Part shown: positions 1-64,000 of the stretch, in pieces
How positions within the stretch are numbered: the stretch's first letter is position 1
How the letters are laid out: every line of letters begins with the position of its first letter
Source of the DNA: Armatimonadota bacterium
Lineage (GTDB): Bacteria; Armatimonadota; Fimbriimonadia; Fimbriimonadales; GBS-DC
Assembly (NCBI GenBank): GCA_030550775.1
Contig: JAUQOS010000002.1
Coordinates: 4,808-68,807, forward strand
Length of the DNA stretch: 64,000 nucleotides
Reading direction: 5' to 3'
Notes under the pieces: generated by a model
Told to the model about the DNA's origin: nothing
Databases searched by the model: none
What the model saw: the letters and a program-made list of their open reading frames with translations, nothing else
Translations under genes and position numbers: made by a program

Positions 1-8
1 AGCTGGAA

Positions 9-734
9 GTGATTCCTGCGATTGACCTGCGCGGCGGCTACGCGGTGCGCTTGTTGCAGGGCGACTACGCCCGCGAAACCCGCTACGACACCGACCCCGT
101 GGCAGTGGCGCAACAGTGGGCACACCACGGCGCGCCGCGCCTGCATGTAGTAGACTTAGACGGCGCACGCGCGGGCGAACCCGTACAACTGCCACTAATT
201 GAACGCATCATCCGCGCGGTAGAGATCCCTGTGCAGGTAGGCGGCGGCATCCGCACCGAAGCGCACATCCGCCAACTGCTGAACGCGGGCGCTGCGCGCG
301 TGATTATCGGTACCATTGCAGTCGAGAACCCCGATTTTGCCGAGCAGATATTCCGCACCTACGGCGAGCGCGTGGCGTTGGCGTTGGATGTGAAGGCAGG
401 CAAAGCAGCTACCCACGGCTGGCAAGCCACCGCAGGTGTGCCCTACTTGGAGTTCGCGCAGGCGATGGTCGCGCGCGGAGCACCGCGCCTCATCTTCACG
501 CAAACCGAACTTGACGGCACGCTGCAAGGCGTCGCGCTGGGACCTCTGCGTGCGCTGCTGAACGCTGTGAATGTGCCCGTGATTGTTTCAGGGGGCGTTC
601 GCGACGACAGGGACTTAGCCGCGCTCCACCCGCTTGCCCAAACCAGTTGTTTGGAGGGCGTAATTGTGGGCAAGGCACTCTACGAAGGCACGCTGAGCCC
701 GCGCGTGTGGACATCCTACTCACCCACGCAATAG
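9..734 (+). CDS. hisA: ProFAR isomerase HisA (histidine biosynthesis)
   Basis: 241 aa. IPAIDLRGG..VRLLQGDY, HVVDLDGA, VQVGGGIR and VSGGV motifs fit the HisA TIM barrel. GTG start near the window edge. The 3' end overlaps the convergent nuoK by 15 nt. Confidence 0.88.
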   Translation: MIPAIDLRGGYAVRLLQGDYARETRYDTDPVAVAQQWAHHGAPRLHVVDLDGARAGEPVQLPLIERIIRAVEIPVQVGGGIRTEAHIRQLLNAGAARVIIGTIAVENPDFAEQIFRTYGERVALALDVKAGKAATHGWQATAGVPYLEFAQAMVARGAPRLIFTQTELDGTLQGVALGPLRALLNAVNVPVIVSGGVRDDRDLAALHPLAQTSCLEGVIVGKALYEGTLSPRVWTSYSPTQ

Positions 735-1040
735 CGTGACCTCGTCCACATCAAGGCTCTCGCGCAGGCGGAACATCACCGTGATAATGCCCAAGCCAAC
801 CGCCACCTCCGCAGCCGCTACGCCAAACACAAACAATACGAACACATGCCCCGAAACTTGCGCCAAAAGGTCGGTTTGATAGCGGGCAAACGCCAAAAAG
901 CTAAGGTTGATCGCGTTCAGCATGAGCTCAATGCACATAAACATCACGATTGGATTGCGCTTGACCACCACGCCAATCGCGCCCATCATAAACAAAAACG
1001 CCGAGAGCACTAAGTATGCATTCAGCGGTACGGCGGTCAT
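720..1040 (-). CDS. nuoK: NADH-quinone oxidoreductase subunit K
   Basis: Small 3-TM protein (MTAVPLNAYLVLSAFLFMMG..CIELMLNAINL..AAAEVAVGL) typical of NuoK/ND4L. I chose the ATG at 1040, preceded by AAGGAGGG, over the longer track ORF. Confidence 0.88.
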   Translation of the reverse strand: MTAVPLNAYLVLSAFLFMMGAIGVVVKRNPIVMFMCIELMLNAINLSFLAFARYQTDLLAQVSGHVFVLFVFGVAAAEVAVGLGIITVMFRLRESLDVDEVTLLRG

Positions 1041-1041
1041 C

Positions 1042-1542
1042 TTAGGCAGCCCTCCTTCGCGCCAACAGAATCGAGCCAATCACGCCCACCGTCAGCAGCA
1101 CCCCCATCAGCAGCAGGGGATACGCCCACTGTGTAAACAGCGCTAACCCAATCACGCGAGCCGTGCCCACCTCTGGCGGGGCTTGCGGCGCGGCAGGCAC
1201 CAACACTGTCAACGCCTGCGCCACCAGCATCGCGAAAATACCGAACCCAAGCAGGTACGCCAACGGTCGCCTGAGTTCGCGTTCTTGGGGCATGGCGTCG
1301 GGCGAACCGAGATTGAGCAACATAATCACAAACAAAAACAACACCATAATCGCGCCCGCATACACAATCACCTGCAGCACGCCAATGAACGGCGCTGAAA
1401 GCATAAAGTAAATCAGCGCGAGCGTGAAAAAGTTGAGCACCAGCAGCAGCGCGCTGCGCACGGGGTTGCGCGAAAACACCACGCCCCCTGCGCTCAGGAT
1501 GGCGATGAGTGCCAGCACGAAAAACAGGATGCGTTCGCCCAC
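1042..1542 (-). CDS. nuoJ: NADH-quinone oxidoreductase subunit J
   Basis: NuoJ/ND6-like sequence (FFVLALIAILSAGGVVFSRNPVRSALLLVL..VIVYAGAIMVLFLFVIMLL). GTG at 1542 is preceded by AAAGGAGG and sits directly after the nuoH stop. Confidence 0.85.
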   Translation of the reverse strand: MGERILFFVLALIAILSAGGVVFSRNPVRSALLLVLNFFTLALIYFMLSAPFIGVLQVIVYAGAIMVLFLFVIMLLNLGSPDAMPQERELRRPLAYLLGFGIFAMLVAQALTVLVPAAPQAPPEVGTARVIGLALFTQWAYPLLLMGVLLTVGVIGSILLARRRAA

Positions 1543-1543
1543 C

Positions 1544-2746
1544 TTATGCCTCCTTTGGTCGATACGGCTGTGCTTCGGACACCAAGCGTACTTCGCGTCG
1601 TTCGGGCTTGCGCTTGCCAACTGTAGCAAAGTAGAGTGCGCCCACGACGCCATAGCCTACCAGCGCAGGCATCCAGCCCGCAACAACATACACCACCGTC
1701 AGTGTGAGGTTCACCAGCCCTGCGGGGATGAGAAACCGCCAGCCCAAGTTCATCAGCTGGTCGTAGCGCAGGCGCAGCAGCGTCGCCCGCACCCAGATGA
1801 ACACAAACACCAGCCCAAACACCTTCGCCACCAGCCAGAACGGTGGCGCTAGCGCTCCCGTTATCGCTGCTAGCACGCCCCACACGCCTCCGCCCTCGCC
1901 CAACGCCTGAATCGGCGACCAGTTGATGGGCGCGAGGTAGCCCCCAAGAAAGCAAGTCGCCATAATACCGCTAATGGCTAAAATCGCGATGTACTCGCCC
2001 ATAAAGAAGGCGGCAAACTTCATGCTGCTGTATTCGGTTTGGTAGCCTGCCACCAGTTCGCTTTCGGCTTCGGGCAGGTCAAACGGCGCGCGGTTAGTTT
2101 CCGCCAGCATGCAGATGAAAAAAAGCGCAGCGCCCACCAAGCCCCACGGCGTGAAAATCAGCCAATTATGCAAGAACGGCACCACGCCCCATAGCGGCTG
2201 CGCTTGCATCTCCACGATGCTGGTGAGCCGAAAGCTGCCAGCCGTCACCACCGCTGTTGCCAACGCTAACCCCATGCCCAGCTCGTAGCTAATCACTTGC
2301 GCCGACGCCCGCAGCCCGCCCAACAGCGAATATTTGTTGTTGGACGACCAGCCTGCCAGCAGCACCCCGTATGCTGCCAGCGACGACATCGCCAAAAAGT
2401 AGAGCAGCCCTATATCCACATCTGCTACAGGCGTCAACAATCGGTTGGGACCCCACGGAATCGTGGCGGCGGCGACCAGTGCCGGGAATAGCGACAGCGC
2501 AGGGGCTAACGCCCAGATTAGCCGATCGGCGTTTGCGGGCACAATCTCCTCTTTGAAAAACAGCTTCACGGCGTCTGCCATCGGCTGCAGCAGCCCAAAC
2601 GGACCCAAGCGGTTTGGACCGATGCGGTTCTGAAACCACGCTAAGGCGCGTCGCTCCAGCCAAATCAGCAACGGCAGCACCGCAAGCAAAAAGCCCAGCA
2701 AAATCGCAATCCGCAGCAGCGCCCAGCCAAAATCTGCCAGCGTCAT
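1544..2746 (-). CDS. nuoH: NADH-quinone oxidoreductase subunit H
   Basis: 400 aa. WLERRALAWFQNRIGPNRLGPFGLLQPMADAVKLFFKE and ETNRAPFDLPEAESELVAGY are NuoH/ND1 signatures. The C-terminal tail is longer than usual and has no Fe-S Cys motifs. Confidence 0.92.
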   Translation of the reverse strand: MTLADFGWALLRIAILLGFLLAVLPLLIWLERRALAWFQNRIGPNRLGPFGLLQPMADAVKLFFKEEIVPANADRLIWALAPALSLFPALVAAATIPWGPNRLLTPVADVDIGLLYFLAMSSLAAYGVLLAGWSSNNKYSLLGGLRASAQVISYELGMGLALATAVVTAGSFRLTSIVEMQAQPLWGVVPFLHNWLIFTPWGLVGAALFFICMLAETNRAPFDLPEAESELVAGYQTEYSSMKFAAFFMGEYIAILAISGIMATCFLGGYLAPINWSPIQALGEGGGVWGVLAAITGALAPPFWLVAKVFGLVFVFIWVRATLLRLRYDQLMNLGWRFLIPAGLVNLTLTVVYVVAGWMPALVGYGVVGALYFATVGKRKPERREVRLVSEAQPYRPKEA

Positions 2747-2756
2747 AAGCAGCGAG

Positions 2757-2762
2757 ATTATA
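2757..2762 (-). promoter_or_regulatory. -10-like TATAAT, 10 nt upstream of the nuoH ATG (possible leaderless start)
   Basis: Minus strand reads GGTATAATCTCGCTGCTTATG, with no SD in the gap. The element overlaps the tkt 3' end. Confidence 0.4.
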
Positions 2763-2781
2763 CCTGAGGGGTACAGTGCTG

Positions 2782-4653
<1,872 letters not shown>

Positions 4654-4695
4654 AGGTGCTCTCCTTGCGTAAAGGAGTATACCTGAGAGGTTCGT

Positions 4696-7600
4696 ATGGC
4701 AAGCAGGAGTAGGGGCTGGCGCGTCGTAGCTCTAACGGTGATGCGACCACTATGCTTGCTGACAGCTTTGCTTGTGTTTGCCCCGTTGCTTGCGCAGCCC
4801 TATGTCGATGGCGTGCATGTGTTGGAGGATTTTGTTGCGCGTTGGGGGCAGGGGCAGGTGTCGCATGCCTTGCAGGCGCCAAGCGTGCGAACGGTAGCGT
4901 CAGGGGGCATAAGGATGCGCGCGGGTTTTCTACACCCAACTGCGCGCCCTGCCCGCAACGAGTTTCAGGTAAGCCTGCCCGCAGTCAACGAAGGCGACTT
5001 ATTGGTGCTAACGGCATGGGCAGGCGTGGATGACTTGGCACGCCGCGACGACCCCGCCAATCCATATGATGGCATCCGTGCCCGCCTGCTGGTGGAGAAT
5101 CGCGTCGTTGCCGAAGTGGAGTGCACGACTGCCGGCTGGCGTGCCCTATCTGCCGACCTAACGCCTTACGCAGGCAGAACAGTGCGCGTGGCGTTTGAAG
5201 CAGACCCCAAAGCAAACGCCAACTACGACTGGGCATACTTTGCTAACGCTCAGCTGCTGCGGTTGCGCGAGCGGTTCGCCCACAAAGTGGGGCGTCATCT
5301 GCCCCCTGAAGGTGTGTTGGAAGTTCGCGGCAACCCAGGCGACCAGTTTGTGGTGGATAGCCCCTCGCATTCGCCGTTGCAGGGCGTAATTCCAGAGGGG
5401 GGTGTTGTGTGGTTGCGCTACGCGTTTGCGGGGGCACGCAGCGCCACGCTCTCGGAGTTGCAACCTCAGGCGACGGCGCGTGTCTATCCGTTTCGGCCAC
5501 GCTTGCGGTTCGAGCTCGTGGCGACGCAGCGTCGCGTGCTTGCCCCCAATGACACGACGGAGGTAGTGATTCGCCTGCGCAACGTGGGGGCGGGCACTTG
5601 GCAAAACGATCGCGTGAGCCTCAGCGTGCAGCCCCTCGGCGATGTGGAACTGCTCAGTCGCCCTGAGTGGGCGGTTGACCTGTTGCCACCCGATGCCAGT
5701 GCCGAGACACGCTTTCGGATTCGTGTGGGGGCACGCCCCCGCTTGATGGTGTTGCTGCGTAGCGGCGCGGGCAACGACGCGCTGCTGCTGACGCCCACCG
5801 TTGCCCCCATGCCGACTAACCTGCCGCGCACGGGCACTTTCGCTCGCGTGGTGGAGGGCATCGGCGTACTCCAAAATGAACAGCTGCGCTTAGTGGTTAG
5901 CCCTGCCAGTTCGGGGGGCTATGTGGCGCGGCTGTTCGTGCGCACAGGTGAGGAGTGGTCGCCCATCGCCAGCAGTGCGCCCCTGGGGGATGCTATCCTC
6001 AACGCCGAGAACGCCCCGCCCAAGCCGCAATACCTTAGTGTTGAGAGCCTGTCGGCAGACCCCACCATGCTGCGTCTCGTGCTGCAAGGTGCGGTGGGGC
6101 TAACCGCACGCGCCACGGTGGAGTTCCGACTGGAAGGCAATCGTCTGCACTGCGCAAGCAGGCTCGTGGCGGATGTGAACACGCACCTGTACCGCTTCCG
6201 CTTCCCTGATTGGCGGGTGGGCGACGGAGCGTTCGGTGCAAGCAAAGACGAAGCACTGCTGCCGGGCTTGGAGTACCTGCTGGGCGAGGAAACTTCTTCC
6301 AGCTCAATGTTTGTTGCCCCGCCCAACCACTTGCGCTTTGCGCCCGACCCCTACAAGCTCACAGCGCCGATAATGGCGGTGCGCTGGCGCAACTATCTGG
6401 TGAGTTTGGAGTGGGACCCTACGCAGGGCTGGTCGGGAGTGTTGCGCGCGCCGAATGTGCTCTTTGCCTCGCCGAACTTTTTGGAGGGAGGCGCGAACCA
6501 TCGGCTGGCGTTGTGGGTGCCGACGATTCCGCGCTGGGCAGCGGAGAACACTGAGCAGGCACGCGAGCCGTTCCGCCTCATCAAAGGCGATTCAGTGCAG
6601 TTGGGGGCGACACTGGTGGTGCGCACCGATGCCCGCGATGTAGTGCAGGCGATGGAGCAGTATATAGCGCGGGTGGGGATGCCCTATCCACCTGCCCCAC
6701 AACGCAACGACTTTGGCGCGCTGCAGCTAACCGTGCAGGGCTTGCTCAACAGCTACGACGCTTCGCAAACCGCGTGGCGCCACACCAACACGGGACCGAT
6801 TTTCTACGACCCTGAGGTGGCGTTGGGGCTGTGGGTGCTGGGACATCGGCTGCTGCCTGAGGATGGGCGTCGGCGTGAAGCGGTGGCTCAGGTGCGCGCG
6901 GCAATAGGCGCACGCCCCGCAGGTGAGCACGGATTGGACATGGCGTTCTATGTGGGCGGGCTGCCCAGCGCGCTGGAACGCGCCAAGCGCGAGATTGAAG
7001 CACTCATCAAGCAACAGCGCGATGATGGCAGCTGGGCGTGGCAGCCCGAAACCCCACGCCATGCATTGTTGGGCAAGGCAGGCGAGACCGCCAGCGGCTG
7101 GACAGGGCAGCACGCAGCACGCATCGGGCGTTTTGCTGTGCAAACCTTGCACGCAGGGGCACACAATAGCCTGCTGCGTAGCCTGCGCTACCTAGCCAAC
7201 CAACGCCGCCCCGAAGGTGCGCAAACCTGGGAACTGCCCCTCCATGCGCCCGACCTTCTGGCAGTGCCCTACGCCATCAATGCCTTTCTGGACGCGCATC
7301 TGCTCACGGGCAACCCCGACTATGTGGAACAAGCGCGCCTATGGGCGTATCGGGGCACGCCGTTTATCTATCTTTGGCACACACTGGATCGCCCGATTAT
7401 GCGCGGTGCCAGCATCCCCGCCTTCGGAGCCACTTGGCTGAGCCAGCAGCCATGGTTCGGTGTCGCGGTTCAATGGAACGGCTTGGTGTACGCTCGCACC
7501 CTTTACCGACTGGCAGAAGTAGACGCTCAAACTGAATGGAAGCGACTGGCAGATACCATCACACTGTGTGCGGTGCAACAACAAGAATGGGTCTCCGACC

Positions 7601-8061
7601 GCCGCGCTAACCGCGAAGGCTTCTACCCCGATGCATTCAACATCCCCCAACAAACCGAGGAGTATACTTGGGACTTGAACCCACGCCTGATTGCTCCCTG
7701 CATTGCCCAGCGGTTAGGCTTTGCCATAGAACCGCTCACGCGGGTTGTGCGCACGCGCGAGGGGCTGATTGCCTGCACCGCGCCCGGCTTGCAGATCGTC
7801 GCTTTGCAAGGCGACACCCTGCAAGTGCAGTTGGCAGCGCCTGCCCCCGACTTGCCCGCACTCTACCTGCTGATTGCAGGCGTGCGCGCGCCGCAGGCAG
7901 TGTACCTCAACGGCGTCCCCTTGCCCCAAGTAGACGATATGGACACGCTCATCTGGCAGTTATCAAGCCCTCAATCGGGCTGGGCGGTGCACGAACTGGG
8001 GCTGATTGTACGCCTTGTCAATCCTACAGTCGCAACGATTGAAGTGGAAGGCGCGCTTTAA
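4696..8061 (+). CDS. Large secreted hypothetical protein (1121 aa), possibly with an alpha/alpha-toroid-like C-terminal part
   Basis: Long uninterrupted ORF with a signal peptide (MRPLCLLTALLVFAPLLAQP). An alternative start at 4741 is possible. I recognise no catalytic motifs. DGSWAWQ-type segments are reminiscent of toroid repeat proteins. Confidence 0.65.
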   Translation: MASRSRGWRVVALTVMRPLCLLTALLVFAPLLAQPYVDGVHVLEDFVARWGQGQVSHALQAPSVRTVASGGIRMRAGFLHPTARPARNEFQVSLPAVNEGDLLVLTAWAGVDDLARRDDPANPYDGIRARLLVENRVVAEVECTTAGWRALSADLTPYAGRTVRVAFEADPKANANYDWAYFANAQLLRLRERFAHKVGRHLPPEGVLEVRGNPGDQFVVDSPSHSPLQGVIPEGGVVWLRYAFAGARSATLSELQPQATARVYPFRPRLRFELVATQRRVLAPNDTTEVVIRLRNVGAGTWQNDRVSLSVQPLGDVELLSRPEWAVDLLPPDASAETRFRIRVGARPRLMVLLRSGAGNDALLLTPTVAPMPTNLPRTGTFARVVEGIGVLQNEQLRLVVSPASSGGYVARLFVRTGEEWSPIASSAPLGDAILNAENAPPKPQYLSVESLSADPTMLRLVLQGAVGLTARATVEFRLEGNRLHCASRLVADVNTHLYRFRFPDWRVGDGAFGASKDEALLPGLEYLLGEETSSSSMFVAPPNHLRFAPDPYKLTAPIMAVRWRNYLVSLEWDPTQGWSGVLRAPNVLFASPNFLEGGANHRLALWVPTIPRWAAENTEQAREPFRLIKGDSVQLGATLVVRTDARDVVQAMEQYIARVGMPYPPAPQRNDFGALQLTVQGLLNSYDASQTAWRHTNTGPIFYDPEVALGLWVLGHRLLPEDGRRREAVAQVRAAIGARPAGEHGLDMAFYVGGLPSALERAKREIEALIKQQRDDGSWAWQPETPRHALLGKAGETASGWTGQHAARIGRFAVQTLHAGAHNSLLRSLRYLANQRRPEGAQTWELPLHAPDLLAVPYAINAFLDAHLLTGNPDYVEQARLWAYRGTPFIYLWHTLDRPIMRGASIPAFGATWLSQQPWFGVAVQWNGLVYARTLYRLAEVDAQTEWKRLADTITLCAVQQQEWVSDRRANREGFYPDAFNIPQQTEEYTWDLNPRLIAPCIAQRLGFAIEPLTRVVRTREGLIACTAPGLQIVALQGDTLQVQLAAPAPDLPALYLLIAGVRAPQAVYLNGVPLPQVDDMDTLIWQLSSPQSGWAVHELGLIVRLVNPTVATIEVEGAL

Positions 8062-8077
8062 GACTCTGCAGTGAGGT

Positions 8078-8383
8078 ATGCTGTATGCCATGGAAGCATT
8101 GGTGGCGTCGCTGACGGTGTTTGTGCTGGCGCTGTTTGTCGGCTTCGAGGTGATTACCAAAGTGCCGCCCACTTTGCACACGCCGTTGATGTCTGGCTCG
8201 AACGCGATTTCAGGCATCACGATTATCGGGGCGATTCTCTCGGCAGGAGCGCAACACACAACGCTGAGCGCGGTGCTCGGCGTGCTGGCGGTGGTGTTGG
8301 CGACCATCAATGTGGTAGGCGGCTTTTTGGTGACCAACCGCATGCTGCAAATGTTCAAACCGAGCGGGCGTCAGGTAAAATAA
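8078..8383 (+). CDS. pntAB: NAD(P) transhydrogenase subunit alpha part 2 (membrane dII piece)
   Basis: 101 aa. FVGFEVITKVPPTLHTPLMSGSNAISGITIIGA closely matches the small PntA2/PntAB subunit. No pntAA or pntB lies adjacent. Confidence 0.85.
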   Translation: MLYAMEALVASLTVFVLALFVGFEVITKVPPTLHTPLMSGSNAISGITIIGAILSAGAQHTTLSAVLGVLAVVLATINVVGGFLVTNRMLQMFKPSGRQVK

Positions 8384-8399
8384 CTTGGGAGGCGCAACG

Positions 8400-8714
8400 A
8401 TGCGAATCGAGCTGTTGTATTACCCCGAGTGCCCCTCGCACGAGCGCACGCTGGAGCTGATTCGCGAGGCGCTCGCGCTGGAGGGCAAACAGGCAGAAAT
8501 TTGCGTGATTCGCATCGACACGCAGGAGCAGGCAGACGCGCACCGCTTCATCGGCTCCCCCACAATCCGCATCAACGGTCACGAGCTCCAGCCTCAGCCG
8601 CACCTACCCTATCGCCTGACCTGCCGTGCGTTCCTCCACGAAGACGGGCGCATCTCCCCCATACCTTCGCTTACGATGTTGCGCGAAGCACTTCGGACTG
8701 CAGAAGGAGGTTGA
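8400..8714 (+). CDS. Small thioredoxin-fold-like protein (hypothetical)
   Basis: 104 aa starting at MRIELLYYPECPSH, with GGGAGG SD upstream. Single-Cys thioredoxin-like N-terminus. Family assignment is uncertain. Confidence 0.55.
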   Translation: MRIELLYYPECPSHERTLELIREALALEGKQAEICVIRIDTQEQADAHRFIGSPTIRINGHELQPQPHLPYRLTCRAFLHEDGRISPIPSLTMLREALRTAEGG

Positions 8715-8719
8715 GGCGT

Positions 8720-9244
8720 ATGGAAATTGGGCAATCGGCATATGATTTCGAGCTGCCAGGCGTAGACGGCAAGCGCTACTCACTCAAAGACTTCGCCGAC
8801 AAACCAGTGTTGGTGTTGTTTTTCTGGTGTAACCACTGCCCCTATGTAAAAGCCTACGAGGACCGTGTCATTCAGCTAGCGCGTGAGTTTAGTGACCGCG
8901 TTGCCTTCGTCGCCATCAATTCGAACGATCCCACGCAATACCCCGAAGACAGCTTCGAGAACATGAAGAAGCGCGCTGAAGAGAAGGGCTACCCGTTCCC
9001 GTACCTGTTTGACGAGACGCAGGCAGTGGCGCGCGCCTACAAGGCATCGCGCACGCCCGAGTTCTTCGTGTTTGACGAGGAGCGCGACCTGAAATATCAC
9101 GGCCGCTTCGACGACAACTGGGAACATCCCGAGCAAGTGCGCCACGAGTACGTACGCGACGCCATCAGGAGCCTGCTGGAAGGCGACATCCCGCACGTTT
9201 CCCAAGTGCCGCCCATCGGCTGCACAATCAAGTGGAAGCACTAA
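8720..9244 (+). CDS. Thioredoxin-fold thiol-disulfide oxidoreductase (AhpC/TSA-redoxin family)
   Basis: 174 aa. FELPGVDGKRYSLKDFADKPVLVLFFWCNHCPYV contains a CxxC motif. AAGGAGG SD upstream. The longer track ORF starting at 8429 was rejected. Confidence 0.8.
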   Translation: MEIGQSAYDFELPGVDGKRYSLKDFADKPVLVLFFWCNHCPYVKAYEDRVIQLAREFSDRVAFVAINSNDPTQYPEDSFENMKKRAEEKGYPFPYLFDETQAVARAYKASRTPEFFVFDEERDLKYHGRFDDNWEHPEQVRHEYVRDAIRSLLEGDIPHVSQVPPIGCTIKWKH

Positions 9245-9252
9245 TTGCCACT

Positions 9253-9276
9253 GGCTGGGGGCTTTGGCTCCCAGCC
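9253..9276 (+). terminator. GC-rich hairpin after the redoxin gene (no clear U tract)
   Basis: GGCTGGGGGC-TTTG-GCTCCCAGCC, 10 bp including one G.U pair. Confidence 0.35.
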
Positions 9277-9289
9277 TTGAACCTATCTG

Positions 9290-10912
9290 GTGACGCCAAA
9301 ACTCCGTACAAACATCAAGCGTAAGCGACTGAGAGCAATGGGGCTCCTTGCGCTCTCGGCGGTTCTGAGTGGTTTAGCGCATCCGCCTGTGAGTGCGGCG
9401 TGGCTCATCCTGATTGCTCCTGCGCCTCTGTTTGCACTGGTGGTGCACACGCGCCCGCGGACAGGCTTCGCCTACGGCTGGCTGTGGAGCTTCATCTACT
9501 ACCTCACGCTGGGGCATCCCCTAATCTATCTTATCCACTTGCAGACAGGCAGTGTTGCACTGGGCGTTGTGGGGTTGGTGTTGGTGGCAGGCGTGGGCGC
9601 GCTGTTTGGAGGGCTGTTTGGGCTGCTGGCGTCGCTGATGCCTCGCAACGCGCTGGGCGTCGTCGGTGCAGCGGGCGCATGGGCATTCACGCAATATCTG
9701 CGCGGCTTGGGACCTTATGCCTTCGTGTGGGGGCACTGGGGGGTGGCACTGTACAAAGTGCCCATCCTGCTGCAACCTGCCGAGTTGGTTGGGGCGTGGG
9801 GGGTGGAGTTCCTGATTGCGTTGTGGTGCGGGCTGCTCGCGTATGGCTATTGGTTATGGCAAGCGCGCGCGTGGCGTGGGCTGGCGTGGCTGGGGAGCGC
9901 GCTCGCGCTGTTTGGGTTGGGGATGTGGATATTTGGCACGGCGCGGATGGGGCAATGGCAGCTTGCTGATGCTCGGCTGGGGCAAGGCACGCACCTTGTG
10001 GCACTGGTTCAGCCAAATGTAGACCTTGCACGCCCCTATACGCCCGAAGCGTGGGCGGTTATCCGCGAACGGATTGCCGCCCAGGTACGCCAAGCAAGCC
10101 AAATTGCACCCGAATGGCGACGCCGCCGCAACCTCTGGCACCCCGACCTGATTGTGTTGCCCGAAGTGATAGAGCCGTTTCCAATACCCGACGCCGAGTT
10201 CGCCTTCGAGTTCTGGCGTGCGTTAGCCCGCGAAGTGAATACGCCCCTGCTAGTGGGGGGCTATCGCGTAGCGCAGGTGAAACCGCGTCGCATCGCCAAC
10301 ACAATGCATCTATTCTTACCTGATGGCAGCTGGCAGTACCATGACAAGCTGCAACTGGTGCCGTTTGGCGAGCATGTGCCGTTTCGGGCGTTGCTACCAT
10401 TCGTGCATATCTTCGGCGTAGTGGAGGAGGACTTACACGCAGGCAGCGAGCTCAAGCCCCTGCAAGCCGGCGACCTGCGCATCGGCACAGTGATTTGCAT
10501 GGAGTCGACCTACCCGTGGATCGCGCGCGGCTTGGCAAACGCTAACGCAAACCTACTGGTGGTTGGCTCCAACGAGTCGTGGTTTGGGCGCACGGCAGCG
10601 CTGGAGCAGCACTTGGCGTTCACGGTGTTGCGGGCAATAGAGACTCGCCGCTGGATTGTGCGCAGCGCGCCCGAGGGCATCAGCGCATTCATCGCCCCTT
10701 CAGGCGAGATACGCACGCGTGTACCGCCGTTCACAGAGGCGGTCCGTGCGCAGCCAGTGCATCCGCACACGCCTGAAACGCTATATTTACGCTGGGGCGA
10801 CTGGATGGCGTGGCTGGCTGGCGGTATCGCGCTGCTGGCGATTAGCACTTCGCGTCTGCGTGCCTTTGCCCCCCGTGAAAAAGCGACACTGCGCGCCGAA
10901 AATATCTCCTGA
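9290..10912 (+). CDS. lnt: Apolipoprotein N-acyltransferase
   Basis: 540 aa. A multi-TM N-terminal half is followed by a CN-hydrolase domain (VALVQPNV.., LIVLPE, ICMES). The start is uncertain (GTG 9290 versus ATG 9338). Confidence 0.8.
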   Translation: MTPKLRTNIKRKRLRAMGLLALSAVLSGLAHPPVSAAWLILIAPAPLFALVVHTRPRTGFAYGWLWSFIYYLTLGHPLIYLIHLQTGSVALGVVGLVLVAGVGALFGGLFGLLASLMPRNALGVVGAAGAWAFTQYLRGLGPYAFVWGHWGVALYKVPILLQPAELVGAWGVEFLIALWCGLLAYGYWLWQARAWRGLAWLGSALALFGLGMWIFGTARMGQWQLADARLGQGTHLVALVQPNVDLARPYTPEAWAVIRERIAAQVRQASQIAPEWRRRRNLWHPDLIVLPEVIEPFPIPDAEFAFEFWRALAREVNTPLLVGGYRVAQVKPRRIANTMHLFLPDGSWQYHDKLQLVPFGEHVPFRALLPFVHIFGVVEEDLHAGSELKPLQAGDLRIGTVICMESTYPWIARGLANANANLLVVGSNESWFGRTAALEQHLAFTVLRAIETRRWIVRSAPEGISAFIAPSGEIRTRVPPFTEAVRAQPVHPHTPETLYLRWGDWMAWLAGGIALLAISTSRLRAFAPREKATLRAENIS

Positions 10913-11673
10913 TGCATCCGATTGAGGTGCGCAACTTGGTGGTGGCATATCGGCGGTGGTTCAAGCCGCCCCTGCGTGCGGTGGATGGTCTTAGCTTCGA
11001 AGTGCGCGCAGGCGAGATTGTGGGCTTTCTGGGCGTCAACGGTGCCGGCAAAACCAGCACCATCAAAACCTTGATGGGCTTCCAACCGCCCACAGCGGGC
11101 GAGGTGCGCTTGTTTGGAATGCAAGCGACCGATGCGCGTGCCCGTCGGCTGGTGGGCTTCCTGCCAGAAACCGCGCTTTATTCGCCCTACCTAACCCCTT
11201 ACGAGACGCTACGCCTGTATGGCGAGTTGCACGGGCTGCGCGGACGCCAACTCAAGGCGCAAATCGAAGCGTTGCTGGAGATGGTCAACCTTGCCCACAA
11301 AATGCACACGCTCAATAAGCATCTCTCCAAAGGCATGTTGCAGCGCGTCGGCATTGCGCAAGCACTGCTGGGCGACCCGCAGCTGCTGATTTTGGACGAA
11401 GTTTCGTCGGGCTTAGACCCCATCGGCAAGCGCGAACTGCGCGACCTACTGGCAGCCCAACGCCAGCGCGGCACCACGATCTTTTTCTCGTCGCACGAGC
11501 TGGCAGAGGTGGCTTCTATCTGCGACCGAATCTTGGTAATCCACAAAGGCAAACTCATCGCGGAACATCGGTTGGACGAGTTGGTGGGACGCGTGCAATC
11601 GCTGGAAGACTACTTTATCCGCACCGTGCAAGCGGAACGCGACATTTTGGGCAAGGAGGTACAGGCGGCATGA
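10912..11673 (+). CDS. ABC transporter ATP-binding protein (ABC-2 type)
   Basis: Walker A GVNGAGKTST, signature LSKGMLQRV, Walker B LLILDE. The start overlaps the lnt stop (TGATG). Confidence 0.9.
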   Translation: MHPIEVRNLVVAYRRWFKPPLRAVDGLSFEVRAGEIVGFLGVNGAGKTSTIKTLMGFQPPTAGEVRLFGMQATDARARRLVGFLPETALYSPYLTPYETLRLYGELHGLRGRQLKAQIEALLEMVNLAHKMHTLNKHLSKGMLQRVGIAQALLGDPQLLILDEVSSGLDPIGKRELRDLLAAQRQRGTTIFFSSHELAEVASICDRILVIHKGKLIAEHRLDELVGRVQSLEDYFIRTVQAERDILGKEVQAA

Positions 11674-12446
11674 CGCGCACTTGGCAGATTACGCGCGCGC
11701 TGATGGTGGCGGGGCTGTTAGAGACCGTCCGGCGCAAGGATGTGTATGTGGTGCTGATTTTGAGTGCGCTCCTGACACTGGGCGCAGCGGCGTTTCGGGT
11801 GTTTGGCGTGCAGGGGCTGGAGATTTTCGTCAAGGATGTGGCGTTCAGCGCAGTGGGGATTATGTCAACAGTGCTTACCATACTGATTGCCGCACGCCAG
11901 ATTCCCGAGGAGTTGCAGCGCCGTACGATATACCCGTTGATGGCGCGCCCCATCACACGCGGGCAGTTACTACTCGGCAAGTGGGTCACAGCCACGCTAA
12001 CTGCGGGTGTGGCGTTTCTGTTGCTGGCGTTGGCAAACTTGGTGCTGTTGGTATCGCTGGGCATTACGCTTAAACCGATTTTCGTGCAGTACCTCCTGCT
12101 CAAACTGCTGGGCATTGCGTGGCTTTCGGCGCTGGTGATTGCGCTCTCGGTGTATCTTACGCCGCCTGCCACGATTACGATAGCGCTGATTTTGGCGTTT
12201 GGCTCAGGCGCGTTCGGGCGGCTGCTGCTAATGGCCCACTGGGAGCACGGCTTGGATGCGCTGTGGCTCAATCTGCTCTATGGCATTTTGCCTCACTACG
12301 ACTACTTTGATATGAGCAAGAAGGTGGTGTTTGACTGGGATTTGGCGCCGTGGGGCGTGTTGTTGGCGATGGCGGGCTACGCAGTGCTCAGCAGCACCGC
12401 ATGGCTGTTCGTCGGGTGGTTGCGCTTCCGCAAGCAAACGCTGTAG
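11670..12446 (+). CDS. ABC-2 family transporter permease
   Basis: 258 aa with about 6 TM segments. ATGA overlap with the ATPase gene. Confidence 0.7.
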   Translation: MTRTWQITRALMVAGLLETVRRKDVYVVLILSALLTLGAAAFRVFGVQGLEIFVKDVAFSAVGIMSTVLTILIAARQIPEELQRRTIYPLMARPITRGQLLLGKWVTATLTAGVAFLLLALANLVLLVSLGITLKPIFVQYLLLKLLGIAWLSALVIALSVYLTPPATITIALILAFGSGAFGRLLLMAHWEHGLDALWLNLLYGILPHYDYFDMSKKVVFDWDLAPWGVLLAMAGYAVLSSTAWLFVGWLRFRKQTL

Positions 12447-12500
12447 GAAGCTGATTGGGCAACGCCCCAAAATCAGGTACACTCTGCAGGAGGTTTAGCA

Positions 12501-13898
12501 ATGGTGCGTATTGAGCGTGATGCGTTAGGAGAGCGTGAACTGCCCGCCGATGTCTATTGGGGCTTGCAAACCCTACGGGCGCAAGAGAATTTCCCGATTA
12601 GTGGCATCACCGAACCCCCGCTGATGATTGATTCCTATGTACTGCTCAAAAAAGCCGCCGCCCAAGCGAATATGGAGTTAGGGCTAATCCCTGAGAATGT
12701 TGGGCGTGCGATTATTCAGGCAGCGGACGAGATTCTACAAGGCAACCTACGCGACCAGTTCCCGACAGATATTTTCCATCAAGGTGCAGGCACTTCGTTC
12801 CATATGAATGTGAACGAGGTGCTGGCGAACCGCGCGATTGAGATTTTGGGCGGGCGCAAGGGCGACTACTCCCGCGTGCACCCAAACGACCATGTGAACT
12901 TCGGGCAGTCTACAAACGACACTTTCCCCACCGCGATGCGGATTGCCACGCGCCTTGCGCTGCGCGAGCTGTTCCCCGCGCTGGACGCGCTCACCGATGC
13001 TTTCGCCCAGAAAGGCAAAGAGTTTGACCATGTGCTCAAATCGGGGCGTACGCACTTGCAGGATGCGGTGCCCATTCGCTTAGGGCAAGAGTTCGCGGCA
13101 TACGCGGCGACGCTACGCAAGTGCCGACGCATTCTGGAGTTCGCAGCCGAGTTTGTGGAGGAGTTAGGCATCGGCGGCAGCGCGGTCGGCACGGGGCTGA
13201 ACACACACCCGCAATACCGCTTCCGCGTGGTGGAGTTGCTACGCGAGTGGACGGGTATTCCGTTCCGCGCTGCTGAGGATATGCGCGAGGCGATGCAAAG
13301 CCAAATGCCCATCCAGTTGGTCGGCTCGGCATTGCGCACACTTGCGCTGGAGCTAACCCGCATCGTCAACGACCTACGCCTGCTGGCGTCGGGACCGCTG
13401 ACGGGCTTTGCGGAGATTACCTTGCCTGCCGTGCAACCCGGCAGCAGCATCATGCCCGGCAAGGTGAATCCCAGCATTCCCGAAATGGCTAACATGGTCT
13501 GTTTCCAAGTGATTGGCAACGCCACCACAATCGACTACGCTGTGCAGGCAGGGCAGCTGGAGCTGAATGTGATGATGCCCGTTATGGCATACAACGCCGT
13601 CTACTCCATCCAGATTATGACCGCTATGATGCGCCAGCTGGACGAGCGGTGTGTGCGTGGCATCACTGCCAACGAGGAGCGGTGCCGCCACTATGCAGAA
13701 ACCAGCCCCAGCTTGGCAACCGCACTGAACCCCTATGTGGGCTACGCCACCGCGGCGGAGGTGGTCAAGCAAGCCCTGCGCGAAGGGCGCTCGATCATCG
13801 ATGTGGTGCGCGAGCGCAACCTGCTAACCGAAGAGCAAATCACGGAAGTGTTTGATCCCTACAAAATGACCGAGCCGGGTATTCCCGGCAAAGTGTAG
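12501..13898 (+). CDS. aspA: Aspartate ammonia-lyase (fumarase/aspartase superfamily)
   Basis: 465 aa. RIERDALGERELPADVYWG.QTLRA.ENF, GAGTSFHMN and GSSIMPGKVNP. The GAGTS variant favours AspA over FumC. AGGAGG SD upstream. Confidence 0.78.
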   Translation: MVRIERDALGERELPADVYWGLQTLRAQENFPISGITEPPLMIDSYVLLKKAAAQANMELGLIPENVGRAIIQAADEILQGNLRDQFPTDIFHQGAGTSFHMNVNEVLANRAIEILGGRKGDYSRVHPNDHVNFGQSTNDTFPTAMRIATRLALRELFPALDALTDAFAQKGKEFDHVLKSGRTHLQDAVPIRLGQEFAAYAATLRKCRRILEFAAEFVEELGIGGSAVGTGLNTHPQYRFRVVELLREWTGIPFRAAEDMREAMQSQMPIQLVGSALRTLALELTRIVNDLRLLASGPLTGFAEITLPAVQPGSSIMPGKVNPSIPEMANMVCFQVIGNATTIDYAVQAGQLELNVMMPVMAYNAVYSIQIMTAMMRQLDERCVRGITANEERCRHYAETSPSLATALNPYVGYATAAEVVKQALREGRSIIDVVRERNLLTEEQITEVFDPYKMTEPGIPGKV

Positions 13899-13903
13899 CA
13901 GCA

Positions 13904-13931
13904 GTGGGGGCGGCGCTGCGCCAGCCCCCAC
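13904..13931 (+). terminator. GC-rich hairpin after aspA (no U tract)
   Basis: GTGGGGGC..GCCAGCCCCCAC, an imperfect stem of about 12 bp. Confidence 0.35.
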
Positions 13932-13996
13932 CGAAGAGTTAGTAGCCCATTAACCCGCCAGTCGCCCAAATTTCGCCAAGATTTAACAAAACCCCC

Positions 13997-14025
13997 TTGA
14001 CAACCCCGCAAAAATGCTGTATAAT
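13997..14025 (+). promoter_or_regulatory. Consensus sigma70-type promoter TTGACA-17 nt-TATAAT
   Basis: TTGACA at 13997-14002 and TATAAT at 14020-14025, spaced exactly 17 nt, about 38 nt upstream of the ATG at 14063. Confidence 0.65.
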
Positions 14026-14062
14026 GGAGGCGTTCCTTCCAATCCATTCAAGGAGGGCAGAG

Positions 14063-15391
14063 ATGCGACACTTTGTGGCGTTAGGAGCGGTGCTACTAAC
14101 CGCACAGACGACAGTGCTTTACGCGCAATCGCCTGAGTCTGAGGTGAAAGGTGATACGACCATCGTCGTGCATGAGCCAGGCGTAGCTGACCTGAAGTTG
14201 ACTTGGGAGCTGGTACCTCGTACCCCAATTGAGTTCGTCCCGTTTGAGATGGTGGATCCGCGCACGGGCAAGCCTGTGCGTCCGGACACGATGATTGAGG
14301 TCAACGGTGTTCGCATGCGTGCGGGCGATTACTATCGCCGCTTGAACGCGATGGAGCGCTGGCTGAACGCGCACGGCTACTCGCTGCGCACGGACACAAC
14401 CTTCGAGTACTACTCGCCGCAACTGGAGCAGGAGATTGCCGAGTCGGAACTGCGCCTGAAGGAACTGGAGCAGCAGCTGCCGATGGAAGGCGAGCCGATG
14501 GAGGCACCACTGGGTGGCGACTTCTTGCCTGCTGCGTGCCAAGGTGACGGGCGCAACTTCGACACGGGTTGGTTTGGCAACTCGCTGTTTGGGGTACGCT
14601 TCACCGCCTCGGGCAGCTATCAAGTCTGCTATCCGATTCCGCTGTCGGCAGCGGTGAATGGGCAGGCGGCCATTTACGGGCGTCTTGGCGGTGTGGAGCG
14701 CGCTGTTGCGGAAGCATCGGCGAGGGCATCGGCTTCCACCAGCGACCTGCAAACCCTGAACTACAGCTACGAAGTGAACGTGCGCGTGCTAGGCAACGAT
14801 GTGTGGGGACCCAGCGACAGTGGGCAGGTGCCGCTGCGCTTCACCCGCAACTGGGATTGGCGCATCGCCTCGGTGGATTGGCGCAGCCCCACGATTCCGC
14901 TTGGCTGCGTGAATGTGCTGGGTATCAACATCTGCCTGAACGGGCGCGCTGGCGTGGCTGGCTACCTGAACCTGGCTGCGGGTGTAGACCTGTGGGTGCT
15001 TGGCCAGCATGCAGTGGTGCGACCCTACGGGCAGATGAGCGGCTTCGCCGAGGCGTGGATTGGCGCCAACGCCGGAATCGCTCGTGTGGAAGCTGGAGTG
15101 CGCGGTAATCTAAACTTTTTCAACGGCGAACTCAACGGTACCGCCACGGGCAACTTTTCCTTGCGATTTGAAAACAACCAGACCTGCATTGACTATGGCT
15201 TCAACGCACGCCTCGTGGCGAACTTCAACGCGCTCAGCGGCAACCTGCAAGCGTATGCTCGCGGCTGCGTGTGGTTGCTCCGCTGGCGCTGCGCTGAGGG
15301 CACCCTCACCCTGTTCTCGTGGGGCGGCATCAACTGGTACAACCGCGAACTAGCTTCGTGGGGCCGCACCGTGAATCTCGGCTGCTTCTAA
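14063..15391 (+). CDS. Secreted Cys-rich hypothetical protein
   Basis: 442 aa from MRHFVALGAVLLTAQTTVLYAQ (signal peptide), with AAGGAGGG SD upstream. About 10 Cys; ends in GCF. I recognise no family. Confidence 0.65.
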   Translation: MRHFVALGAVLLTAQTTVLYAQSPESEVKGDTTIVVHEPGVADLKLTWELVPRTPIEFVPFEMVDPRTGKPVRPDTMIEVNGVRMRAGDYYRRLNAMERWLNAHGYSLRTDTTFEYYSPQLEQEIAESELRLKELEQQLPMEGEPMEAPLGGDFLPAACQGDGRNFDTGWFGNSLFGVRFTASGSYQVCYPIPLSAAVNGQAAIYGRLGGVERAVAEASARASASTSDLQTLNYSYEVNVRVLGNDVWGPSDSGQVPLRFTRNWDWRIASVDWRSPTIPLGCVNVLGINICLNGRAGVAGYLNLAAGVDLWVLGQHAVVRPYGQMSGFAEAWIGANAGIARVEAGVRGNLNFFNGELNGTATGNFSLRFENNQTCIDYGFNARLVANFNALSGNLQAYARGCVWLLRWRCAEGTLTLFSWGGINWYNRELASWGRTVNLGCF

Positions 15392-15400
15392 GCAAAGCTG

Positions 15401-15425
15401 GGCGCTTGGGCAACCCCCAAGCGCC
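15401..15425 (+). terminator. GC-rich hairpin
   Basis: GGCGCTTGGG-CAACC-CCCAAGCGCC, a perfect 10-bp stem 10 nt after the stop codon. Confidence 0.4.
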
Positions 15426-15455
15426 TATACCTCCTTCCGAAAGGCAGGCGATCCC

Positions 15456-17318
15456 ATGCGCACCGTTGCATTTGTTCTTGCGACCGCAATCTGGCTCAGT
15501 GCCCTTGCGCAAGAGAGCCTGACCTACACAGTAACAGGCGAATCGCTCTCGCGCGCCTGGCTCTCCGTCCTCTACAGCGCACCTGAAGACAACCCCTCTG
15601 CGACCCAATCCCCAGAGCTGGAACTGCGCCAACGGTTTCGTTACACTCTTACACTTAGCCGCCTTGACTCCGCCACTTTCGAGGCACGCTGGACGAACTG
15701 GGAAGTAGAAACCCCGCTAACTCCTGAACTCAAACAACTGCTCGCGGAAATCCAACGCCTCTCGCCGGCTTACTACCGCCGCGCTACTGCTGGGACAATC
15801 GAACTTTTCAGCCCCGCCGGGCGCGAAGCATGGCAGCGCCAAGCTGTTGCCAGCATTCTGTATCCATTTCAGTTTGTGCGCCCCTCTGGCACCAACCAAG
15901 CCGAGTGGCGCACGGAAGAACAACATCCAAGCGGGCGTGTCCGCTGTCGCTATCGCCTCGTGCGCACTGAAAAAAATGGGGTACAAGTGGTCAACAAAGT
16001 CGTAGAGGCAGTGGTGCTGAGCGAGGAAGAGCAGCGTTTAGGCAAAACCCACACAATCAAAGGGCACTTGGAGTATCGCTTGGATGCCGCTGGTACAATT
16101 CTGTCGGTTCGCGGCACTACGCGCGAGCAAATCGGCTATCGTGGGCTGCCTGCTTCTTACACCGAACAGCGGCTTGACATTCAGTTCGTGCGTCGTACTG
16201 CACTTTCTTCTGCCCAGTTGAAAACTAAGCGAGCGCAATTGGCCCGCCTGCAAGGAAGCTGGCACGGCTTATATGCACCCCCCACTCAGGAAGAACAACA
16301 ACAGGCACGTGCGGCTGCAACCCTGCGTGGCAAAACCCGCCAACAGCTGCTGGAAGCCACGGACCAGTTCTTAGCCCGCGTGGACGCAGGGGAGAACATT
16401 CCTGTAGAACAGCAGAACCAGTTGCGTGTGGAACTGGAGGCGGGGTTCGTCGTCTACGGCGAGCCGTTAGCACGAGCGTTAGCTCAGCGGCTACAGACGC
16501 GGAGCCAGGATGACGACGGTTTTTGGCTGCTGGCGGGTGTTCTGAGCTACAGCGGACTGCGCGAAGCCCAAGCTGCCCTCGCTGAGTTTTTGATCCAGAC
16601 CGAGAACACACGCCTCAAGCGCGCGCTGGCACAACAGATCGCCCTGATGCGCGCTCCGCACAGCGAGGTCGTGCAACAGCTGTGGGACTACGCGCGCACT
16701 CTGCCCGCTGGCGAACTTCAGCAAGTGTTGATTGTAAGCCTGAGCAACTTAGTGCGCCAGCTGCGCACCCGCGACGAAGCCCTCTACAACACCTACAGCG
16801 ACTGGAGCCGCACCCAGCTGGAGGCTGCCCAAGAGCCTACCCAGCAACGCTTCTGGCTGACCGTCGTCGGGGCATTAGCAAACCCGACCATGCTGCCTCT
16901 GATAGAGCAATATGCGCGGCGAGGCGACGAGGCGACCCGGCTGAGCGCCCTCAGCGCGCTTAGCAACCTCGGCACCGCCGAAAGTGTAGCAATTGCGGTG
17001 CGCCTATACCCCTTGGAGCCATCACCCGCCGTGCGCGAGAAAATCGCGCAACTCTTGGGCAAATGGTGGCACGAGCCGCAGGCACGCACGACATTGGAGC
17101 AAGCAGTCTTCACCGATACCTCGGTGCGGGTGCGGAAAGCGATCGTGCAAGTGCTGGGTGAGCTGGCAACCAAACACAACGATGCCCTCGAGCTGTTAGT
17201 GCGCGTGGCTGAAACCAACTCGGAGCCTGCCATACGGCGTGAGGCGATGATTGCGCTGGCAGCTTTGCATGCTGCAGGCGTCCAAGTGCCCCCTGTCAAA
17301 GCAGCTCCAGCTCCCTAA
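15456..17318 (+). CDS. Secreted HEAT/armadillo-repeat protein (hypothetical)
   Basis: 620 aa with a signal peptide (MRTVAFVLATAIWLSALAQ). The C-terminal third carries HEAT-like repeats (VREKIAQLLG, VRVRKAIVQVLGEL, PAIRREAMIALAAL). Confidence 0.62.
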   Translation: MRTVAFVLATAIWLSALAQESLTYTVTGESLSRAWLSVLYSAPEDNPSATQSPELELRQRFRYTLTLSRLDSATFEARWTNWEVETPLTPELKQLLAEIQRLSPAYYRRATAGTIELFSPAGREAWQRQAVASILYPFQFVRPSGTNQAEWRTEEQHPSGRVRCRYRLVRTEKNGVQVVNKVVEAVVLSEEEQRLGKTHTIKGHLEYRLDAAGTILSVRGTTREQIGYRGLPASYTEQRLDIQFVRRTALSSAQLKTKRAQLARLQGSWHGLYAPPTQEEQQQARAAATLRGKTRQQLLEATDQFLARVDAGENIPVEQQNQLRVELEAGFVVYGEPLARALAQRLQTRSQDDDGFWLLAGVLSYSGLREAQAALAEFLIQTENTRLKRALAQQIALMRAPHSEVVQQLWDYARTLPAGELQQVLIVSLSNLVRQLRTRDEALYNTYSDWSRTQLEAAQEPTQQRFWLTVVGALANPTMLPLIEQYARRGDEATRLSALSALSNLGTAESVAIAVRLYPLEPSPAVREKIAQLLGKWWHEPQARTTLEQAVFTDTSVRVRKAIVQVLGELATKHNDALELLVRVAETNSEPAIRREAMIALAALHAAGVQVPPVKAAPAP

Positions 17319-17348
17319 ACCAAGTAGGTAGGGTACAATTGAGAGCGA

Positions 17349-18566
17349 ATGCGCTACCGAATTTACTGCGACGCGCTGGTTACCGACGGGCAGCGGTACA
17401 GGCAGCGCGCCTTAGTGATCGAGCAAGGGAGAGTCGTCGCGTGGGAACCGTATGACCCCGCGCGCCTTGCGCGCATCGAGCCGCCCGACATCGACGCACG
17501 AGGCTACATTGCCTTGCCCGGCATGATAGACATCCATGTGCATGGGGGCTTCGGGCGCGACATGATGGAAGGCACCACCAACGCCATTCAAGCCATCGCG
17601 CGTCAACTCGTGCGGCACGGCGTTACGGCGTTCTTAGTGACGCCCCTTACCGCCCCTTGGCACGCAATTCGGCAGTGTATTGCTGCGGCGCGTGAGGTGC
17701 GAACGCACGGTGCCGACGGTGCGCGCGTACTGGGCTGCCACTTGGAAGGACCCTTCATCAACCCCCAGCGTGCAGGCGCGCAACCACCTGAATACATCCG
17801 CCCACCCAGCGTCAGAGAACTGGAAGCCGAGCTGGGCGAACTCATCAGCGAACTGCGCATCATCACACTTGCCCCTGAACTAGACGGTGCCTTAGAACTC
17901 ATCCGCTATCTGGTGGCGCAGGGGGTTATCGTCTCCGTTGGGCATACCGACGCGACTTACGAGGAAGTGCAACGCGCGGTGGAGTTGGGCGCACGCCACG
18001 CTACCCACACCTTCAACGCCATGCGCCCGTTCCAACACCGCGACCCCGGCACGGTGGGCGCAGTGCTCACCATGCCCGAACTGACCGCTGAAATCATCTG
18101 GGACCATGTGCACACCCACCCCGCCGCGGCGGAATTGCTGGTGCACGCCAAAGGTGCCGAAGGTGTGATTTGCGTGTCAGACGGCACCACAGGGGTGGGC
18201 ATGCCCGATGGCTACGAATTTGAACTGTGGGGGCATCGAGCAGTGGTGCGCGAGAACGCTGCCCGCATGGTGGAAACGGGCGGTCTGGCAGGGAGCACCA
18301 TCGCGATGGACACATGCTTACGCCTATGCGCCCAAGCGTTCGGGCTGGAGACAGCATCGCTGCTGTGTGCGGCGAACCCTGCCCGCGCGCTGGGCTACGA
18401 GTGCCAATTAGGCACCCTACGCCCATCTGCCCAAGCCGATATAATTCTCTGGGATCCTGCCACCCAACAGGTAGCCCAAGTTTTCGTGGCGGGCGTTCGG
18501 CAGAACCTCGTATCGCCATCGGCAGGAATCGAGTCGCCCGCGACGAATCGCAACACACAGTCCTGA
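17349..18566 (+). CDS. nagA: N-acetylglucosamine-6-phosphate deacetylase
   Basis: 405 aa. PGMIDIHVHGGFG.D, HLEGPF and GHTDATY amidohydrolase motifs are typical of NagA. TACAAT lies 9 nt upstream of the ATG with no SD. Confidence 0.86.
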   Translation: MRYRIYCDALVTDGQRYRQRALVIEQGRVVAWEPYDPARLARIEPPDIDARGYIALPGMIDIHVHGGFGRDMMEGTTNAIQAIARQLVRHGVTAFLVTPLTAPWHAIRQCIAAAREVRTHGADGARVLGCHLEGPFINPQRAGAQPPEYIRPPSVRELEAELGELISELRIITLAPELDGALELIRYLVAQGVIVSVGHTDATYEEVQRAVELGARHATHTFNAMRPFQHRDPGTVGAVLTMPELTAEIIWDHVHTHPAAAELLVHAKGAEGVICVSDGTTGVGMPDGYEFELWGHRAVVRENAARMVETGGLAGSTIAMDTCLRLCAQAFGLETASLLCAANPARALGYECQLGTLRPSAQADIILWDPATQQVAQVFVAGVRQNLVSPSAGIESPATNRNTQS

Positions 18567-18582
18567 AGGAGGAGCGTAGACG

Positions 18583-20076
18583 ATGTGGACGGACGAGCTA
18601 ACCCGTGAGACGGCGTCGACCGAGTCGACTTCGATGCCTGAGGCGACCGCGCAGACCACAGCTGTTGAGACCGCGTCGGAGCCTACAAGTGCAGAGTCTC
18701 AACCCGAGCCGGTGGCAGCTGCTGAACCGACTGCCGAGGGCACCCCAGTGGCACACGCCTCGGCAACTGAGCCTACCGCAAGTGCATCGCAAGCCGAAAT
18801 GCCTACCCCTGAGGAGGAACCCACCACGATGGATGAAGCCCTCGAACAAGGGCTACCGTCCTTCGAGCGTGGTGAGGTTATCCAAGCCACAGTGGTACAA
18901 GTAGACCACGATTCGGTGCTGGTGGATGTGGGCGCCAAAAGCGAAGTGCGCATTCCAAAGCGCGAGTTAGCCATCGGCGAGGTGCAATCGGCAGCCGATG
19001 TGGTGCAAGTGGGCGACACAATTGAGGTGAAGGTGGTGCGCACGCGCGGTGAGGGCGGCATGCCTGAACTCTCCAAGCGCGAAGCCGACTTCGACAAGCT
19101 TTGGGAATCGATTGTGCGCGCCTACGAGAACAAAGAAACCCTCGAGGCGATGGTGGAGGATGTGGTCAAGGGCGGCGTGGTGGTGAATATCGGCGTGCGC
19201 TGCTTTGTGCCCGCCAGCCAAATCGCCCGACGCTTACCGCCCAACCAACTAGATCGCCTCGTGGGCGAGGTGATACCAATCAAAATAATCGACCTCGACC
19301 ATGAGCGGCGCAAGGCGGTTGCCTCCAACAAGCTGGCCGAAGAAGAAATCCGAAGGCGACGCGAAGAGGAGGAGCGCCAGCGACGCGAGCGTGTGTTCGC
19401 CACCCTCAAAGTGGGGCAACACTTCCGCGGAGTGGTCAAACGCCTCACTTCCTACGGTGCATTCGTAGACATCGGGGAGTACGAAGGGCTGCTGCATGTG
19501 AGCGAGATTTCGTGGGCACGCATCAACGACCCGCGCGAAGTACTCAAAGAGGGCGACGAAATTGATGTCGTGGTCATTCGCTTGGAGCCTGAAAACGGCA
19601 AGGTGGCCCTAAGCCGTCGCCAAGTGTTGCCCGACCCATGGCAAATCGCGGCGCAGCAGTACAAAGTGGGCGACGAAATCGAAGTGCCGATTGTGCGTAT
19701 CGTGCGCACAGGCGCGTTCGCCCGCGTCATGGAAGGCGTGGATGCGTTCCTGCCTTTGCAAGAGCTGTCCAGCAAGCGCATCAAGAGCGCCGAAGAAGTA
19801 GTGTCGGTGGGCGAGGTGGTCAAAGGGCGCATTATTGAGCTGGACCCGCGCCGCCGACGCATGGTGCTGAGCCTGCGCGCCCCTGAGGAGCAGCGTGCTG
19901 TACAAGAGCATCGCCAGCAACGCGCGGCAGCCCCTAAAGGCACGGGCTTCACGATAGGAGAGCGGCTCCAAGCGCAACTGGAGCAACTGCGCGCTGCCGC
20001 AGAGGAGGAAACCACCGAATCGCCCGCAACGCCCGAATCGGCAGCAGGAAATGAAGGCGATGCGTCGAACGCCTAA
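18583..20076 (+). CDS. rpsA: 30S ribosomal protein S1 with an acidic low-complexity N-terminal extension
   Basis: 497 aa with four S1 OB-fold repeats (GEVIQATVVQV.., GGVVVNIG.., GQHFRGVVKRLTSYGAFVDIG, GDEIEVPIVRIVRTGAFARV). About 85 aa at the N-terminus are rich in T/E/P/A. AAGGAGG SD upstream. Confidence 0.86.
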   Translation: MWTDELTRETASTESTSMPEATAQTTAVETASEPTSAESQPEPVAAAEPTAEGTPVAHASATEPTASASQAEMPTPEEEPTTMDEALEQGLPSFERGEVIQATVVQVDHDSVLVDVGAKSEVRIPKRELAIGEVQSAADVVQVGDTIEVKVVRTRGEGGMPELSKREADFDKLWESIVRAYENKETLEAMVEDVVKGGVVVNIGVRCFVPASQIARRLPPNQLDRLVGEVIPIKIIDLDHERRKAVASNKLAEEEIRRRREEEERQRRERVFATLKVGQHFRGVVKRLTSYGAFVDIGEYEGLLHVSEISWARINDPREVLKEGDEIDVVVIRLEPENGKVALSRRQVLPDPWQIAAQQYKVGDEIEVPIVRIVRTGAFARVMEGVDAFLPLQELSSKRIKSAEEVVSVGEVVKGRIIELDPRRRRMVLSLRAPEEQRAVQEHRQQRAAAPKGTGFTIGERLQAQLEQLRAAAEEETTESPATPESAAGNEGDASNA

Positions 20077-20663
20077 TGCAACGGATTGCCCTAACTGGCG
20101 GCGTCGCCGAAGGCAAGACGACCGTCTTGCGGATGTTCGAGGCGCTGGGCGCTGCAACGGTTAGCAGCGACGCGCTGGCTGCGACGCTCCTTACTCCAAG
20201 GACGGAACTATGGCACGAACTAATCGCGGAGTTTGGGCAGGCGATTCTCAATGCGGAAGGGCAGCTGCGGCGCGAGCAATTGGCGGCGCTCGCCTTCGGC
20301 GAGCCACAACTGCGCCGTCGGCTCAACCGCCTGATGCATCCACCGATCGTGCGCGCCCTGCAAGCGCACTTGGCACAGCTCCATGCCCCGTGCGTCGTGG
20401 TGGAAGTGCCCTTACTTATCGAGGTGGCACTGCAGGGCGAGTTCGATGCGGTGGTCGTGGTGCACGCCACGCCTGCGCTCCAGCGCCAACGCCTGTTGGC
20501 ACGCGGTTTGCCCCCCCGCTTGGTGCGCCAACTGCTGCGGGCGCAACTGCCCACACGCTGCAAACTCGCTTTCGCCGACTGGGTGGTGCGCACCCATCGC
20601 CCGCTGCCCCAAGTGGAGCAACAAGTGCGCGCCATCTGGCAAGAGTTGAACTCACCCCGTTAG
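20076..20663 (+). CDS. coaE: Dephospho-CoA kinase
   Basis: 195 aa. IALTGGVAEGKTTV P-loop at the N-terminus. TAATG overlap with rpsA. Confidence 0.86.
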   Translation: MQRIALTGGVAEGKTTVLRMFEALGAATVSSDALAATLLTPRTELWHELIAEFGQAILNAEGQLRREQLAALAFGEPQLRRRLNRLMHPPIVRALQAHLAQLHAPCVVVEVPLLIEVALQGEFDAVVVVHATPALQRQRLLARGLPPRLVRQLLRAQLPTRCKLAFADWVVRTHRPLPQVEQQVRAIWQELNSPR

Positions 20664-20766
20664 GTATACTGAACGGCGCAACGAACTACGCACTTGTGCG
20701 TCAAAAGCGGATAGGAACCATTGTCTATATGCAGAATCTGGCAACGGAAGAGGAGGTTTGAGCGCA

Positions 20767-23700
20767 GTGAAACGATTCTGGCTGCTGTTTGGAGCGGGGC
20801 TGCTGACGATTTGGATGGGCTACGCGCAGGGCAACTTAGAAGAAATTCTGCGCCAAGACCCTTCGCGCAATCGCCCCGGTCGCCACTTTTTACCGAATGC
20901 ACGCCCGCGCGAAATTCCGCCTCAAAACTACCGGGTGGCGCCCTCGCGCCCACCACAAACAGGCGCACGCTGGCGCAAAACAGGACTGTTTGACCCTGTC
21001 GAGTTCCATCGCAACCTCCAGAACCGCCAGCAGCGCACGCGCGCCCCGCGCTGGGATCGCGACATCACCAACTCCGCCACCGACGAACTACATATGGTGT
21101 ATAACCCCGGCGCCACGCGCGTCTACTTCTCCAGCAATGCGTCGGCAGTCGTAGGCGGGCGGCTAGCAAACCCTACACCCAACTACCGCATCTGGCGGGG
21201 CGATATCGACGACGGCTCAGCGCAAGGGCTGGGCAACCTCGTTAACCTCACAATTCTTACAGGCGATACCCCCGATGAGCAGTTCGGCAGCCAGATTCAA
21301 CCCGCGCTCAACGAGGCCGCCAATATCCTCGCTTACGCAAACCGCACGGCAACAGGCAGCTACAATATCATCGTGCGCAACTTGCGCTCGGGACAGCGTA
21401 TCGTTATTACTGCCGACAACGACGGTGTCACGCAAAACCTGCGCCCCACCCTTGCTCCTGGGGGGAATCTAATCGCGTTTGCCTCTAATCGCCTGGAGCA
21501 AGGCGAAACCGAAGCAGACCGCCGCTACCGAATCTACCTTGCCCGTGCCGACGGGCGCCCGTTTGAAGATGGCACCTTCTTCCGTCGCCTTACCTTTCCC
21601 GACCCAGGCTTCCACGATGTGGAACCCGCATGGTCGCCCGATGGCACGCGTATCGCCTTTGCGCGCGTTGCCCCTGACGGGAGCAGCTACCTCTACCTGC
21701 TCGATGTGAACACACGCGCCGTTGTCCAGTGGACCAGCTTCGTAGATAACAACGGTAATCGCCCCAGCGATCGGCACCCTTCGTGGGCGGTGTTCAATGG
21801 GGTACCTATCCTAATCTTTGCCTCTACTCGCAAATCAGGCGACCCCCACCGAATCGCGCGCCCTGCCGACCGAATCGACACCACCAACCGCGTCTATGAC
21901 ATTTTCCGCATCGACACAATCGTGCCTGAAGATCAAGGCAGCGTACCCGTTTCGCTAAGCGCAGACCCCAGCGCCGCCGACGGCGTGGTCCCACGCCCCG
22001 ATGTCCCATACCTTACGACGCCACCGTTTGCCCCTACGCTCGGCGCCAAATACCCCAGTGGCGCCCTGGACGAACGTAACCGTGTGGGCTACCACTCCAC
22101 ACGCACCACGGGCGCAGAAACTCCCGGTCCCGGCATCCACGACCTGTGGGAGACCCAACTGTTTGATGTCACACCGCCTGTGCTGGAACTTCTGCCGACC
22201 GTGACGCCCAAAGAAGGTTTTGCAGGCGACGAAGTGACCATTCGCGTGCGTGTGGTGGACTTCCAAAGCGGTGTGGAGTTCGTACGCGTGCAATTCAAAG
22301 ACCCCGACAGCGCTGAGCAGGACGCAGAAGGACGTGAACACCGCATCTACCAACTGTTCACTTTCGACCCGCTTTTCCCCAACCGGATTTTGGTAGAGCA
22401 AGTGGGGCAAGCCTATGTGCCCCTGTTTGTGGAGGTTGGGCAACAAGCCATCCACCCAGAGACATACGAATACAAAGACCCCTACACACTGGTGCGATTG
22501 GGCTTTAATGGCAGCTTAGACGACACCCTGCTGATGGAACCGGTATTAGACGAGAACGGCAACCCCACTGACGTCTACGAGGCGCGTTGGCGCACGCCCG
22601 ATGTGCCCAGCGACTTCTACATCGATATCATCGTGCGCGATCGCGCAGGCAACGAGTTCATCTACGACAACATCTCAGGCTTCACCACGCGCCAGTTTGT
22701 GGGCGCCAACAACATCCTGCTAGTATCCGACTATATGGGCGGGCAATACTTCGTACAGAACCGAATTGATGTGATTGGCAACAGCATCGCCCGCCCCACT
22801 TGGCAACCTGTGGAGAGCTACTGGACCGACAACCCCACAGGTAAGTACCCATTTGACCTGACGCAACCACCGACAGGCTCGCCGCAGATTATCATCGGTG
22901 ATGGCGCCATCCCGCACCCGCGCGTCTTTGGTGCCACCATTCGTTCCGACACTTTGGGCGAAAATACGACCTACGGCAACCTGTACGACATTTGGCGCGT
23001 GCAGTGCCGCAACCCGATTACTCCGTCGGTGTTGGCAGGCTACCTGCCGCGTGTAGAGCGCGAGCCGACTGACCTTGTAGGCGGCTTCCGCGAGAAACTG
23101 CACGCCCCGCGCGCCGTGTTCTGGGCAAGCCCCTACACGGGTAATGTATGGGCAGGTCCGGGGCACCTGCTCGACCCTGAAGTGCAAGACCTGCTGCGCA
23201 GCTTCCTCAACAGCGGTGGGCGGCTGATGGTGAGCGGTCAGGACGTAGCCTGGGCGCTAACCCTGGGCGGAGGCGTAGCAAATTCATTCCTGCGCAATGA
23301 GCTGCGTGCGCAGCTCGACAGCGATGTCGCCGAGGATATCTTCTTGGTCGTCTATCAAGGCTTCCGCCGCGAGCTAACCAGCACGGGCGGCTTAGAAACC
23401 GACCCAGATACGGGCGACCCGAACCCCATCGCTCGCAACCCCGCGGGGCTGCCTATCTGGGTACGCCTGGAGGGCACCACGTTCGTGGTAGATCGCCCCG
23501 AAACCTTGCGCCTGTCGCACCCGGGCAACTACTACATTACGCCGTTCGGTGACTTTATTGATGTGGTGACGCCGATTGGCACCACAACCACCACTCCGCT
23601 CTTCACCGACGCGGCGTGGAACCAAGTGTGGCCCGACACCATCGTGACTGACCCCGACAACCGCGCGCCCTACCGCTACACCACGCCAGGACAGCTGGCA

Positions 23701-26265
23701 GACCAAGCGCGTCAGCGCGCCGGTACCTACTTCGCTAACCCAGGCAACCGCTCGAAGATTGTGTTCTTCTCGTTCGGTGTGGAGGGCGTCAACTCGGGCT
23801 ACACGCAAGGACCGACGGGCATTTTGTGGAGCCGCGCCCTGCGCAACAAGATTGTGCACAACGCTTTTGGCTGGCTCACTCACAGCGTGGTGCAAGGCAC
23901 CGTGCGCCAGTATGACCCGAGCACTGGCACTTATCTACCGCTACCACGCGCCCTGGTGCGCGCCATCGCTCTAGCGCCGCCCAGTATCGCGGGCACCATC
24001 GCGGGCTACGCCATCACTGACTCCAGCGGCTTCTATCGCATCGTGGGCTTAGAATCGGGCGTCTACATCATCGACGCCGAGCGCCCTGGCTTCCGCACGC
24101 AACACCCTGAGTCGGTAGGTTTAGTTGCTACTACAGCAACGATCAACTTGATTGCCTTAGCCGCGCCGCCTGGGCAGCTCAGTGGGCGTGTGATTGATAC
24201 CAACAACCAACCTGTGCGCGGCGCGTTGGTGGTCGCCACCAACACCACCGACCCCGAGCTGAAGGTGCGTGCCTTCACCGACCCCGATGGCACATTCGTC
24301 ATTCCGCGCGTACCCATCGGCACTTGGGATGTCACGGTGGAAGCCATCACCTTCGGCGATTACAACCTGCCGCCTGTTCAGCCAACACCCGACGGTGTCT
24401 ACCGCAATGTGGTGGTGCGCTCTGGCGAAACCACGAATGTGGGCGACTTCGTGTTGGAACCGTTCCCCGGCACAGTGGCAGGCACCGTGACTGATGCCGA
24501 TACGGGGCAACCGATTGCGGGCGCGCGCATCACGGCGGTCATCGGCACAACCACCCGTGCCGAAGTGACCACCGACGCGAACGGGCAATACACCTTTGAT
24601 GTGCCAGCAGGCGAGTATGTGGTGGTGGCGGCCGCACCCGGCTACGCCGTCGCTACCGAATCGGTGAGCGTGCGCTCGCGCGAGACCACCACGCTGGACT
24701 TCCAGCTGCGGCGCCTGCCGCCTGGCTCAGTAGCAGGGCGCATTACTCGCCGCTTCGGTGGCGCACCCGAGCCCGATGTGGTGGTCGAACTGCGCTTCGG
24801 TGCAGCATCCCTCTTCACAACCACCACCAACGCGAACGGCGAGTATCTATTCCCCAACGTGCCTGCGGGCGAGTATGTGGTGGTGCCCAGCAAGCCGGGC
24901 TTCACCTTCACACCCAGCCAGCGCACAATCACCGTCGTGTCGGGGCAGCGTACGAATGTGCCCGAGTTCAAGTCGGAACCGCTGCGCACCTTCTTCCGCG
25001 GGCGCACGCTGGTCTCCGCGCCGTTTGACTACGCGCAAGATGTTCGCACCCTGCTTAGCGTGCCCGCGAACGCCACCTTCCGCTTCTTCACTTGGGATGC
25101 GGGCTTGGCACGCTATGTGTTCTATCCGAACGCACCTGCCAACCGCTTCCAGCTTGGTCGCGGCTACTTCATCGAGACTTCTGAAGACCTGCCGCTCAGC
25201 ATTGAGGGCACCCCTGCCGACGATACGCAGCCGTTTGCCATCCAGCTGCAGGCTGGCTGGAACCTCATCGGCAACCCGTTCCGCTCGGATGTAGACTGGG
25301 CGCGAGTGCAGGTGCTTGACCCAGACACCAACACACCGCTGTCACTCTCTACAGCCGTTGGGCGTGGGCTGATTGCCAACGCGCTGTGGGGCTACTCGTT
25401 CGGCAGCTACCTCGCCACCACGCGCATGCGCGTGTGGGAAGGCTACTGGGTGTATGCCTACCGTGATGTGGTGCTGTTGATTCCACCAAGTGCGCGCATC
25501 AGCGGTCTCTCGCGCAGCGTTGCGGAGCGCACTCCACGCGACTGGCAGCTGACCATTGAGGCGCAAGCAGGCAACACGAAAGACCGCATCTATGTGGGCG
25601 TGGCACGCACAGCCACCAACGGCTTCGACGCTGAGCACGACTTGCTCAAGCCACCGCCCGTAGAGGCAGGTTATGTGCACCTGAGCATCCCGCGCCTTGG
25701 CTGGGGGCAGCACAGTGGTGCCTACGGCGTGGACATCCAAGCACCCACCCGTAGCGCAAGCTGGGAGTTCGTAGTAGAGACAGCTGAGCCGAACCAAGAG
25801 GTTGTGCTACGCTGGCCCGACCTGCACCAGCTGCCGCGCAACGCCAACCTCGTGCTGGTGAACCTCGCAACGGGCGAGCGACGCCACCTGCGCACCACCA
25901 GTGCGTACACCTTCCGCACCGATAGCAACGGCATTGGGCGGTTCCGCCTGGAAACGGCTCCGATGAGCCAGCTGCTGCGCATTCAGCAGGTGCAGGTGAA
26001 CTCGGGACGCGGCAATCAGCACACGATTACCTTCCAACTGACAGGAGATGCGACGGTGCAGGTGAATATTGTGGCAGGCGGCAAGGTGGTACGCCAACTG
26101 CTCAACCAAGCCACCCGCAGCGGCGCCCTGCAGCAAGCCACTTGGGATGGACGCGACCAAAGCGGTGTGGCGCTGCCGCCCGGCACCTACATCGTAGAGA
26201 TTCGTGCCGTGAGTGAGGACGGGCAAGTCGCCCGCGCAACCGCTCCAGTGGTACTCACACGCTAA
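20767..26265 (+). CDS. Giant secreted protein: PD40/TolB-like propeller, 4-5 CarboxypepD_reg-like domains and the shared C-terminal module (operon gene A)
   Basis: About 1832 aa. GTG at 20767 lies 10 nt after GAGGAGG (the track starts at TTG 20758). Signal peptide present. PD40-like AWSPDGTRIAFAR and LAPGGNLIAFASNR. Repeats such as VAGTVTDADTGQPIAGARI..TDANGQYTFDVPAGEYVV. C-terminus is FlgD-Ig-like. Confidence 0.8.
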   Translation: MKRFWLLFGAGLLTIWMGYAQGNLEEILRQDPSRNRPGRHFLPNARPREIPPQNYRVAPSRPPQTGARWRKTGLFDPVEFHRNLQNRQQRTRAPRWDRDITNSATDELHMVYNPGATRVYFSSNASAVVGGRLANPTPNYRIWRGDIDDGSAQGLGNLVNLTILTGDTPDEQFGSQIQPALNEAANILAYANRTATGSYNIIVRNLRSGQRIVITADNDGVTQNLRPTLAPGGNLIAFASNRLEQGETEADRRYRIYLARADGRPFEDGTFFRRLTFPDPGFHDVEPAWSPDGTRIAFARVAPDGSSYLYLLDVNTRAVVQWTSFVDNNGNRPSDRHPSWAVFNGVPILIFASTRKSGDPHRIARPADRIDTTNRVYDIFRIDTIVPEDQGSVPVSLSADPSAADGVVPRPDVPYLTTPPFAPTLGAKYPSGALDERNRVGYHSTRTTGAETPGPGIHDLWETQLFDVTPPVLELLPTVTPKEGFAGDEVTIRVRVVDFQSGVEFVRVQFKDPDSAEQDAEGREHRIYQLFTFDPLFPNRILVEQVGQAYVPLFVEVGQQAIHPETYEYKDPYTLVRLGFNGSLDDTLLMEPVLDENGNPTDVYEARWRTPDVPSDFYIDIIVRDRAGNEFIYDNISGFTTRQFVGANNILLVSDYMGGQYFVQNRIDVIGNSIARPTWQPVESYWTDNPTGKYPFDLTQPPTGSPQIIIGDGAIPHPRVFGATIRSDTLGENTTYGNLYDIWRVQCRNPITPSVLAGYLPRVEREPTDLVGGFREKLHAPRAVFWASPYTGNVWAGPGHLLDPEVQDLLRSFLNSGGRLMVSGQDVAWALTLGGGVANSFLRNELRAQLDSDVAEDIFLVVYQGFRRELTSTGGLETDPDTGDPNPIARNPAGLPIWVRLEGTTFVVDRPETLRLSHPGNYYITPFGDFIDVVTPIGTTTTTPLFTDAAWNQVWPDTIVTDPDNRAPYRYTTPGQLADQARQRAGTYFANPGNRSKIVFFSFGVEGVNSGYTQGPTGILWSRALRNKIVHNAFGWLTHSVVQGTVRQYDPSTGTYLPLPRALVRAIALAPPSIAGTIAGYAITDSSGFYRIVGLESGVYIIDAERPGFRTQHPESVGLVATTATINLIALAAPPGQLSGRVIDTNNQPVRGALVVATNTTDPELKVRAFTDPDGTFVIPRVPIGTWDVTVEAITFGDYNLPPVQPTPDGVYRNVVVRSGETTNVGDFVLEPFPGTVAGTVTDADTGQPIAGARITAVIGTTTRAEVTTDANGQYTFDVPAGEYVVVAAAPGYAVATESVSVRSRETTTLDFQLRRLPPGSVAGRITRRFGGAPEPDVVVELRFGAASLFTTTTNANGEYLFPNVPAGEYVVVPSKPGFTFTPSQRTITVVSGQRTNVPEFKSEPLRTFFRGRTLVSAPFDYAQDVRTLLSVPANATFRFFTWDAGLARYVFYPNAPANRFQLGRGYFIETSEDLPLSIEGTPADDTQPFAIQLQAGWNLIGNPFRSDVDWARVQVLDPDTNTPLSLSTAVGRGLIANALWGYSFGSYLATTRMRVWEGYWVYAYRDVVLLIPPSARISGLSRSVAERTPRDWQLTIEAQAGNTKDRIYVGVARTATNGFDAEHDLLKPPPVEAGYVHLSIPRLGWGQHSGAYGVDIQAPTRSASWEFVVETAEPNQEVVLRWPDLHQLPRNANLVLVNLATGERRHLRTTSAYTFRTDSNGIGRFRLETAPMSQLLRIQQVQVNSGRGNQHTITFQLTGDATVQVNIVAGGKVVRQLLNQATRSGALQQATWDGRDQSGVALPPGTYIVEIRAVSEDGQVARATAPVVLTR
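24991..26262 (+). other. Shared C-terminal module, copy 1 (in gene A)
   Basis: About 424 aa, colinear with copies at 29764-31101 and 32539-33816. Motifs: GWNLIGNPF (25255-25281), DWQLTIEAQAGN, LVLVNLATGERRHLRTTSAYTFRT, ATWDGRDQSGVALPPGTYIVEI..APVVLTR. Confidence 0.8.
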
Positions 26266-26293
26266 CAGACTGAAGGATGAAGGAGGAGTGAGC

Positions 26294-28084
26294 GTGAAAG
26301 CACGGATGAGACGAACTTGGTCGAAACGCACGGCGCTGGTCGGCGTGGTGAGTATGCTGGCAGTCAGCATACTCTATCCGCTGGGGGCAGCCCGCGCCTA
26401 CGCCCAACTGATACAGCTGCCCCGCATCGCGGTGCTGGACTTTGAAAACAAAAGCGGCTACGGCGGCGCCAGCATCGCCCGCGCCGCCACGGACGCCGTC
26501 GCCAGTGAATTCCAAAAACTACGCAAATACGAAGTCCTGGCACGCGGCGAGGTCGAACAACAACTCAAAGACCTTGACCTAACGCCGCCGCTAGACCGCA
26601 CGGGCTTCCTCCGCCTGGGACGCGCCCTGCAAGTGGAGTCCATCATCACGGGCGAAGTGAACGCCGTGACCTTTGTAGGCAGCCCCAAGCAAGCCCAAGT
26701 AGTGATTACCGTGCGTGTGATTGATGTGGCGTCGGGCGAACCAATCAACGGCGCGGTCGCTACTGGGCTAAGCAACCGCCGCCCGGGCTACACAGGCGAT
26801 GACGACACCCTCGTGCAGGAAGCTGTCCGCAACGCCGCGTTTGAAGCCGTGCGCATCATCAATAACTACACCATCCCCGAGGCCACCGTGCTGACCACGC
26901 GCGCGGGCAAGGAAGTGCTGCTTAACCGCGGCATCCGCGGCGGCTTGCAGCCCGGCATGGAGATGATCGTCATTCGACGCGGTGAGGAAGTAGGGCGTAT
27001 CCGTGTCACCCAAGTGTCCGACAGCGACGCGGTGGCAGAAATCATTGACTTCGGACGCGGGATCCAAAGCGAAGACCGCGCCCGCGCCATCTTCCGCGCC
27101 CCCACTGTGCAAGTGAAAGCAGGCAAAGTTGTTACAGAACGCCCACGCCAAAACGGACGCGGTAATCAGCTACTGCGCGCGCTGGGTCCCCTGCTGGTAG
27201 TCGGCTTAATCGCCTTCGGCGTGGCGCGTGCCTCATCAGGAGGCAATACCCCTGTTGAACGCGTTATCGCCGAAGCAGGAGCTGATGCCAACTTCGAACC
27301 ATTCATCCGCGTTCGCTGGAGCACAACGTTGTTCTCTAAAAGCGTAGAAGACAAACTTCAATGGCAAATCTACCGTTCCGATTTCACGGGCACAGACGCT
27401 AACGGGCAGTTGCGCCCCATCGGTGTAACGCCGGGCAACCAGAACTTCTTTATTGACGATACGGTGCCGCGAGTATTCGCCTATGTCACGGCGCCACGCC
27501 TTCGGGAGGGCGTCGAGGATGTAGAACTGGAAGAGTATGGTGCGGACTCGCCTGCGCCTGGTGTCGCTCCCGGCCGTTCCTACACCTACCAAGTGGCGTT
27601 GGTCTACCGTGAACAGCGGTTCGCGGAAGGACAAACCCTGATTCTATTCCGGATTTCCGACCGTGTGCGCTCGGGGCAGGCGACCGCCATCGCACCTGTG
27701 TTTCTGTTAGACCCGCCGCAACGAAGCGAGGATGTTGACCCGAAAGCGGTGCGCTTCAGCTGGCTCGCAGCAGAAGGCGCAAACGCCTACCGCGTGGAGG
27801 TCTCTACAGACCCCACCTTCCGCGATCGGGCACGCACCTTCGTGTCAAACGAAATTCTCTCTACGGCAGCAGGAGGCACTCCTGTCTCGACAGAGACCCT
27901 CAACATCGAGACTGCTTTCCTGCAGCGGCTGGGGTTGGCGGGACGTCGCGTAACGCTCTACTGGCGCGTTGGCGCACGCAACCTCACCGACGACCCCGGT
28001 CCCATTCCCGGTCCTGGTGGGCTGCGCTATGTGTGGAGCCGTCCGTTCGAATTCACCACACAAGAGTTGCCACCAGCCCCCTAA
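26294..28084 (+). CDS. Secreted/membrane protein: CsgG/TolB-N-like alpha/beta domain, internal TM helix and Fn3-like C-terminal region (operon gene B)
   Basis: About 596 aa. GTG at 26294 lies 7 nt after AGGAGG. Signal peptide ..ARAYAQ. PRIAVLDFENKSGYGG..ITGEVNAVTF..VVITVRVIDVASGE is CsgG-family-like. TM segment LLRALGPLLVVGLIAFGVA sits mid-protein. Confidence 0.72.
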   Translation: MKARMRRTWSKRTALVGVVSMLAVSILYPLGAARAYAQLIQLPRIAVLDFENKSGYGGASIARAATDAVASEFQKLRKYEVLARGEVEQQLKDLDLTPPLDRTGFLRLGRALQVESIITGEVNAVTFVGSPKQAQVVITVRVIDVASGEPINGAVATGLSNRRPGYTGDDDTLVQEAVRNAAFEAVRIINNYTIPEATVLTTRAGKEVLLNRGIRGGLQPGMEMIVIRRGEEVGRIRVTQVSDSDAVAEIIDFGRGIQSEDRARAIFRAPTVQVKAGKVVTERPRQNGRGNQLLRALGPLLVVGLIAFGVARASSGGNTPVERVIAEAGADANFEPFIRVRWSTTLFSKSVEDKLQWQIYRSDFTGTDANGQLRPIGVTPGNQNFFIDDTVPRVFAYVTAPRLREGVEDVELEEYGADSPAPGVAPGRSYTYQVALVYREQRFAEGQTLILFRISDRVRSGQATAIAPVFLLDPPQRSEDVDPKAVRFSWLAAEGANAYRVEVSTDPTFRDRARTFVSNEILSTAAGGTPVSTETLNIETAFLQRLGLAGRRVTLYWRVGARNLTDDPGPIPGPGGLRYVWSRPFEFTTQELPPAP

Positions 28085-28103
28085 CCAACCGATTGCTGAC
28101 ATG

Positions 28104-28133
28104 GTGGGACGCTGGTAGAAACCAGCCTCCCAC
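28104..28133 (+). promoter_or_regulatory. Intra-operon GC-rich hairpin between genes B and C
   Basis: GTGGGACGCTGG-TAGAAA-CCAGCCTCCCAC, 11 bp plus 1 mismatch, with no U tract. Confidence 0.35.
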
Positions 28134-28167
28134 CTAAGCGTAGAATTCGAAGCGGGAGGAGAGTTTT

Positions 28168-31104
28168 ATGCGAAGGATGTGGCGCTGGATTGGGATGTTG
28201 CTGATGTGGCAGGGCGTGTTTGCACAAACCATCACGCCCAACGATGTTGTACCGGGCGAGATTGTGATGCGACTCAAGCCCGGTCGCACGCTGGATACTG
28301 CGCGGGCGATCGCCAACCTCATCAATGCGGACGCCCACCCTATCCCCGTGCAGGATACCTACCTACTGCGCCTGCGCAATGTAGCGCAACTCACACGAGA
28401 AACTGCCTTCGAAAAAGTCCAAGAGTCGCTGAGACGCTTGGAGCAGCACCCCGACGTGTTATATGTCGATCCGAACTATCTTTTACGCAAACACGACATC
28501 CCCAATGACCCACTCTTCCCCGAGCAGTGGGCATTGGAGATGATGCGCCTGCCCGCTGCATGGGATGTGCAAAAAGGCGACCCGCGCATCCGCATGGCGT
28601 TCATCGACGATAACTTCCAGCGCTCTCATCCTGACCTGCGCAATGTGTTCGATGCCCTTTCGCGCAACTTCGTACCAGACACCCCCAATGATAACATTGA
28701 CCCTGAAGGTCCCGGCTTCTCACACGGCACCTCCACAGTGGGAGTGGCCGCGGCCATCACCGATAACGGAATAGGCATTGCCGGTTTGACTTGGCAGCGT
28801 GCTTTGCCTGATGATGCTCCCGCAAAACCTGTCGTGGCACTGAAAGTCGAAGCACGTCCCGACACAATCGGTTTAAACTTTGCCAACATCCTCAAAGCCT
28901 TACAGTATGTGATCGACAATGCCTCGCAGATTTTTGTTCTAAACATGAGCTTTGGCGGTTACGGTTTCTCTTCGCAGGCAAACGCCCTGATTCAGGAGAT
29001 CTATCGGCGAGGCGTAGTACCCGTTGCCTCCGCAGGCAACGAGAATACCGATATTCCCACTTACCCCGCGAACTACCCGAATGTGGTGAATGTATCGGCG
29101 GTAGGGCGTACGGGTGCACGCGCCTCCTACTCCAACTATGGCAACATCACCTTGGCTGCGCCCGGAGGCGACCAATCCACCGGATACTTCGATGGCGTGG
29201 TGACCACCTCCTCCACTGCACTTCAGTACGAATATGTTCAGGGAACTTCGTATGCGGCACCCTATGTTACTGCCGCAATTGCGCTGCTAATCGCTTCGGG
29301 AGTGCCTCGCCACACTGCGGATGCGGTGGAACCCGAGGCGGTGAGAATCCTAAAAGACACTGCTGACCCACGCGGGCGCCGCGTACCTGACCCTGAGCTT
29401 GGCTATGGGATTATTGATCTGGAGCAAGCCTTGCGAGGCGCAGGCGGAGTAAGCATCGCGTTCGTAGAGCCTGCTCCGGGAGCCACTTACGATACGCGCA
29501 AAGTGCGTGTGCGCGTGGCGCTGCGCCGCGTGTTAGACAATAACACTGCCAACATTCGCAGCATCAAGTTGAATGAGGAGCCACTGCCGCGCGATTTGTG
29601 GGAACCAACCGCTGAAATCAATGTTTCTGAGAAGACGATCACTCTAGACTTCGTCGTGGAAGTGCCAGGGGAAGACCGCTACACGATTACCGTGGAGGCG
29701 GTGGGGCAAGACCAAGTGCGCCGGGAGAGTTCGGTGCGGTGGTTTGTGCGCTCACGCGAGCAAGTAGCGGGCTTGGCGATGTTCTCCACGCCTTATCGCT
29801 TTGACGAGACCCCTGAGGAGATTTTCGGCGTAGATGCAATTTTGGCGCGCTACATCCCAAGTGAAGGCACCTACGCCCGCTATACAGCTGCCAATCGCGA
29901 TCCGCGCGCAGGCTTCAACCCGCCGAATGTGGGCGTGCGTCCTGATGGCAGCGATACGCCCACCCCGCCACGCGGGCTGGGTTACTTCCTGCGCAACGCC
30001 ACCCCCGCCCGCCTGCTAGGCGATGAGTTTATCGATCTCAACACCGCCTACCTCATCCCGCTGGAAGAAGGTTGGAACATGATCGGCAACCCGTTCCCGT
30101 TCAATGTGCCGTGGGCAGCGTGCGAGGTTGAAATCACAGGCTTGGGCGGGCAACGCCAACGCATCACCTTAGACGAAGCGGTGCGCCGCGAAATTATCCG
30201 CCCGCAAATCTACCGCTATATCCCGCTTACGGGCGAGTACACCTGGCGCACGGCACCGCTCGGTGAACTTATTGCATGGCAAGCGCACTGGGTTAGGGCA
30301 CTCAAACCGTGCGTACTGGTGGTGCCCCCTGTGGGAAGCTTGCGCAGCCGCGCTGACGACACAGCACGGGTTACGCCCGCCCCAACCGACGGCTGGCTAC
30401 TGCGCCTCGTCGCCCGTAGCGGCAACCGCGAAGACTCCAACAACTTTATTGGGGTTGTTAGCGGAACCGACACCAAGCTCAGCCTCGTGGAGAAACCACC
30501 GGCATTCCAGTCTTATGTCGCCCTTGCGATTGTGGAGCCACGCACACGAGCGGCGCTGGCGCAAGAAGTGCGCTCGGGCCTCAAGCGCGCCCACCGCTGG
30601 GAAATTGAGGTGACCACCGACCAGCCAAACGCCGAAGTGACGCTGCAGTGGAACCAAGAGCAGCCGATTCCACGAGGCGTTCGTCTCACGCTGGTTGATC
30701 AAGCCACGGGCGAGCGCGTCTCAATGCTGCAGCAAAGCTCATATCGGTTCCGCACTGACGAACACAGCCGTCGCCGATTCGTCATCGAGGCAGAACCTGC
30801 ACGCGCTAACCGCCTCCAAATCACAAATGTGACCATCACACCGTCACGGGGCGGGCAGTTCGCAGTGCAATACGCTCTTAGCGATACTGCCAGCGTGCAG
30901 GTGCTGGTACAAGACGCAACGGGCAAGACCATCGCGCGTCTACAAGGTGGTACACGCTCCGCGGGAGTGAACACTGCCACTTGGAACGGGCGTACTGATG
31001 CCGGCGTGGCGGTGCCGCCAGGGGCGTATCAACTCCAAATTATTGCAACCAGTGAAGATGGTGAGGTGGCGCGCGTAGTGCGCCCGCTGGTGGTGACGCG
31101 ATAA
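28168..31104 (+). CDS. Subtilisin-like S8 serine protease with the shared C-terminal module (operon gene C)
   Basis: 978 aa with a signal peptide and an inhibitor_I9-like propeptide. Catalytic-triad contexts: AFIDDNF (Asp), FSHGTSTVG (His), GTSYAAPYVTAA (Ser). GGGAGGAG SD upstream. Confidence 0.88.
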   Translation: MRRMWRWIGMLLMWQGVFAQTITPNDVVPGEIVMRLKPGRTLDTARAIANLINADAHPIPVQDTYLLRLRNVAQLTRETAFEKVQESLRRLEQHPDVLYVDPNYLLRKHDIPNDPLFPEQWALEMMRLPAAWDVQKGDPRIRMAFIDDNFQRSHPDLRNVFDALSRNFVPDTPNDNIDPEGPGFSHGTSTVGVAAAITDNGIGIAGLTWQRALPDDAPAKPVVALKVEARPDTIGLNFANILKALQYVIDNASQIFVLNMSFGGYGFSSQANALIQEIYRRGVVPVASAGNENTDIPTYPANYPNVVNVSAVGRTGARASYSNYGNITLAAPGGDQSTGYFDGVVTTSSTALQYEYVQGTSYAAPYVTAAIALLIASGVPRHTADAVEPEAVRILKDTADPRGRRVPDPELGYGIIDLEQALRGAGGVSIAFVEPAPGATYDTRKVRVRVALRRVLDNNTANIRSIKLNEEPLPRDLWEPTAEINVSEKTITLDFVVEVPGEDRYTITVEAVGQDQVRRESSVRWFVRSREQVAGLAMFSTPYRFDETPEEIFGVDAILARYIPSEGTYARYTAANRDPRAGFNPPNVGVRPDGSDTPTPPRGLGYFLRNATPARLLGDEFIDLNTAYLIPLEEGWNMIGNPFPFNVPWAACEVEITGLGGQRQRITLDEAVRREIIRPQIYRYIPLTGEYTWRTAPLGELIAWQAHWVRALKPCVLVVPPVGSLRSRADDTARVTPAPTDGWLLRLVARSGNREDSNNFIGVVSGTDTKLSLVEKPPAFQSYVALAIVEPRTRAALAQEVRSGLKRAHRWEIEVTTDQPNAEVTLQWNQEQPIPRGVRLTLVDQATGERVSMLQQSSYRFRTDEHSRRRFVIEAEPARANRLQITNVTITPSRGGQFAVQYALSDTASVQVLVQDATGKTIARLQGGTRSAGVNTATWNGRTDAGVAVPPGAYQLQIIATSEDGEVARVVRPLVVTR
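29764..31101 (+). other. Shared C-terminal module, copy 2 (in gene C)
   Basis: About 446 aa. Motifs: GWNMIGNPF (30070-30096), GWLLRLVARSGNREDSNNFIGVV, LTLVDQATGERVSMLQQSSYRFRT, ATWNGRTDAGVAVPPGAYQLQI..RPLVVTR. Confidence 0.8.
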
Positions 31105-31125
31105 CCCACAAGGAGGCAGTGAATT

Positions 31126-33819
31126 ATGAAGCGAGGAATTGTGCTTGGTTTGCTAACTATTCTGGTTGGGGCGTCGGCATTTGCCCAAATCAATGAATAC
31201 GATCCGTTTGCGGGTCCATGCCGCTGCCCCGACAGCCAAAACCCCGTGAGCGATGACTATCGCGCGATTGTAATTGATAATGGGGTGCTTGGTGCCACTT
31301 TAGGCTTGAGCGGCACGGTAACTTGGCTGACGGCATGCTTCCCATTAGAGAATGCGCGCTGCACCACACGCCCCGCTGAGGGAAGCATTCAAATCGGTAC
31401 TGCAGAGGGTAGCTCACTCATCACTGGCGATGAAGGCTACGCAATGACCTCGGGCTACCCGTGGGCGGTCTACCCGGGTGGGATATATATCTCGATGCGA
31501 GCCCGTCGCGAGGGACAGGAGCAAACCTTCGTATGGGGGCGACAGGACGGTGCGCCAGGACTGCGTTTCTCGCAAGCCTGGCAGGGTGCTAGTGGTTACT
31601 ACATTCGCCGCATCTGGAATGTGGAAGGCTGGGATACCGACCTACGGATTGACCTTATTCAGTCGGTGGCGCGCATCAGTCTACGCGTGCGCAACACCGG
31701 CGACACCGCTGCCTCGCTTGCCCTGCGCCTTGCCTCAGACGTGGAAACGGGCGTGGAAGCGGGATTCGATCCTAACGGCGCCTCGCGCCCTCCCTACATC
31801 TATGTGCAGGGACAACGCCCCGTCAAAGTTGACACCGACCTGCGTGGGGCACAAATCCCAAACACCATCGAGTTCTATTTGGCGCGCGGTGCACTGGCAG
31901 GCTCCAGCCGCTACTTCCTGCGCCCCGTCAAGGGCTTCGAAGATCAGACCCCCATCGACCGACTGGTGATCGGGAAGTGGTTCTTCATTCAAGGCACTAC
32001 CATCTGGGAACCAGTGCTTTTCCCCGACTCGTATATCACTGACACGGCTATCAACATGTTTGTAAACCCACGCAACTTCGCCCCAGGGCAAGTGCGCGAG
32101 TTCGTGTTCTACATTGCGCTAACCCCTGTCGACGTGGATGTACAGCCCCCTGTGGCACTGGGCGTGGAAGCACTGCCCGTAATCGAACCCGACCGTAGCG
32201 ACCTAACCAAGCTGGCAAACGAAGGCGAATTCGAAATCGTCGCCAATATCACGAACCAATTCTTCATCGTTGGGCGCGAGATTGACCTTACGAATGTGGC
32301 TGTGGACCTCGCCCTGCCAGAAGGCGTGACGCTGGCACCCGGACAAACGCGCTCACAAGTTATTCCACGAATCGCCCCGGGACAAACTGTTCCTGTGCGC
32401 TGGCGAGTACGTGCCTCGCCCACCCTATCGGGCTTTGTGACCTTCCGCGTGGCTGTGCAAGCACCTCCGGCACCGACAAAGACCGTTTCGCGCACGATAC
32501 TCGTATCTGCCACCGCCACTCGCAAGTTCGAGTCGGGGTTCCAGATGGTATCCATTCCGTTCACCGTCACGGGCACGATAAGCGAAGTGCTGAACCTGCC
32601 CACAAACTATCAGGCAAAGCGTTGGAACCCCGAACGCGAGGTTTACGAAACCATAGACTTCATTGAGCCGGGTCAAGGTTTTTGGGTGTTCTTGCCGCGC
32701 GAGCCGCTGGTGGCACAATATAACACAAGCTTCCTACAGTTCCCAGCGAATGTGTTTACGACCAGCGTGCCCATCCCGCTGAAACGCGGCTGGAATCAGA
32801 TTGGCAACCCATACCCATACCCGCTGGTGCTGGGGCAGGTGGTTATCGTTAGCTCCAGCGACCCACGTCGTAGCCTTACCTTCTTTGAGGCAGCCCAGCG
32901 CGGTGTGATTCGCGGCGTTATCTACTTCTGGGACGAGTTCACAGGCGAGTACAAGTTCACCTCCGACCCGAACACGCCGCTGCTGCCGCACCGCGGCTAC
33001 TGGATTCGCGCCAACGAGGATATCGAATTCGTCTATCCGCCTGTGTTCTTGCCGGGTACAGGCTTTGGCGGCGTGGTGCGCAGCATGCCAGAGCTGCCCA
33101 ACCGCCCCAACGAGTGGCGGCTGCAGATTGTGGCACGCACGGCAAACGGCGCTGACACGCAAAACTTCATCGGCATTACCAGCGGCGCCCCCATCGAAGT
33201 GGAAGAACCACCCACCCCGCTGCCAGAGCGCGCAGTGAACCTCACCATTCTCAAGCAGGGCACAGGCGCGCCGCTGATGCAGGAGGTGCGCACCGTCGCG
33301 AACCGCCACCAGTTCGACTTGCTGGTAGAAGCGACCCCCGGCACCGAAGTCACGCTGAGCTTCCCGAACCTGGCGACCGTGCCTCAGGCATACCGCCTGC
33401 GCCTGGTTGACCTCAACACGGGGCGCGCCATAGACCTACGCACCACACCGGAGTACCGATTCGTCACCACTGGGCGCACACGGCTACAACTGGTGGTGGA
33501 ACGCGCAACGCGCGCAGGCGCGCTGATTACCAGCGTAAGCGTGGGCACGGCGGGGCGCGGAGCCAACAGCGTGTCTATCAGCTATGTGCTGGCGGATAGC
33601 GCACAAACCAGCGTGCAAATCCTTACACCTGATGGGCGTGCCATCGCCAACCTGCAGCGCGGACGCGCCGCCACTCGCGGTGTAAACACGCTCACTTGGA
33701 ACTTGCGCGATGATCAAGGACGCGCTGTGCCTCCGGGCACCTACCAAGTGCAAGTAGAAGCCCGCACCGAGGATGGGCAAGTAGCGCGCGCAGTGCGTCC
33801 GCTGGTCATCACACGCTAA
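31126..33819 (+). CDS. Secreted hypothetical protein with the shared C-terminal module (operon gene D)
   Basis: 897 aa with a signal peptide (LLTILVGASAFAQ). AAGGAGG SD upstream. I do not recognise the N-terminal ~470 aa. Confidence 0.75.
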   Translation: MKRGIVLGLLTILVGASAFAQINEYDPFAGPCRCPDSQNPVSDDYRAIVIDNGVLGATLGLSGTVTWLTACFPLENARCTTRPAEGSIQIGTAEGSSLITGDEGYAMTSGYPWAVYPGGIYISMRARREGQEQTFVWGRQDGAPGLRFSQAWQGASGYYIRRIWNVEGWDTDLRIDLIQSVARISLRVRNTGDTAASLALRLASDVETGVEAGFDPNGASRPPYIYVQGQRPVKVDTDLRGAQIPNTIEFYLARGALAGSSRYFLRPVKGFEDQTPIDRLVIGKWFFIQGTTIWEPVLFPDSYITDTAINMFVNPRNFAPGQVREFVFYIALTPVDVDVQPPVALGVEALPVIEPDRSDLTKLANEGEFEIVANITNQFFIVGREIDLTNVAVDLALPEGVTLAPGQTRSQVIPRIAPGQTVPVRWRVRASPTLSGFVTFRVAVQAPPAPTKTVSRTILVSATATRKFESGFQMVSIPFTVTGTISEVLNLPTNYQAKRWNPEREVYETIDFIEPGQGFWVFLPREPLVAQYNTSFLQFPANVFTTSVPIPLKRGWNQIGNPYPYPLVLGQVVIVSSSDPRRSLTFFEAAQRGVIRGVIYFWDEFTGEYKFTSDPNTPLLPHRGYWIRANEDIEFVYPPVFLPGTGFGGVVRSMPELPNRPNEWRLQIVARTANGADTQNFIGITSGAPIEVEEPPTPLPERAVNLTILKQGTGAPLMQEVRTVANRHQFDLLVEATPGTEVTLSFPNLATVPQAYRLRLVDLNTGRAIDLRTTPEYRFVTTGRTRLQLVVERATRAGALITSVSVGTAGRGANSVSISYVLADSAQTSVQILTPDGRAIANLQRGRAATRGVNTLTWNLRDDQGRAVPPGTYQVQVEARTEDGQVARAVRPLVITR
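32539..33816 (+). other. Shared C-terminal module, copy 3 (in gene D)
   Basis: About 426 aa. Motifs: GWNQIGNPY (32788-32814), EWRLQIVARTANGADTQNFIGIT, LRLVDLNTGRAIDLRTTPEYRFVT, LTWNLRDDQGRAVPPGTYQVQV..RPLVITR. Confidence 0.8.
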
Positions 33820-33828
33820 AACCAACTT

Positions 33829-33851
33829 GGGGCTGGCAGGACGCCAGCCCC
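33829..33851 (+). promoter_or_regulatory. Intra-operon GC-rich hairpin between genes D and E
   Basis: GGGGCTGGC-AGGAC-GCCAGCCCC, a perfect 9-bp stem followed by TCCTAT and the SD of gene E. Confidence 0.4.
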
Positions 33852-33872
33852 TCCTATAAGGAGGACAAAGCT

Positions 33873-34565
33873 GTGAAACGGATTGGAGTGCTGCTGGTCG
33901 CCCTATTGTTGGCTCAGGGCTTTGCGAGCCAAGTGCGCGAGCTGGTACTGTTCCCGTTTGCCGAAGGCGCCGCCGTACAGCCCACAGAGGAGTTCAATGT
34001 GGGCGTGGAAATGCTCAACGCGCTTTACGCGCAGCTGAAAGAGATACCTAACCTCTATGTAGTGCGCTATCGCGAAACGAACCCATCGATTCAGCGCGCT
34101 TTGGAAGAAAATCGCTTACGCCGCGACCGGCTAACCCCACCATTTAACCAGCGCGAGGCGGACGGCACTTGGCGCGCAGCACGCATCGGTGCCGTAATGG
34201 GAGCAAACCTCGCCTTCGCTGGGCGCATCGAGGAGTTCAGCTACAACCCCGAAACCCGCGAGGTCACGCTCACAGTTAGCGGCGAACTAATCGATGTCGC
34301 CACGAACGAGGTGCTCCTCACGGTCGCAGAGACGGGGCGTGGGCAGTTAGGTCGGGACGAAACCGATCCGAACCTCGCGCGCATCGCGGCCGTTGCGCAA
34401 GTGGCAGAGCGCATCAGCATAGCGATGCGCGAGCGGTTGGCACCTGCTGCGGAACAACCCATCAAAGCCGAACCGCGCAAACAGCCCGATCGCCGACGCG
34501 AACGCGCAATCGCCTCAATCTTTGTGGTCGTGATAGGAGCCATTCTCGGGGCATCAGATTTGTAA
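33873..34565 (+). CDS. Small secreted alpha/beta protein with a C-terminal TM anchor, paralogous to the N-domain of gene B (operon gene E)
   Basis: 230 aa. GTG start after AAGGAGG. Signal peptide. LVLFPFAEG..AFAGRIEEFSYNP..VTLTVSGELIDVATNE parallels the IAVLDFEN..ITGEVNAVTF..ITVRVIDVASGE pattern of gene B. C-terminal AIASIFVVVIGAILGA. Confidence 0.68.
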   Translation: MKRIGVLLVALLLAQGFASQVRELVLFPFAEGAAVQPTEEFNVGVEMLNALYAQLKEIPNLYVVRYRETNPSIQRALEENRLRRDRLTPPFNQREADGTWRAARIGAVMGANLAFAGRIEEFSYNPETREVTLTVSGELIDVATNEVLLTVAETGRGQLGRDETDPNLARIAAVAQVAERISIAMRERLAPAAEQPIKAEPRKQPDRRRERAIASIFVVVIGAILGASDL

Positions 34566-34570
34566 AGCAT

Positions 34571-36511
34571 ATGAGGCGATATGCACCGCTGGCTCGCGCA
34601 CTAGGGGCAGGGGGACTAATGTTCCTCTGCCTTTGCGTTAGCTGGGCAGGGGGCGCGATTCGGCTCACCGTGTACCCTAACGCTGCCGTCGCCGACGGTG
34701 CTTCGCAGGTGCTCATCACCGCCGAAGTGCGCACCGCGCAAGGCAAGCCCGTGCCCGACGGTACCCAGGTTGCTTTCAACACCACCTTAGGCGCGTTTCG
34801 CGAGCCCGTAGTTGCTACCGAAGGCGGTGTCGCGCGCGCAACCCTCATCGCCGGACAGCTGCCCGGCGTTGCCAACATTACTGCCACCGTCATCGGGCAG
34901 GGCATCGTGGGTGAAACCCAAGTGCTGTTTGTGGCAACCCCAGAAGAACTGCGCAGTGCGACCGACTATGTACAGGTGCTGGGGAGCGAGTATCTCGCCT
35001 ACGCAAACGAGCAGCGCGTTATCGCAGCGTCAGGCAGAGAGCGGGGCGCGCGCGTGCAGTTCGGCTACGCCATCGTAGAAGCAGACGACCTGCAGGTGGA
35101 AGTTGACACCCTCCGCGTGAAGGCCCGCCACGCGCTCTTGCGAGTCGGCTCCGAGACGCTGGAATGCGCCGAACTAAGCTACGAGTTGCGCACCTCACAG
35201 GGCTACGCCCTGCTGCAACGCGCTAACCGTTGGGAGCTGGTGCGCTTGCGCTACGCCACCCCTGAACCGATTGACACGCCCGCACCACCCGAACTGTTCC
35301 GCTTCGTTGACATCTCCGAATCGGAACTGGTCATCAAAGCCGCACAAATCTGGTTTTATCCAAATGAACGGATCCAGTTCCATCGCGCAGAGTTCTACAT
35401 TGGGGCGGTTCGAGCGTTTGGTTTGCCGTTGTATTCGCACAGCATCTGGGGAGCAGGCGTCGGCACCGACACGCTGATTGGGGTGCAAGGCGGGCAAGTG
35501 TATTTAGACCTGCCGTACTACTACACGCTTACCCCCACGCAGATCGGCGCGTTGCGCTTGCGCACCGCACAAGTGGGTGGGCGCACGGTGAGCGCAGCGC
35601 GCGGACTGTTTGTGGACTTGGAGCACGAGTATCGTTTTGGGCTAGGCACAGGCGCAGTTCGTCTGCTGGGGCTGGCGCGCAATGACTGGGGCATCAACTG
35701 GCGACATCAGCAGCCCCTCTCGCCCCGCACGCGCCTCTCGCTGTGGCTCGACTCGCCCGCTCATCAAGGGTTGTACAGCACGGCGCAACTGCTCTCGCAG
35801 TTTCGCGACTATTCCATAGGTATCTCGGTCGCTCACAGCACTTTTTGGGAAGGCACGGGCACACGCAGCCTTCGTACAGACACATACATAGAGACGACAC
35901 CGCGCCGCATCGCGCCCTTACCACTGCGTCAAAGCCTCTCGCTGAGCCTTGTTACGAGCCATACGCAAACGACCACAGGCACGCAGCGTCGCGAAGGCGT
36001 GGGAGTACGGGCACGCTGGAGCTTGGTGCCACAATCGCTGGGGCAAGCAACCACGCTCACGGGGGGCATCACGGTAGGGCGGTACGCGGGCAACTTGCCC
36101 AACGCGGGCTGGAGCGTGGTCGGCACGGTAGGCATCACACAAGCACTCGGAGCAGGGGGTGCACTCAATCTCGCCTACGATTATGCCCAAGATGCGCTGG
36201 GCGCAAACCTGCTGGGACGCCACCGCTTGTCAGGCACCCTCAGTTGGAACAATAATGACCGCTATTTCCTCAGCGGCTATCTCAGCCGTGCGTTAGACAC
36301 AAAATCTGTCAGTTATATCAGCGACTTTTCGTGGCGAGTCAGCCCCTTATGGCGTATTGGGGCGGGGTATACTTGGCAAGCGTTCGGCAACTACGAGTTT
36401 CGAGACCAAACGCTCACGCTCGCGTACCGCATCGGCTATCGCGAGTTTGCGCTTACCTGGTCTTCGAACACGCGGCGATGGAGCCTTGACTTGCTGACGG
36501 CATTTTATTGA
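34571..36511 (+). CDS. Outer-membrane protein: Big_1 Ig-like domain, OstA/LptD-like region and beta-barrel (operon gene F)
   Basis: 646 aa, starting 5 nt after gene E. VYPNAAVADGASQVLITAEVRTAQGKPVPDGTQVAFNT is a Big_1 (invasin/intimin-type) pattern. YLDLPYYYTLTPTQ resembles the LPYYWNIAP segment of LptD. Alternating-hydrophobic strands end in ..LLTAFY (aromatic OMP terminus). Confidence 0.7.
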   Translation: MRRYAPLARALGAGGLMFLCLCVSWAGGAIRLTVYPNAAVADGASQVLITAEVRTAQGKPVPDGTQVAFNTTLGAFREPVVATEGGVARATLIAGQLPGVANITATVIGQGIVGETQVLFVATPEELRSATDYVQVLGSEYLAYANEQRVIAASGRERGARVQFGYAIVEADDLQVEVDTLRVKARHALLRVGSETLECAELSYELRTSQGYALLQRANRWELVRLRYATPEPIDTPAPPELFRFVDISESELVIKAAQIWFYPNERIQFHRAEFYIGAVRAFGLPLYSHSIWGAGVGTDTLIGVQGGQVYLDLPYYYTLTPTQIGALRLRTAQVGGRTVSAARGLFVDLEHEYRFGLGTGAVRLLGLARNDWGINWRHQQPLSPRTRLSLWLDSPAHQGLYSTAQLLSQFRDYSIGISVAHSTFWEGTGTRSLRTDTYIETTPRRIAPLPLRQSLSLSLVTSHTQTTTGTQRREGVGVRARWSLVPQSLGQATTLTGGITVGRYAGNLPNAGWSVVGTVGITQALGAGGALNLAYDYAQDALGANLLGRHRLSGTLSWNNNDRYFLSGYLSRALDTKSVSYISDFSWRVSPLWRIGAGYTWQAFGNYEFRDQTLTLAYRIGYREFALTWSSNTRRWSLDLLTAFY

Positions 36512-36559
36512 TGCCTTGCACTGAGGCAGGCGACACAAACTGGGCAAAGGAGGTCAGGG

Positions 36560-37057
36560 GTGTATCAGGAGCTTGCCGCACAGGATACACGCGCGCTACC
36601 GCGCGTAGCGCATTATTGCACTGTGGGGGCAGGCGTAGGTGTTTCCGCGTTCGAACTGCTCTCGTTTGACCGTGCTCTCAGACAAGCGGGCTTTGCCGAC
36701 TACAACCTGCTGCGTGTCTCCAGCATCTTGCCGCCTGGCGTGCAGCCACGCGCCGTGTTGGAAGTGCCAAAGGGTGCGTTGCTGCCCACTGCCTACGGAG
36801 TGTTCAGCTCTCGCGAAGAGGGGCGTGTGATCGCAGCAGCGGTCTCACTGGCGTTTCCGACCGACCCACGCGCCGTCGGCGTTATTATGGAAACGGAAGG
36901 GTATATGACCGAGCAGGAAGCGCGCGAGGCGGTTGCCGCGATGGCGGAAGAAGCGATGGAAGACCGCAACCTGCGTATCGCCCGCTTGGAGATAGTATCT
37001 GCCGCCGCTACAGTGGAGCTGTACACGACGGTGTTTGCGGGTGTGGCTTTGTGGTAG
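36560..37057 (+). CDS. pdaD: Pyruvoyl-dependent arginine decarboxylase
   Basis: 165 aa. ..GVSAFELLSFD.AL..AG..DYNLLRVSSILPPG is the PdaD family pattern, including the self-cleavage region. GTG start after AAAGGAGG. Confidence 0.82.
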   Translation: MYQELAAQDTRALPRVAHYCTVGAGVGVSAFELLSFDRALRQAGFADYNLLRVSSILPPGVQPRAVLEVPKGALLPTAYGVFSSREEGRVIAAAVSLAFPTDPRAVGVIMETEGYMTEQEAREAVAAMAEEAMEDRNLRIARLEIVSAAATVELYTTVFAGVALW

Positions 37058-37059
37058 GG

Positions 37060-37974
37060 CTACTGCGCGGCACGGCGCGCTAACTCCTCAAACTGCAACG
37101 CCACATCTGCCACCACCGAACGCAGGTCCGAGAGCAACGGCAGCTGCGCACGGGCAATCGCCACATCATCCAAATCAAGGGGCACCACAATCAGCGCCTC
37201 TTGGTTGACGGGACCACGCGCCATCACCTTGCCAAAGGGGTCTACTATCCACGACGCCCCGACAAAGCCCTTGCCGCCCTCGAAGCCGACCAAGCTGGAT
37301 TGCACCACATAGATGGTGTGCTCGCCAGCGATTTGGGTGAGCATGCGACGGTAAGTCTCCACATTTTCAATCTGCTCGGATTGGAACCCGCGCGCGGGTG
37401 ATGCCGTAGGCACATACAGCACCTGCGCCCCCTTCAGCGCAACAATCGCACTGGTAATGGAATGCCATACATCCTCGCATATAAGAATGGCTGCCCGCCC
37501 AAAGCGCGTTGGAAACACATCCAGCCGCCTGCCACGTGCCACAAACCGCTCCTCCTCAAACACACCGTAGGTGGGCAGGAAAAACTTCTGATGCACGTGC
37601 ACCAAGCGCGACTGTGCAGGTTCTGGCTCTAAAGTTGCATACAAAGCCGAGTTAAAGTACTCGCCGTCCAAGTACTCATAAAAGCCCACACAGATATCCA
37701 AAGAGCGGTCAGGCTGAAGGTCTGCATAGAGGCAGGCGAGATCCGACAGCAGATGCGTGGCGGGCATCGCTAACTCGCGCACGCCACCTTCAATAAAGTA
37801 GCCCGTAGTCGCAGTCTCAGGCAGCACCAGCACATCCACACCTTCCTGCAGTGATTGCTGCATCAACTGCCCGATCCGCTCCAAGTTGCGCGCGTACTGA
37901 CCTTTTGTGGGCTTGAACTGCCCAACGCCTACAGTAAACCGCCGTTGAATACCTTCTATGTGATGGATTGGCAT
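37060..37974 (-). CDS. Carbon-nitrogen hydrolase family protein, putative glutaminase partner of NadE
   Basis: 304 aa. Nitrilase-superfamily pattern: VLVLPE (Glu), F..K.. (Lys), AILICEDVWH (Cys). Lies downstream of nadE on the same strand. Confidence 0.75.
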   Translation of the reverse strand: MPIHHIEGIQRRFTVGVGQFKPTKGQYARNLERIGQLMQQSLQEGVDVLVLPETATTGYFIEGGVRELAMPATHLLSDLACLYADLQPDRSLDICVGFYEYLDGEYFNSALYATLEPEPAQSRLVHVHQKFFLPTYGVFEEERFVARGRRLDVFPTRFGRAAILICEDVWHSITSAIVALKGAQVLYVPTASPARGFQSEQIENVETYRRMLTQIAGEHTIYVVQSSLVGFEGGKGFVGASWIVDPFGKVMARGPVNQEALIVVPLDLDDVAIARAQLPLLSDLRSVVADVALQFEELARRAAQ

Positions 37975-38042
37975 AGCTGTCTCACAAATTTGAAAGGCGC
38001 GGTTGCCACGCCTTTACTTTCAGCGGCTTAGTGGTTATAAGT

Positions 38043-38082
38043 GTCCGCGTCTCGCGGACGGGCTGTCGGCGAGAACGCCGAC
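38043..38082. other. Two adjacent perfect 7-bp GC hairpins in the nadE/CN-hydrolase spacer
   Basis: GTCCGCG-TCT-CGCGGAC (38043-38059) and GTCGGCG-AGAA-CGCCGAC (38065-38082). The second stem is identical to a hairpin at 61776-61793. Confidence 0.5.
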
Positions 38083-38227
38083 ACTACGTGCAAGCCCGCG
38101 CAGGCAGACTGGACGCGCACGAGCACGAAATTATCCAAGCGCGCACTACACGGGTCAAAAGCGTTCCTACACATACAACGCCAGCCCACATCGGCTTGAG
38201 TTTGTTGACCTCCTCGCAAACGCTGCG

Positions 38228-39103
38228 CTAAAAGTCCACTGGACGCAGGTAATACTCACCGATAGCCGTGGTAGAAAGCATCGCCACAGTGGGCAAGTGC
38301 CGCTTCCAGTGGGTACTGTCTACCTTATTTTTGACCAGATAGACATCAGAAGCGGGAAAGCCCATCTCTATCAGTCGCTCCGGGGAATAGCCCAGCGTGA
38401 GATAGTGTAAGATTCGGTCAGCACGCTGATATGAAATACCAAAATCGCCCTCATCCGTTTGTCCAACGATAAGATCAGCAGAAGCAGGCTTTTCCACGAT
38501 TACTTCTGGCACGCCCACATAGCGCGCCAGCTGCCACACTTGGGTCTTGAACAAATCGCCCAGCGGGTTCACTGGGGGTGAGTCGTCGGCGTGCCAAGTG
38601 AAGTAGCCAAACAGCCGCTCGCTTTTGTTGCCTGTGCCGATTGGCAGCGCGTTCAGCTTTGCCGACTGGTCGAACAGGATAATCATTCGCATGCGGGCGC
38701 AGATATTACCGATGCGCGTGGGGCTTGCATCGGGCTCAAAATGTTCAATATAAGCGTCCACCATCGGCGTGATCTCAATAATGCGGTGGTGGATGCCCAG
38801 CTCGTTGACCACTAGCATGCCGTGTTCCAGCGATTCGGGGCTGCTGGTTTTGTAAGGCATAAGGAAGCCATACACATTCTCCGCACCAAAGGCGCGCGCG
38901 CACAGGTAGGCTACCAGCGACGAGTCCACACCGCCTGACAGCCCAACTACAACTTTGTGGAAGCCGCGACGTCGACGAACCTCGTCGCGCAGAAACTCCA
39001 CCAGCCACTCGGCGACCAGCGGCGCGTTGATGCGCAGCGGCTCATCCGAGTTCGGGTCATAAATAGTTGGTTTCAACACAGGGAAAGTTTGCATTGGAAT
39101 CAC
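38228..39103 (-). CDS. nadE: NAD+ synthetase (single-domain NadE)
   Basis: 291 aa. The VVGLSGGVDSSLVA PP-loop and overall colinearity match NadE. The start overlaps the thiO stop (GTGA); ATG at 39094 is an alternative. Confidence 0.88.
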   Translation of the reverse strand: MIPMQTFPVLKPTIYDPNSDEPLRINAPLVAEWLVEFLRDEVRRRRGFHKVVVGLSGGVDSSLVAYLCARAFGAENVYGFLMPYKTSSPESLEHGMLVVNELGIHHRIIEITPMVDAYIEHFEPDASPTRIGNICARMRMIILFDQSAKLNALPIGTGNKSERLFGYFTWHADDSPPVNPLGDLFKTQVWQLARYVGVPEVIVEKPASADLIVGQTDEGDFGISYQRADRILHYLTLGYSPERLIEMGFPASDVYLVKNKVDSTHWKRHLPTVAMLSTTAIGEYYLRPVDF

Positions 39104-40203
39104 CTCGTGAAACGGTTGGGGTCAAATGGCGCAATCGGCAGATTCGTGCTGCCGTTCAGTACAAGATCGGCGATGACTTGCGCAGTGGCCGGAGCCATCA
39201 GGATGCCGTGATAGGCGTGTCCTGCAGCCGCATACAGCCCTTGATAGCCATTGACAACGCCAATGTAAGGGTTGTGGTCAGGGGTGTCGGGGCGCAAACC
39301 AACCGTGTGCCCCACGAGAGTGGCGTGCAAGAGGCTTGGCGCGATACGTGCAAGCGACTGCGTAAGGTGTGCGTAGCCCTCAGCGGTAGCGCGCATATCG
39401 TAGCCCGCTTGCTCGCGTGTTGCCCCCAACACGGCGGTACCATCGGCACGCGGAACGATGTAGCCCATCGGCGTGGAAAGAATGCGCCCCACAGGGATGG
39501 GCAGGTCGCTGAGCACCAAGATTTGCCCGCGCACCGGTTCGGTGGGTGCGCGAACGCCCAGCGGCTGCAGCAACGCACCTGCCCACGCCCCAGCCGCAAT
39601 CACCACCGCGTCGCCTTGAACTAACCCGTGTGCCGTACGCACACCACGCACCTGCGTACCCCGAATCTCAACAGACAGGGCAGGAGACGCAGCGTATAAG
39701 TTTACACCCTCAACTTGCACGGCACGGTGCAACGCGCGCATCAAGCGTGGCGTATGTACCCAGCCCTCGTTCGGCAGCCACAACGCTTCGGAAACTTCAG
39801 GGTGCAAAGCTGGCTCCAAGCGACGCGCTTCTGCACCGCTGATCAGCTGCACGCTGGGGTCATAACGGCGAATCCACTCCGAATTCGCGCGCAGTTGGTC
39901 GGCATCGGCGGGAGTAAGGGCAGCGCGGATAGTGCCGTTGACCCGCCACTCGGGGTCAATGCCAGTGCGCTCGCGCAACTGGGCTACCCATGCGGGATAC
40001 ATTTGGAAGCTTTGCCAATAAAATTCCACAGCAGGGGAATCGTTCGGCGTGAGGCTGAACGGGTTGACCATGCCCGCGGAGGCTGCCGAAGTGTGTCCGC
40101 CTTCAGCGTTGCTTTCAATCAGCGCCACGCTGGCGCCGCGCAGGCGCAACTCCAACGCGATAGCCGTGCCGATAACGCCTGCACCAATAACGATGGCGCG
40201 CAT
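39100..40203 (-). CDS. thiO: Glycine oxidase / FAD-dependent oxidoreductase (ThiO-like)
   Basis: 367 aa. MRAIVIGAGVIGTAIALEL dinucleotide-binding motif and DAO family layout. Sits immediately downstream of thiS. Confidence 0.75.
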   Translation of the reverse strand: MRAIVIGAGVIGTAIALELRLRGASVALIESNAEGGHTSAASAGMVNPFSLTPNDSPAVEFYWQSFQMYPAWVAQLRERTGIDPEWRVNGTIRAALTPADADQLRANSEWIRRYDPSVQLISGAEARRLEPALHPEVSEALWLPNEGWVHTPRLMRALHRAVQVEGVNLYAASPALSVEIRGTQVRGVRTAHGLVQGDAVVIAAGAWAGALLQPLGVRAPTEPVRGQILVLSDLPIPVGRILSTPMGYIVPRADGTAVLGATREQAGYDMRATAEGYAHLTQSLARIAPSLLHATLVGHTVGLRPDTPDHNPYIGVVNGYQGLYAAAGHAYHGILMAPATAQVIADLVLNGSTNLPIAPFDPNRFTR

Positions 40204-40205
40204 GG

Positions 40206-40406
40206 TTAGCCTCCTGCGGTCATCTGCACAATCTCGAGGTTGTCGCCTTCTTGAAGCACAATCTCGCCGTAGCGTTCACGGGGCACAATTTCGTAGTTGT
40301 ACTCCACCACAACCACACGGGGGTCAATGCCGCGCTCCTGAAGCAGCTGCAGCACGGTCATCGGTTCAGGCAGTTCGCGTTCCGCGCCGTTGATGCGCAC
40401 TCGCAT
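40206..40406 (-). CDS. thiS: Sulfur carrier protein ThiS
   Basis: 66 aa, MRVRINGAERELPEP.TVLQLL......VVVEYN.EIVPR......L.EGD.LEIV..TAGG with a C-terminal GG. The longer track ORF (to 40634) was rejected. Confidence 0.85.
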   Translation of the reverse strand: MRVRINGAERELPEPMTVLQLLQERGIDPRVVVVEYNYEIVPRERYGEIVLQEGDNLEIVQMTAGG

Positions 40407-40415
40407 TCCAATACG

Positions 40416-40421
40416 ATTATA
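40416..40421 (-). promoter_or_regulatory. -10 TATAAT, 9 nt upstream of the thiS ATG (possible leaderless operon start)
   Basis: Minus strand reads TGTTGGGTATAATCGTATTGGAATG with no SD. Only 55 bp separate thiS from the divergent nuoM. Confidence 0.45.
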
Positions 40422-40461
40422 CCCAACACAGGGTAGGGGGAACTCAGGTACAATTGCCCCG

Positions 40462-41991
40462 ATGGACAGCCTAAACCTGGTACTGAGCTGGACACTGTGG
40501 ATGCCCGCGATTGGGGCGTTGCTGTTGGTGGTTGTGCCAAAGGGGCAGGAGTTGATAGCGCGTGCGGTTGCGCTCACCATCGCCCTCATCACGCTGGGGA
40601 TGGCAGGCGTGTTGCTAATTGGCTTTGACCCCACCGCCGCCGGCTACCAGTTCGTGGAGCGATTTGCTTGGCTCCCCGATTACGGGGTGAGCTACTACTT
40701 AGGGATTGACGGTGTCAGCATCTGGCTGGTGGGGCTAACGGCTTTACTGAGCGTGTTGGCAATCGCGCTCTCATTTGGTATCCAAGAGCGCGTGCGCGAA
40801 TTCCTGATTTGGATGTTGGTGTTGGAAACCGCCCTGCTGGGCGTGTTTATGGCGTTGGATGTGATTTTGTTTTACGTGTTTTTTGAGTTGACGCTCGTGC
40901 CTGCGTATTTTCTGATTAGCGTATGGGGTGGGCGTGACCGCGCGGCAGCTGCGCTCAAGTTTTTCCTGTACACCTTCTTCGGCTCGCTGTTTATGCTAAT
41001 AGCATCGTTGGTGCTGGCGTTTGAGTATCAGAAGGTGTTTGGGGCGCTGACCTTTGAGTTGCCGCGCCTACAGGCATTCGTGCTGGAGCGCGGGCTGCCG
41101 GGCGACCTTGAGACTTGGCTGTTTTGGGGGTTCGTGCTGGCGTTCACAGTGAAGCTACCCTTAGTGCCGTTACACACGTGGTGGCCCCAGGCGATGGGCG
41201 CGGCACCCCTGCCGCTGTTGGTGGTGTTCCTGAAAACGGGTGCGTATGGGTTGATGCGCTTCGCCATACCGATGTTTCCTGACGCGGCGCAGGCGTTTGC
41301 ACCGATTATGGTAGCGCTGGGAGCAATCGCGATCGTGTATGGCGCCATCGTAGCGGTGATGCAGAGCGAGATGAGGCGCGTTGCGCTCTACGCAGTAGTG
41401 AGCCACGCAGGGTTCATCGTAATGGGGCTATTTTCGCTGACACCAGAGGGGTTTGTGGGCAGTGTGCTGCAGCAGCTCAATCACGGCATTACGATGGGAG
41501 CGATGTTCCTATTGCTGGGGCTGCTGGAGTTGCGCACGCGCACGCTGCAGATCGCCGAGCTGGGCGGGCTGAAACAACAAATGCCCCTCTTTTCCGCGCT
41601 GTTTTTGATTGTGATGCTGGCTTCCGTCGCGCTGCCGGGGACCAACAACTTTGTGGGCGAGTTCTTGTGCTTGCTAGGTGCCTATCGCTCTGCCCACGCA
41701 GGAATCTACCCAATAGGATGGGTTGTACTGGGTGTCGCGGGCACAGTGCTGGCAGCGGTGTACATGCTGTGGATGTTCCAGCGCGTGTTTTACGGTCCTG
41801 TGCCGTCGCGTTGGCGCGAGTTGCCAGATTTGCGCCCTGCGGAGTTGGCTTTGGTGCTGCCGCTGGTGGTGCTGATTTTCTGGCTGGGGGTGCGCCCTGC
41901 GCCCTTCACCCGCGCGATGGAGCAGGTGGCATTGCAGTGGGCACAGCCCTACGCGGCGGCGCCTGCGCAAACGGTGCAGGCAAAACCCTGA
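40462..41991 (+). CDS. nuoM: NADH-quinone oxidoreductase subunit M family (PF00361 proton-conducting antiporter-like subunit)
   Basis: 509 aa and about 14 TM. LPLVPLHTWWPQAMGAAP..FLKTGAYGLMRF corresponds to the NuoM/ND4 HTWLPDAH..LLKLGGYG region, with substitutions. No other nuo genes are adjacent. Confidence 0.78.
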   Translation: MDSLNLVLSWTLWMPAIGALLLVVVPKGQELIARAVALTIALITLGMAGVLLIGFDPTAAGYQFVERFAWLPDYGVSYYLGIDGVSIWLVGLTALLSVLAIALSFGIQERVREFLIWMLVLETALLGVFMALDVILFYVFFELTLVPAYFLISVWGGRDRAAAALKFFLYTFFGSLFMLIASLVLAFEYQKVFGALTFELPRLQAFVLERGLPGDLETWLFWGFVLAFTVKLPLVPLHTWWPQAMGAAPLPLLVVFLKTGAYGLMRFAIPMFPDAAQAFAPIMVALGAIAIVYGAIVAVMQSEMRRVALYAVVSHAGFIVMGLFSLTPEGFVGSVLQQLNHGITMGAMFLLLGLLELRTRTLQIAELGGLKQQMPLFSALFLIVMLASVALPGTNNFVGEFLCLLGAYRSAHAGIYPIGWVVLGVAGTVLAAVYMLWMFQRVFYGPVPSRWRELPDLRPAELALVLPLVVLIFWLGVRPAPFTRAMEQVALQWAQPYAAAPAQTVQAKP

Positions 41992-42004
41992 GCCATGGTG
42001 TAAA

Positions 42005-42032
42005 AGCGGGCAGCCCTTGCAAGCTGCCCGCT
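42005..42032. terminator. Hairpin terminator between convergent nuoM and the yeeE-like genes
   Basis: AGCGGGCAGC-8 nt loop-GCTGCCCGCT, a perfect 10-bp stem. On the minus strand it is followed by TTTTA. Confidence 0.6.
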
Positions 42033-42074
42033 CTGCGACGGAACGAGGCGACTTACCAGTCGGTGGTGTGGGGG

Positions 42075-42626
42075 TTAGGACTTCGAAGCTTTCGCTTCCA
42101 AACGGTTCAGCCACACGATAATGCCTACCAACATCGCGGCTACAACCAGCGCGACGGCAAGATAGGGCACACCCAACACCTCATGCAGGGTTAGCTTGCC
42201 TAAGTCCATCGGCTTGATCAGCACGGGTTCTAGGGCAGGGTAGGCAAGGATGAACGCGAACGCGCCTGTTAGCCCACCCAACACCGCAAGCAAACCGTCG
42301 CGGGTGCGCCCGCCCAAGCCTACCAACGCTGTGCCAGGGCAAAAGCCGGCAACCGCCATGCCTACACCGAAAATCAATCCGCCTACGAGCACACCCCACA
42401 CATAAAGCGATTTCACCTTCAGGTGTGCATAGTCGGGCGCGAAAGTCGCCAACACAGCTGCGCCCACCATGCCCACCGAGATAGCCGTCAACATAACTTT
42501 CAACATTGTGAAGTCGCGGAACGCCAGCCCACGCATCACAATACCACATCGGCTAAAACCTGCGCGGTGCAAGGCAAAGCCGAACGCAATCCCTGTGAGA
42601 AGCCCTAAAATCTGTGTGGTTTCCAT
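42075..42626 (-). CDS. YeeE/YedE family sulfur-compound transporter, C-terminal half protein
   Basis: 183 aa, multi-TM. GFALHRAGF and AGFCPGTA motifs of PF04143. Confidence 0.78.
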   Translation of the reverse strand: METTQILGLLTGIAFGFALHRAGFSRCGIVMRGLAFRDFTMLKVMLTAISVGMVGAAVLATFAPDYAHLKVKSLYVWGVLVGGLIFGVGMAVAGFCPGTALVGLGGRTRDGLLAVLGGLTGAFAFILAYPALEPVLIKPMDLGKLTLHEVLGVPYLAVALVVAAMLVGIIVWLNRLEAKASKS

Positions 42627-42628
42627 CG

Positions 42629-43207
42629 CTATTTACCTCCGTAAGAACCGTTCACGCGACGCAGCAGCAGGGTAGCCGTCAACACGCCCGTGGCGAAAGC
42701 GGCAGCACCAAACAGGAATCCGCTCAGCGCCAGTTGCGCAATCCCGCTGAGCATATGTCCAGAGGTGCACCCGCCCGCAAGGCGCGCACCGAACAAAATC
42801 AAGAACCCGCCTACAAAAGCAGCCAAGCTGCGTGACCAGCCTGTGCGGAACAAATTCGGAATATCGCAGGCAGGGGTGCTGCGTCCGCCAGGCAACACAC
42901 TCGACAGGAACGCCCCTAACACCATGCCAAAAACCAGCATTACTTCCCAGCCGATTTTAGCACCGATCTTTTGGAGATACGGCTGCGATTCAGCGAAGCC
43001 GGGCACGATCTTGTCTACGAGCCAGCCAACAAACTGCGGGTACGCTGTGGAGACGCCCAACGGTTGCACCGTGGCGATGGCGAAAATCTGCACCAAGCCG
43101 ATCATCCCACCCCATAACAACCAGGGCGGCACCACAGAGCGCGACGCCGTCGCTATCTCAGGCGTCGCCTGTGCCTGAACACGCGCTTCAACACGCTCCG
43201 TTAGCAT
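42629..43207 (-). CDS. YeeE/YedE family sulfur-compound transporter, N-terminal half protein
   Basis: 192 aa. [13 protein letters not shown] motif. 2-nt gap to the partner gene. GGGAGG SD upstream. Confidence 0.78.
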
Positions 43208-43267
43208 GCTTGCGGATACCTCCCATATGCATTAGAGCGGGTGGCGCGACCTTTCGATTCATCCCCT

Positions 43268-43296
43268 TTGGCAAAACAGAGGCATTGGTGTATAAT
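43268..43296 (+). promoter_or_regulatory. Sigma70-like promoter TTGGCA-17 nt-TATAAT
   Basis: TTGGCA at 43268-43273 and TATAAT at 43291-43296, followed by GGAGG SD and the ATG at 43316. Confidence 0.55.
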
Positions 43297-43315
43297 ACAG
43301 CACGGAGGTAACAAG

Positions 43316-44218
43316 ATGCGTACTCAGCACAAAGGATTCACCCTAATCGAGCTGCTTGTTGTGATTGCGATCATCGCTATCTTGGCAGCGATTTTATTCC
43401 CAGTGTTTTCGCAGGCGCGTGAGAAGGCCAGGCAGACCCAGTGCTTGTCGAACCTGCGTCAAAACATCCAATCGGTGCTGATGTATGTGAACGATTACGA
43501 CACGACCTACCCGCGCGGGATTAGCGGCGAGGGGACTTTGATTATTCATCTGTTCGACTTGCTACACCCCTACCGCAAGGGCGCGGAGATACTTACTTGC
43601 CCATCGTATCCTAACGAGAACGGTGGGATGGACTGGCCAGGGCGGTTGCGAGCCCGCAACTCCGCAAACCGCAGCATGGGCACTTTCCGCTACTTTGCCT
43701 ATGTGCCTAACTACGGTGTTTTCAGCCTAAATACATGCCGCATCTCCACAATCGGCTATCGGAGGGAGGGCAAGCTCATTACTGAAGCGTATGTCCCGCG
43801 CCCTGCCGACACAATCGCGCTTGTAGATGGCTACTGGTACTACAACGCGGGCACTTATTGGTTCGAGTATTGGTTCAAAATAGACATCTGGCCCCGCCAC
43901 CATCTGGGCAGCAACATTGCCTACTTGGATGGGCATGTGAAGTGGTCACACCATCTTGGCATCCCGCGCGGTGGTGAAATCCCGCAAGCGTGGCGACAGA
44001 CCTTCTCGGGCGTGTGCCCGCAGCGCAACACAAACACCTACTACTTCTTTAACTATCCGCCGGGCTGGGCAAACCGCACGCCTAAGAGCGAAGGTGAGTT
44101 CAACACCGTCAACCCGCACGGGCAATGCTTCGGCGACTTCTTTGGCATTCCAGACACGCCTGTGGTAAATGTGTGTGAGCGCTCGTGCGGCTCTACAACT
44201 ACACCGCTGTGCTGGTGA
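43316..44218 (+). CDS. Prepilin-type N-terminal cleavage/methylation domain protein (DUF1559 / H-X9-DG type pseudopilin)
   Basis: 300 aa. [32 protein letters not shown]...C.SNLRQ is the class signature. [16 protein letters not shown] is the H-X9-DG motif. Confidence 0.85.
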
Positions 44219-44289
44219 GATAGGTATAATACACCGCATGGATGGAATCCCCCCATCCATGCGACATACCTAACACAAGGAGGGTTTGT

Positions 44290-44814
44290 ATGATGCGCAA
44301 GGGACTGTTGTATCTGGCGACAGTCGCGCTGGTAGGGACGCTGGCGCTAACGGTGCCAGCCTCAGCGCAAGAAACGGAGCAGCTAAGCTTTACGCTCAGC
44401 GCAGGGGCATTCTTCCCCAGCGAGAAGCGCGTGCGCCGTGCCTCCGAAGACACCTGGTTTAGCGTCGAGTTGGGCTACAAGCTCCAAACCAGCGAACCGA
44501 ACGAGCGTGGCTACTACTACGACTTGGGCGTGTCGGTAGGGTATCGCGGTACAGGGAACAACTATTACATCCCCGTGCACGCCACAATCACTGGCTACCT
44601 CAACGAACAGTTCTTCTACCGCGCCGGAGCAGGAGTGGGCTTCCCGAAAAAGGGGCGCGTGTTCACTGCCGATGACGCCTCGTTCTCCTACTCCATCGAG
44701 GTGGGCTACAACTTCAACGCAGGAACCACGCCCGTGGCCCTCACGGTGGGCTACGCAGGCATCGCGCGCAATACTGTCAACGGACTGACTGTCGGTCTCT
44801 TGGTGCGCTTCTGA
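44290..44814 (+). CDS. Small outer-membrane beta-barrel protein (OmpW/OMP_b-brl-like)
   Basis: 174 aa with a signal peptide ..LTVPASAQ. Alternating-hydrophobic strands and a terminal ..GLLVRF. AAGGAGGG SD upstream. Confidence 0.62.
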   Translation: MMRKGLLYLATVALVGTLALTVPASAQETEQLSFTLSAGAFFPSEKRVRRASEDTWFSVELGYKLQTSEPNERGYYYDLGVSVGYRGTGNNYYIPVHATITGYLNEQFFYRAGAGVGFPKKGRVFTADDASFSYSIEVGYNFNAGTTPVALTVGYAGIARNTVNGLTVGLLVRF

Positions 44815-44840
44815 ACTGGGACGACCGCTCCTAAGACACG

Positions 44841-44879
44841 AAAAAATCCCCCGCTCTCAGATGAGCAGGGGGATTTTTC
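44841..44879 (+). terminator. Rho-independent terminator
   Basis: AAAAAATCCCCCGCTC-loop-GAGCAGGGGGATTTTT. A GC stem with a flanking A run and T run, so it could act in both directions. Confidence 0.72.
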
Positions 44880-44973
44880 ATCAGGAAGGAAGGTACTCTC
44901 CATGCAATAAGACGCAATTCGGTTCCAAAAGCGGACAGCTGGGCACGAAACCTTGTCGAAATACCCGCGTCTA

Positions 44974-45588
44974 ATGGGTGTGAGGCGTGTTCGCGAAGGT
45001 TTTTCGCTGGTGGAGTTGCTGAGTGCGTTGGGCATCGTTGCTGCGCTGATGGCAATCCTAATGCCCGTGTATCTCAACACGCGACGAGCCGCGATACGCA
45101 CCGTCTGTATCTCGAACCTACGACAAATTGGCATAGCGGTGCGGATGTACCGCGAGGATTATCAGGAGTTGCCCCCATACCTTTCAGCAATTCACACCTA
45201 TCTGGGCGATGGTCGCGTGTTCGTGTGTCCTGCCGACGCGCTTCAAGGGCAGCACGCCGTTGCCGACACACTGGGCGACTCGCTGCGTTTAGAAGGCAAC
45301 TTCTACTTGCCGACGGGTGTTAGCTACACTTATGTGCCCAACTGGGGCATCGCGCGCCTGCTAGGATGGTGGCAAGCAGGCCCCCCCTATGGAGAAGGTA
45401 AGTGGGGTGAACTGACACCACTTTCAGAGTGCCACTGGCATTGGGCAAAGCAGTTTCATCCGCGTTGGCAAACCGACCGCATCACGGGCGCGCGTGGCTG
45501 GGTGCTAATCCTAACACTCAACGGGGCGGTACGACGCATCCGCGCCGAAACCCCACCCGAAGCGTTCTCCCCAGAGCTTTATCACTGA
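44974..45588 (+). CDS. Prepilin-type N-terminal cleavage/methylation domain protein (second pseudopilin)
   Basis: About 204 aa. EGFSLVELLSALGIVAALMAILMPVYLNTRRAA....C.SNLRQIG. The start is uncertain (TTG 44953 or ATG 44974). Confidence 0.7.
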   Translation: MGVRRVREGFSLVELLSALGIVAALMAILMPVYLNTRRAAIRTVCISNLRQIGIAVRMYREDYQELPPYLSAIHTYLGDGRVFVCPADALQGQHAVADTLGDSLRLEGNFYLPTGVSYTYVPNWGIARLLGWWQAGPPYGEGKWGELTPLSECHWHWAKQFHPRWQTDRITGARGWVLILTLNGAVRRIRAETPPEAFSPELYH

Positions 45589-45618
45589 AAACGCGCGCCG
45601 CCTACTCGCTTGGGGGCA

Positions 45619-45839
45619 CATTCCTCGCTTCATTCGGAAGGACAGTGCTGTTTCGCGCAGCCAGTTGATCAATCCGAGCCGAAGGCTGAAATCCCAGAGC
45701 ACTAAAGTGAACTGTTATTCCGAGCCGAAGGCGAGGAATCCCCAGCGGAGCCTCAGCCAGATGCCTCGCCACACTCGGAATGACAGTACGAAGGAAGTAA
45801 AAATGAGCCTGTCATTCCGAGCCGAAGGCGAGGCTCCCC
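45619..45839. repeat. Cluster A of ~27-nt hairpin (REP/BIME-like) repeats, 5 copies in mixed orientation
   Basis: Copies at about 45619-45645 (R, degenerate), 45667-45695 (F, degenerate), 45713-45743 (F), 45760-45786 (R) and 45810-45839 (F). Core is GTCATTCCGAGCCGAAGGCGAGGAATC. Confidence 0.8.
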
Positions 45840-45857
45840 GATCGCAATTCGGGTCTC

Positions 45858-46280
45858 TTAGAGGCGAATATCAATAATCCCCGACACGCCCACCCCTTCC
45901 ACACGGTCAATGCTGCGCTGTGGGTTCTTGGTAGAAATCGGGATAAGCGCGCGCAGGCGCACCTCGCGTCCCATAAAGTCACCTTCAATCTGGGCAACGG
46001 CTTGCACCTTGCGTACCAAGTCGGGCTTACCCATCACTTGCGCGGCGCCAATATATGCTCCGTTGCCCGCGCTGATAATCGGCACTACCTTTGTGGCGAA
46101 GTTCGCGTCGGGCTTAGTGTTGGTCAGGCGGTTGAGTGCGCGATCCATGTCGCCGCCTAAGCGATCCACGATGAGCGCAATACCGCCAGCTTTCAACACC
46201 TTGTCCAGCTGCGTGTAGCCGACCACACTGCCTAAAACCAACAAAGCTCCCAATGCCAATCCGCGTAGACGATGTTTCAT
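45858..46280 (-). CDS. Secreted hypothetical protein
   Basis: 140 aa from MKHRLRGLALGALLVLGS, with AGGAGG SD upstream. I recognise no family. Confidence 0.55.
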   Translation of the reverse strand: MKHRLRGLALGALLVLGSVVGYTQLDKVLKAGGIALIVDRLGGDMDRALNRLTNTKPDANFATKVVPIISAGNGAYIGAAQVMGKPDLVRKVQAVAQIEGDFMGREVRLRALIPISTKNPQRSIDRVEGVGVSGIIDIRL

Positions 46281-46371
46281 GGTCAACCTCCTAGGCATAG
46301 CATACCTCACCGCATCCATGCGGCTCGAAATGTCAGACGCACCAATGGGTGAAGCGTTTCACAGGAGGTTC

Positions 46372-47658
46372 TCAGTTTGCTTGCACTGCCGTTTCACCTG
46401 CGGGCTTCTCGCGGAACAGCAGAGCAAAGGCAATCCCTGCCAGCACGGTAATAATCGTGGGCACAAGGAACACCATCGTGTAGTTCGTCACGCCATCGGT
46501 CGTGAAGTAGTCCTTGAGCCAGCCCGCGAAAAAGCCGCCTATCAGCATCCCAATGCCCAGCACCGCCACATTAATCAGCGCTTGGGCTGAGGAGCGCACA
46601 TCCCGTGGTGCCACGCTATCGGTGTAGATAAATGCCACCACGAAGAAGAAGACATAGCAAAAGCCGTGCAAGGCAAGCGAGGCGACTGCCAACCACACCG
46701 TCCACGGCGCTTGCTGGTGCATCGCCCACGCGAATGCAAATACCGCGTAACGGGCGGGCCACGCAAAGATGCCCAGCAACATCGTCTTGCGCACGCCCCA
46801 GACGGGCAGCACCGCGGGCAACATCAGCGCGATGGTGAAAATCTCAGCAATCTGAGCGATGGTCATCCAAGTGGGCAGGTTCTCAGGCGTGATGCCCACA
46901 ACCTTGCCCGCCTCTTGCAGAAATGGAAAGGTAAGCACATAGTACAGTGGCAATTCAGTTGCAACAATCAGCGCAATAATGAAAAACACGCGATAGTTCG
47001 GGTCTCGCAGCAGGCTGAACGCCTTTGCAAACGCCAGAGGATCAGTCGCTTCTTTGGATGGCGGCGTATGCGGCAATGCCAAGCATGCCAACGCGGTGGT
47101 GATGGAAATTACCCCTGCAAACGCAAACACATCAATGAAGCCCCACTCCAGCGAGTTGAAAATGGAGCGCAGGAAGGTCACACCCCAGTTCGCTACAATC
47201 CAGCCGATTGTGCCCCACACGCGAATAGGACCAAACTCAACTTCGGGGTCTTTGAGATTGCGAAACGCCACCGAGTTCGACAGGGCGAGTGTAGGGGCGT
47301 AGAAAAAGGCGTATGCCAGCATCAGCAACGCCATTGGCATCAGCTCGCGTTGGAACGCCAACGCCAGCAGCAATCCACCGCCCACCAGATGGAACAGTGC
47401 CAACGCCCACTGGGCAGGCATGAAGCGATCGGCGACTTGCCCCGCCGTAAAGGGCACAATGAGGTTCATGAGGGGTAAAGCATTGTAGATTAGCGCCAGC
47501 CCTAAGCCTGTGAAGCCCAACTCCTTTTCCAAATAACCCGCTAGCGCCACGGACCAAGTGCCCCAAATCGCGTACTGTAAAAACATCATCACCGCCAAGG
47601 TGGGGCGCTCAAACAGCACCCGTATGGCAATCACAAACACGCTCTCTCGTCGCTCCAT
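46372..47658 (-). CDS. MFS transporter, nucleoside:H+ symporter (NupG/XapB-like) family
   Basis: About 428 aa, 12 TM. FLQYAIWGTWSVALAGYL..GQVADRFMPAQW parallels the NupG FLQFCLWGSW..IVADKWLSAKW. GAGGAGG SD before the ATG at 47658. Confidence 0.72.
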   Translation of the reverse strand: MERRESVFVIAIRVLFERPTLAVMMFLQYAIWGTWSVALAGYLEKELGFTGLGLALIYNALPLMNLIVPFTAGQVADRFMPAQWALALFHLVGGGLLLALAFQRELMPMALLMLAYAFFYAPTLALSNSVAFRNLKDPEVEFGPIRVWGTIGWIVANWGVTFLRSIFNSLEWGFIDVFAFAGVISITTALACLALPHTPPSKEATDPLAFAKAFSLLRDPNYRVFFIIALIVATELPLYYVLTFPFLQEAGKVVGITPENLPTWMTIAQIAEIFTIALMLPAVLPVWGVRKTMLLGIFAWPARYAVFAFAWAMHQQAPWTVWLAVASLALHGFCYVFFFVVAFIYTDSVAPRDVRSSAQALINVAVLGIGMLIGGFFAGWLKDYFTTDGVTNYTMVFLVPTIITVLAGIAFALLFREKPAGETAVQAN

Positions 47659-47739
47659 TTTAGCCTCCTCGCCTGCTGCCGAAACAGATACGCACCGCAA
47701 CCCGAGATTCCTGCCTTAAACGGGTCTTAACCGCCCATG

Positions 47740-47748
47740 TGCTAAGAT
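47740..47748 (+). promoter_or_regulatory. Extended -10 element TGCTAAGAT, 7 nt upstream of the phoD ATG (probable leaderless mRNA)
   Basis: TGnTAAGAT at 47740-47748, then ATCTGCC, then ATG at 47756. No SD. Confidence 0.5.
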
Positions 47749-47755
47749 ATCTGCC

Positions 47756-49111
47756 ATGCGGAGGCAACGGATTGCGATTGGTTCGTGGTTGTGGGTATTT
47801 TCGCTAAGCCTTGCGCTGGCGCAAACGCACCCGCTACTAAGTTCAGGTCCGATGCTGGGCTATGCGGAGATGACCGAAGTCGCCGTCTGGGTACAAACCA
47901 CGCAGGATGCCACTGTGCAACTGCGCTACTGGCAAAAGGGCAAACCCGAAACAAGCCGTCTCAGCGACCCCATCCGCACCAGCAAAGAGAACGACCACAT
48001 CGCGCTGTTCCGACTAACGAATTTGCCGTTTGGCACACGGTTTGAGTACGAACTGTACATCAATGGCGAACGCATTCATCGCGACTATCCGCTGGAGTTC
48101 CAGACCCAGCCCCACTGGCGCTGGCGTACTGACCCGCCCGAGTTTACTATCGCCTTCGGTTCCTGCGCCTACTTCAACGACCCTGAAGTTGACCGCCCTG
48201 GCAGACCCTACGGGGGCGAGTACGAAATCTTTTTGGCAATCCATCGGTTGCGCCCTGACCTGATGTTGTGGCTGGGCGATAATGTGTACTATGTGGAGCC
48301 TGACTGGCTCACTGAGTCGGGCATGCGCAACCGCTGGCGCAAAAGCCGCCAACAGCCCGAGCTGCAGCCCCTACTTGCCAGCACGCACCACTACGCCATC
48401 TGGGATGATCACGACTACGGCCCAAACAACTCCGACAGCAGCTTCCGCCTCAAGGATGTTGCACTCAAAGTGTTCGCTGATTACTTCCCCCAAGTGCGCT
48501 ACGGCATTCCTGAGGCATCGGGCTGTTTCTACCGCTTTGAGTGGGGCGATGTGGAGTTCTTTATGCTGGATAACCGCACCTATCGCAGCCCCAATAACTT
48601 GCCGCCCTCGTCCGAAAAGCGCATGCTGGGCAAAGCGCAGCTGGAGTGGCTCAAAAACTCGCTCAAGTCATCGGAAGCCACCTTCAAAATCATCGCTTGC
48701 GGCGGGCAGATGATTAACCCGATGGTCTATTTTGAGGGCTTTGGGCTGTTTCCAGACGAGCAGAAGGAGCTGTTTGACTTTATCGTGCGCGAGCGGATTA
48801 CGGGCGTGCTGTTTATCTCGGGCGATCGGCACTTTGGCGAGCTGCTCAAAGTGCAGCCAGAAGGCGGCTATCCGTTCTACGAGCTAACCGCTAGCCCGCT
48901 CACCGCAGGTCCTGCCAACGGGCACCCCGATGAGGCGAACAACCCTGCGCGTGTGCCGGGCACTTGGGCACGCGGTCTGCGCCACTTTGGGCTGATTCGT
49001 GTGCTGGGTAAGCGTGGCGAGCGACGCCTCGTGCTGAGCCTATGCGACAAAGAGGGTAAACCCCTGTTTGAATACACCATTCGTGAGCAGGAACTGCGCT
49101 GGGAAAAATAG
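47756..49111 (+). CDS. phoD: PhoD-like alkaline phosphatase/phosphodiesterase
   Basis: 451 aa with a signal peptide. Metallophosphatase motifs LWLGDNVYY, WDDHDYGPNN and SGDRHFGE are typical of the PhoD family. Confidence 0.84.
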   Translation: MRRQRIAIGSWLWVFSLSLALAQTHPLLSSGPMLGYAEMTEVAVWVQTTQDATVQLRYWQKGKPETSRLSDPIRTSKENDHIALFRLTNLPFGTRFEYELYINGERIHRDYPLEFQTQPHWRWRTDPPEFTIAFGSCAYFNDPEVDRPGRPYGGEYEIFLAIHRLRPDLMLWLGDNVYYVEPDWLTESGMRNRWRKSRQQPELQPLLASTHHYAIWDDHDYGPNNSDSSFRLKDVALKVFADYFPQVRYGIPEASGCFYRFEWGDVEFFMLDNRTYRSPNNLPPSSEKRMLGKAQLEWLKNSLKSSEATFKIIACGGQMINPMVYFEGFGLFPDEQKELFDFIVRERITGVLFISGDRHFGELLKVQPEGGYPFYELTASPLTAGPANGHPDEANNPARVPGTWARGLRHFGLIRVLGKRGERRLVLSLCDKEGKPLFEYTIREQELRWEK

Positions 49112-49128
49112 GTACAATACCGCTCACT

Positions 49129-49788
49129 ATGGGACACCTGCTATTAGTGGGCGCAGATAGCACTATCGGTCAGTCTGTTGCAAAAGCGTTTCTGGAAGAG
49201 GAGTGGGAAGTCTGGGCGATTGGGCGGCACGCCGAGCGGTTTGCATCGGGCGTGCAGTGGGCGCATACCGTGCTAAATGTCGCCGATTTTGAGCAGATGA
49301 ACGCCGCCGCGCAGGCGTTGCAAGCGCATCTACAGTCGCTGGGCGGGCGCCAAATCGACGCGATGGTCTACGCTGTGGGCGACATTTTGGCGCAAAAAAC
49401 CCACGAGATGAGCCTAGAGGCGTGGCAGCGCATCATGGACGCCAACCTCACGGGGGCGTTTGTGGCAACGCGCGTATTCAGCCCAATGTTCAGCGCGGAG
49501 CCACATCTGTTTTTCATCGGCGCGCTGACTGAGCGGTTGATTTTGCCTGGATTGAGCGCCTATGCCACCGCCAAAGGCGGGTTGGAAGTGTTTGCGCAAG
49601 TGCTTGCCAAAGAGCAGCCCCGCTGGAAAATCACGGTTGTGCGCCCGGGCGCGGTTGCCACGCGGTTCTGGGAGCGCGTGCCGTTCCGCATGCCGCCCAA
49701 AACGCTTCAGCCCGATGATGTCGCGCTGCGCATCTTAGAAGCCTACTACAGCGAGCAGCGCGGCAATCTTGACCTGATCCCCGAATGA
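49129..49788 (+). CDS. Short-chain dehydrogenase/reductase (SDR)
   Basis: 219 aa. LLVGADSTIGQSVA Rossmann motif and YATAKGGLE (YxxxK). TACAAT lies 10 nt upstream of the ATG with no SD. Confidence 0.8.
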   Translation: MGHLLLVGADSTIGQSVAKAFLEEEWEVWAIGRHAERFASGVQWAHTVLNVADFEQMNAAAQALQAHLQSLGGRQIDAMVYAVGDILAQKTHEMSLEAWQRIMDANLTGAFVATRVFSPMFSAEPHLFFIGALTERLILPGLSAYATAKGGLEVFAQVLAKEQPRWKITVVRPGAVATRFWERVPFRMPPKTLQPDDVALRILEAYYSEQRGNLDLIPE

Positions 49789-50810
49789 GAGCGATTGAAC
49801 CCGTTCCTGAGACAATGCGCGCCGCCGTGCTCCACGCTTACGACGGCGCGCCCGAATCGCTGCGTATTGAAACGCGCCCAGTGCCCAAGCCCGCGCGCGG
49901 GCAAGTGCTGGTCAAGATGTTCGCTGCTCCCATCAACCCTTCCGATTTGATGTTTCTGAAGGGGCTATATGGACTGCTGAAACCGCTGCCTGTCGTGCCG
50001 GGCTGGGAGGGGACAGGGCGTGTTGTCGCTACGGGCGATGATTGGTTCAGCCGCATGCTGTTGGGCAAGCGTGTGGCGTGTGCTGCCCCCAACAAGTACG
50101 ACGGCACTTGGGCAGAGTATATGCTCACCTCCGCCACGCGCTGCATCCCTCTCAGCGATACCGTCAGCGACGAGCAAGGCGCAATGCTTATCGTGAACCC
50201 CCTCACGGCTTGGGCACTGATGGAGATCGCGCGCACCAGCGGGGCGCGCGCGTTCGTGCAAACGGCTGCTGCCAGCGCAGTAGGGCGAATGCTGGTGCGA
50301 CTGAGCCAAAAGTTCGGCGTTGAGGGCATCCACATCGTGCGGCGCGAGGAGCAAGCCGAGCTGCTCCGCTCTGCAGGCGCGCGCCACATCCTCAACAGTG
50401 AAACGCCCGACTTCGACAAGCAGTTGCGCGAGCTCTGCCACCAGCTGCAGGCAACCATCGCCTTCGAGGCGGTATCGGGCATGACTGCGCTGCGCGTGCT
50501 GAAAGCTATGCCTGCAGGCAGTCGGCTCATCCTGTATGGTGCCCTCTCAGAGTCGCCCCTGATGGCAGACCCACGCGACCTGATTTTCGAGCGCAAGCGC
50601 ATCGAAGGCTTCTGGCTGGCAGATTGGCTGGGCAAGCGTAGCGTGTTGGGGCAACTGCATCTGGCGCGCCAAATCCAATCAATGCTGGGCGACTTGCTCG
50701 CCAGCGAAGTGGCAGCACGCTACCCGCTGAGCGAAGTTCATCGCGCGCTTGCTGATTACCAAGCGAACATGACCGCAGGCAAGCGGCTAATTGTATTCGC
50801 GCAGACTTGA
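49785..50810 (+). CDS. Zinc-type alcohol dehydrogenase / NADPH:quinone oxidoreductase family (MDR)
   Basis: 341 aa. GroES-like N-domain (V.V...A.INP.D) plus a Rossmann domain (QTAAASAVG). ATGA overlap with the SDR gene. Confidence 0.84.
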   Translation: MRAIEPVPETMRAAVLHAYDGAPESLRIETRPVPKPARGQVLVKMFAAPINPSDLMFLKGLYGLLKPLPVVPGWEGTGRVVATGDDWFSRMLLGKRVACAAPNKYDGTWAEYMLTSATRCIPLSDTVSDEQGAMLIVNPLTAWALMEIARTSGARAFVQTAAASAVGRMLVRLSQKFGVEGIHIVRREEQAELLRSAGARHILNSETPDFDKQLRELCHQLQATIAFEAVSGMTALRVLKAMPAGSRLILYGALSESPLMADPRDLIFERKRIEGFWLADWLGKRSVLGQLHLARQIQSMLGDLLASEVAARYPLSEVHRALADYQANMTAGKRLIVFAQT

Positions 50811-50935
50811 AGAGCCGCCCGCGCAGGGATTGCTTGCCTGTATCTTAGAATGGCACGCCCGCATGCAGCAGTGCAGGGCGGCTGCGCCCCAAGTTTTGCG
50901 CACGCAACCGCCCGTGCTTGTATACAGCGGCTCCA

Positions 50936-51154
50936 CTACGCCGCAGCGGGCATTGCTTCTTCCCCTGCGGGACGAATGCTCACCACGCGATCTAAACGGA
51001 TTTCCATATAGTCAGTGATTAGACAAATCCCGTACAGCGGCACGAAAGTGACATCGGAGACGAACAGCTTGCGCTCTTGCACCTCGCCACGCCGATCTCG
51101 CCAAGCGACTACGCACTCCATGCCGATGTACTGCTGCGCTTCTCGGAACGACAT
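50936..51154 (-). CDS. Small hypothetical protein (possibly Sm/SH3-like fold)
   Basis: 72 aa with GGGAGG SD upstream. The pattern G.ECVVAW...G.V..R.L.V.DV......I.L......I.LDRVVSI fits a small beta-barrel. Speculative. Confidence 0.45.
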   Translation of the reverse strand: MSFREAQQYIGMECVVAWRDRRGEVQERKLFVSDVTFVPLYGICLITDYMEIRLDRVVSIRPAGEEAMPAAA

Positions 51155-51256
51155 CGTCGCAACCTCCCCAAATGTGGTGTCTACAACGAGATTCTGCCGC
51201 GCTCGGAACGGCTATCTATCTGCAAAGATGCGAGATTCAGGGGCGCGGAGGCGTTG

Positions 51257-51265
51257 TGCTATAAT
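51257..51265 (+). promoter_or_regulatory. Extended -10 promoter element TGCTATAAT upstream of cca
   Basis: TGnTATAAT at 51257-51265, about 48 nt before the ATG at 51314. Confidence 0.5.
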
Positions 51266-51313
51266 CTAAGGTGCAGATTGCAATGTGCGCAAGCGCGGGC
51301 ATCCCCATAGACA

Positions 51314-52717
51314 ATGGTTGAGCAAGCGTTGGAACGCCTTCGGCTGGGCTTAGCGGGCACCCCCTACGAGGGCAAGGTCTACCTCGTAGGGGGCTATGTG
51401 CGTGATAAGCTACTTGGGCGCCCGCTACCCAACGATGTTGACCTCGTGCTGGAAGGCGACGCGCTGGAGTTGGCGCAGTTTCTCTACGAGCGCGGTATTG
51501 CCGACCATCACCCCGTCACTTACCCGCGCTTTGGCACCGCGATGGTGCATGTGGGGGATACGTTGGTGGAGCTTGTAACGGCGCGCGCCGAGTCGTACCA
51601 CGACGCCAGCCGCAAACCGCAGGAAGTGCGTCCTGCCACGCTGCTGGAAGACGCGCTGCGCCGCGATTTCACAGTCAATACTTTGCTGGAAAACTTGCAC
51701 ACGGGCGAGATTTTAGACCCATTAGGCGTTGGGCTTCAAGATTTGCGCGCCCAAATTTTGCGCACGCCTCGTGACCCCCACGAAACTTTCTACGAAGACC
51801 CGCTGCGCATGCTGCGTGCCGTGCGGTTCGCTGCGCAACTGGAATTTACGATTGACCAAAACGCCTATCAGGCAATCTTGGAGCAGGCAGAACGGCTGGC
51901 GATTGTGAGCATTGAGCGCATCCAAGCCGAGTTCACACGCCTTATGGACTCGCCGCACGCCCATCGGGGGCTGCAGATGCTTCTGGAAACAGGCTTACTT
52001 CATCAGTTTGGACAACCCCTGTTGCCGATGGTTGGCTGCACACAAAACGAATACCACCTCTATGATGTGTGGGGGCATAGCCTCAAGACAGTGGAGTACA
52101 TAGACCCGTCAGGATTAGACATGCCCGCGTGGGAGGTACGCTTAGCGGCGCTCTTGCACGATGTGGGCAAGCCTGCCACGCGCACGGTAGGCGAGGATGG
52201 CACGGTGCACTTTTATGAGCACGACCGCGTGGGCGCACGCATCGCTGCCGAGTGGTTGCGCCACCTGCGCTACTCCAACGCCACGATTGAGCGCGTGGCG
52301 AAGCTGGTGAAACTGCACATGCGTCCTGGCTTTTACACCCCGCAGTGGAGCGACGCGGCGGTGCGCCGCCTCATCCGCGATGCAGGCGAGTTGTTAGAGC
52401 CGCTGCTGCGCCTTGCGGAAGCCGATATCAAGGCACAACGCGCCGATGTGCCCCATGCAGATATCCCTGCGCTGCGCGCTCGCATCCAAGCGCTTCAAGC
52501 AGTGCAGCCTAAAGAGCACTGGCGTAGCCCGCTCACAGGCGACCAATTGATGCAACGGTTTGGGCTGAAACAGGGTCCAGTTGTGGGGCAGCTCAAGCGG
52601 TACCTGGAAGAACAGGTGATTGAAGGCAACCTCGCCCCCGACGATGTGGAACGCGCATGGCAACTGGCAGAGCAATACCTCCAGCAGTTGCAAGCGAAGG
52701 CAGGGGCGCGCTCCTAA
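51314..52717 (+). CDS. cca: CCA-adding tRNA nucleotidyltransferase with HD domain
   Basis: 467 aa. GGYVRDKLLGRP.NDVDLV (PolyA_pol head), RRDFTVN, and an HD region LLHDVGKP. Confidence 0.85.
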   Translation: MVEQALERLRLGLAGTPYEGKVYLVGGYVRDKLLGRPLPNDVDLVLEGDALELAQFLYERGIADHHPVTYPRFGTAMVHVGDTLVELVTARAESYHDASRKPQEVRPATLLEDALRRDFTVNTLLENLHTGEILDPLGVGLQDLRAQILRTPRDPHETFYEDPLRMLRAVRFAAQLEFTIDQNAYQAILEQAERLAIVSIERIQAEFTRLMDSPHAHRGLQMLLETGLLHQFGQPLLPMVGCTQNEYHLYDVWGHSLKTVEYIDPSGLDMPAWEVRLAALLHDVGKPATRTVGEDGTVHFYEHDRVGARIAAEWLRHLRYSNATIERVAKLVKLHMRPGFYTPQWSDAAVRRLIRDAGELLEPLLRLAEADIKAQRADVPHADIPALRARIQALQAVQPKEHWRSPLTGDQLMQRFGLKQGPVVGQLKRYLEEQVIEGNLAPDDVERAWQLAEQYLQQLQAKAGARS

Positions 52718-53754
52718 CCTGTGGAAGGCGTTGCGCAGCTTTGGGTGTAGGCGATAAAGTCTTCCAGTACCTCTTCCGCCCGACCCGATTCGATGGCACG
52801 CAAGGCAAGCAGCACCCCGTCGCGAATGTCGTCCACGCGCCCTGCCACCCACAGGGCTGCCGCGGCATTGGGCAACAGCGCACGCATGCGCAACTCGTCA
52901 TCGCCTGTAATCGCTTGGCGTAGAATCTGCGCGTTTTCGGCAGGTGTGTCGCCTGCAATCAGCGCGTGTGCAGGTACTGGCTCCAGTCCCAAATCACGAG
53001 GCGTGAACTCAAAGGTTTCTATGGTGCCATCGGGGCGCAGGTGGGCTGCCACCGTGACCCCGATGGGCGACACCTCGTCCAAGCCGTCCATGCCGTGCAC
53101 AATCAGGGCGCGCTCGGTGCCCAGTTGTGCCAGCGCCTCCGCAAGCAGCGTGAGCCATTCCCAGCTGAACACGCCCAGCAACTGACGTCGCGCGTTGGCA
53201 GGGTTGGTCAACGGTCCCAGCAGGTTGAACACGGTGCGCACCCCCAGCTCGCGGCGCACTGGGGCAACATGGCGCATCGCTGGATGGTGCAACGGCGCAA
53301 ACATAAACCCCACTCCCACCTGCTCAATCCCTTGTGCGATTTGCTCGGGCGTTAGGTTGAGGTTCACACCCAGTGCTTCCAACACATCGGCGCTGCCACA
53401 GCGGCTGCTCACGGCGCGATTGCCGTGCTTCGCCACGGGCACACCCGCCGCCGCCACTACAAACACCGCCGCTGTGGAGAGGTTCCAAGTTTTGAGCGTA
53501 TCGCCGCCTGTGCCGCAGGTGTCCAGCAAATCGGGGTTGTCAATCGGCACTTTGATGGAGTGGGCGCGCATCGCGCGGGCAAAGCCGATAAGCTCCTGAA
53601 GGGTTTCTCCCCGTGTACGCAAAGTCATCAGCACGCCTGCGATTTGCACAGGCGTGAGCGCGCCTTGCATCATGGCATCCATCAGCGTCTCTGCCTCGTC
53701 GGTGCCCAAGTCATCCCCTTCCAATACGCGCCGAACCAGCGCCGCCACATCCAT
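52714..53754 (-). CDS. trpD: Anthranilate phosphoribosyltransferase
   Basis: DTCGTGGD, KHGNRAVSS.CGSADVLEALG and the rest are colinear with TrpD. I prefer the ATG at 53754 (TATATT 7 nt upstream) over the track TTG at 53799. Confidence 0.86.
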   Translation of the reverse strand: MDVAALVRRVLEGDDLGTDEAETLMDAMMQGALTPVQIAGVLMTLRTRGETLQELIGFARAMRAHSIKVPIDNPDLLDTCGTGGDTLKTWNLSTAAVFVVAAAGVPVAKHGNRAVSSRCGSADVLEALGVNLNLTPEQIAQGIEQVGVGFMFAPLHHPAMRHVAPVRRELGVRTVFNLLGPLTNPANARRQLLGVFSWEWLTLLAEALAQLGTERALIVHGMDGLDEVSPIGVTVAAHLRPDGTIETFEFTPRDLGLEPVPAHALIAGDTPAENAQILRQAITGDDELRMRALLPNAAAALWVAGRVDDIRDGVLLALRAIESGRAEEVLEDFIAYTQSCATPSTG

Positions 53755-53839
53755 AGCCGTAAATATACCTGCTTGCGAGCAATGTTCGGTATAATCCAAC
53801 AGTGCCTAAACAACAGGCACCCAACGGAGGGGCACCACG

Positions 53840-55024
53840 ATGGAAACGGGAATGGAACGCCAGCTGGAGATTTACCGTAAGGGCTTGTTCGGCATGCCCG
53901 AAAACTTTCCTGTGGATTACGCGGAGTTGGAGGCGCGTGCACGCGCCGCGCTCAAACCCGAAGCGTTTGACTATGTAGCGGGCAGCGCAGGCACCGAACA
54001 AACCGCCGATGCGAACCGCCGCGAGTTCGACAAATGGCGCATCGTGCCACGCTTTTTGCGCGATGTAGCGCAGCGTGACTGGAGCCTTGAGCTGTTTGGA
54101 CATCGCTACCCCGCGCCGATTTATGTGGCGCCCGTGGGCGTGCAGGGCATTTTGCATCCGGAGGGGGAGTTAGCCACTGCCCGCGCGTGCGCCAAGCTGG
54201 GCGTGCTGTTTATGCTTAGCACGGTATCATCGTATGCCATCGAGCAGGTGGCGGAGGCGATGGGCAACGCCCCCCGCTGGTTCCAACTCTATTGGAGTCG
54301 CAATCACGAGGTGGCAGCCAGTTTCGTGCGTCGCGCCGAAGCAGCGGGCTACGGCGCGATTGTGGTCACGGTGGATACCTCCATGCTGGCGTGGCGCCCG
54401 CGCGACCTCAAACACGGCTACCTGCCGTTTATGCACGGGCAAGGGCTGGCAAACTACTTCACGGACCCTGTGTTCCGCTCGTTGCTCAGCGCGCCCCCCG
54501 AAGAAGACCCCGGCAGCGCAGTCATGCAGTTTGCCGCGATTTTCGGCAACCCCAGCCTCACTTGGGACGACTTGGCGTTTCTGCGCGAGCAAACTAAGCT
54601 GCCCATCCTGCTCAAAGGGCTGCTGCACCCCGATGACGCACGCGAGGCGGTGCGTCGAGGCATAGACGGCATTATCGTCTCCAACCACGGGGGCAGACAA
54701 GTAGACGGCGCAATCGCTGCCTTGGATGCGCTCTATCACATCGCCCGCGCCGTGGGCGACCAAGTGCCCGTGTTGTTTGACAGCGGCATTCGCACAGGTT
54801 CCGACGCGCTCAAAGCGTTGGCGCTGGGCGCGCGCATGGTGGGCTTGGGCAGACCTGTGATGTGGGCGTTAGCGATTGATGGTGAGCAGGGCGTGCATAC
54901 CTACCTGCGCAACTTCCTCGCCGACTTCGACCTGACGCTCGCCCTCACGGGACACCGCACCCTGAGTGATATTCGCCCAGAGTTGCTTTGGCGCACCGAA
55001 GAACCGCCCGAACCCATCGACTAA
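53840..55024 (+). CDS. FMN-dependent alpha-hydroxy-acid oxidase/dehydrogenase (lactate oxidase/LldD family)
   Basis: 394 aa. ..PIYVAPVG.., SNHGGRQVDG and LGRP..W are family signatures. A TATAAT at 53790-53795 precedes a leader with GGAGGGG SD. Confidence 0.86.
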   Translation: METGMERQLEIYRKGLFGMPENFPVDYAELEARARAALKPEAFDYVAGSAGTEQTADANRREFDKWRIVPRFLRDVAQRDWSLELFGHRYPAPIYVAPVGVQGILHPEGELATARACAKLGVLFMLSTVSSYAIEQVAEAMGNAPRWFQLYWSRNHEVAASFVRRAEAAGYGAIVVTVDTSMLAWRPRDLKHGYLPFMHGQGLANYFTDPVFRSLLSAPPEEDPGSAVMQFAAIFGNPSLTWDDLAFLREQTKLPILLKGLLHPDDAREAVRRGIDGIIVSNHGGRQVDGAIAALDALYHIARAVGDQVPVLFDSGIRTGSDALKALALGARMVGLGRPVMWALAIDGEQGVHTYLRNFLADFDLTLALTGHRTLSDIRPELLWRTEEPPEPID

Positions 55025-55054
55025 CGGCTGCCCTCAGCGGGTAGAATTGCAGAG

Positions 55055-55471
55055 ATGGTCTACTCTGGTCGGTTCACGGTTGCCACGCGGGGCAACGACG
55101 ATATATGCGACATCACAGGGTTGGTGGAGCAAGCCATTCTCGAAAGCGGCGTGGTGAACGGGATTGCCACCGTGTTTGTGGTTGGCTCCACCGCCGCTAT
55201 TACTACCATTGAGTACGAGCCAGGTTTGGCGCAAGATATGAAAGCGGCGCTGGAGCGGGTGGCGCCACGCGATGCCTACTATGCCCACGAAGCCCGCTGG
55301 CACGACGATAACGGGCACTCCCACATCCGCGCCTCGCTGTTAGGACCGTCGCTAACCGTGCCCGTTGTGAATGGGCGCATGACGCTGGGCGCATGGCAAC
55401 AGATAGTGCTGATAGACTTCGACACGCGCCCACGCTCGCGCACCATCCATGTGCAAATTTTAGGCGAATAG
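55055..55471 (+). CDS. yjbQ: YjbQ/UPF0047 family protein (secondary thiamine-phosphate synthase family)
   Basis: 138 aa. DIT..V......SG...G...VFV.GSTAAITTIEYEPG...D......AP......H......NGHSH....LLGPS..VPV..G...LG.WQQI.L. Confidence 0.86.
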   Translation: MVYSGRFTVATRGNDDICDITGLVEQAILESGVVNGIATVFVVGSTAAITTIEYEPGLAQDMKAALERVAPRDAYYAHEARWHDDNGHSHIRASLLGPSLTVPVVNGRMTLGAWQQIVLIDFDTRPRSRTIHVQILGE

Positions 55472-55575
55472 CCCCAAAACCCGAAAAGTTGGCAGGTAGG
55501 AAATCCCCGAATTTTGCGTATACATAGGTAGAACACCCGCGCGTGGAGGGGGTTCTAAGAGGTAGGTGAGTTCGG

Positions 55576-56421
55576 GTGCGACTGGGGATACTCTTACTAT
55601 GCCTGCTGGGGTCGTTGCTTTATCAGGGATACTGGCACGAGCCGAACTTTTTGACCGCTCACGCAACGCCTGCGCCGAAGCCCCGGGCTGCCAGCGGCAG
55701 CGAGTCGGTGACTTTGCTCTTTCGCAAGGTGAACGGCATTCCTGTGCGCTATGTGGTAGCGGATTTGAGCAATCCGCGGGTGCGTGTGGGGGTCGTTACC
55801 GCGCGCCGCTTGGGGCAAGATGAGTCGGTATGGGAGTTGCTGGCACGGGCGCGCCCCACCGCTGCCGTCACGGGCACCTACTTCAGCACTGCCAGCAAGT
55901 TGCCTGTGGGCGATATCGTGCTGGAAGGCGAGCGTGTGCACTTTGGGGGCGTGGGCACAGCGTTGTGCATTACCTACGACAACCAAGTGCGCTTTGTGCG
56001 CCAGCGGCTCCATCGGCAACACGATTGGAGCGAGTACCGAATGGTGCTGGGGGCGGGTCCACGCCTACTGCAGAAAGGACAAGTGATGCTGTATCCACCC
56101 GGCGAAGGCTTCCGCGATAAGCGCGTATACGCACGGGGCAAGCGCGTGGCAGTAGGCGTCACGCCCCAGAACAAGTTGCTAATGGCGGTAGTGGAAAAGC
56201 CCATTACGCTGCGCCAACTGGCGCACCTGATGCGCGCACTCGGCGCCACAGATGCCATCGCCTTAGACGGCGGCGGCTCCACCTGCCTGTACTACCGACG
56301 CCAGCTCAAAGTGCTGCCTAAACGCCGCCTCACCAACCTGTTGGTGGTCTACGAAGACAGCACAGAGTACGAGGCGCGCGTGAGCCACCTCAAGCCGCTC
56401 AACCGCTACGCGCAGCGGTAA
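55576..56421 (+). CDS. Phosphodiester glycosidase family (DUF2233/NAGPA-like) secreted protein
   Basis: 281 aa with a signal/anchor segment. TGTYF...S..PVGDIV.EG, GAGPRLL..G and the ALDGGGST ending pattern. Confidence 0.72.
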   Translation: MRLGILLLCLLGSLLYQGYWHEPNFLTAHATPAPKPRAASGSESVTLLFRKVNGIPVRYVVADLSNPRVRVGVVTARRLGQDESVWELLARARPTAAVTGTYFSTASKLPVGDIVLEGERVHFGGVGTALCITYDNQVRFVRQRLHRQHDWSEYRMVLGAGPRLLQKGQVMLYPPGEGFRDKRVYARGKRVAVGVTPQNKLLMAVVEKPITLRQLAHLMRALGATDAIALDGGGSTCLYYRRQLKVLPKRRLTNLLVVYEDSTEYEARVSHLKPLNRYAQR

Positions 56422-57643
56422 ATGGCTCCACCAAGTGCAGCGCCAACTCCTTCATAAAGAAGTGGCAGTCGGTGACTATCGGGAAGGTTTGGTGGGTGCC
56501 CCGATCGGTGAGCTTGATCACGGTGTCGGCGTCGTTGTCGACGCAGAAGACGCGCACCGAGGCGGGCAGCAGATTGCCTGTCGCCACCGAATGGAGTGTG
56601 GTCGCCACCATAATCGCCACGCCCACACCGGGGATATGGGCGCGCATGGCATCTTGCGCTTCCAGTACATCGGTAATCACTTCGGGCAGGGGACCGTCAT
56701 CGCGGATGCTACCCGCCAACACAAAAGGCACATTGTGCTTGATGCAGGTGTACATCACGCCTTTGGTAAGCACGCCTGCTTCAACGGCTTGCCTTAGCCC
56801 GCCCAGCAGCCGTATCTTGTTGATGGCGCGGATGTGGTGCTGGTGTCCGTGTACTACGGGGGCGCCCAGATCCAGCGACACGCCCAGTGAAGTGCCGTAG
56901 AGTGCCGATTCCACATCGTGGGCAGCCAGCGCGTTGCCCGCAAACAGCACATCAATCCAGCCGTTGCGGATGAGCTGTTCCAAGTAAGGACCTGCGCCCG
57001 TGTGGATGATGGCGGGCCCGCCCACAAACAGCACTTTTTCGCCGCGCGCTTTGGCTTTGCGCACCTCTTCGGCGACGCCGCGCACCGCACGCTCTTTGGG
57101 CTTCTCCGACGAAACATCGCTGCCCATAAAGGCGAACACCGAGGTGGGGTCGCGTCGCTCAGGCGGCGTGACACGAATGCCTTCGTGTCCAACCACAATT
57201 AAGTCGCCTTTTTTTACACGCGCCATTGGAACCGTCGCTGCGCGCCAGTGCCCATCCTCGTGCCACACGCGGATACCGCAGTCCATCTCAATGTTTTCCA
57301 CAGGGATCCAACGGTGGTGTACTCGCACAAAGGTTTCCAAGTTGGTGGTGGAATAGAAATCTTCGGGGAACGCGCCGTCGATGGGGGCAGGCTCTAAGTG
57401 GGCGTCGGCGTGAGCGAAGTACGCGCCGTGTTGTTGGACCTCTTGCAGCACGCGCTCCAGCAGTTCCTCCGTTTCAGCCTCCACTAAGATGTCAAACTTG
57501 CTTGGCTCGGTACGCGTGTGTCCGATTTTGGCATGGCGTACCTCGTAGCGCACGCCCTCGTAGGAAGCCAGAATGTCCAACACTTTGGAAAGCGTAAGCG
57601 AGTCGATGACATGCCCTTCCAAGTGGATGATTTCCGACGGCAT
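56399..57643 (-). CDS. LOR/SDH-domain TIGR00300-family protein (ornithine cyclodeaminase-like, putative)
   Basis: 414 aa. The N-terminal ACT-like segment (GHVIDS.TLSKVLD.I) and the C-terminal region resemble the archaeal/cyanobacterial TIGR00300 family. Function is inferred only by family. GGAGG SD upstream. Confidence 0.65.
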   Translation of the reverse strand: MPSEIIHLEGHVIDSLTLSKVLDILASYEGVRYEVRHAKIGHTRTEPSKFDILVEAETEELLERVLQEVQQHGAYFAHADAHLEPAPIDGAFPEDFYSTTNLETFVRVHHRWIPVENIEMDCGIRVWHEDGHWRAATVPMARVKKGDLIVVGHEGIRVTPPERRDPTSVFAFMGSDVSSEKPKERAVRGVAEEVRKAKARGEKVLFVGGPAIIHTGAGPYLEQLIRNGWIDVLFAGNALAAHDVESALYGTSLGVSLDLGAPVVHGHQHHIRAINKIRLLGGLRQAVEAGVLTKGVMYTCIKHNVPFVLAGSIRDDGPLPEVITDVLEAQDAMRAHIPGVGVAIMVATTLHSVATGNLLPASVRVFCVDNDADTVIKLTDRGTHQTFPIVTDCHFFMKELALHLVEPFTAARSG

Positions 57644-57672
57644 CGTCTGTCAGCCTCCGCGTAAGATTGTAC

Positions 57673-60216
57673 CTATCGCGTGCTGATGACGGCGTTGAGT
57701 TGGGGGTAGGCATCGGGGCTGATTTTGCGCCCGTGAGCGTCGGTGCAGTAGAAACTCAGCACGGCGCGTCCGGCCCAAAGCCCAAATCGCGCGCTGTGAA
57801 TGTTCCAACCGATTTGCGAGAGCGCGTGGGCGGCGCGGTAGAGCGCGCCTAACTCGGGTGCCGTATGCAGGTCAACCACAGTGTAGGCATCGGAGGCGTC
57901 GTGGTGGATTTGGAGTTGGCTTACTTGCAGGGGCGCGTCGGGGTCTTTGCCGTGCTCGCGCAGCAGGTCGTCGACGGCGCGTTCGCCCAGCAGCACTTGG
58001 CGCAGGGCGCGCTCCAACACCGCGCACTGATTGGGCGAGAGCGGGCGCGAGCGGATGGTAATGCCCAGAGTGTCCAGCGCGACGCGCGGCGTATCCTCGC
58101 GGGTAAGTACGCGCGCCCACGCCACCTCCACCTCATAAGCGTACAGCACGCCCGCGATTTTGCTCAGCAAGCCCGGCTTGGGGTCATCAAAAGTGCAGAG
58201 GGTCAGCTCGGTGTAGGGCTGCTCGGGTGGCTGATGGAACTCCACGACGGGGCCTTCGCCTGCGCGCACACGCTCGATGTAGTGGATATGCAAGCTAATC
58301 TGTTCAGGTGGCGTGTTGAGCAGATAGCCCGAAGGCATCTGCTCGATATGCGCCTCAATCAGTCGTTCGGGGATGGGGTGTTTGGCGAGGGCGCGCAGCA
58401 GGCGTTGGCGGGCGAGGCTGCGTGCGGGCACCTCTTCGGGCAGCCCCTCTTCCAGGGCGCGCAAGCTACGCCGATACAACTCTTTGAGGAAGCTGGCTTG
58501 GGCAGCTGTCCAGATGCGCTCGCCCACAGCTTGCGTGTCGGCGCAGGTGAGCAAATAAAGCATTTGCAGCCGTTCGGGGGTGTTCACGATGCGGGTGAAC
58601 TCGCGGATGGTTTCGGGCAGTTGCAGGTCGCGCTGGCGCGCAGTTTGTGCCATCAGCAAGTGATGGCGTACTAAAAACTCCACTTCAGCGATTTCGCTCT
58701 CGCTCCAGCCGATTGCTGCAAGGCTGTTGCGGGCGATATCCGCGCCTGCCTCGGCGTGAGGGCGGGTAGGGTCAGCTTTGCCTGCATCGTGCAGCAGCAG
58801 CGCCATATAAAGCAACTCTGGTGCGGGCAGCTGCTCTAAGATGGTGTGCCACAGAGGGTCGCCCTCGCCGCGAGCGTAGCTGTCCAACAGGCGAATGGCT
58901 TGCAGGGTGTGCTCGCCGACGGTGAACTCGTGGGTGGGGTCGCCCGCTTGCAGGGGCATCAGCGATGCAAAGGGTGGGAACGCCCAGCCCAGCACGCCCA
59001 ATCGTGCCATCGGCTCCAACACGCGGTAGACCTCGCCGGGGCGGCGCAATAGCTCGCGCAGCGTGTTACCGACGGTGTGCGGGTCGGGCGGGGCATCGGC
59101 AGGGGTTTCCAGCCGCGCCTCAATCGCACGGCTCAGCCCCAGCTGATAGCGTTGCGCCAGTAGGAAGCACAACAGTCGCCATTCGGGTGGCTCGCGGTCT
59201 AGGGCGGGGGCGGGCACGATTTGCCGATTAACGCTATCCAGCCCGACGCCCAGCACGAGCGGCGCGTTCACAAGCCGTTCAATACCACGCTCGGTGAGGC
59301 GGGCGTGGTCGGCAAGCGCGGTGTAAACCTCGCGCATCATCGCGCTGCGCTCTACGCCCAGCCGCTCCGCTAACTCGTTTTGTTTGGGCAAGGTGAGCAC
59401 TTCGCGTGCCTCGCCGCTAATCGCGTGCAGCAGGGCGCGATAGCGTTGCAGGGTGCGGGTGGCATGTTGCAGCGCATCGGCTTCAGCTTGCGAAAGGATG
59501 CCTTCTGCGACCAAGGTGGGCAACACTTGGGTGTGAGGCACGCTAAAGTGGGCTTGCGCCATCCAATCAAGGGTATGGCGGTCGCGCAGCCCGCCGCGCC
59601 CCTCTTTGAGGTCAGGTGTAGCGCGCATGATGCCCTCGCCCAACTTCGCCCAGCGGGCTTGACATTCGCGGTAGCGCTCCAGCGTGAAGCCCGTGGGGTC
59701 TAAACTGTGCCAGAATCGCTGGCTGAACGCTTCCACAAGCTCGGAGTCGCCCTCAATCAGGCGCATTTCCAGCAGCCCCGTGCGCGTTTTGTGGTCTAAG
59801 GTATCGCAGTCGTCCATCAGGCGATAAGCGTAGCCCACTTTGAGTTTAGCGTCGGTGTAAAACACCTGCATCAGGGCGTGGAACAATCGCTTGACGAGCC
59901 GCTCGGTGAACGGGTCGCCTTCCTGAGCGGGCACAAAGGTGATATCAATATCGGAGTAGGGGGCGAGTTCGCGTCTGCCGTAGCCGCCTGTAGCAAACAG
60001 AGCGAGTGGATTGCGAGGAGGCGAGGGCACTTCTTGAGCGGCTTGCACCCACGCGCGGCGGAACAAGGCACGCAGCGTGTTATCTAGTACGGTCGCGTAC
60101 TGTTCCATCCACGCCTCTATCGGCACGCTTGGGTCAAACAGCGCGTCGGTAAGGTGTCGCCGCGCCACAATCAGCTGCTGCGCGATGGTTTCGCAGCCCT
60201 CCACGATGCCTTGCAT
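57673..60216 (-). CDS. glnD: [Protein-PII] uridylyltransferase/uridylyl-removing enzyme
   Basis: 847 aa. Nucleotidyltransferase motif ATGGYGRRELAPYSDIDI, HD domain (LLLHDAGK) and two C-terminal ACT-like regions. TACACT lies 9 nt upstream of the ATG with no SD. Confidence 0.86.
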   Translation of the reverse strand: MQGIVEGCETIAQQLIVARRHLTDALFDPSVPIEAWMEQYATVLDNTLRALFRRAWVQAAQEVPSPPRNPLALFATGGYGRRELAPYSDIDITFVPAQEGDPFTERLVKRLFHALMQVFYTDAKLKVGYAYRLMDDCDTLDHKTRTGLLEMRLIEGDSELVEAFSQRFWHSLDPTGFTLERYRECQARWAKLGEGIMRATPDLKEGRGGLRDRHTLDWMAQAHFSVPHTQVLPTLVAEGILSQAEADALQHATRTLQRYRALLHAISGEAREVLTLPKQNELAERLGVERSAMMREVYTALADHARLTERGIERLVNAPLVLGVGLDSVNRQIVPAPALDREPPEWRLLCFLLAQRYQLGLSRAIEARLETPADAPPDPHTVGNTLRELLRRPGEVYRVLEPMARLGVLGWAFPPFASLMPLQAGDPTHEFTVGEHTLQAIRLLDSYARGEGDPLWHTILEQLPAPELLYMALLLHDAGKADPTRPHAEAGADIARNSLAAIGWSESEIAEVEFLVRHHLLMAQTARQRDLQLPETIREFTRIVNTPERLQMLYLLTCADTQAVGERIWTAAQASFLKELYRRSLRALEEGLPEEVPARSLARQRLLRALAKHPIPERLIEAHIEQMPSGYLLNTPPEQISLHIHYIERVRAGEGPVVEFHQPPEQPYTELTLCTFDDPKPGLLSKIAGVLYAYEVEVAWARVLTREDTPRVALDTLGITIRSRPLSPNQCAVLERALRQVLLGERAVDDLLREHGKDPDAPLQVSQLQIHHDASDAYTVVDLHTAPELGALYRAAHALSQIGWNIHSARFGLWAGRAVLSFYCTDAHGRKISPDAYPQLNAVISTR

Positions 60217-60269
60217 TCACGATGGAGTGTACCCCAGCGCGCCATGTTGAGCCATGTTGCTTGGTGTGT

Positions 60270-60481
60270 GAGATTCCTCGCTTCGCTCGGAATGACAAGG
60301 GTTGGCTCCAGTGCGTCACCCCGAGCGCAGCGAGGGGTCTCGACGATGTGTTGGTTTGTCACCCCGAGCGCAGCGAGGGGTCTCGGCATGCCCTGCCAGA
60401 GATTCCTCGCCTTCGGCTCGGAATGACAGGCTTACTTTTCGCCTCCATAGTTCTGTCATTCCGAGCGCAGCGAGGAATCTC
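60270..60481. repeat. Cluster B of hairpin repeats (5 copies), between metK and glnD
   Basis: 60270-60297 (R), 60315-60342 (F, CACCCC..GGGGT variant), 60358-60385 (F, identical to the previous copy, 43-nt period), 60399-60429 (R), 60454-60481 (F). Confidence 0.85.
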
Positions 60482-60510
60482 ACTCGCTCAAAACAGATGA
60501 GCGGCTCGGG

Positions 60511-61647
60511 TTATGCTAAGTCGGCAAACAGCGACACTGAGTCGCGATGCTCCCAACGAAAGCTGGGGTGCCCAAAGTGCCCATTTTTGGCAGTGGGCAG
60601 GTATTGTGGCTTCTGCAAATCCAGGAACTGAATAATGCCGCGCGGGCTGAGGTCAAACGATTCCTGAATGCGCTTGACGATTTTGGCAGGGTCTACCTTG
60701 TGGGTGCCGAAGGTTTCCAGCAGCAGCGACACGGGCTGTGCCACGCCGATGGCGTAGGAGATTTGCAGCTCTACCTTGTCGGCCAGCCCCGCTGCCACGA
60801 TGTTTTTGGCTAAGTAGCGTGCCATATATGCAGCCGAGCGATCCACTTTGGTAGGGTCTTTACCTGAGAACGCACCCCCGCCATGACGGCAGTAGCCACC
60901 GTAGGTATCCACGATGACTTTGCGCCCCGTCACACCCGTGTCGGCTTGCGGACCACCCAGCACGAACACGCCCGTTGGGTTCACATAGTAGTGTTTAGCA
61001 TTGATGTCTACGCGGTCGGCGAATCGCTCCAGCACAGGCTTGATTACATATTCCAGCACGCGCTCGCGCACTTCCGCTTGGCTCAAGTGGGGCTCGTGCT
61101 GGGCGGAGATGACCACGGTATCAATCGCTTTCGGGATGCCGTTTTCGTAGAGCACGGTTACTTGCGACTTGCCATCGGGGCGGAAGCCGAGTTCGGGGTT
61201 CGCTTTACGCACCTCGGCGAGTTGACGCGTCAGCGCGTGGGCAATCGTAATAGGCAGCGGCATCAGCTCGGGGGTTTCGGTGCAAGCAAAGCCGAACATC
61301 ATGCCCTGATCGCCCGCCCCACCGATATCCACGCCCCGACTAATGTCGGGCGACTGCTTCTGGAGCGCAACCATCACCCCGCACGAGTCGCCCTCGAATC
61401 CGTACTCAGTTTTCGTGTAGCCGACCTCGTTGATGGTGCGACGCACAACGTCGGGGATGTCGAGATGCGCGTGGGTAGTAACCTCGCCAGCAATGACCGC
61501 CAAGCCCCGCGTCAGCAGAGTTTCCACCGCAACGCGCGATTGCGAATCTTGACGCAAGCACTCATCTAAAATCGCATCGCTAATCTGATCTGCCAGCTTG
61601 TCTGGATGCCCTTCCGTCACGCTTTCCGAAGTAAACGGTTGCAGCAT
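60511..61647 (-). CDS. metK: S-adenosylmethionine synthetase
   Basis: 378 aa. [24 protein letters not shown] and [19 protein letters not shown] are canonical MetK motifs. GAGGAGG SD upstream. Confidence 0.95.
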
Positions 61648-61719
61648 CTATTTGCCTCCTCTAATGTTGTTAGGTATTACGCTACGCCCCACGTAGTCGA
61701 TGGGCAGCTGCTTAGGGGT

Positions 61720-61725
61720 ATTATA
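61720..61725 (-). promoter_or_regulatory. -10 TATAAT upstream of metK
   Basis: Minus strand reads CGCGGTATAATACCCC, about 70 nt before the metK ATG. The -35 is weak. Confidence 0.45.
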
Positions 61726-61775
61726 CCGCGTTTTGAGGCTGTTTGAGCATCCTTAGCATCTGTCACAGTCGTAGC

Positions 61776-61916
61776 GTCGGCGGGGACGCCGACGAAAGCC
61801 CTCGCTACACTCGGAATGACAAGACTCCCACGCAAATATGCTTGTCATTCCAAGCCGAAGGCGAGGAGTCTCTGGCAGGGCATGCTTGAGACCCCTCGCT
61901 GCGCTTGGGGTGACAG
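61776..61916. repeat. Cluster C of hairpin repeats between divergent metK and thiD
   Basis: GTCGGCG-GGGA-CGCCGAC hairpin at 61776-61793. Repeat copies at 61797-61821 (R), 61843-61872 (F) and 61888-61916 (R, GGGGT..CACCCC variant). 61841-61916 is the inverted counterpart of 60358-60429. Confidence 0.85.
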
Positions 61917-62020
61917 GCTTTGTAGGGAGTCTCATCGTAGGTGGCAATCTGGGTTATGGATTGGCCTCCTGCAATCTCTGGCACTTCACACATAGGGTGT
62001 ATGGTAAAATCTCATCTGCC

Positions 62021-62812
62021 ATGCGTAAGGCACTAACGATCGCAGGTTCCGATTCTGGAGCAGGGGCGGGCATCCAAGCTGATTTGAAAACTTTTGCGGC
62101 GTTGGGCGTATACGGCACCAGCGCGATTACTGCCCTCACTGCGCAAAACACAGTTGGCGTGCAAGCAGTGTTCCCCGTGGCACCCGAGTTTGTGGGGCAG
62201 CAGATCGATTCGGTGATGAGCGATATCGGCGCCGATGCCGCGAAAACGGGCATGCTGTTCAGCGCGGAGATTATTGAGGTTGTGGCTGCGCGCGTGCGCC
62301 ACTGGAACATTGAGAAGTTAGTGGTAGACCCCGTGATGGTTGCCAAAAGTGGCGACCGTCTGCTGCAGGAGGAAGCGATCGACGCGCTCAAGCGCGAAAT
62401 CATACCGCTGGCGTATGTGATTACGCCCAACTTGGGCGAGGCGAGCGTGTTAGCAGGTTTTGAGGTGAGCGACCGCCACACGATGGAGGAGGCAGCTCGC
62501 GCCATTCACGCGCTGGGGGCGAAGTTCGTGGTGGTCAAGGGCGGGCATCTGCCCGACCGCGCCGACGATGTGGTCTACGATGGCTCCGCCTTCCACTGGC
62601 TGCCTGCCGAGCATATTGACACGCCCCACACGCACGGCACGGGGTGCACCTTCTCGGCGGCGATTGCCGCGCTGTTGGCGAAGGGCTATGCCCCGTTAGA
62701 GGCGATCGCTCGCGCTAAAGATTACCTAACGGCGGCTCTGCGCACCGCCTACGCAGTGGGCAAGGGGCACGGACCTGTGCATCACTTCCACGCTTACTAC
62801 CCGCCGAGCTAA
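62021..62812 (+). CDS. thiD: Hydroxymethylpyrimidine/phosphomethylpyrimidine kinase
   Basis: 263 aa from MRKALTIAGSDSGAGAGIQADLKTF.A.GVYG.S.ITA.TAQNT, with C-terminal GTGCTFSAAIAA. TAAAAT lies 10 nt upstream of the ATG with no SD. The track ORF from 61838 runs through repeats and was rejected. Confidence 0.88.
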   Translation: MRKALTIAGSDSGAGAGIQADLKTFAALGVYGTSAITALTAQNTVGVQAVFPVAPEFVGQQIDSVMSDIGADAAKTGMLFSAEIIEVVAARVRHWNIEKLVVDPVMVAKSGDRLLQEEAIDALKREIIPLAYVITPNLGEASVLAGFEVSDRHTMEEAARAIHALGAKFVVVKGGHLPDRADDVVYDGSAFHWLPAEHIDTPHTHGTGCTFSAAIAALLAKGYAPLEAIARAKDYLTAALRTAYAVGKGHGPVHHFHAYYPPS

Positions 62813-62830
62813 GTAGCTACGGTACACCTT

Positions 62831-63316
62831 TCAGGGCTGGTGGGGCAAGCGTGGCCACAGCAGCTCCACCGCTTCGTGAGCGTTGTGGGCGGTCAGCACC
62901 TCCACTGGCTCGCCCGCGATGTGGAACTGCCAGCTATCCAGCAGCACCACGGGCTTGCCCATGCGCAGTCCCAGCGCGATTTCGGAGAGCGTGCCGTAGC
63001 CCCCGCCGATGGCAATCAGCCCCTCGCTGGCGCACGCAATGAGATAATTGCGCCCCTCCCGCATGCCTGTGAACAGAGCGATTTCAATGAACTCGTTCGG
63101 GGGCGATTCGTAGGCGTTGGCGCCGGGCATAATCCCGATGGTTAGTCCGCCTGCCTCGCGCGCACCTTGAGCCGCTGCTTGCATCACGCCCGTCATGCCG
63201 CCGCACAACAACACTGCGCCGCGCTGCGCCAGCAGTTGCCCCACCTCGTAAGCAAGGCGCAACTGCGCCTCCGTCCCCCTCGAGCTGCCCACCACGCCAA
63301 TCAATCGCCGTCGCAT
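62831..63316 (-). CDS. LOG/TIGR00725 family protein (Rossmann-fold nucleotide-binding, lysine-decarboxylase-like)
   Basis: 161 aa. IGVVGSS......L.A.E.G..LA..G..L.CGG..GVM.AA..GA...GG..IGI.P and GGYGTLSE. Confidence 0.78.
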   Translation of the reverse strand: MRRRLIGVVGSSRGTEAQLRLAYEVGQLLAQRGAVLLCGGMTGVMQAAAQGAREAGGLTIGIMPGANAYESPPNEFIEIALFTGMREGRNYLIACASEGLIAIGGGYGTLSEIALGLRMGKPVVLLDSWQFHIAGEPVEVLTAHNAHEAVELLWPRLPHQP

Positions 63317-63319
63317 AGG

Positions 63320-64000
63320 CTACTCCGTCGTACGCAAAATCAGCAAGTTCATCGGTTCACCGATAGCGAAGTGATATGACACGCTGCCCAGCGACAGCCG
63401 TTCCAACAGCGAGTGTCCCTTTGCGCCCAAGATGAGCAGCTGTGCTTGTGCTTCTTGCATCGCTGCGCGAATAGCGGGGATGGGCAATCCTTCAATCACC
63501 ATCGACTCGCACGAGGCGTTCAAGGGGCGCAGCCGCTCGCACACCTGGCGGTTGCGTTCGTGCAGCTGTTCGATAATCCACTCCACGCCCGATTGCTGTA
63601 CGGCAGGCGCATTTCGCGTAAGCAACTGTAACATTTCCTCGTCGAGGCTGAACGCGGTGGCAATTGCGATGCGCTGAATACCACGTGGGGCAAACTGGAG
63701 AAGCAACTCGATGCAGCGATAGTTGTATTCGGAGTGGTCGGTGGCGAGCACCGCGTGCAGGGGCTGGGATTCGGGGGGTGGGGTGTAGGCAAGGAGAATA
63801 CTTTGGCGGGCGGCGCTCAGCGCAGCGCGTGCCACGCTGCCGCTGAGGAATGCCTGAAATGCCCCCTTGCGTGTGCCGCCGATGGCAATCAAGTCTGCCT
63901 CGCGCGCGTCGGCAAGTTCTAACAGCTTCGTGCTGGGTGTGCCGTGCAACAGCGCCGTTTCCACAGCGAACCCTCGCGCCGTAAGTTGCTGGTGGAGCGT
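63320..64000 (-). CDS. Universal stress protein (tandem Usp domains), 5'-truncated by the window edge
   Basis: The reading frame stays open to position 64000. ..G.P...LLELA.E..ADLIAIG..RKG and ..AQLLILGAKGHS..ERL.LGSVS are UspA motifs. Confidence 0.75.
   Translation of the reverse strand, partial: TLHQQLTARGFAVETALLHGTPSTKLLELADAREADLIAIGGTRKGAFQAFLSGSVARAALSAARQSILLAYTPPPESQPLHAVLATDHSEYNYRCIELLLQFAPRGIQRIAIATAFSLDEEMLQLLTRNAPAVQQSGVEWIIEQLHERNRQVCERLRPLNASCESMVIEGLPIPAIRAAMQEAQAQLLILGAKGHSLLERLSLGSVSYHFAIGEPMNLLILRTTE

Follow-up and report, generated by a model that had tools for sequence, protein, structure and literature searches.

The product of gene C (978 aa; 28168..31104, all features described here lying on the plus strand) is a pre-pro-subtilase with an intact active site, and its C-terminal module recurs on two neighbours, A and D, within a conserved six-gene operon. 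Domain architecture, active site, module paralogy, synteny and replacement of the protease class at the position of C were established directly, and we favour, with a probability of roughly 45%, the reading that C is an envelope-tethered, accessory protease-slot subunit of an undescribed Armatimonadota envelope complex. The analysis covered a window of 64,000 nucleotides from a Fimbriimonadales bacterium (Armatimonadota), in which A, B, C, D, E and F follow one another on one strand with the module-bearing protease between B and D. The diderm phylum Armatimonadota is widespread, very few of its members have been brought into culture and, to our knowledge, almost nothing is known about how its envelope is built or decorated. 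A literature search on Armatimonadota with T9SS, FlgD_ig tails, envelope gene clusters and Chthonomonas peptidases returned no description of the operon. What had been a single annotated 'S8 family peptidase' can now be placed in a defined operon across the phylum, distinguished by three apparently ancient paralogous tails, a slot refilled by unrelated protease folds (S8, M6 and C11-like, some of them inactivated) and a putative LptD-like barrel. The catalytic serine, a linker motif and cultured relatives carrying the operon provide testable handles.

Gene C opens with an ATG preceded by a Shine-Dalgarno sequence (GGAGG, 8 nt upstream), and its extent is supported by the ORF list, translation, Pfam matches to S8 and FlgD_ig and an AlphaFold2 (AF2) model. 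The model, with a mean pLDDT of 88.4, resolved the propeptide, the S8 domain, an Ig-like domain and three module domains; given a pTM of only 0.54, it does not fix how the domains are arranged relative to one another. A Sec signal peptide was read from the sequence at aa 1-20 (28168..28227; MRRMWRWIGMLLMWQGVFAQ ahead of T, lipobox Cys absent), where the model places a helix (residues 2-13) of low pLDDT. The subsequent region (aa 27-104, 28246..28479) displays in the model, by secondary structure and pLDDT, the beta-alpha-beta organisation of an I9/fervidolysin-N-pro-like propeptide, with aa 105-111 forming a disordered junction immediately behind it. Foldseek matched gene C to unautoprocessed pro-subtilisins (3whi_B, 2z2z and EpiP), with pro-subtilisin E and pro-Tk-subtilisin aligned, and Fervidolysin_NPro-like Pfam matches were observed in three of 31 module-bearing representative proteins (alignment A4). 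I9-type propeptides, which serve as intramolecular chaperones, are typical of secreted subtilases without being universal among them; the model suggests that gene C possesses one at its N-terminus, and autoprocessing is predicted.

The S8 catalytic domain (aa 112-425, 28501..29442) was delimited by PDB alignments, similarity to thermitase, orthologue conservation and a codon check. Pfam Peptidase_S8 (PF00082) matched aa 144-414 with an E value of 2e-32 (113.1 bits against a cut-off of 21.8), and the structural model superimposed on thermitase (1thm) with a TM score of 0.90-0.91 and an rmsd of 2.7. The catalytic residues D147 (AFIDDNF, 28606-28608), H186 (FSHGTS, 28723-28725) and S361 (the S of GTS in GTSYAAP, 29248-29250), together with the oxyanion residue N291 (SAGNEN, 29038-29040), align to those of 9rk9_B (E 4e-31), 5yl7_A and thermitase 1tec (E 2e-23), and each was confirmed in the codon check. 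All four are conserved in 21 of 21 clear S8 sequences examined, comprising the window's C, 16 orthologues from the C slot and four tandem S8 genes with the module (loci L034 and L036). Gene C is a member of Peptidase S8 by triad order, motifs, Pfam score and subtilisin fold, and its product is an exported, apparently active subtilisin-type protease. The contexts IDDN, SHGTS and GTSYAAP, highlighted in the preliminary description, are therefore genuine, with the catalytic serine pinned to residue 361; the propeptide-like N-terminus noticed there is backed by the AF2 fold and the pro-subtilisin matches, and the degenerate active site named there as a possible objection was not found on alignment to solved subtilases. 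An Ig-like beta-sandwich spacer (aa 429-527, 29452..29748) separates the catalytic domain from the module in the AF2 model.

The module occupies the last ~440 residues and consists of three beta-sandwich domains. Domain 1 (aa 530-720, 29755..30327) carries the motifs GxGYW, GWNxIGNP and GYW, as defined from alignments A1/A2, conservation over 86 modules and the AF2 model. It is followed by a flexible linker (aa 721-741, 30328..30390; LRSRADD, with a semi-conserved R-[S/A]), recognised from low pLDDT in the models of C and D and from motif statistics. Domain 2 (aa 742-877, 30391..30798), again a beta-sandwich by AF2 and module conservation, contains the motifs W..L.A......D..N..G, PP, VTLxW and LxDxxTG, and the terminal FlgD_ig-like domain (aa 885-976, 30820..31095) ends in ...RPLVVTR. 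This last domain was matched by Pfam FlgD_ig (PF13860; aa 893-963, E 1.6e-14) and, using a module profile, by FlgD 7eh9_A (E 1.4e-8). BLASTP aligned the modules of A and C with 35% identity over 388 aa (E 9e-51), C and D with 40% over 370 aa (E 2e-57) and A and D with 30% over 451 aa (E 7e-34), so that the earlier claim of one C-terminal module on C and its neighbours holds far beyond chance; tblastn of the window revealed exactly three copies, each at the extreme C-terminus. As a PDB search with the full-length C model in Foldseek retrieved subtilases only, gene D was modelled for the module fold. The module part of this model retrieved generic beta-sandwich arrays (alpha-2-macroglobulin family, low TM), with no specific fold relative of domains 1 and 2. 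When the module, B, D and F were searched against the PDB by sequence and by profile, the only matches were to FlgD (terminal domain), to Ig domains and, marginally, to LptD (for F).

Close C orthologues were all that a word-indexed search with the module recovered, and an exhaustive profile search was therefore needed; in its top 150 proteins the complete module formed the very C-terminal end, and most of these proteins belonged to S8-, A- and D-type families. Modules of one type group together (for 57 of 60, the closest counterpart in a different genome belonged to that type), which suggests, at the level of sequence comparison, that they mark three ancient paralogous lineages (A-type, C-type and D-type) in one conserved operon. 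Identity between paralogues of the same genome was 0.30-0.31, compared to 0.26-0.28 between different types across genomes; this slight excess would be compatible with co-evolution, but could equally reflect amino-acid composition. Modules of the M6- and C11-type slot proteins described below were tested for being C-type; they came out closer to those of S8-type C than to those of A or D (for example 0.295 vs 0.283 and 0.270), a difference that is slight and not decisive.

The remaining genes of the operon also encode exported proteins, Sec signal peptides being present on all six. Gene A (20758..26265, likely start GTG at 20767) encodes a 1835-aa protein with a PD40/TolB-like propeller, four CarboxypepD_reg domains and the module (nt 24958-26262), as identified by Pfam and BLASTP; one A-like orthologue has Tricorn_N/Tricorn_2nd. 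Gene B (26213..28084, likely start ATG at 26306) possesses a signal peptide, a putative LpoB-like N-terminal domain, a mid-protein TM helix and a C-terminal domain. The LpoB (PF13036) likeness comes from the Armatimonas orthologue of B (L022; 25.4 bits against a gathering score of 22.3) and extends to E through an E HMM that detects the B N-terminus; Pfam LpoB matched neither B nor E of the window itself, and this B lacks any Pfam match. Gene D (31126..33819) encodes an 897-aa protein (AF2 pLDDT 83.6) in which an N-terminal beta-supersandwich, resembling GH94 N-domain and mutarotase-like supersandwich folds in Foldseek, precedes the module (nt 32506-33816, BLASTP). Gene E (33873..34565, 230 aa) combines a signal peptide, the domain common to the B N-terminus and a C-terminal TM anchor, according to sequence and HMM. 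Gene F (34571..36511, 646 aa), whose family is confined to Armatimonadota, has a signal peptide and Big_1/Invasin_D3 (Pfam) followed by a ~520-aa putative LptD-like region ending in ...LLTAFY. The F-family profile matched LptD 7omm_A marginally (E 6.3e-4 over ~250 collinear residues), while a barrel-only profile gave an E value of 0.068, hhalign of the corresponding region with E. coli LptD a probability of 4%, and Pfam and NCBIfam LptD models no match on gene F. The short same-strand spacers (5-83 nt) and Shine-Dalgarno sequences indicate a single operon; a promoter and terminator scan of it revealed nothing exceeding shuffled expectation.

In a synteny sample of 80 fetched loci, the complete A-B-C-D-E-F set was present in 13, from Fimbriimonadales, Chthonomonadales, Armatimonas, Armatimonadia and Fervidibacteria-like MAGs, and this recurrence across orders suggests that C is a real operon partner and not a chance neighbour. 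About 24 of the 80 loci have the order B-C-D with a protease-fold protein in the C slot, and Chthonomonas calidirosea T49 (L009) has B-C-D-E-F. S8 fills the slot in most lineages. The class is swapped to Peptidase_M6 with an intact HEXXH at two loci (L010 and L043), and in L081 the slot, with A-like, B-like and D-like genes around it, holds a C11-like domain. Where occupied, the slot between B and D thus holds a protease-fold protein with the module even after S8 has been replaced. The M6-like domain of L017/P0024 lacks HEXXH and the C11-like domain of P0073 has no cysteine, suggesting that catalysis is dispensable in some lineages. Seven Fimbriimonadaceae-like loci (L019, L021, L029, L031, L032, L033 and L040) are protease-less in cis and keep B-D, with F in five of the seven; A, C and E are jointly absent from these reduced B-D(-F) operons, so that C co-occurs with A. 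Since a B-D-F core exists without C, and a dead protease fold is kept in some lineages, C is more readily understood as an accessory than as an obligatory component.

For the accessory-subunit reading, we infer a location at the envelope or cell surface, co-assembly with the operon partners and the nature of the substrates. The gene C product would be exported through Sec as a zymogen and lose its signal peptide, and the I9-like propeptide would assist folding of the thermitase-like S8 domain before being removed by cleavage at the disordered junction, around residues 105-111. Mature C would keep the Ig spacer and the three-domain tail, namely domain 1, the flexible linker, domain 2 and the FlgD_ig-like end. 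The homologous modules may bring A, C and D to one envelope site, either by co-assembly or through a common binding partner, where C may cleave partner proteins, external protein substrates or both. Two LpoB-like membrane proteins (B and E) and an LptD-like outer-membrane barrel (F) would be supplied by the same operon.

The preliminary description had proposed, by analogy with PorU, that C matures or releases A and D at the cell surface. In such a case C would be a dedicated maturase, cleaving A, D and perhaps itself in or before the module at the flexible linker, and thereby releasing or activating them. A protease-fold protein is indeed linked to A and D in a conserved operon, the co-occurrence of C with A points in the same direction, and a disordered linker of ~20 residues lies between module domains 1 and 2 in the models of both C and D. 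The linker is enriched for [ST]-R-[SA] (34% against 10% in shuffles, none of 500 shuffles reaching the observed value), although these statistics are drawn from related sequences and overstate the significance. Precedents are provided by the PrtP-dependent cleavage of an operon partner, PrcA, in the dentilisin system (PMC8167434) and by PorU, which bears a CTD and belongs to the T9SS attachment complex (PMC8545088, PMC5562754). However, D persists without C at seven loci, and R-[S/A] does not co-vary with C: of the seven D proteins encoded in protease-less operons six keep it, as do 21 of all 23 D proteins; the motif was accordingly rejected as evidence of C-dependent cleavage. Slot proteins devoid of catalytic residues (HEXXH in L017/P0024, Cys in P0073) also argue against a maturase. 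The suggested comparison of junctions among module proteins yielded no conserved motif at the module N-terminal boundary, the semi-conserved R-[S/A] of the inner linker being the only one seen. What stands of the PorU-like idea is a catalytically intact, exported protease with the same module and a conserved link to A and D; an obligatory signal peptidase role does not, in view of the protease-less loci, the dead slot folds, R-[S/A] without C and the lack of TIGR04183 and C25 matches. Overall, we regard a dedicated maturase as rather unlikely. A broader version, in which the A-F operon would be an undescribed surface-placement system, the ~440-aa module a sorting/anchoring signal akin to T9SS pre-CTD plus CTD, F with B and E a platform coupling module proteins to the LPS insertion site, and the C-slot protease a PorU analogue cutting the R-[S/A] linker, appears quite unlikely.

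The T9SS attachment complex of Bacteroidota (PorU, PorZ, PorV and PorQ) comprises a protease with a substrate-type C-terminal beta-sandwich, a propeller-containing tagged partner, outer-membrane barrels and a tie to LPS (PMC8545088, PMC5562754), for which the window offers a counterpart in the tagged protease C, the tagged propeller protein A and the putative LptD-like barrel F, all in one operon. The FlgD_ig-like end might be a true type IX CTD, and A, C and D cargo of an unrecognised T9SS. Consistent with this, distant module relatives (20-25% identity) from Bacteroidota, Ignavibacteria, Rhodothermales and Fidelibacterota have a TIGR04183 Por_Secre_tail end above cut-off in six of eight tested, and window proteins show weak similarity to the final ~75 residues of NF033707, the PorU model (E 1e-4 to 4e-3). 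Nevertheless, neither TIGR04183 nor Pfam Por_Secre_tail (PF18962) matched A, C or D at E <= 0.01, and within the 64-kb window B, E and F matched none of the T9SS component models. In the literature T9SS is assigned specifically to the FCB superphylum (PMC12398890), and the systems listed in the genome paper of Fimbriimonas ginsengisoli are T2SS, T4SS, Tat and Sec alone (PMC4072686). PorU, unlike the S8 enzyme C, is a cysteine peptidase and transpeptidase of family C25; C has no C25 domain and matches NF033707 over the last ~75 positions only (14.8 bits against 420), and a PorU-type sortase identity was rejected. T9SS CTDs span ~70-80 aa (69-82 aa in a paper on 'long CTDs', which has no bearing on the present module), in contrast to the ~440 aa in three domains shared here, and some lineages lack the C-slot protease or have it in an inactive form. 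Type IX sorting of A, C and D is considered highly improbable. With the module homologous to the C-terminal part of T9SS cargo from other phyla, one may ask whether modules that anchor proteins at the surface arose before the T9SS machinery or exist apart from it.

The fallback of the preliminary description was that C is just another cargo, that is, a nutritional exoprotease with the phylum's common export/anchoring tail, adjoining tagged genes through secretome co-regulation and without specific relation to A and D. Outside the operon, many unrelated domains carry the module as a fusion (beta-helix/NosD with Big_1, CARDB with LVIVD, LGFP, FG-GAP/ASPIC, C13 and C39-like), so that it may serve as a general tag for sorting or anchoring instead of mediating complex assembly. 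Tandem S8 genes with the module occur free of the operon in WS1 and Zipacnadia MAGs (L034 and L036), and the S8 domain of C is a generic thermitase-like enzyme without equivalog match. These observations keep part of the fallback alive, but the link of C to A and D in conserved synteny is not incidental: it is position-specific across orders though C modules average only about 32% identity, the catalytic domain is swapped in the slot while the neighbours stay, and a purely nutritional enzyme leaves the retained dead folds unexplained. We regard ordinary cargo as rather unlikely. If C were merely an anchored nutritional protease, its tail would still count as a new architecture among subtilases that thermophiles display at the surface.

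Other subtilase families were also compared with C. The dentilisin PrtP model (NF033595) was the second-best NCBIfam match, and its 94.9 bits against a cut-off of 300 indicate that C is not a PrtP orthologue; this identity was rejected, the signal peptide lacking a Cys and the neighbours being unrelated. Dentilisin of Treponema denticola (prcB-prcA-prtP), with which C is comparable, is an outer-membrane-associated pre-pro S8 protease with a long non-catalytic C-terminal domain, complexed with operon partners, and the processing of PrcA to PrcA1/PrcA2 depends on the protease (PMC8167434). However, neither PrcA nor PrcB is related to any of the neighbours A, B, D, E and F, these partners have no module homologous to the protease, and C has no lipobox. 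A T7SS mycosin (TIGR03921) was rejected at 105.6 bits against 278.75, with no C-terminal TM segment in C and no ESX genes in the window, as were the PatA/PatG and QhpE equivalogs, with scores far under cut-off. Full-length Foldseek matches of gene C include SpyCEP-type structures (5xyr, 6vjb and 7edd). Lactocepin PrtP, C5a peptidase and SpyCEP resemble C in that a pre-pro-S8 is followed by several beta-sandwich domains holding the enzyme at the cell surface; unlike C, which ends in ...RPLVVTR without LPXTG and belongs to a diderm phylum, they are Gram-positive proteins anchored by LPXTG and sortase, and their tails are not a paralogous module common to operon neighbours. The last ~90 residues of gene C resemble the hook-cap Ig-like domain of FlgD, matching both FlgD_ig and solved FlgD structures, but here, without the FlgD N-terminal domain or a flagellar context, the domain ends an exported enzyme.

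Gene C (28168-31104, +), the subtilase (S8) gene under study, is an ORF of 978 codons with an ATG start and a GGAGG sequence 8 nt upstream, and its close homologues come from MAGs of Fimbriimonadales and Armatimonadota, the nearest genome locus being that of Fimbriimonadales bacterium KatS3mg018 (AP024673, ~75% identity). Pfam analysis located Peptidase_S8 at aa 144-414 (E 2e-32, 113 bits vs a cut-off of 21.8) and FlgD_ig at aa 893-963 (E 1.6e-14). The Asp/His/Ser contexts recognised in the preliminary description align onto the catalytic residues of solved subtilases (9rk9_B, E 4e-31; thermitase, E 2e-23) as D147 (AFIDDNF), H186 (FSHGTS) and S361 (GTSYAAP), with N291 (SAGNEN) at the oxyanion position; the corresponding codons were verified against the DNA, and the assignment of residue 361 as the nucleophile is the sole correction to that description. 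An AlphaFold2 model from 51 input sequences (mean pLDDT 88.4) consists of a signal peptide (aa 1-20), a beta-alpha-beta propeptide (aa 27-104), a disordered junction (aa 105-111), the S8 domain (aa 112-425), an Ig-like spacer (aa 429-527) and the C-terminal module, in which domain 1 (aa 530-720), a disordered linker (aa 721-741) and domain 2 (aa 742-877) precede a FlgD_ig-like domain (aa 885-976). Foldseek comparison of the model with the PDB returned thermitase (TM 0.90-0.91) and also unprocessed pro-subtilisins, in agreement with the propeptide-like N-terminal region noticed earlier. C belongs to a known kind of enzyme, the envelope-tethered multidomain subtilases, of which it is a variant.

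The ~440-residue module, which C had been said to share with its neighbours, was recovered by BLASTP between A and C (35% over 388 aa, E 9e-51), C and D (40% over 370 aa, E 2e-57) and A and D (30% over 451 aa, E 7e-34), is placed at the extreme C-terminus in every case and occurs in exactly three copies in the window (tblastn). Its sequence relative in the PDB, FlgD, is limited to the last ~75 residues. A profile built from five modules and searched against 1.84 billion representative proteins matched 36,007 at E <= 1e-3, 9,637 at E <= 1e-10 and 2,356 at E <= 1e-30; most of the best 150 covered nearly the whole profile at their C-terminal end, and a few were repeat proteins aligned via the FlgD_ig part only. 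Local HMMs divided the best 148 module proteins into ~66 of S8 type, 21 A-like, 23 D-like and a few of M6 type, the remainder being fragments. Conserved over 86 modules are GxGYW, GWNxIGNP, GYW, W..L.A......D..N..G, PP, VTLxW and LxDxxTG, together with WxGR...G..VPxGxY in FlgD_ig. Operon modules group by type: for 57 of 60, the closest neighbour from another genome belongs to the same type. Mean identity is 0.31-0.33 for the same type in different genomes, 0.30-0.31 for different types in the same genome and 0.26-0.28 for different types in different genomes. Given this clustering and these identities, the A, C and D modules are three ancient paralogues that appear to co-evolve within each lineage, consistent with co-assembly or a common receptor, and compositional effects may also account for the same-genome similarity.

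A scan of a genome collection with the module profile gave 80 loci, whose ORFs were searched with the window proteins and family HMMs. The full A-B-C-D-E-F arrangement was found at 13 of them, in Fimbriimonadales, Chthonomonadales, Armatimonas, uncultured Armatimonadia and one Fervidibacteria-like MAG, and about 24 carry a module-bearing protein of protease fold between B and D (the C slot); by gene order, synteny of the cluster extends across the phylum Armatimonadota. All 21 clear S8 sequences (window C, its 16 orthologues from the C slot and four S8+module genes in tandem at loci L034 and L036) keep the sequence contexts of Asp, His, Asn and Ser. Elsewhere the slot holds Peptidase_M6, in L010 (E 2.4e-14, HEFGH intact) and L043 (E 9.3e-10, HESGH intact), or a C11 clostripain-like domain, in the module-bearing protein P0073 (L081:8001-11081, E 4.3e-31), which is flanked by B-like and D-like genes with rpsA and an A-like gene upstream. 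Homologues of the M6 type (BLASTP E 1e-40), the L017 slot protein (L017:7087-10170) and P0024, read AMRTGEG or AVRTGSG at the HEXXH position. Outside its signal peptide, which is itself lipobox-like (LALGC), P0073 contains no cysteine, and it reads DGSAM at the position expected for the nucleophile from C11 motifs. These M6-like and C11-like slot proteins look inactive and would be apparent pseudo-enzymes. The repeated recruitment of unrelated protease folds argues that the role of the slot includes polypeptide binding or cutting. In seven Fimbriimonadaceae-like loci (L019, L021, L029, L031, L032, L033 and L040) D comes after B, and A, C and E were not found in cis; five of these loci have F behind D, L019 stops at a contig edge and F was not found in L033. 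An ORF of ~600 aa follows F in four of the reduced loci (L029:13364-15169, L031:13321-15165, L032:13159-15048 and L040:6621-8423), and the L029 copy, the one scanned, gave no Pfam match. Two adjoining S8+module genes were observed apart from any B, D, E or F neighbours in MAGs of WS1 and 'Candidatus Zipacnadia' (L034:1856-8651 and L036:6223-13102); their linkers lack the R-[S/A] motif described below. Two further MAGs (L008:8227-11371 and L038:6045-8728) have the C-slot gene broken into two ORFs, one with S8 and the other with the module, reflecting either frameshift/assembly error or a pseudogene.

The preliminary description proposed looking for a conserved junction sequence, and one semi-conserved, junction-like feature was found: R-[S/A], often [ST]-R-[SA], lies ~12 residues ahead of module domain 2 in an Ala/Ser/Gly/Thr-rich linker (median 21.5 residues) that is disordered in the C and D models. 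It reads LRSRADD in C (30328-30390), LSRSVAE in A (about nt 25480-25540) and VVRSMPE in D (about nt 33060-33100). [ST]R[SA] occurs in 34% of linkers vs 10% in shuffles and R[SA] in 65% vs 40%, with 0/500 shuffles reaching the observed values, a significance overstated by the relatedness of the sequences. The motif is present in 21/23 D-type, 11/15 A-type and 14/22 C-type modules, and in 1/14 more distant ones (loci L049-L077, mostly FCB-phylum MAGs). It does not co-vary with the protease, being retained in 6/7 D proteins of protease-less operons. We regard it as a candidate processing or recognition site, but not as one tied to C.

Bacteroidota, Ignavibacteria, Rhodothermales, Fidelibacterota, WOR-3, KSB1 and other groups have more distant relatives of the module (20-25% identity over the part that starts at the GWN motif and runs to the end), and the terminal domain of six of the eight tested scores above the cut-off of TIGR04183 (T9SS type A sorting domain). 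A, C and D were considered as T9SS cargo by sorting domain and rejected, with no match to TIGR04183 or Pfam Por_Secre_tail at E <= 0.01; their terminal matches are FlgD_ig and very weak ones that cover just the final ~75 positions of the model for PorU. T9SS component models gave no match to B, E or F. The T9SS has been described as specific to the FCB superphylum (PMC12398890), and the paper on the Fimbriimonas ginsengisoli genome names T2SS, T4SS, Tat and Sec only (PMC4072686). The tail is thus homologous to the region serving as a T9SS cargo tail elsewhere, and these results make it very improbable that C is true T9SS cargo.

From the synteny, which lay beyond the reach of the preliminary description, C and its neighbours are clearly conserved functional partners, and the earlier proposal of a PorU-like processing peptidase for A and D is partly supported. 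An obligatory role of that kind is unlikely, because the B-D-F core occurs without the protease, catalytic residues are lost in the slot proteins of some lineages and the sole junction-like feature, R-[S/A], varies independently of it. The module is also fused to unrelated domains outside the operon, namely beta-helix/NosD with Big_1 (L042), CARDB with LVIVD (L023), LGFP, FG-GAP/ASPIC and, in L082, a C13-like peptidase whose gene lies three downstream of that for a module-bearing C39-like+LGFP protein; it thus behaves in part like a general tail for exported proteins. Such use would suit C as plain cargo, a reading that we nevertheless consider doubtful alongside its conserved partnership.

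We tentatively favour C as an integrated envelope-protease subunit, at a probability of roughly 45%. C would be exported by Sec, fold with the aid of its own propeptide and then self-activate; its tail would hold the enzyme at the envelope beside A and D, the three forming a complex or meeting at a site that B, E and F organise, where C would carry out proteolysis. The main substrates may be either the operon partners or external proteins; dentilisin, in which PrcA cleavage depends on PrtP (PMC8167434), provides a precedent for a protease with its own partners as substrates. No description of an operon with three paralogous tails and an interchangeable slot was found in the literature searchable here, and this operon, whose protease slot is sometimes apparently dead, is more interesting than protein C itself.

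A-F share a strand, are separated by 5-83 nt and have good SD sites; no convincing promoter or terminator was detected inside the cluster. Each of the six products starts with a Sec signal peptide, which ends A[FY]AQ in several; a TM helix lies in the middle of B, and E carries a C-terminal TM anchor. A (likely start GTG 20767, to 26265, +) combines a PD40/TolB-like propeller with four CarboxypepD_reg domains, and one A-like orthologue also has Tricorn_N and Tricorn_2nd. The D model (31126-33819, +; pLDDT 83.6) begins with a ~320-aa beta-supersandwich resembling GH94 phosphorylase N-domains, galactose-mutarotase-like proteins and a polysaccharide lyase (probability 1.0, low TM), followed by Ig/MG-like arrays. 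B (26306-28084, +, likely start ATG 26306) and E (33873-34565, +) have a common N-terminal domain with an (I/L)xVLxF start typical of LpoB/CsgG-like folds, and the E HMM detects this domain in B; a B orthologue from Armatimonas matched LpoB (Pfam) above cut-off.

F (34571-36511, +) has an N-terminal Big_1/Invasin_D3 region and then ~520 residues ending ...LLTAFY, and its family comprises 86 unannotated proteins, from Armatimonadota only. The family profile matched LptD (7omm_A) over ~250 collinear residues (E 6.3e-4), with LPYYYTLTP opposite LptD LPYYWNIAP, and this is its sole non-Ig match at E <= 0.001; four weaker matches are glycosidases aligned via the Ig-like N-terminal domain only. A barrel-only profile again retrieved LptD alone (E 0.068), with LPLY...LDLPYYYTLTP on the LptD jellyroll-barrel junction, and hhalign with E. 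coli LptD covered the same region at a probability of only 4%. The LptD likeness is a lead rather than a result, and F may represent either a divergent LptD of the Armatimonadota or a paralogue that has specialised.

The cluster is surrounded by chromosomal housekeeping DNA, with rpsA and coaE upstream and pyruvoyl arginine decarboxylase and nadE downstream. Further afield, 4696-8061 (+) is a 1121-aa ORF without a Pfam domain, and 43241-44218 (+) encodes a 325-aa protein with a prepilin-type N-terminal methylation motif. Within the cluster, the D-E spacer contains a GC-rich palindrome with a perfect 10-bp hairpin (GGGGCTGGCG...) at 33829-33851, 10 nt past the D stop, which may be an intra-operon attenuator or mRNA-stabilising element.

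Follow-up and report, generated by a model that had tools for sequence, protein, structure and literature searches.

Two inverted copies of a dispersed hairpin doublet flank metK in an Armatimonadota genome and probably have an Ssn-type nuclease as partner

The window, that is, the whole 64,000-nt stretch of DNA analysed here, comes from an Armatimonadota (Fimbriimonadales) genome and carries metK on the minus strand (60511–61647). The gene encodes a 378-aa S-adenosylmethionine synthetase with three S-AdoMet synthetase domains (E 3e-64 to 7e-42), whose closest homologues are found in Fimbriimonadales/Armatimonadota MAGs. Downstream of metK lies a glnD-like nucleotidyltransferase/HD gene (57673–60216, minus strand), and divergent from it is thiD, which encodes a phosphomethylpyrimidine kinase (62021–62812, plus strand). 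Both intergenic gaps adjoining metK contain a cluster of short hairpin repeats, the right one being situated within the 373-nt upstream region common to metK and thiD. The core of the left cluster is a tail-to-tail doublet, the left arm (60357–60430, plus strand; identified by arm alignment and repeat search), and in the right arm (61841–61915, minus strand) this doublet recurs in inverted orientation. A distance of 1410 nt separates the arms, which, in agreement with the original prediction, enclose metK together with its leader and -10. The likely -10 element of metK, GGTATAATACC in the minus-strand reading (61717–61727), was placed by inspection 70 nt upstream of the ATG. It is of the GGTATAAT type, and the same GGTATAATAC motif precedes metK in the relative L193; a scan with sigma-70 and terminator consensus sequences called no full promoter at 61717–61727 and performed no better than on shuffled sequences.

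The repeat unit is about 28 nt long and reads (T/C)GTC-AYYCC-GA-GC-GNA-GC-GA-GGRRT-C. On its 5′ side, an unpaired (T/C)GTC tag is followed by a 5-bp outer stem (AYYCC/GGRRT), the interior consists of a conserved tandem G.A/A.G mismatch, a short inner stem (GC/GC) and a GNA triloop, and on the 3′ side a C directly follows the palindrome. In type B units, a GAA loop is closed by GCC/GGC. Twelve units are present in the window, all within 3 of its about 52 intergenic gaps and none elsewhere in the 64 kb. Their tags are TGTC (10 units), CGTC (1) and TGTT (1), and the seven intact units around metK all read YGTC-A...T-C. Given that the 27-nt unit pattern has five matches against 0.00 expected from 100 shuffles, a chance origin at the sequence level is excluded.

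In the left arm, unit A (60357–60384, plus strand, TGTCACCCC...GGGGTCTC) is joined by a 14-nt linker (60385–60398, GGCATGCCCTGCCA) to unit B (60399–60428, minus strand, TGTCATTCCGAGCCGAAGGCGAGGAATCTC). The right arm comprises unit B (61843–61872, plus strand), a 15-nt linker (61873–61887) and unit A (61888–61915, minus strand). The arm sequences quoted in the original prediction were found at the positions it gave for them, and its reading of each arm as two hairpin units with a common linker was borne out by the 15-mer TCTGGCAGGGCATGC, identical in both arms and occurring exactly twice in the window, at 60386–60400(-) and 61871–61885(+). Aligned with MAFFT (60340–60445(+) against 61826–61931(rc)), the arms match without a break from TGTCACCCC to GGAATGACA, with five substitutions in the ~75-nt core, one at the edge and a 1-nt indel where the linker begins; about five differences had previously been estimated. 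Overall identity is ~91–92%, and the repeat search recovered the same match in two pieces, I1 (52 nt, 90%) and I4 (28 nt, 96%). Both units of the right arm have CCAAGC in place of CCGAGC, and this arm shows a paired change from G-C to A-T that is compensatory in the long hairpin only. When folded as ssDNA, each arm also forms such a single long hairpin, with energies of -23.5 kcal/mol (z -4.9) on the plus strand and -24.7 (z -4.7) on the minus strand for the left arm, and of -25.9 kcal/mol (z -5.1) and -23.6 (z -5.3), respectively, for the right arm.

The arms are the cores of BIME-like mosaics rather than single REPs, as the first description of the locus had suggested: eight units in alternating orientation, with conserved spacers, surround metK. 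The outer member of the left mosaic is a unit with a GAA loop (60270–60297, minus strand, TGTCATTCCGAGCGAAGCGAGGAATCTC; nhmmer E 4.8e-11). It is arranged head-to-head with a CGTC-tagged unit detected by the repeat search (60314–60341, plus strand, CGTCACCCCGAGCGCAGCGAGGGGTCTC), and the spacer between the two, AGGGTTGGCTCCAGTG (60298–60313), is conserved at the unrelated locus L123 as ATGGTTGGCTACAGTT. The first part of the left arm is duplicated in tandem by the CGTC-tagged unit with its 3′ spacer (43 nt; 60315–60357 / 60358–60400). A further unit (60454–60481, plus strand, TGTCATTCCGAGCGCAGCGAGGAATCTC) has its end 30 nt from the metK stop codon; its 97% complementarity to the outer unit at 60270–60297 allows the whole left cluster to nest into a single structure. 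In the right cluster, a decayed unit (61794–61821, minus strand, TGTCATTCCGAGTGTAGCGAGGGCTTTC; nhmmer E 2.4e-4) stands head-to-head with the right arm. In the third occupied gap of the window, four units of this family make up a cluster that is partly decayed (45617–45839).

These elements are dispersed. A search with the linker-plus-unit pattern retrieved, from the unrelated metagenome locus L123, a doublet identical to the left arm at 74 of 75 positions (98.7%), within a mosaic that is colinear with the left one over its whole extent; the left arm is thus closer to this copy than to the right arm. Relatives with 89–91% identical MetK carry metK without the repeats, with no units detected around metK in L188–L192 and L194, and none adjoining metK in L193, which has a related doublet elsewhere. 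On this comparison, the repeats at metK appear to be lineage-specific and to have landed there in this lineage only. An association with metK was not found in other phyla either, the only other metK among the loci (L040) lying 1.5 kb from its unit. Since two of three occupied gaps would be neighbours with a probability of ~0.11, and inverted versus direct orientation amounts to a coin toss, the arrangement around metK is not beyond chance. Extrapolated from the density in the window, a set of 4000 genes should by chance include about a dozen with clusters on either side, some two or three of which would have the same doublet as an inverted pair. The occupation of both gaps is incidental and recent, and metK is not part of the repeat system; the special relation to metK that had been read into the bracket is not borne out by the repeat-free relatives or by the closer match at L123.

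The unit family extends well beyond this genome, with variants occurring in MAGs whose labels span at least a dozen phyla. Of 146 surveyed units, taken from representative genomes, 144 have Watson–Crick pairs at the two free stem positions (TT/AA in 82, TC/GA in 60, CT/AG and CC/GG in 1 each), and the remaining two have T.G wobbles. Three-nucleotide GNA loops account for 90 of the 146 (GAA 33, GTA 21, GCA 18, GGA 18). GTC is preceded by T in 116 units and by C in 17, and the 3′ tail consists of C, then T (117/146) and a variable base, reading CTC in the units of the window. In a looser set of 177 sequences, compensatory changes occur at five stem pairs, and the G.A/A.G positions are unpaired and conserved in 131 and 144 sequences; sequence comparison thus indicates that the structure of the unit is under constraint. 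Dimers of genome units are mostly tail-to-tail (82), with 11 head-to-head and 9 head-to-tail. The composite pattern had no match in 185,579 representative genomes, a collection that does not include the source genome, BLAST of the left arm against the PLSDB plasmids returned no match, and a full-text literature search with unit sequence strings found nothing relevant.

By their sequence, the units appear to group with the CGTC-tagged REP superfamily and with the Neisseria NTS/dRS3 repeats. The NTS, CGTCATTCCCGCGMAVGCGGGAATCYRG, is cut by SsnA only as ssDNA, its cleavage being governed by the three bases before the palindrome and its binding by the C after it (PMC11893778). A general pattern for such repeats, the SRM (HGTCWYN(0-2)YYVSBRHN(0-5)WNVSBRGN(0-2)RNCYNB), is associated with a single-domain GIY-YIG (cd10448) gene, which it typically flanks on both sides (PMC11893778; Chenal et al. 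2025). All six GIY-YIG loci examined carry our unit beside a gene of ~100 aa, an association seen in Acidobacteriota-type loci (at least 67% identical to the query) and not in Armatimonadota. In L059, L124/L125, L127, L128 and L129, a plus-strand unit lies just upstream of the gene and a minus-strand unit overlaps its stop codon, and L126 has the downstream unit only, in a long-stem variant. The L059 protein has PF01541 as its sole domain (E 1.7e-14), and 93% of it aligns with the N. gonorrhoeae ssnA locus at 48% identity (E 1e-16); that locus contains seven NTS copies in 1 kb. Because of this gene association and this similarity, the partner of the units is likely an Ssn-type ssDNA nuclease and not a RAYT. 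Among the three roles proposed for the repeats in the original prediction, binding sites for a REP-associated protein came closest, with the difference that the evidence points to an Ssn-type GIY-YIG nuclease and not to the RAYT whose gene it proposed to look for. Profile searches detected no ssn homologue in the 64-kb window, L122 or L123, and such a partner in the source genome itself is putative.

We consider it probable that the arms are independent, ordinary copies of a dispersed tail-to-tail heterodimer of ~28-nt units that has an Ssn-type partner, and that the bracketing of metK is incidental. Insertion would have placed the mosaics in a few intergenic gaps of this Fimbriimonadales genome. 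Whenever the DNA becomes single-stranded, each unit could fold and be bound by an Ssn-type single-domain GIY-YIG nuclease, presumably encoded elsewhere in the genome, which would cut 5′ of the tag, at a distance of a few nucleotides. Its targets would be ssDNA, incoming or replicating, and the cleavage may also be behind the spread of the repeats. By their likeness to the unit-ssn-unit cassette, the doublets could be regarded as its gene-less miniatures.

It seems quite unlikely that the repeats work chiefly as RNA elements of metK, with the mRNA of the gene stabilised or processed at its 3′ end by the left cluster and the right cluster lying in RNA upstream of thiD or metK. The left cluster starts 30 nt past the metK stop codon and its minus-strand RNA has a predicted fold of -151 kcal/mol (z -9.45), and REPs in other bacteria are often transcribed and located 3′ of genes (PMC3733652). 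However, the units occur in both orientations and also in the divergent promoter region, no terminator-like T run follows them, relatives express their metK with no such repeats beside it, and SsnA binds no RNA (PMC11893778). Rfam gave no known RNA family and no SAM or TPP riboswitch, either in the whole window at the gathering threshold or in 60150–62100 at E<=10, where the only matches were to miRNA hairpins and were taken as chance. Given the position of the left cluster and the strength of its fold, an RNA side effect is possible, and it would be at most a secondary consequence of the insertion.

It is very improbable that these are classical REPIN/REP-BIME elements, with the doublet as the REPIN, mobilised by a single-copy RAYT (TnpA-REP, HUH Y1) located elsewhere in the genome. 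The anatomy is certainly REPIN-like, with two inverted units, a short spacer and a single long hairpin, the clusters alternate in orientation, and the paired change in the right arm makes sense in the long hairpin only. Against this, the tag is (T/C)GTC, whereas canonical RAYT-associated REPs have GT[AG]G (PMC6006769), and CGTC REPs are found without an associated transposase (PMC3733652). The RAYT/TnpA(REP) gene that the earlier analysis proposed to look for did not turn up: a Pfam scan of 20 small or unassigned ORFs of the window found no Y1_Tnp domain, no HUH...Y motif was present in 4761 ORFs from 120 loci, and the GIY-YIG loci carry the unit instead. All-against-all BLAST of the same 4761 ORFs brought out no enriched protein family beside the units, only generic large families and ribosomal protein L20; the dispersed units are not usually located next to their enzyme.

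That the inverted pair delimits a functional metK cassette, invertible or excisable through its arms or imported as a unit, is extremely improbable: inverted repeats of ~75 nt with an identical linker do enclose exactly one gene and its promoter, and metK neighbours differ among Fimbriimonadales relatives, but the arms are short and, at ~91% identity, less alike than the left arm and its L123 copy, the two occupied gaps adjoin each other at a frequency compatible with chance, and three independent assemblies of 99.7–99.8% identical strains (the window, L122 and L001) align colinearly through the arms, with neither inversion nor deletion. Moreover, L193 retains the glnD-like gene after metK, with a gap of 21 nt at the site of the left arm, so the repeats were inserted in situ and metK was not brought in between them. 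Two other assemblies end inside units.

If the probable reading of the arms as dispersed copies is right, the bracket has little import for metK, being a recent by-product of repeat insertion and not a regulatory or recombination device. Its interest lies in the repeat: very distant bacteria share a single ~28-nt hairpin that combines a conserved tandem G.A mismatch with a GNA triloop, and its family stands on both sides of small GIY-YIG genes that are homologues of Neisseria SsnA. The SRM pattern has no match in the window and none among the 146 genome units, while the canonical NTS used as a control does match; the units are missed on account of their G.A positions, and current counts of Ssn-target repeats are thus probably underestimates. 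Each repeat/nuclease pair would be a candidate new specificity and a source of site-specific tools for cutting ssDNA. On the practical side, such repeats break short-read assemblies and give spurious small ORFs, as with the 62-aa gene annotated over the right arm in assembly L001. A bolder reading, which we find unlikely, is that the units form a distinct, uncatalogued Ssn-related branch of hairpins and set up an 'SRM-gene-SRM' recombination barrier around metK. Such a branch would be marked by the tandem G.A mismatch, the GNA triloop and the predominance of tail-to-tail doublets, near-unchanged across MAGs of at least a dozen phyla and invisible to the published pattern. With doublets on both sides, each strand would offer a cut site in the correct orientation at each flank, and if a cognate Ssn is encoded, incoming single-stranded metK DNA would be cut at each end, which would amount to a recombination barrier around a housekeeping gene outside Neisseria.

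Compared with known systems, the units resemble REPIN/RAYT and the E. coli REP-BIMEs in that inverted units separated by a conserved spacer are joined as doublets, each folding into one long hairpin (Bertels & Rainey 2011; Nunvar 2010; Ton-Hoang 2012), that mosaics alternate in orientation, that copies are dispersed in intergenic DNA and that the enzyme gene is itself flanked by inverted units. They differ in the enzyme superfamily, GIY-YIG here in place of HUH Y1, in the YGTC tag, which is not GTAG, and in a unit sequence common to many phyla, whereas REPIN populations are described as lineage-specific and vertically inherited. CGTC REPs are closer. They have a CGTC or TGTC tag (CCTC being allowed), stems of 8–9 bp starting with AT, loops of 4–5 nt and 3-nt tails, and their first and second stem positions are almost invariably A-T (PMC3733652; Di Nocera et al. 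2013). Our units share the tag and have a stem of nine positions (AYYCC-GA-GC) whose first pair is A-T throughout, and a short tail starting with C. In both groups, dimers can fold into larger hairpins, heterodimers are common, and the repeats are intergenic, occur in several phyla and have no known dedicated transposase. In our units, in contrast, the stem is interrupted by two conserved G.A mismatches, the second pair is mostly T-A, with C-G in the CCCC-type units of the window, the loop has 3 nt (five only if the closing C-G is left uncounted), the tail is CTC instead of the consensus CCA, and tail-to-tail dimers dominate, whereas CGTC families form mostly head-to-head dimers and rarely clusters (PMC3733652). 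The NTS of Neisseria has a continuous 8-bp stem and a 4-nt loop in place of the G.A/A.G mismatch, GC/GC stem and GNA triloop seen here in an Armatimonadota MAG. Both are 28 nt long and intergenic, clustered and directional, with the same tag and stem start (YGTCATTCC...GGAATC) and with the GTC before and the C after the palindrome conserved, and for the NTS a 'repeat-gene-repeat' configuration around ordinary genes has been described, like that of the arms around metK.

The inverted segments that the original prediction had reported on either side of metK are present in the window as quoted, and pairwise alignment of the two arms (60340-60445 (+) against the reverse complement of 61826-61931) gave an unbroken match from TGTCACCCC to GGAATGACA. 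Five substitutions fall inside the core of ~75 nt and a sixth at its edge, and the linker begins with a 1-nt indel; a repeat search of the window recovered this match in two pieces, one of 52 nt (90%) and one of 28 nt (96%). Each arm holds one copy of the 15-nt linker, TCTGGCAGGGCATGC, and these two are the only ones in the window. The unit pattern has five matches against 0.00 expected from shuffles. The inverted pair flanking metK (60511-61647, minus strand, three S-AdoMet synthetase domains) is thus confirmed, with a left arm at 60357-60430 (+) and a right arm at 61841-61915 (-).

As predicted, each arm comprises two hairpin units joined by a common linker: a tail-to-tail pair of one CCCC-type A and one TTCC-type B unit, 14-15 nt apart. 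The unit consensus is (T/C)GTC-AYYCC-GA-GC-GNA-GC-GA-GGRRT-C, type A having a GCA or GAA loop and type B the centre GCC-GAA-GGC; within clusters, units alternate in orientation. Because its two units are inverted, each composite is also predicted to fold, on either strand, into a single long hairpin (-23.5 to -25.9 kcal/mol, z -4.7 to -5.3). In the right arm (61843-61915), CCAAGC replaces CCGAGC (G to A, same unit position) in both units, a change that only alters a G.A mismatch inside one unit and is compensatory (G-C to A-T) only when the whole doublet folds as the long hairpin. A doublet away from metK in a relative (L193, 6740-6792) carries the CCAAGC variant too. Its occurrence in both doublets suggests sub-lineages that would be evolving as palindromes.

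A tolerant scan found 12 units in the window, all within three intergenic gaps: the left cluster (60270-60481, five units), the right cluster (61794-61915, three units) and a third of four partly decayed units (45617-45839). The window is otherwise compact, and no other intergenic region in it is as long as these three; a profile built from other genomes' units gave nothing significant in the 64 kb outside them. The third cluster sits between a DUF1559/N-methyl (prepilin-like) gene and a 153-aa ORF (45858-46319) with no Pfam hit. The left cluster contains a 43-nt tandem duplication of unit plus spacer (60315-60400). ORFs of 60-90 aa cross the repeat clusters (60222-60500 (+) and 61805-61993 (-)), and an ORF across repeats is annotated as a gene in a public assembly (L001, 1620-1808); these are most likely spurious repeat products.

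The BIME-like character proposed for the repeat was borne out on a larger scale, the 72-nt composite lying at the core of a ~200-nt mosaic that is dispersed in its turn, since an unrelated locus on a metagenome contig (L123) carries a colinear copy. That mosaic (8370-8580) matches the left cluster including the head-to-head spacer, with only the 43-nt duplication missing, and L123 holds a doublet identical to the left arm at 74 of 75 positions, plus one further diverged doublet. The left arm is 98.7% identical to the L123 copy versus about 91-92% to the right arm. The linker-plus-unit pattern had no match in 185,579 representative genomes and was present on two metagenome contigs, L123 and L122, the latter being the same locus in a 99.68% identical strain and ending inside the right arm (window 61864). 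A third assembly (L001, 99.81% identical) covers thiD, the right arm and metK, its end falling within a unit (window 60456); two independent assemblies of near-identical strains therefore both break within units. Contigs carrying genes for Ssn-like proteins (single-domain GIY-YIG ssDNA nucleases) are mostly <2 kb. These breaks and short contigs point to the typical signature of a high-copy repeat, and a copy number derived from 12 units per 64 kb is a guess only.

The proposal that metK forms an invertible cassette was not supported, as no inversion is seen: the window, L122 and L001 are all colinear. MetK homologues place the organism in the Armatimonadota, order Fimbriimonadales, and in relatives with 89-91% identical MetK no units adjoin metK in the flanking DNA examined. 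Because these relatives lack units at metK, and L193, with its related doublet at another site, still has the glnD-like gene next to metK, 21 nt away versus 294 nt in the window, we conclude that the repeats beside metK were inserted in situ and recently. Occupied gaps number 3 of ~52, the probability that two are adjacent is ~0.11 by our own arithmetic, and relative orientation is a coin toss. Given the dispersed doublet (L123), the colinear assemblies, the unit-free metK flanks of relatives and this adjacency probability, we reject the bracket as a metK device; it is incidental, a real repeat in an ordinary arrangement. The repeats may, as a side effect, influence the ends of metK mRNA, since the left cluster begins 30 nt past the metK stop codon and its RNA has a folding energy of -151 kcal/mol. 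The neighbours of metK, thiD/glnD-like in the window, vary among the Fimbriimonadales relatives (L188-L193): CT398-like/2-Hacid_dh, nuoF/IMPDH and MFS/glnD-like. The motif GGTATAATAC precedes metK in both the window and L193, and Rfam detected neither a SAM nor a TPP riboswitch in the region shared upstream of metK and thiD (61648-62020).

Representative genomes scanned with the pattern GTCAYYCCGAGCN{3,5}GCGAGGRRTC yielded at least 120 stretches. By record title, the matches listed include Acidobacteriota, Chloroflexota, Gemmatimonadota, Planctomycetota, Nitrospirota, Bacteroidia, several Proteobacteria classes, Armatimonadota, Verrucomicrobiota, Clostridia, candidate-phyla-radiation bacteria and one Nanoarchaeota MAG. 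The exact unit in the latter (JAHIPG010000372.1, 2730-2754), on a contig binned as a DPANN archaeon, could reflect transfer or a binning error. Among the matches listed, 144 of 146 units have Watson-Crick complementarity at the two free stem positions, the loop is mostly GNA, and tail-to-tail pairs dominate (82, with 11 head-to-head and 9 head-to-tail). A looser unit set shows compensatory changes at five stem pairs, the G.A/A.G positions being conserved and unpaired. Rfam holds no family matching the element, and literature searches with unit sequence strings returned no match. The pattern also occurs on 58 IMG/VR viral or proviral stretches, none with an Ssn-like gene.

The suggestion that the repeats bind a REP-associated protein stands in part. 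No REP-associated transposase (RAYT) was found in the window ORFs or the unit-bearing loci searched, and units bracket Ssn-like GIY-YIG genes in other genomes. In a Terriglobia MAG (L059, one of the at least 120 loci), a 90-aa GIY-YIG gene (PF01541, E 1.7e-14) is closely preceded by a (+) unit and closely followed by a (-) unit. Of five further homologues, all on long contigs, four are bracketed likewise, with the TGA stop codon supplied by the downstream unit, and the fifth has a long-stem variant downstream. Several Acidobacteriota contigs (L126-L129; gene 2001-2330/2351/2384) carry a unit-bracketed Ssn-like gene at a conserved site between carA and carB, where the gene's TGA stop comes from the ATGAC at the head of the downstream unit, as in L128 (gene 2001-2330, unit 2307-2331). 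The L059 protein matches a Neisseria gonorrhoeae locus (48% identity over 93% of its length, E 1e-16) with seven copies of the NTS repeat within 1 kb. Further matches to this protein are GIY-YIG genes in Novosphingobium, Sinorhizobium and Azospirillum, genera listed with CGTC-tagged REPs. No other protein family was enriched near units among the matches listed, and neither the window nor L122 or L123 contains an ssn homologue. Tail-to-tail doublets would resemble gene-less miniatures of a unit-ssn-unit cassette.

CGTC-tagged REPs, described in several phyla and without a transposase, have a CGTC/TGTC tag, 8-9 bp stems starting with AT and a 3-nt tail (Di Nocera et al. 2013, PMC3733652). In Neisseria, the 94-aa GIY-YIG protein SsnA targets the NTS, CGTCATTCCCGCGMAVGCGGGAATCYRG, binding and cleaving it solely as ssDNA and on one strand; cleavage is governed by the three bases before the palindrome and binding by the C after it, ssnA genes typically have such motifs on their flanks, and NTS-gene-NTS DNA shows lower transformation (Chenal et al. 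2025, PMC11893778). An effect of the repeats on recombination of incoming ssDNA is possible. The literal published Ssn-related motif pattern has no matches in the window and none in the 146 units elsewhere among the matches listed, the canonical NTS control passing. The window repeats belong to the CGTC/NTS-like, Ssn-associated hairpin repeats and are new for the phylum, where they were previously undescribed. They have in common with NTS the tag, stem start, length and both SsnA determinants, and are set apart from the described CGTC families by loop length, G.A mismatches and dimer type.
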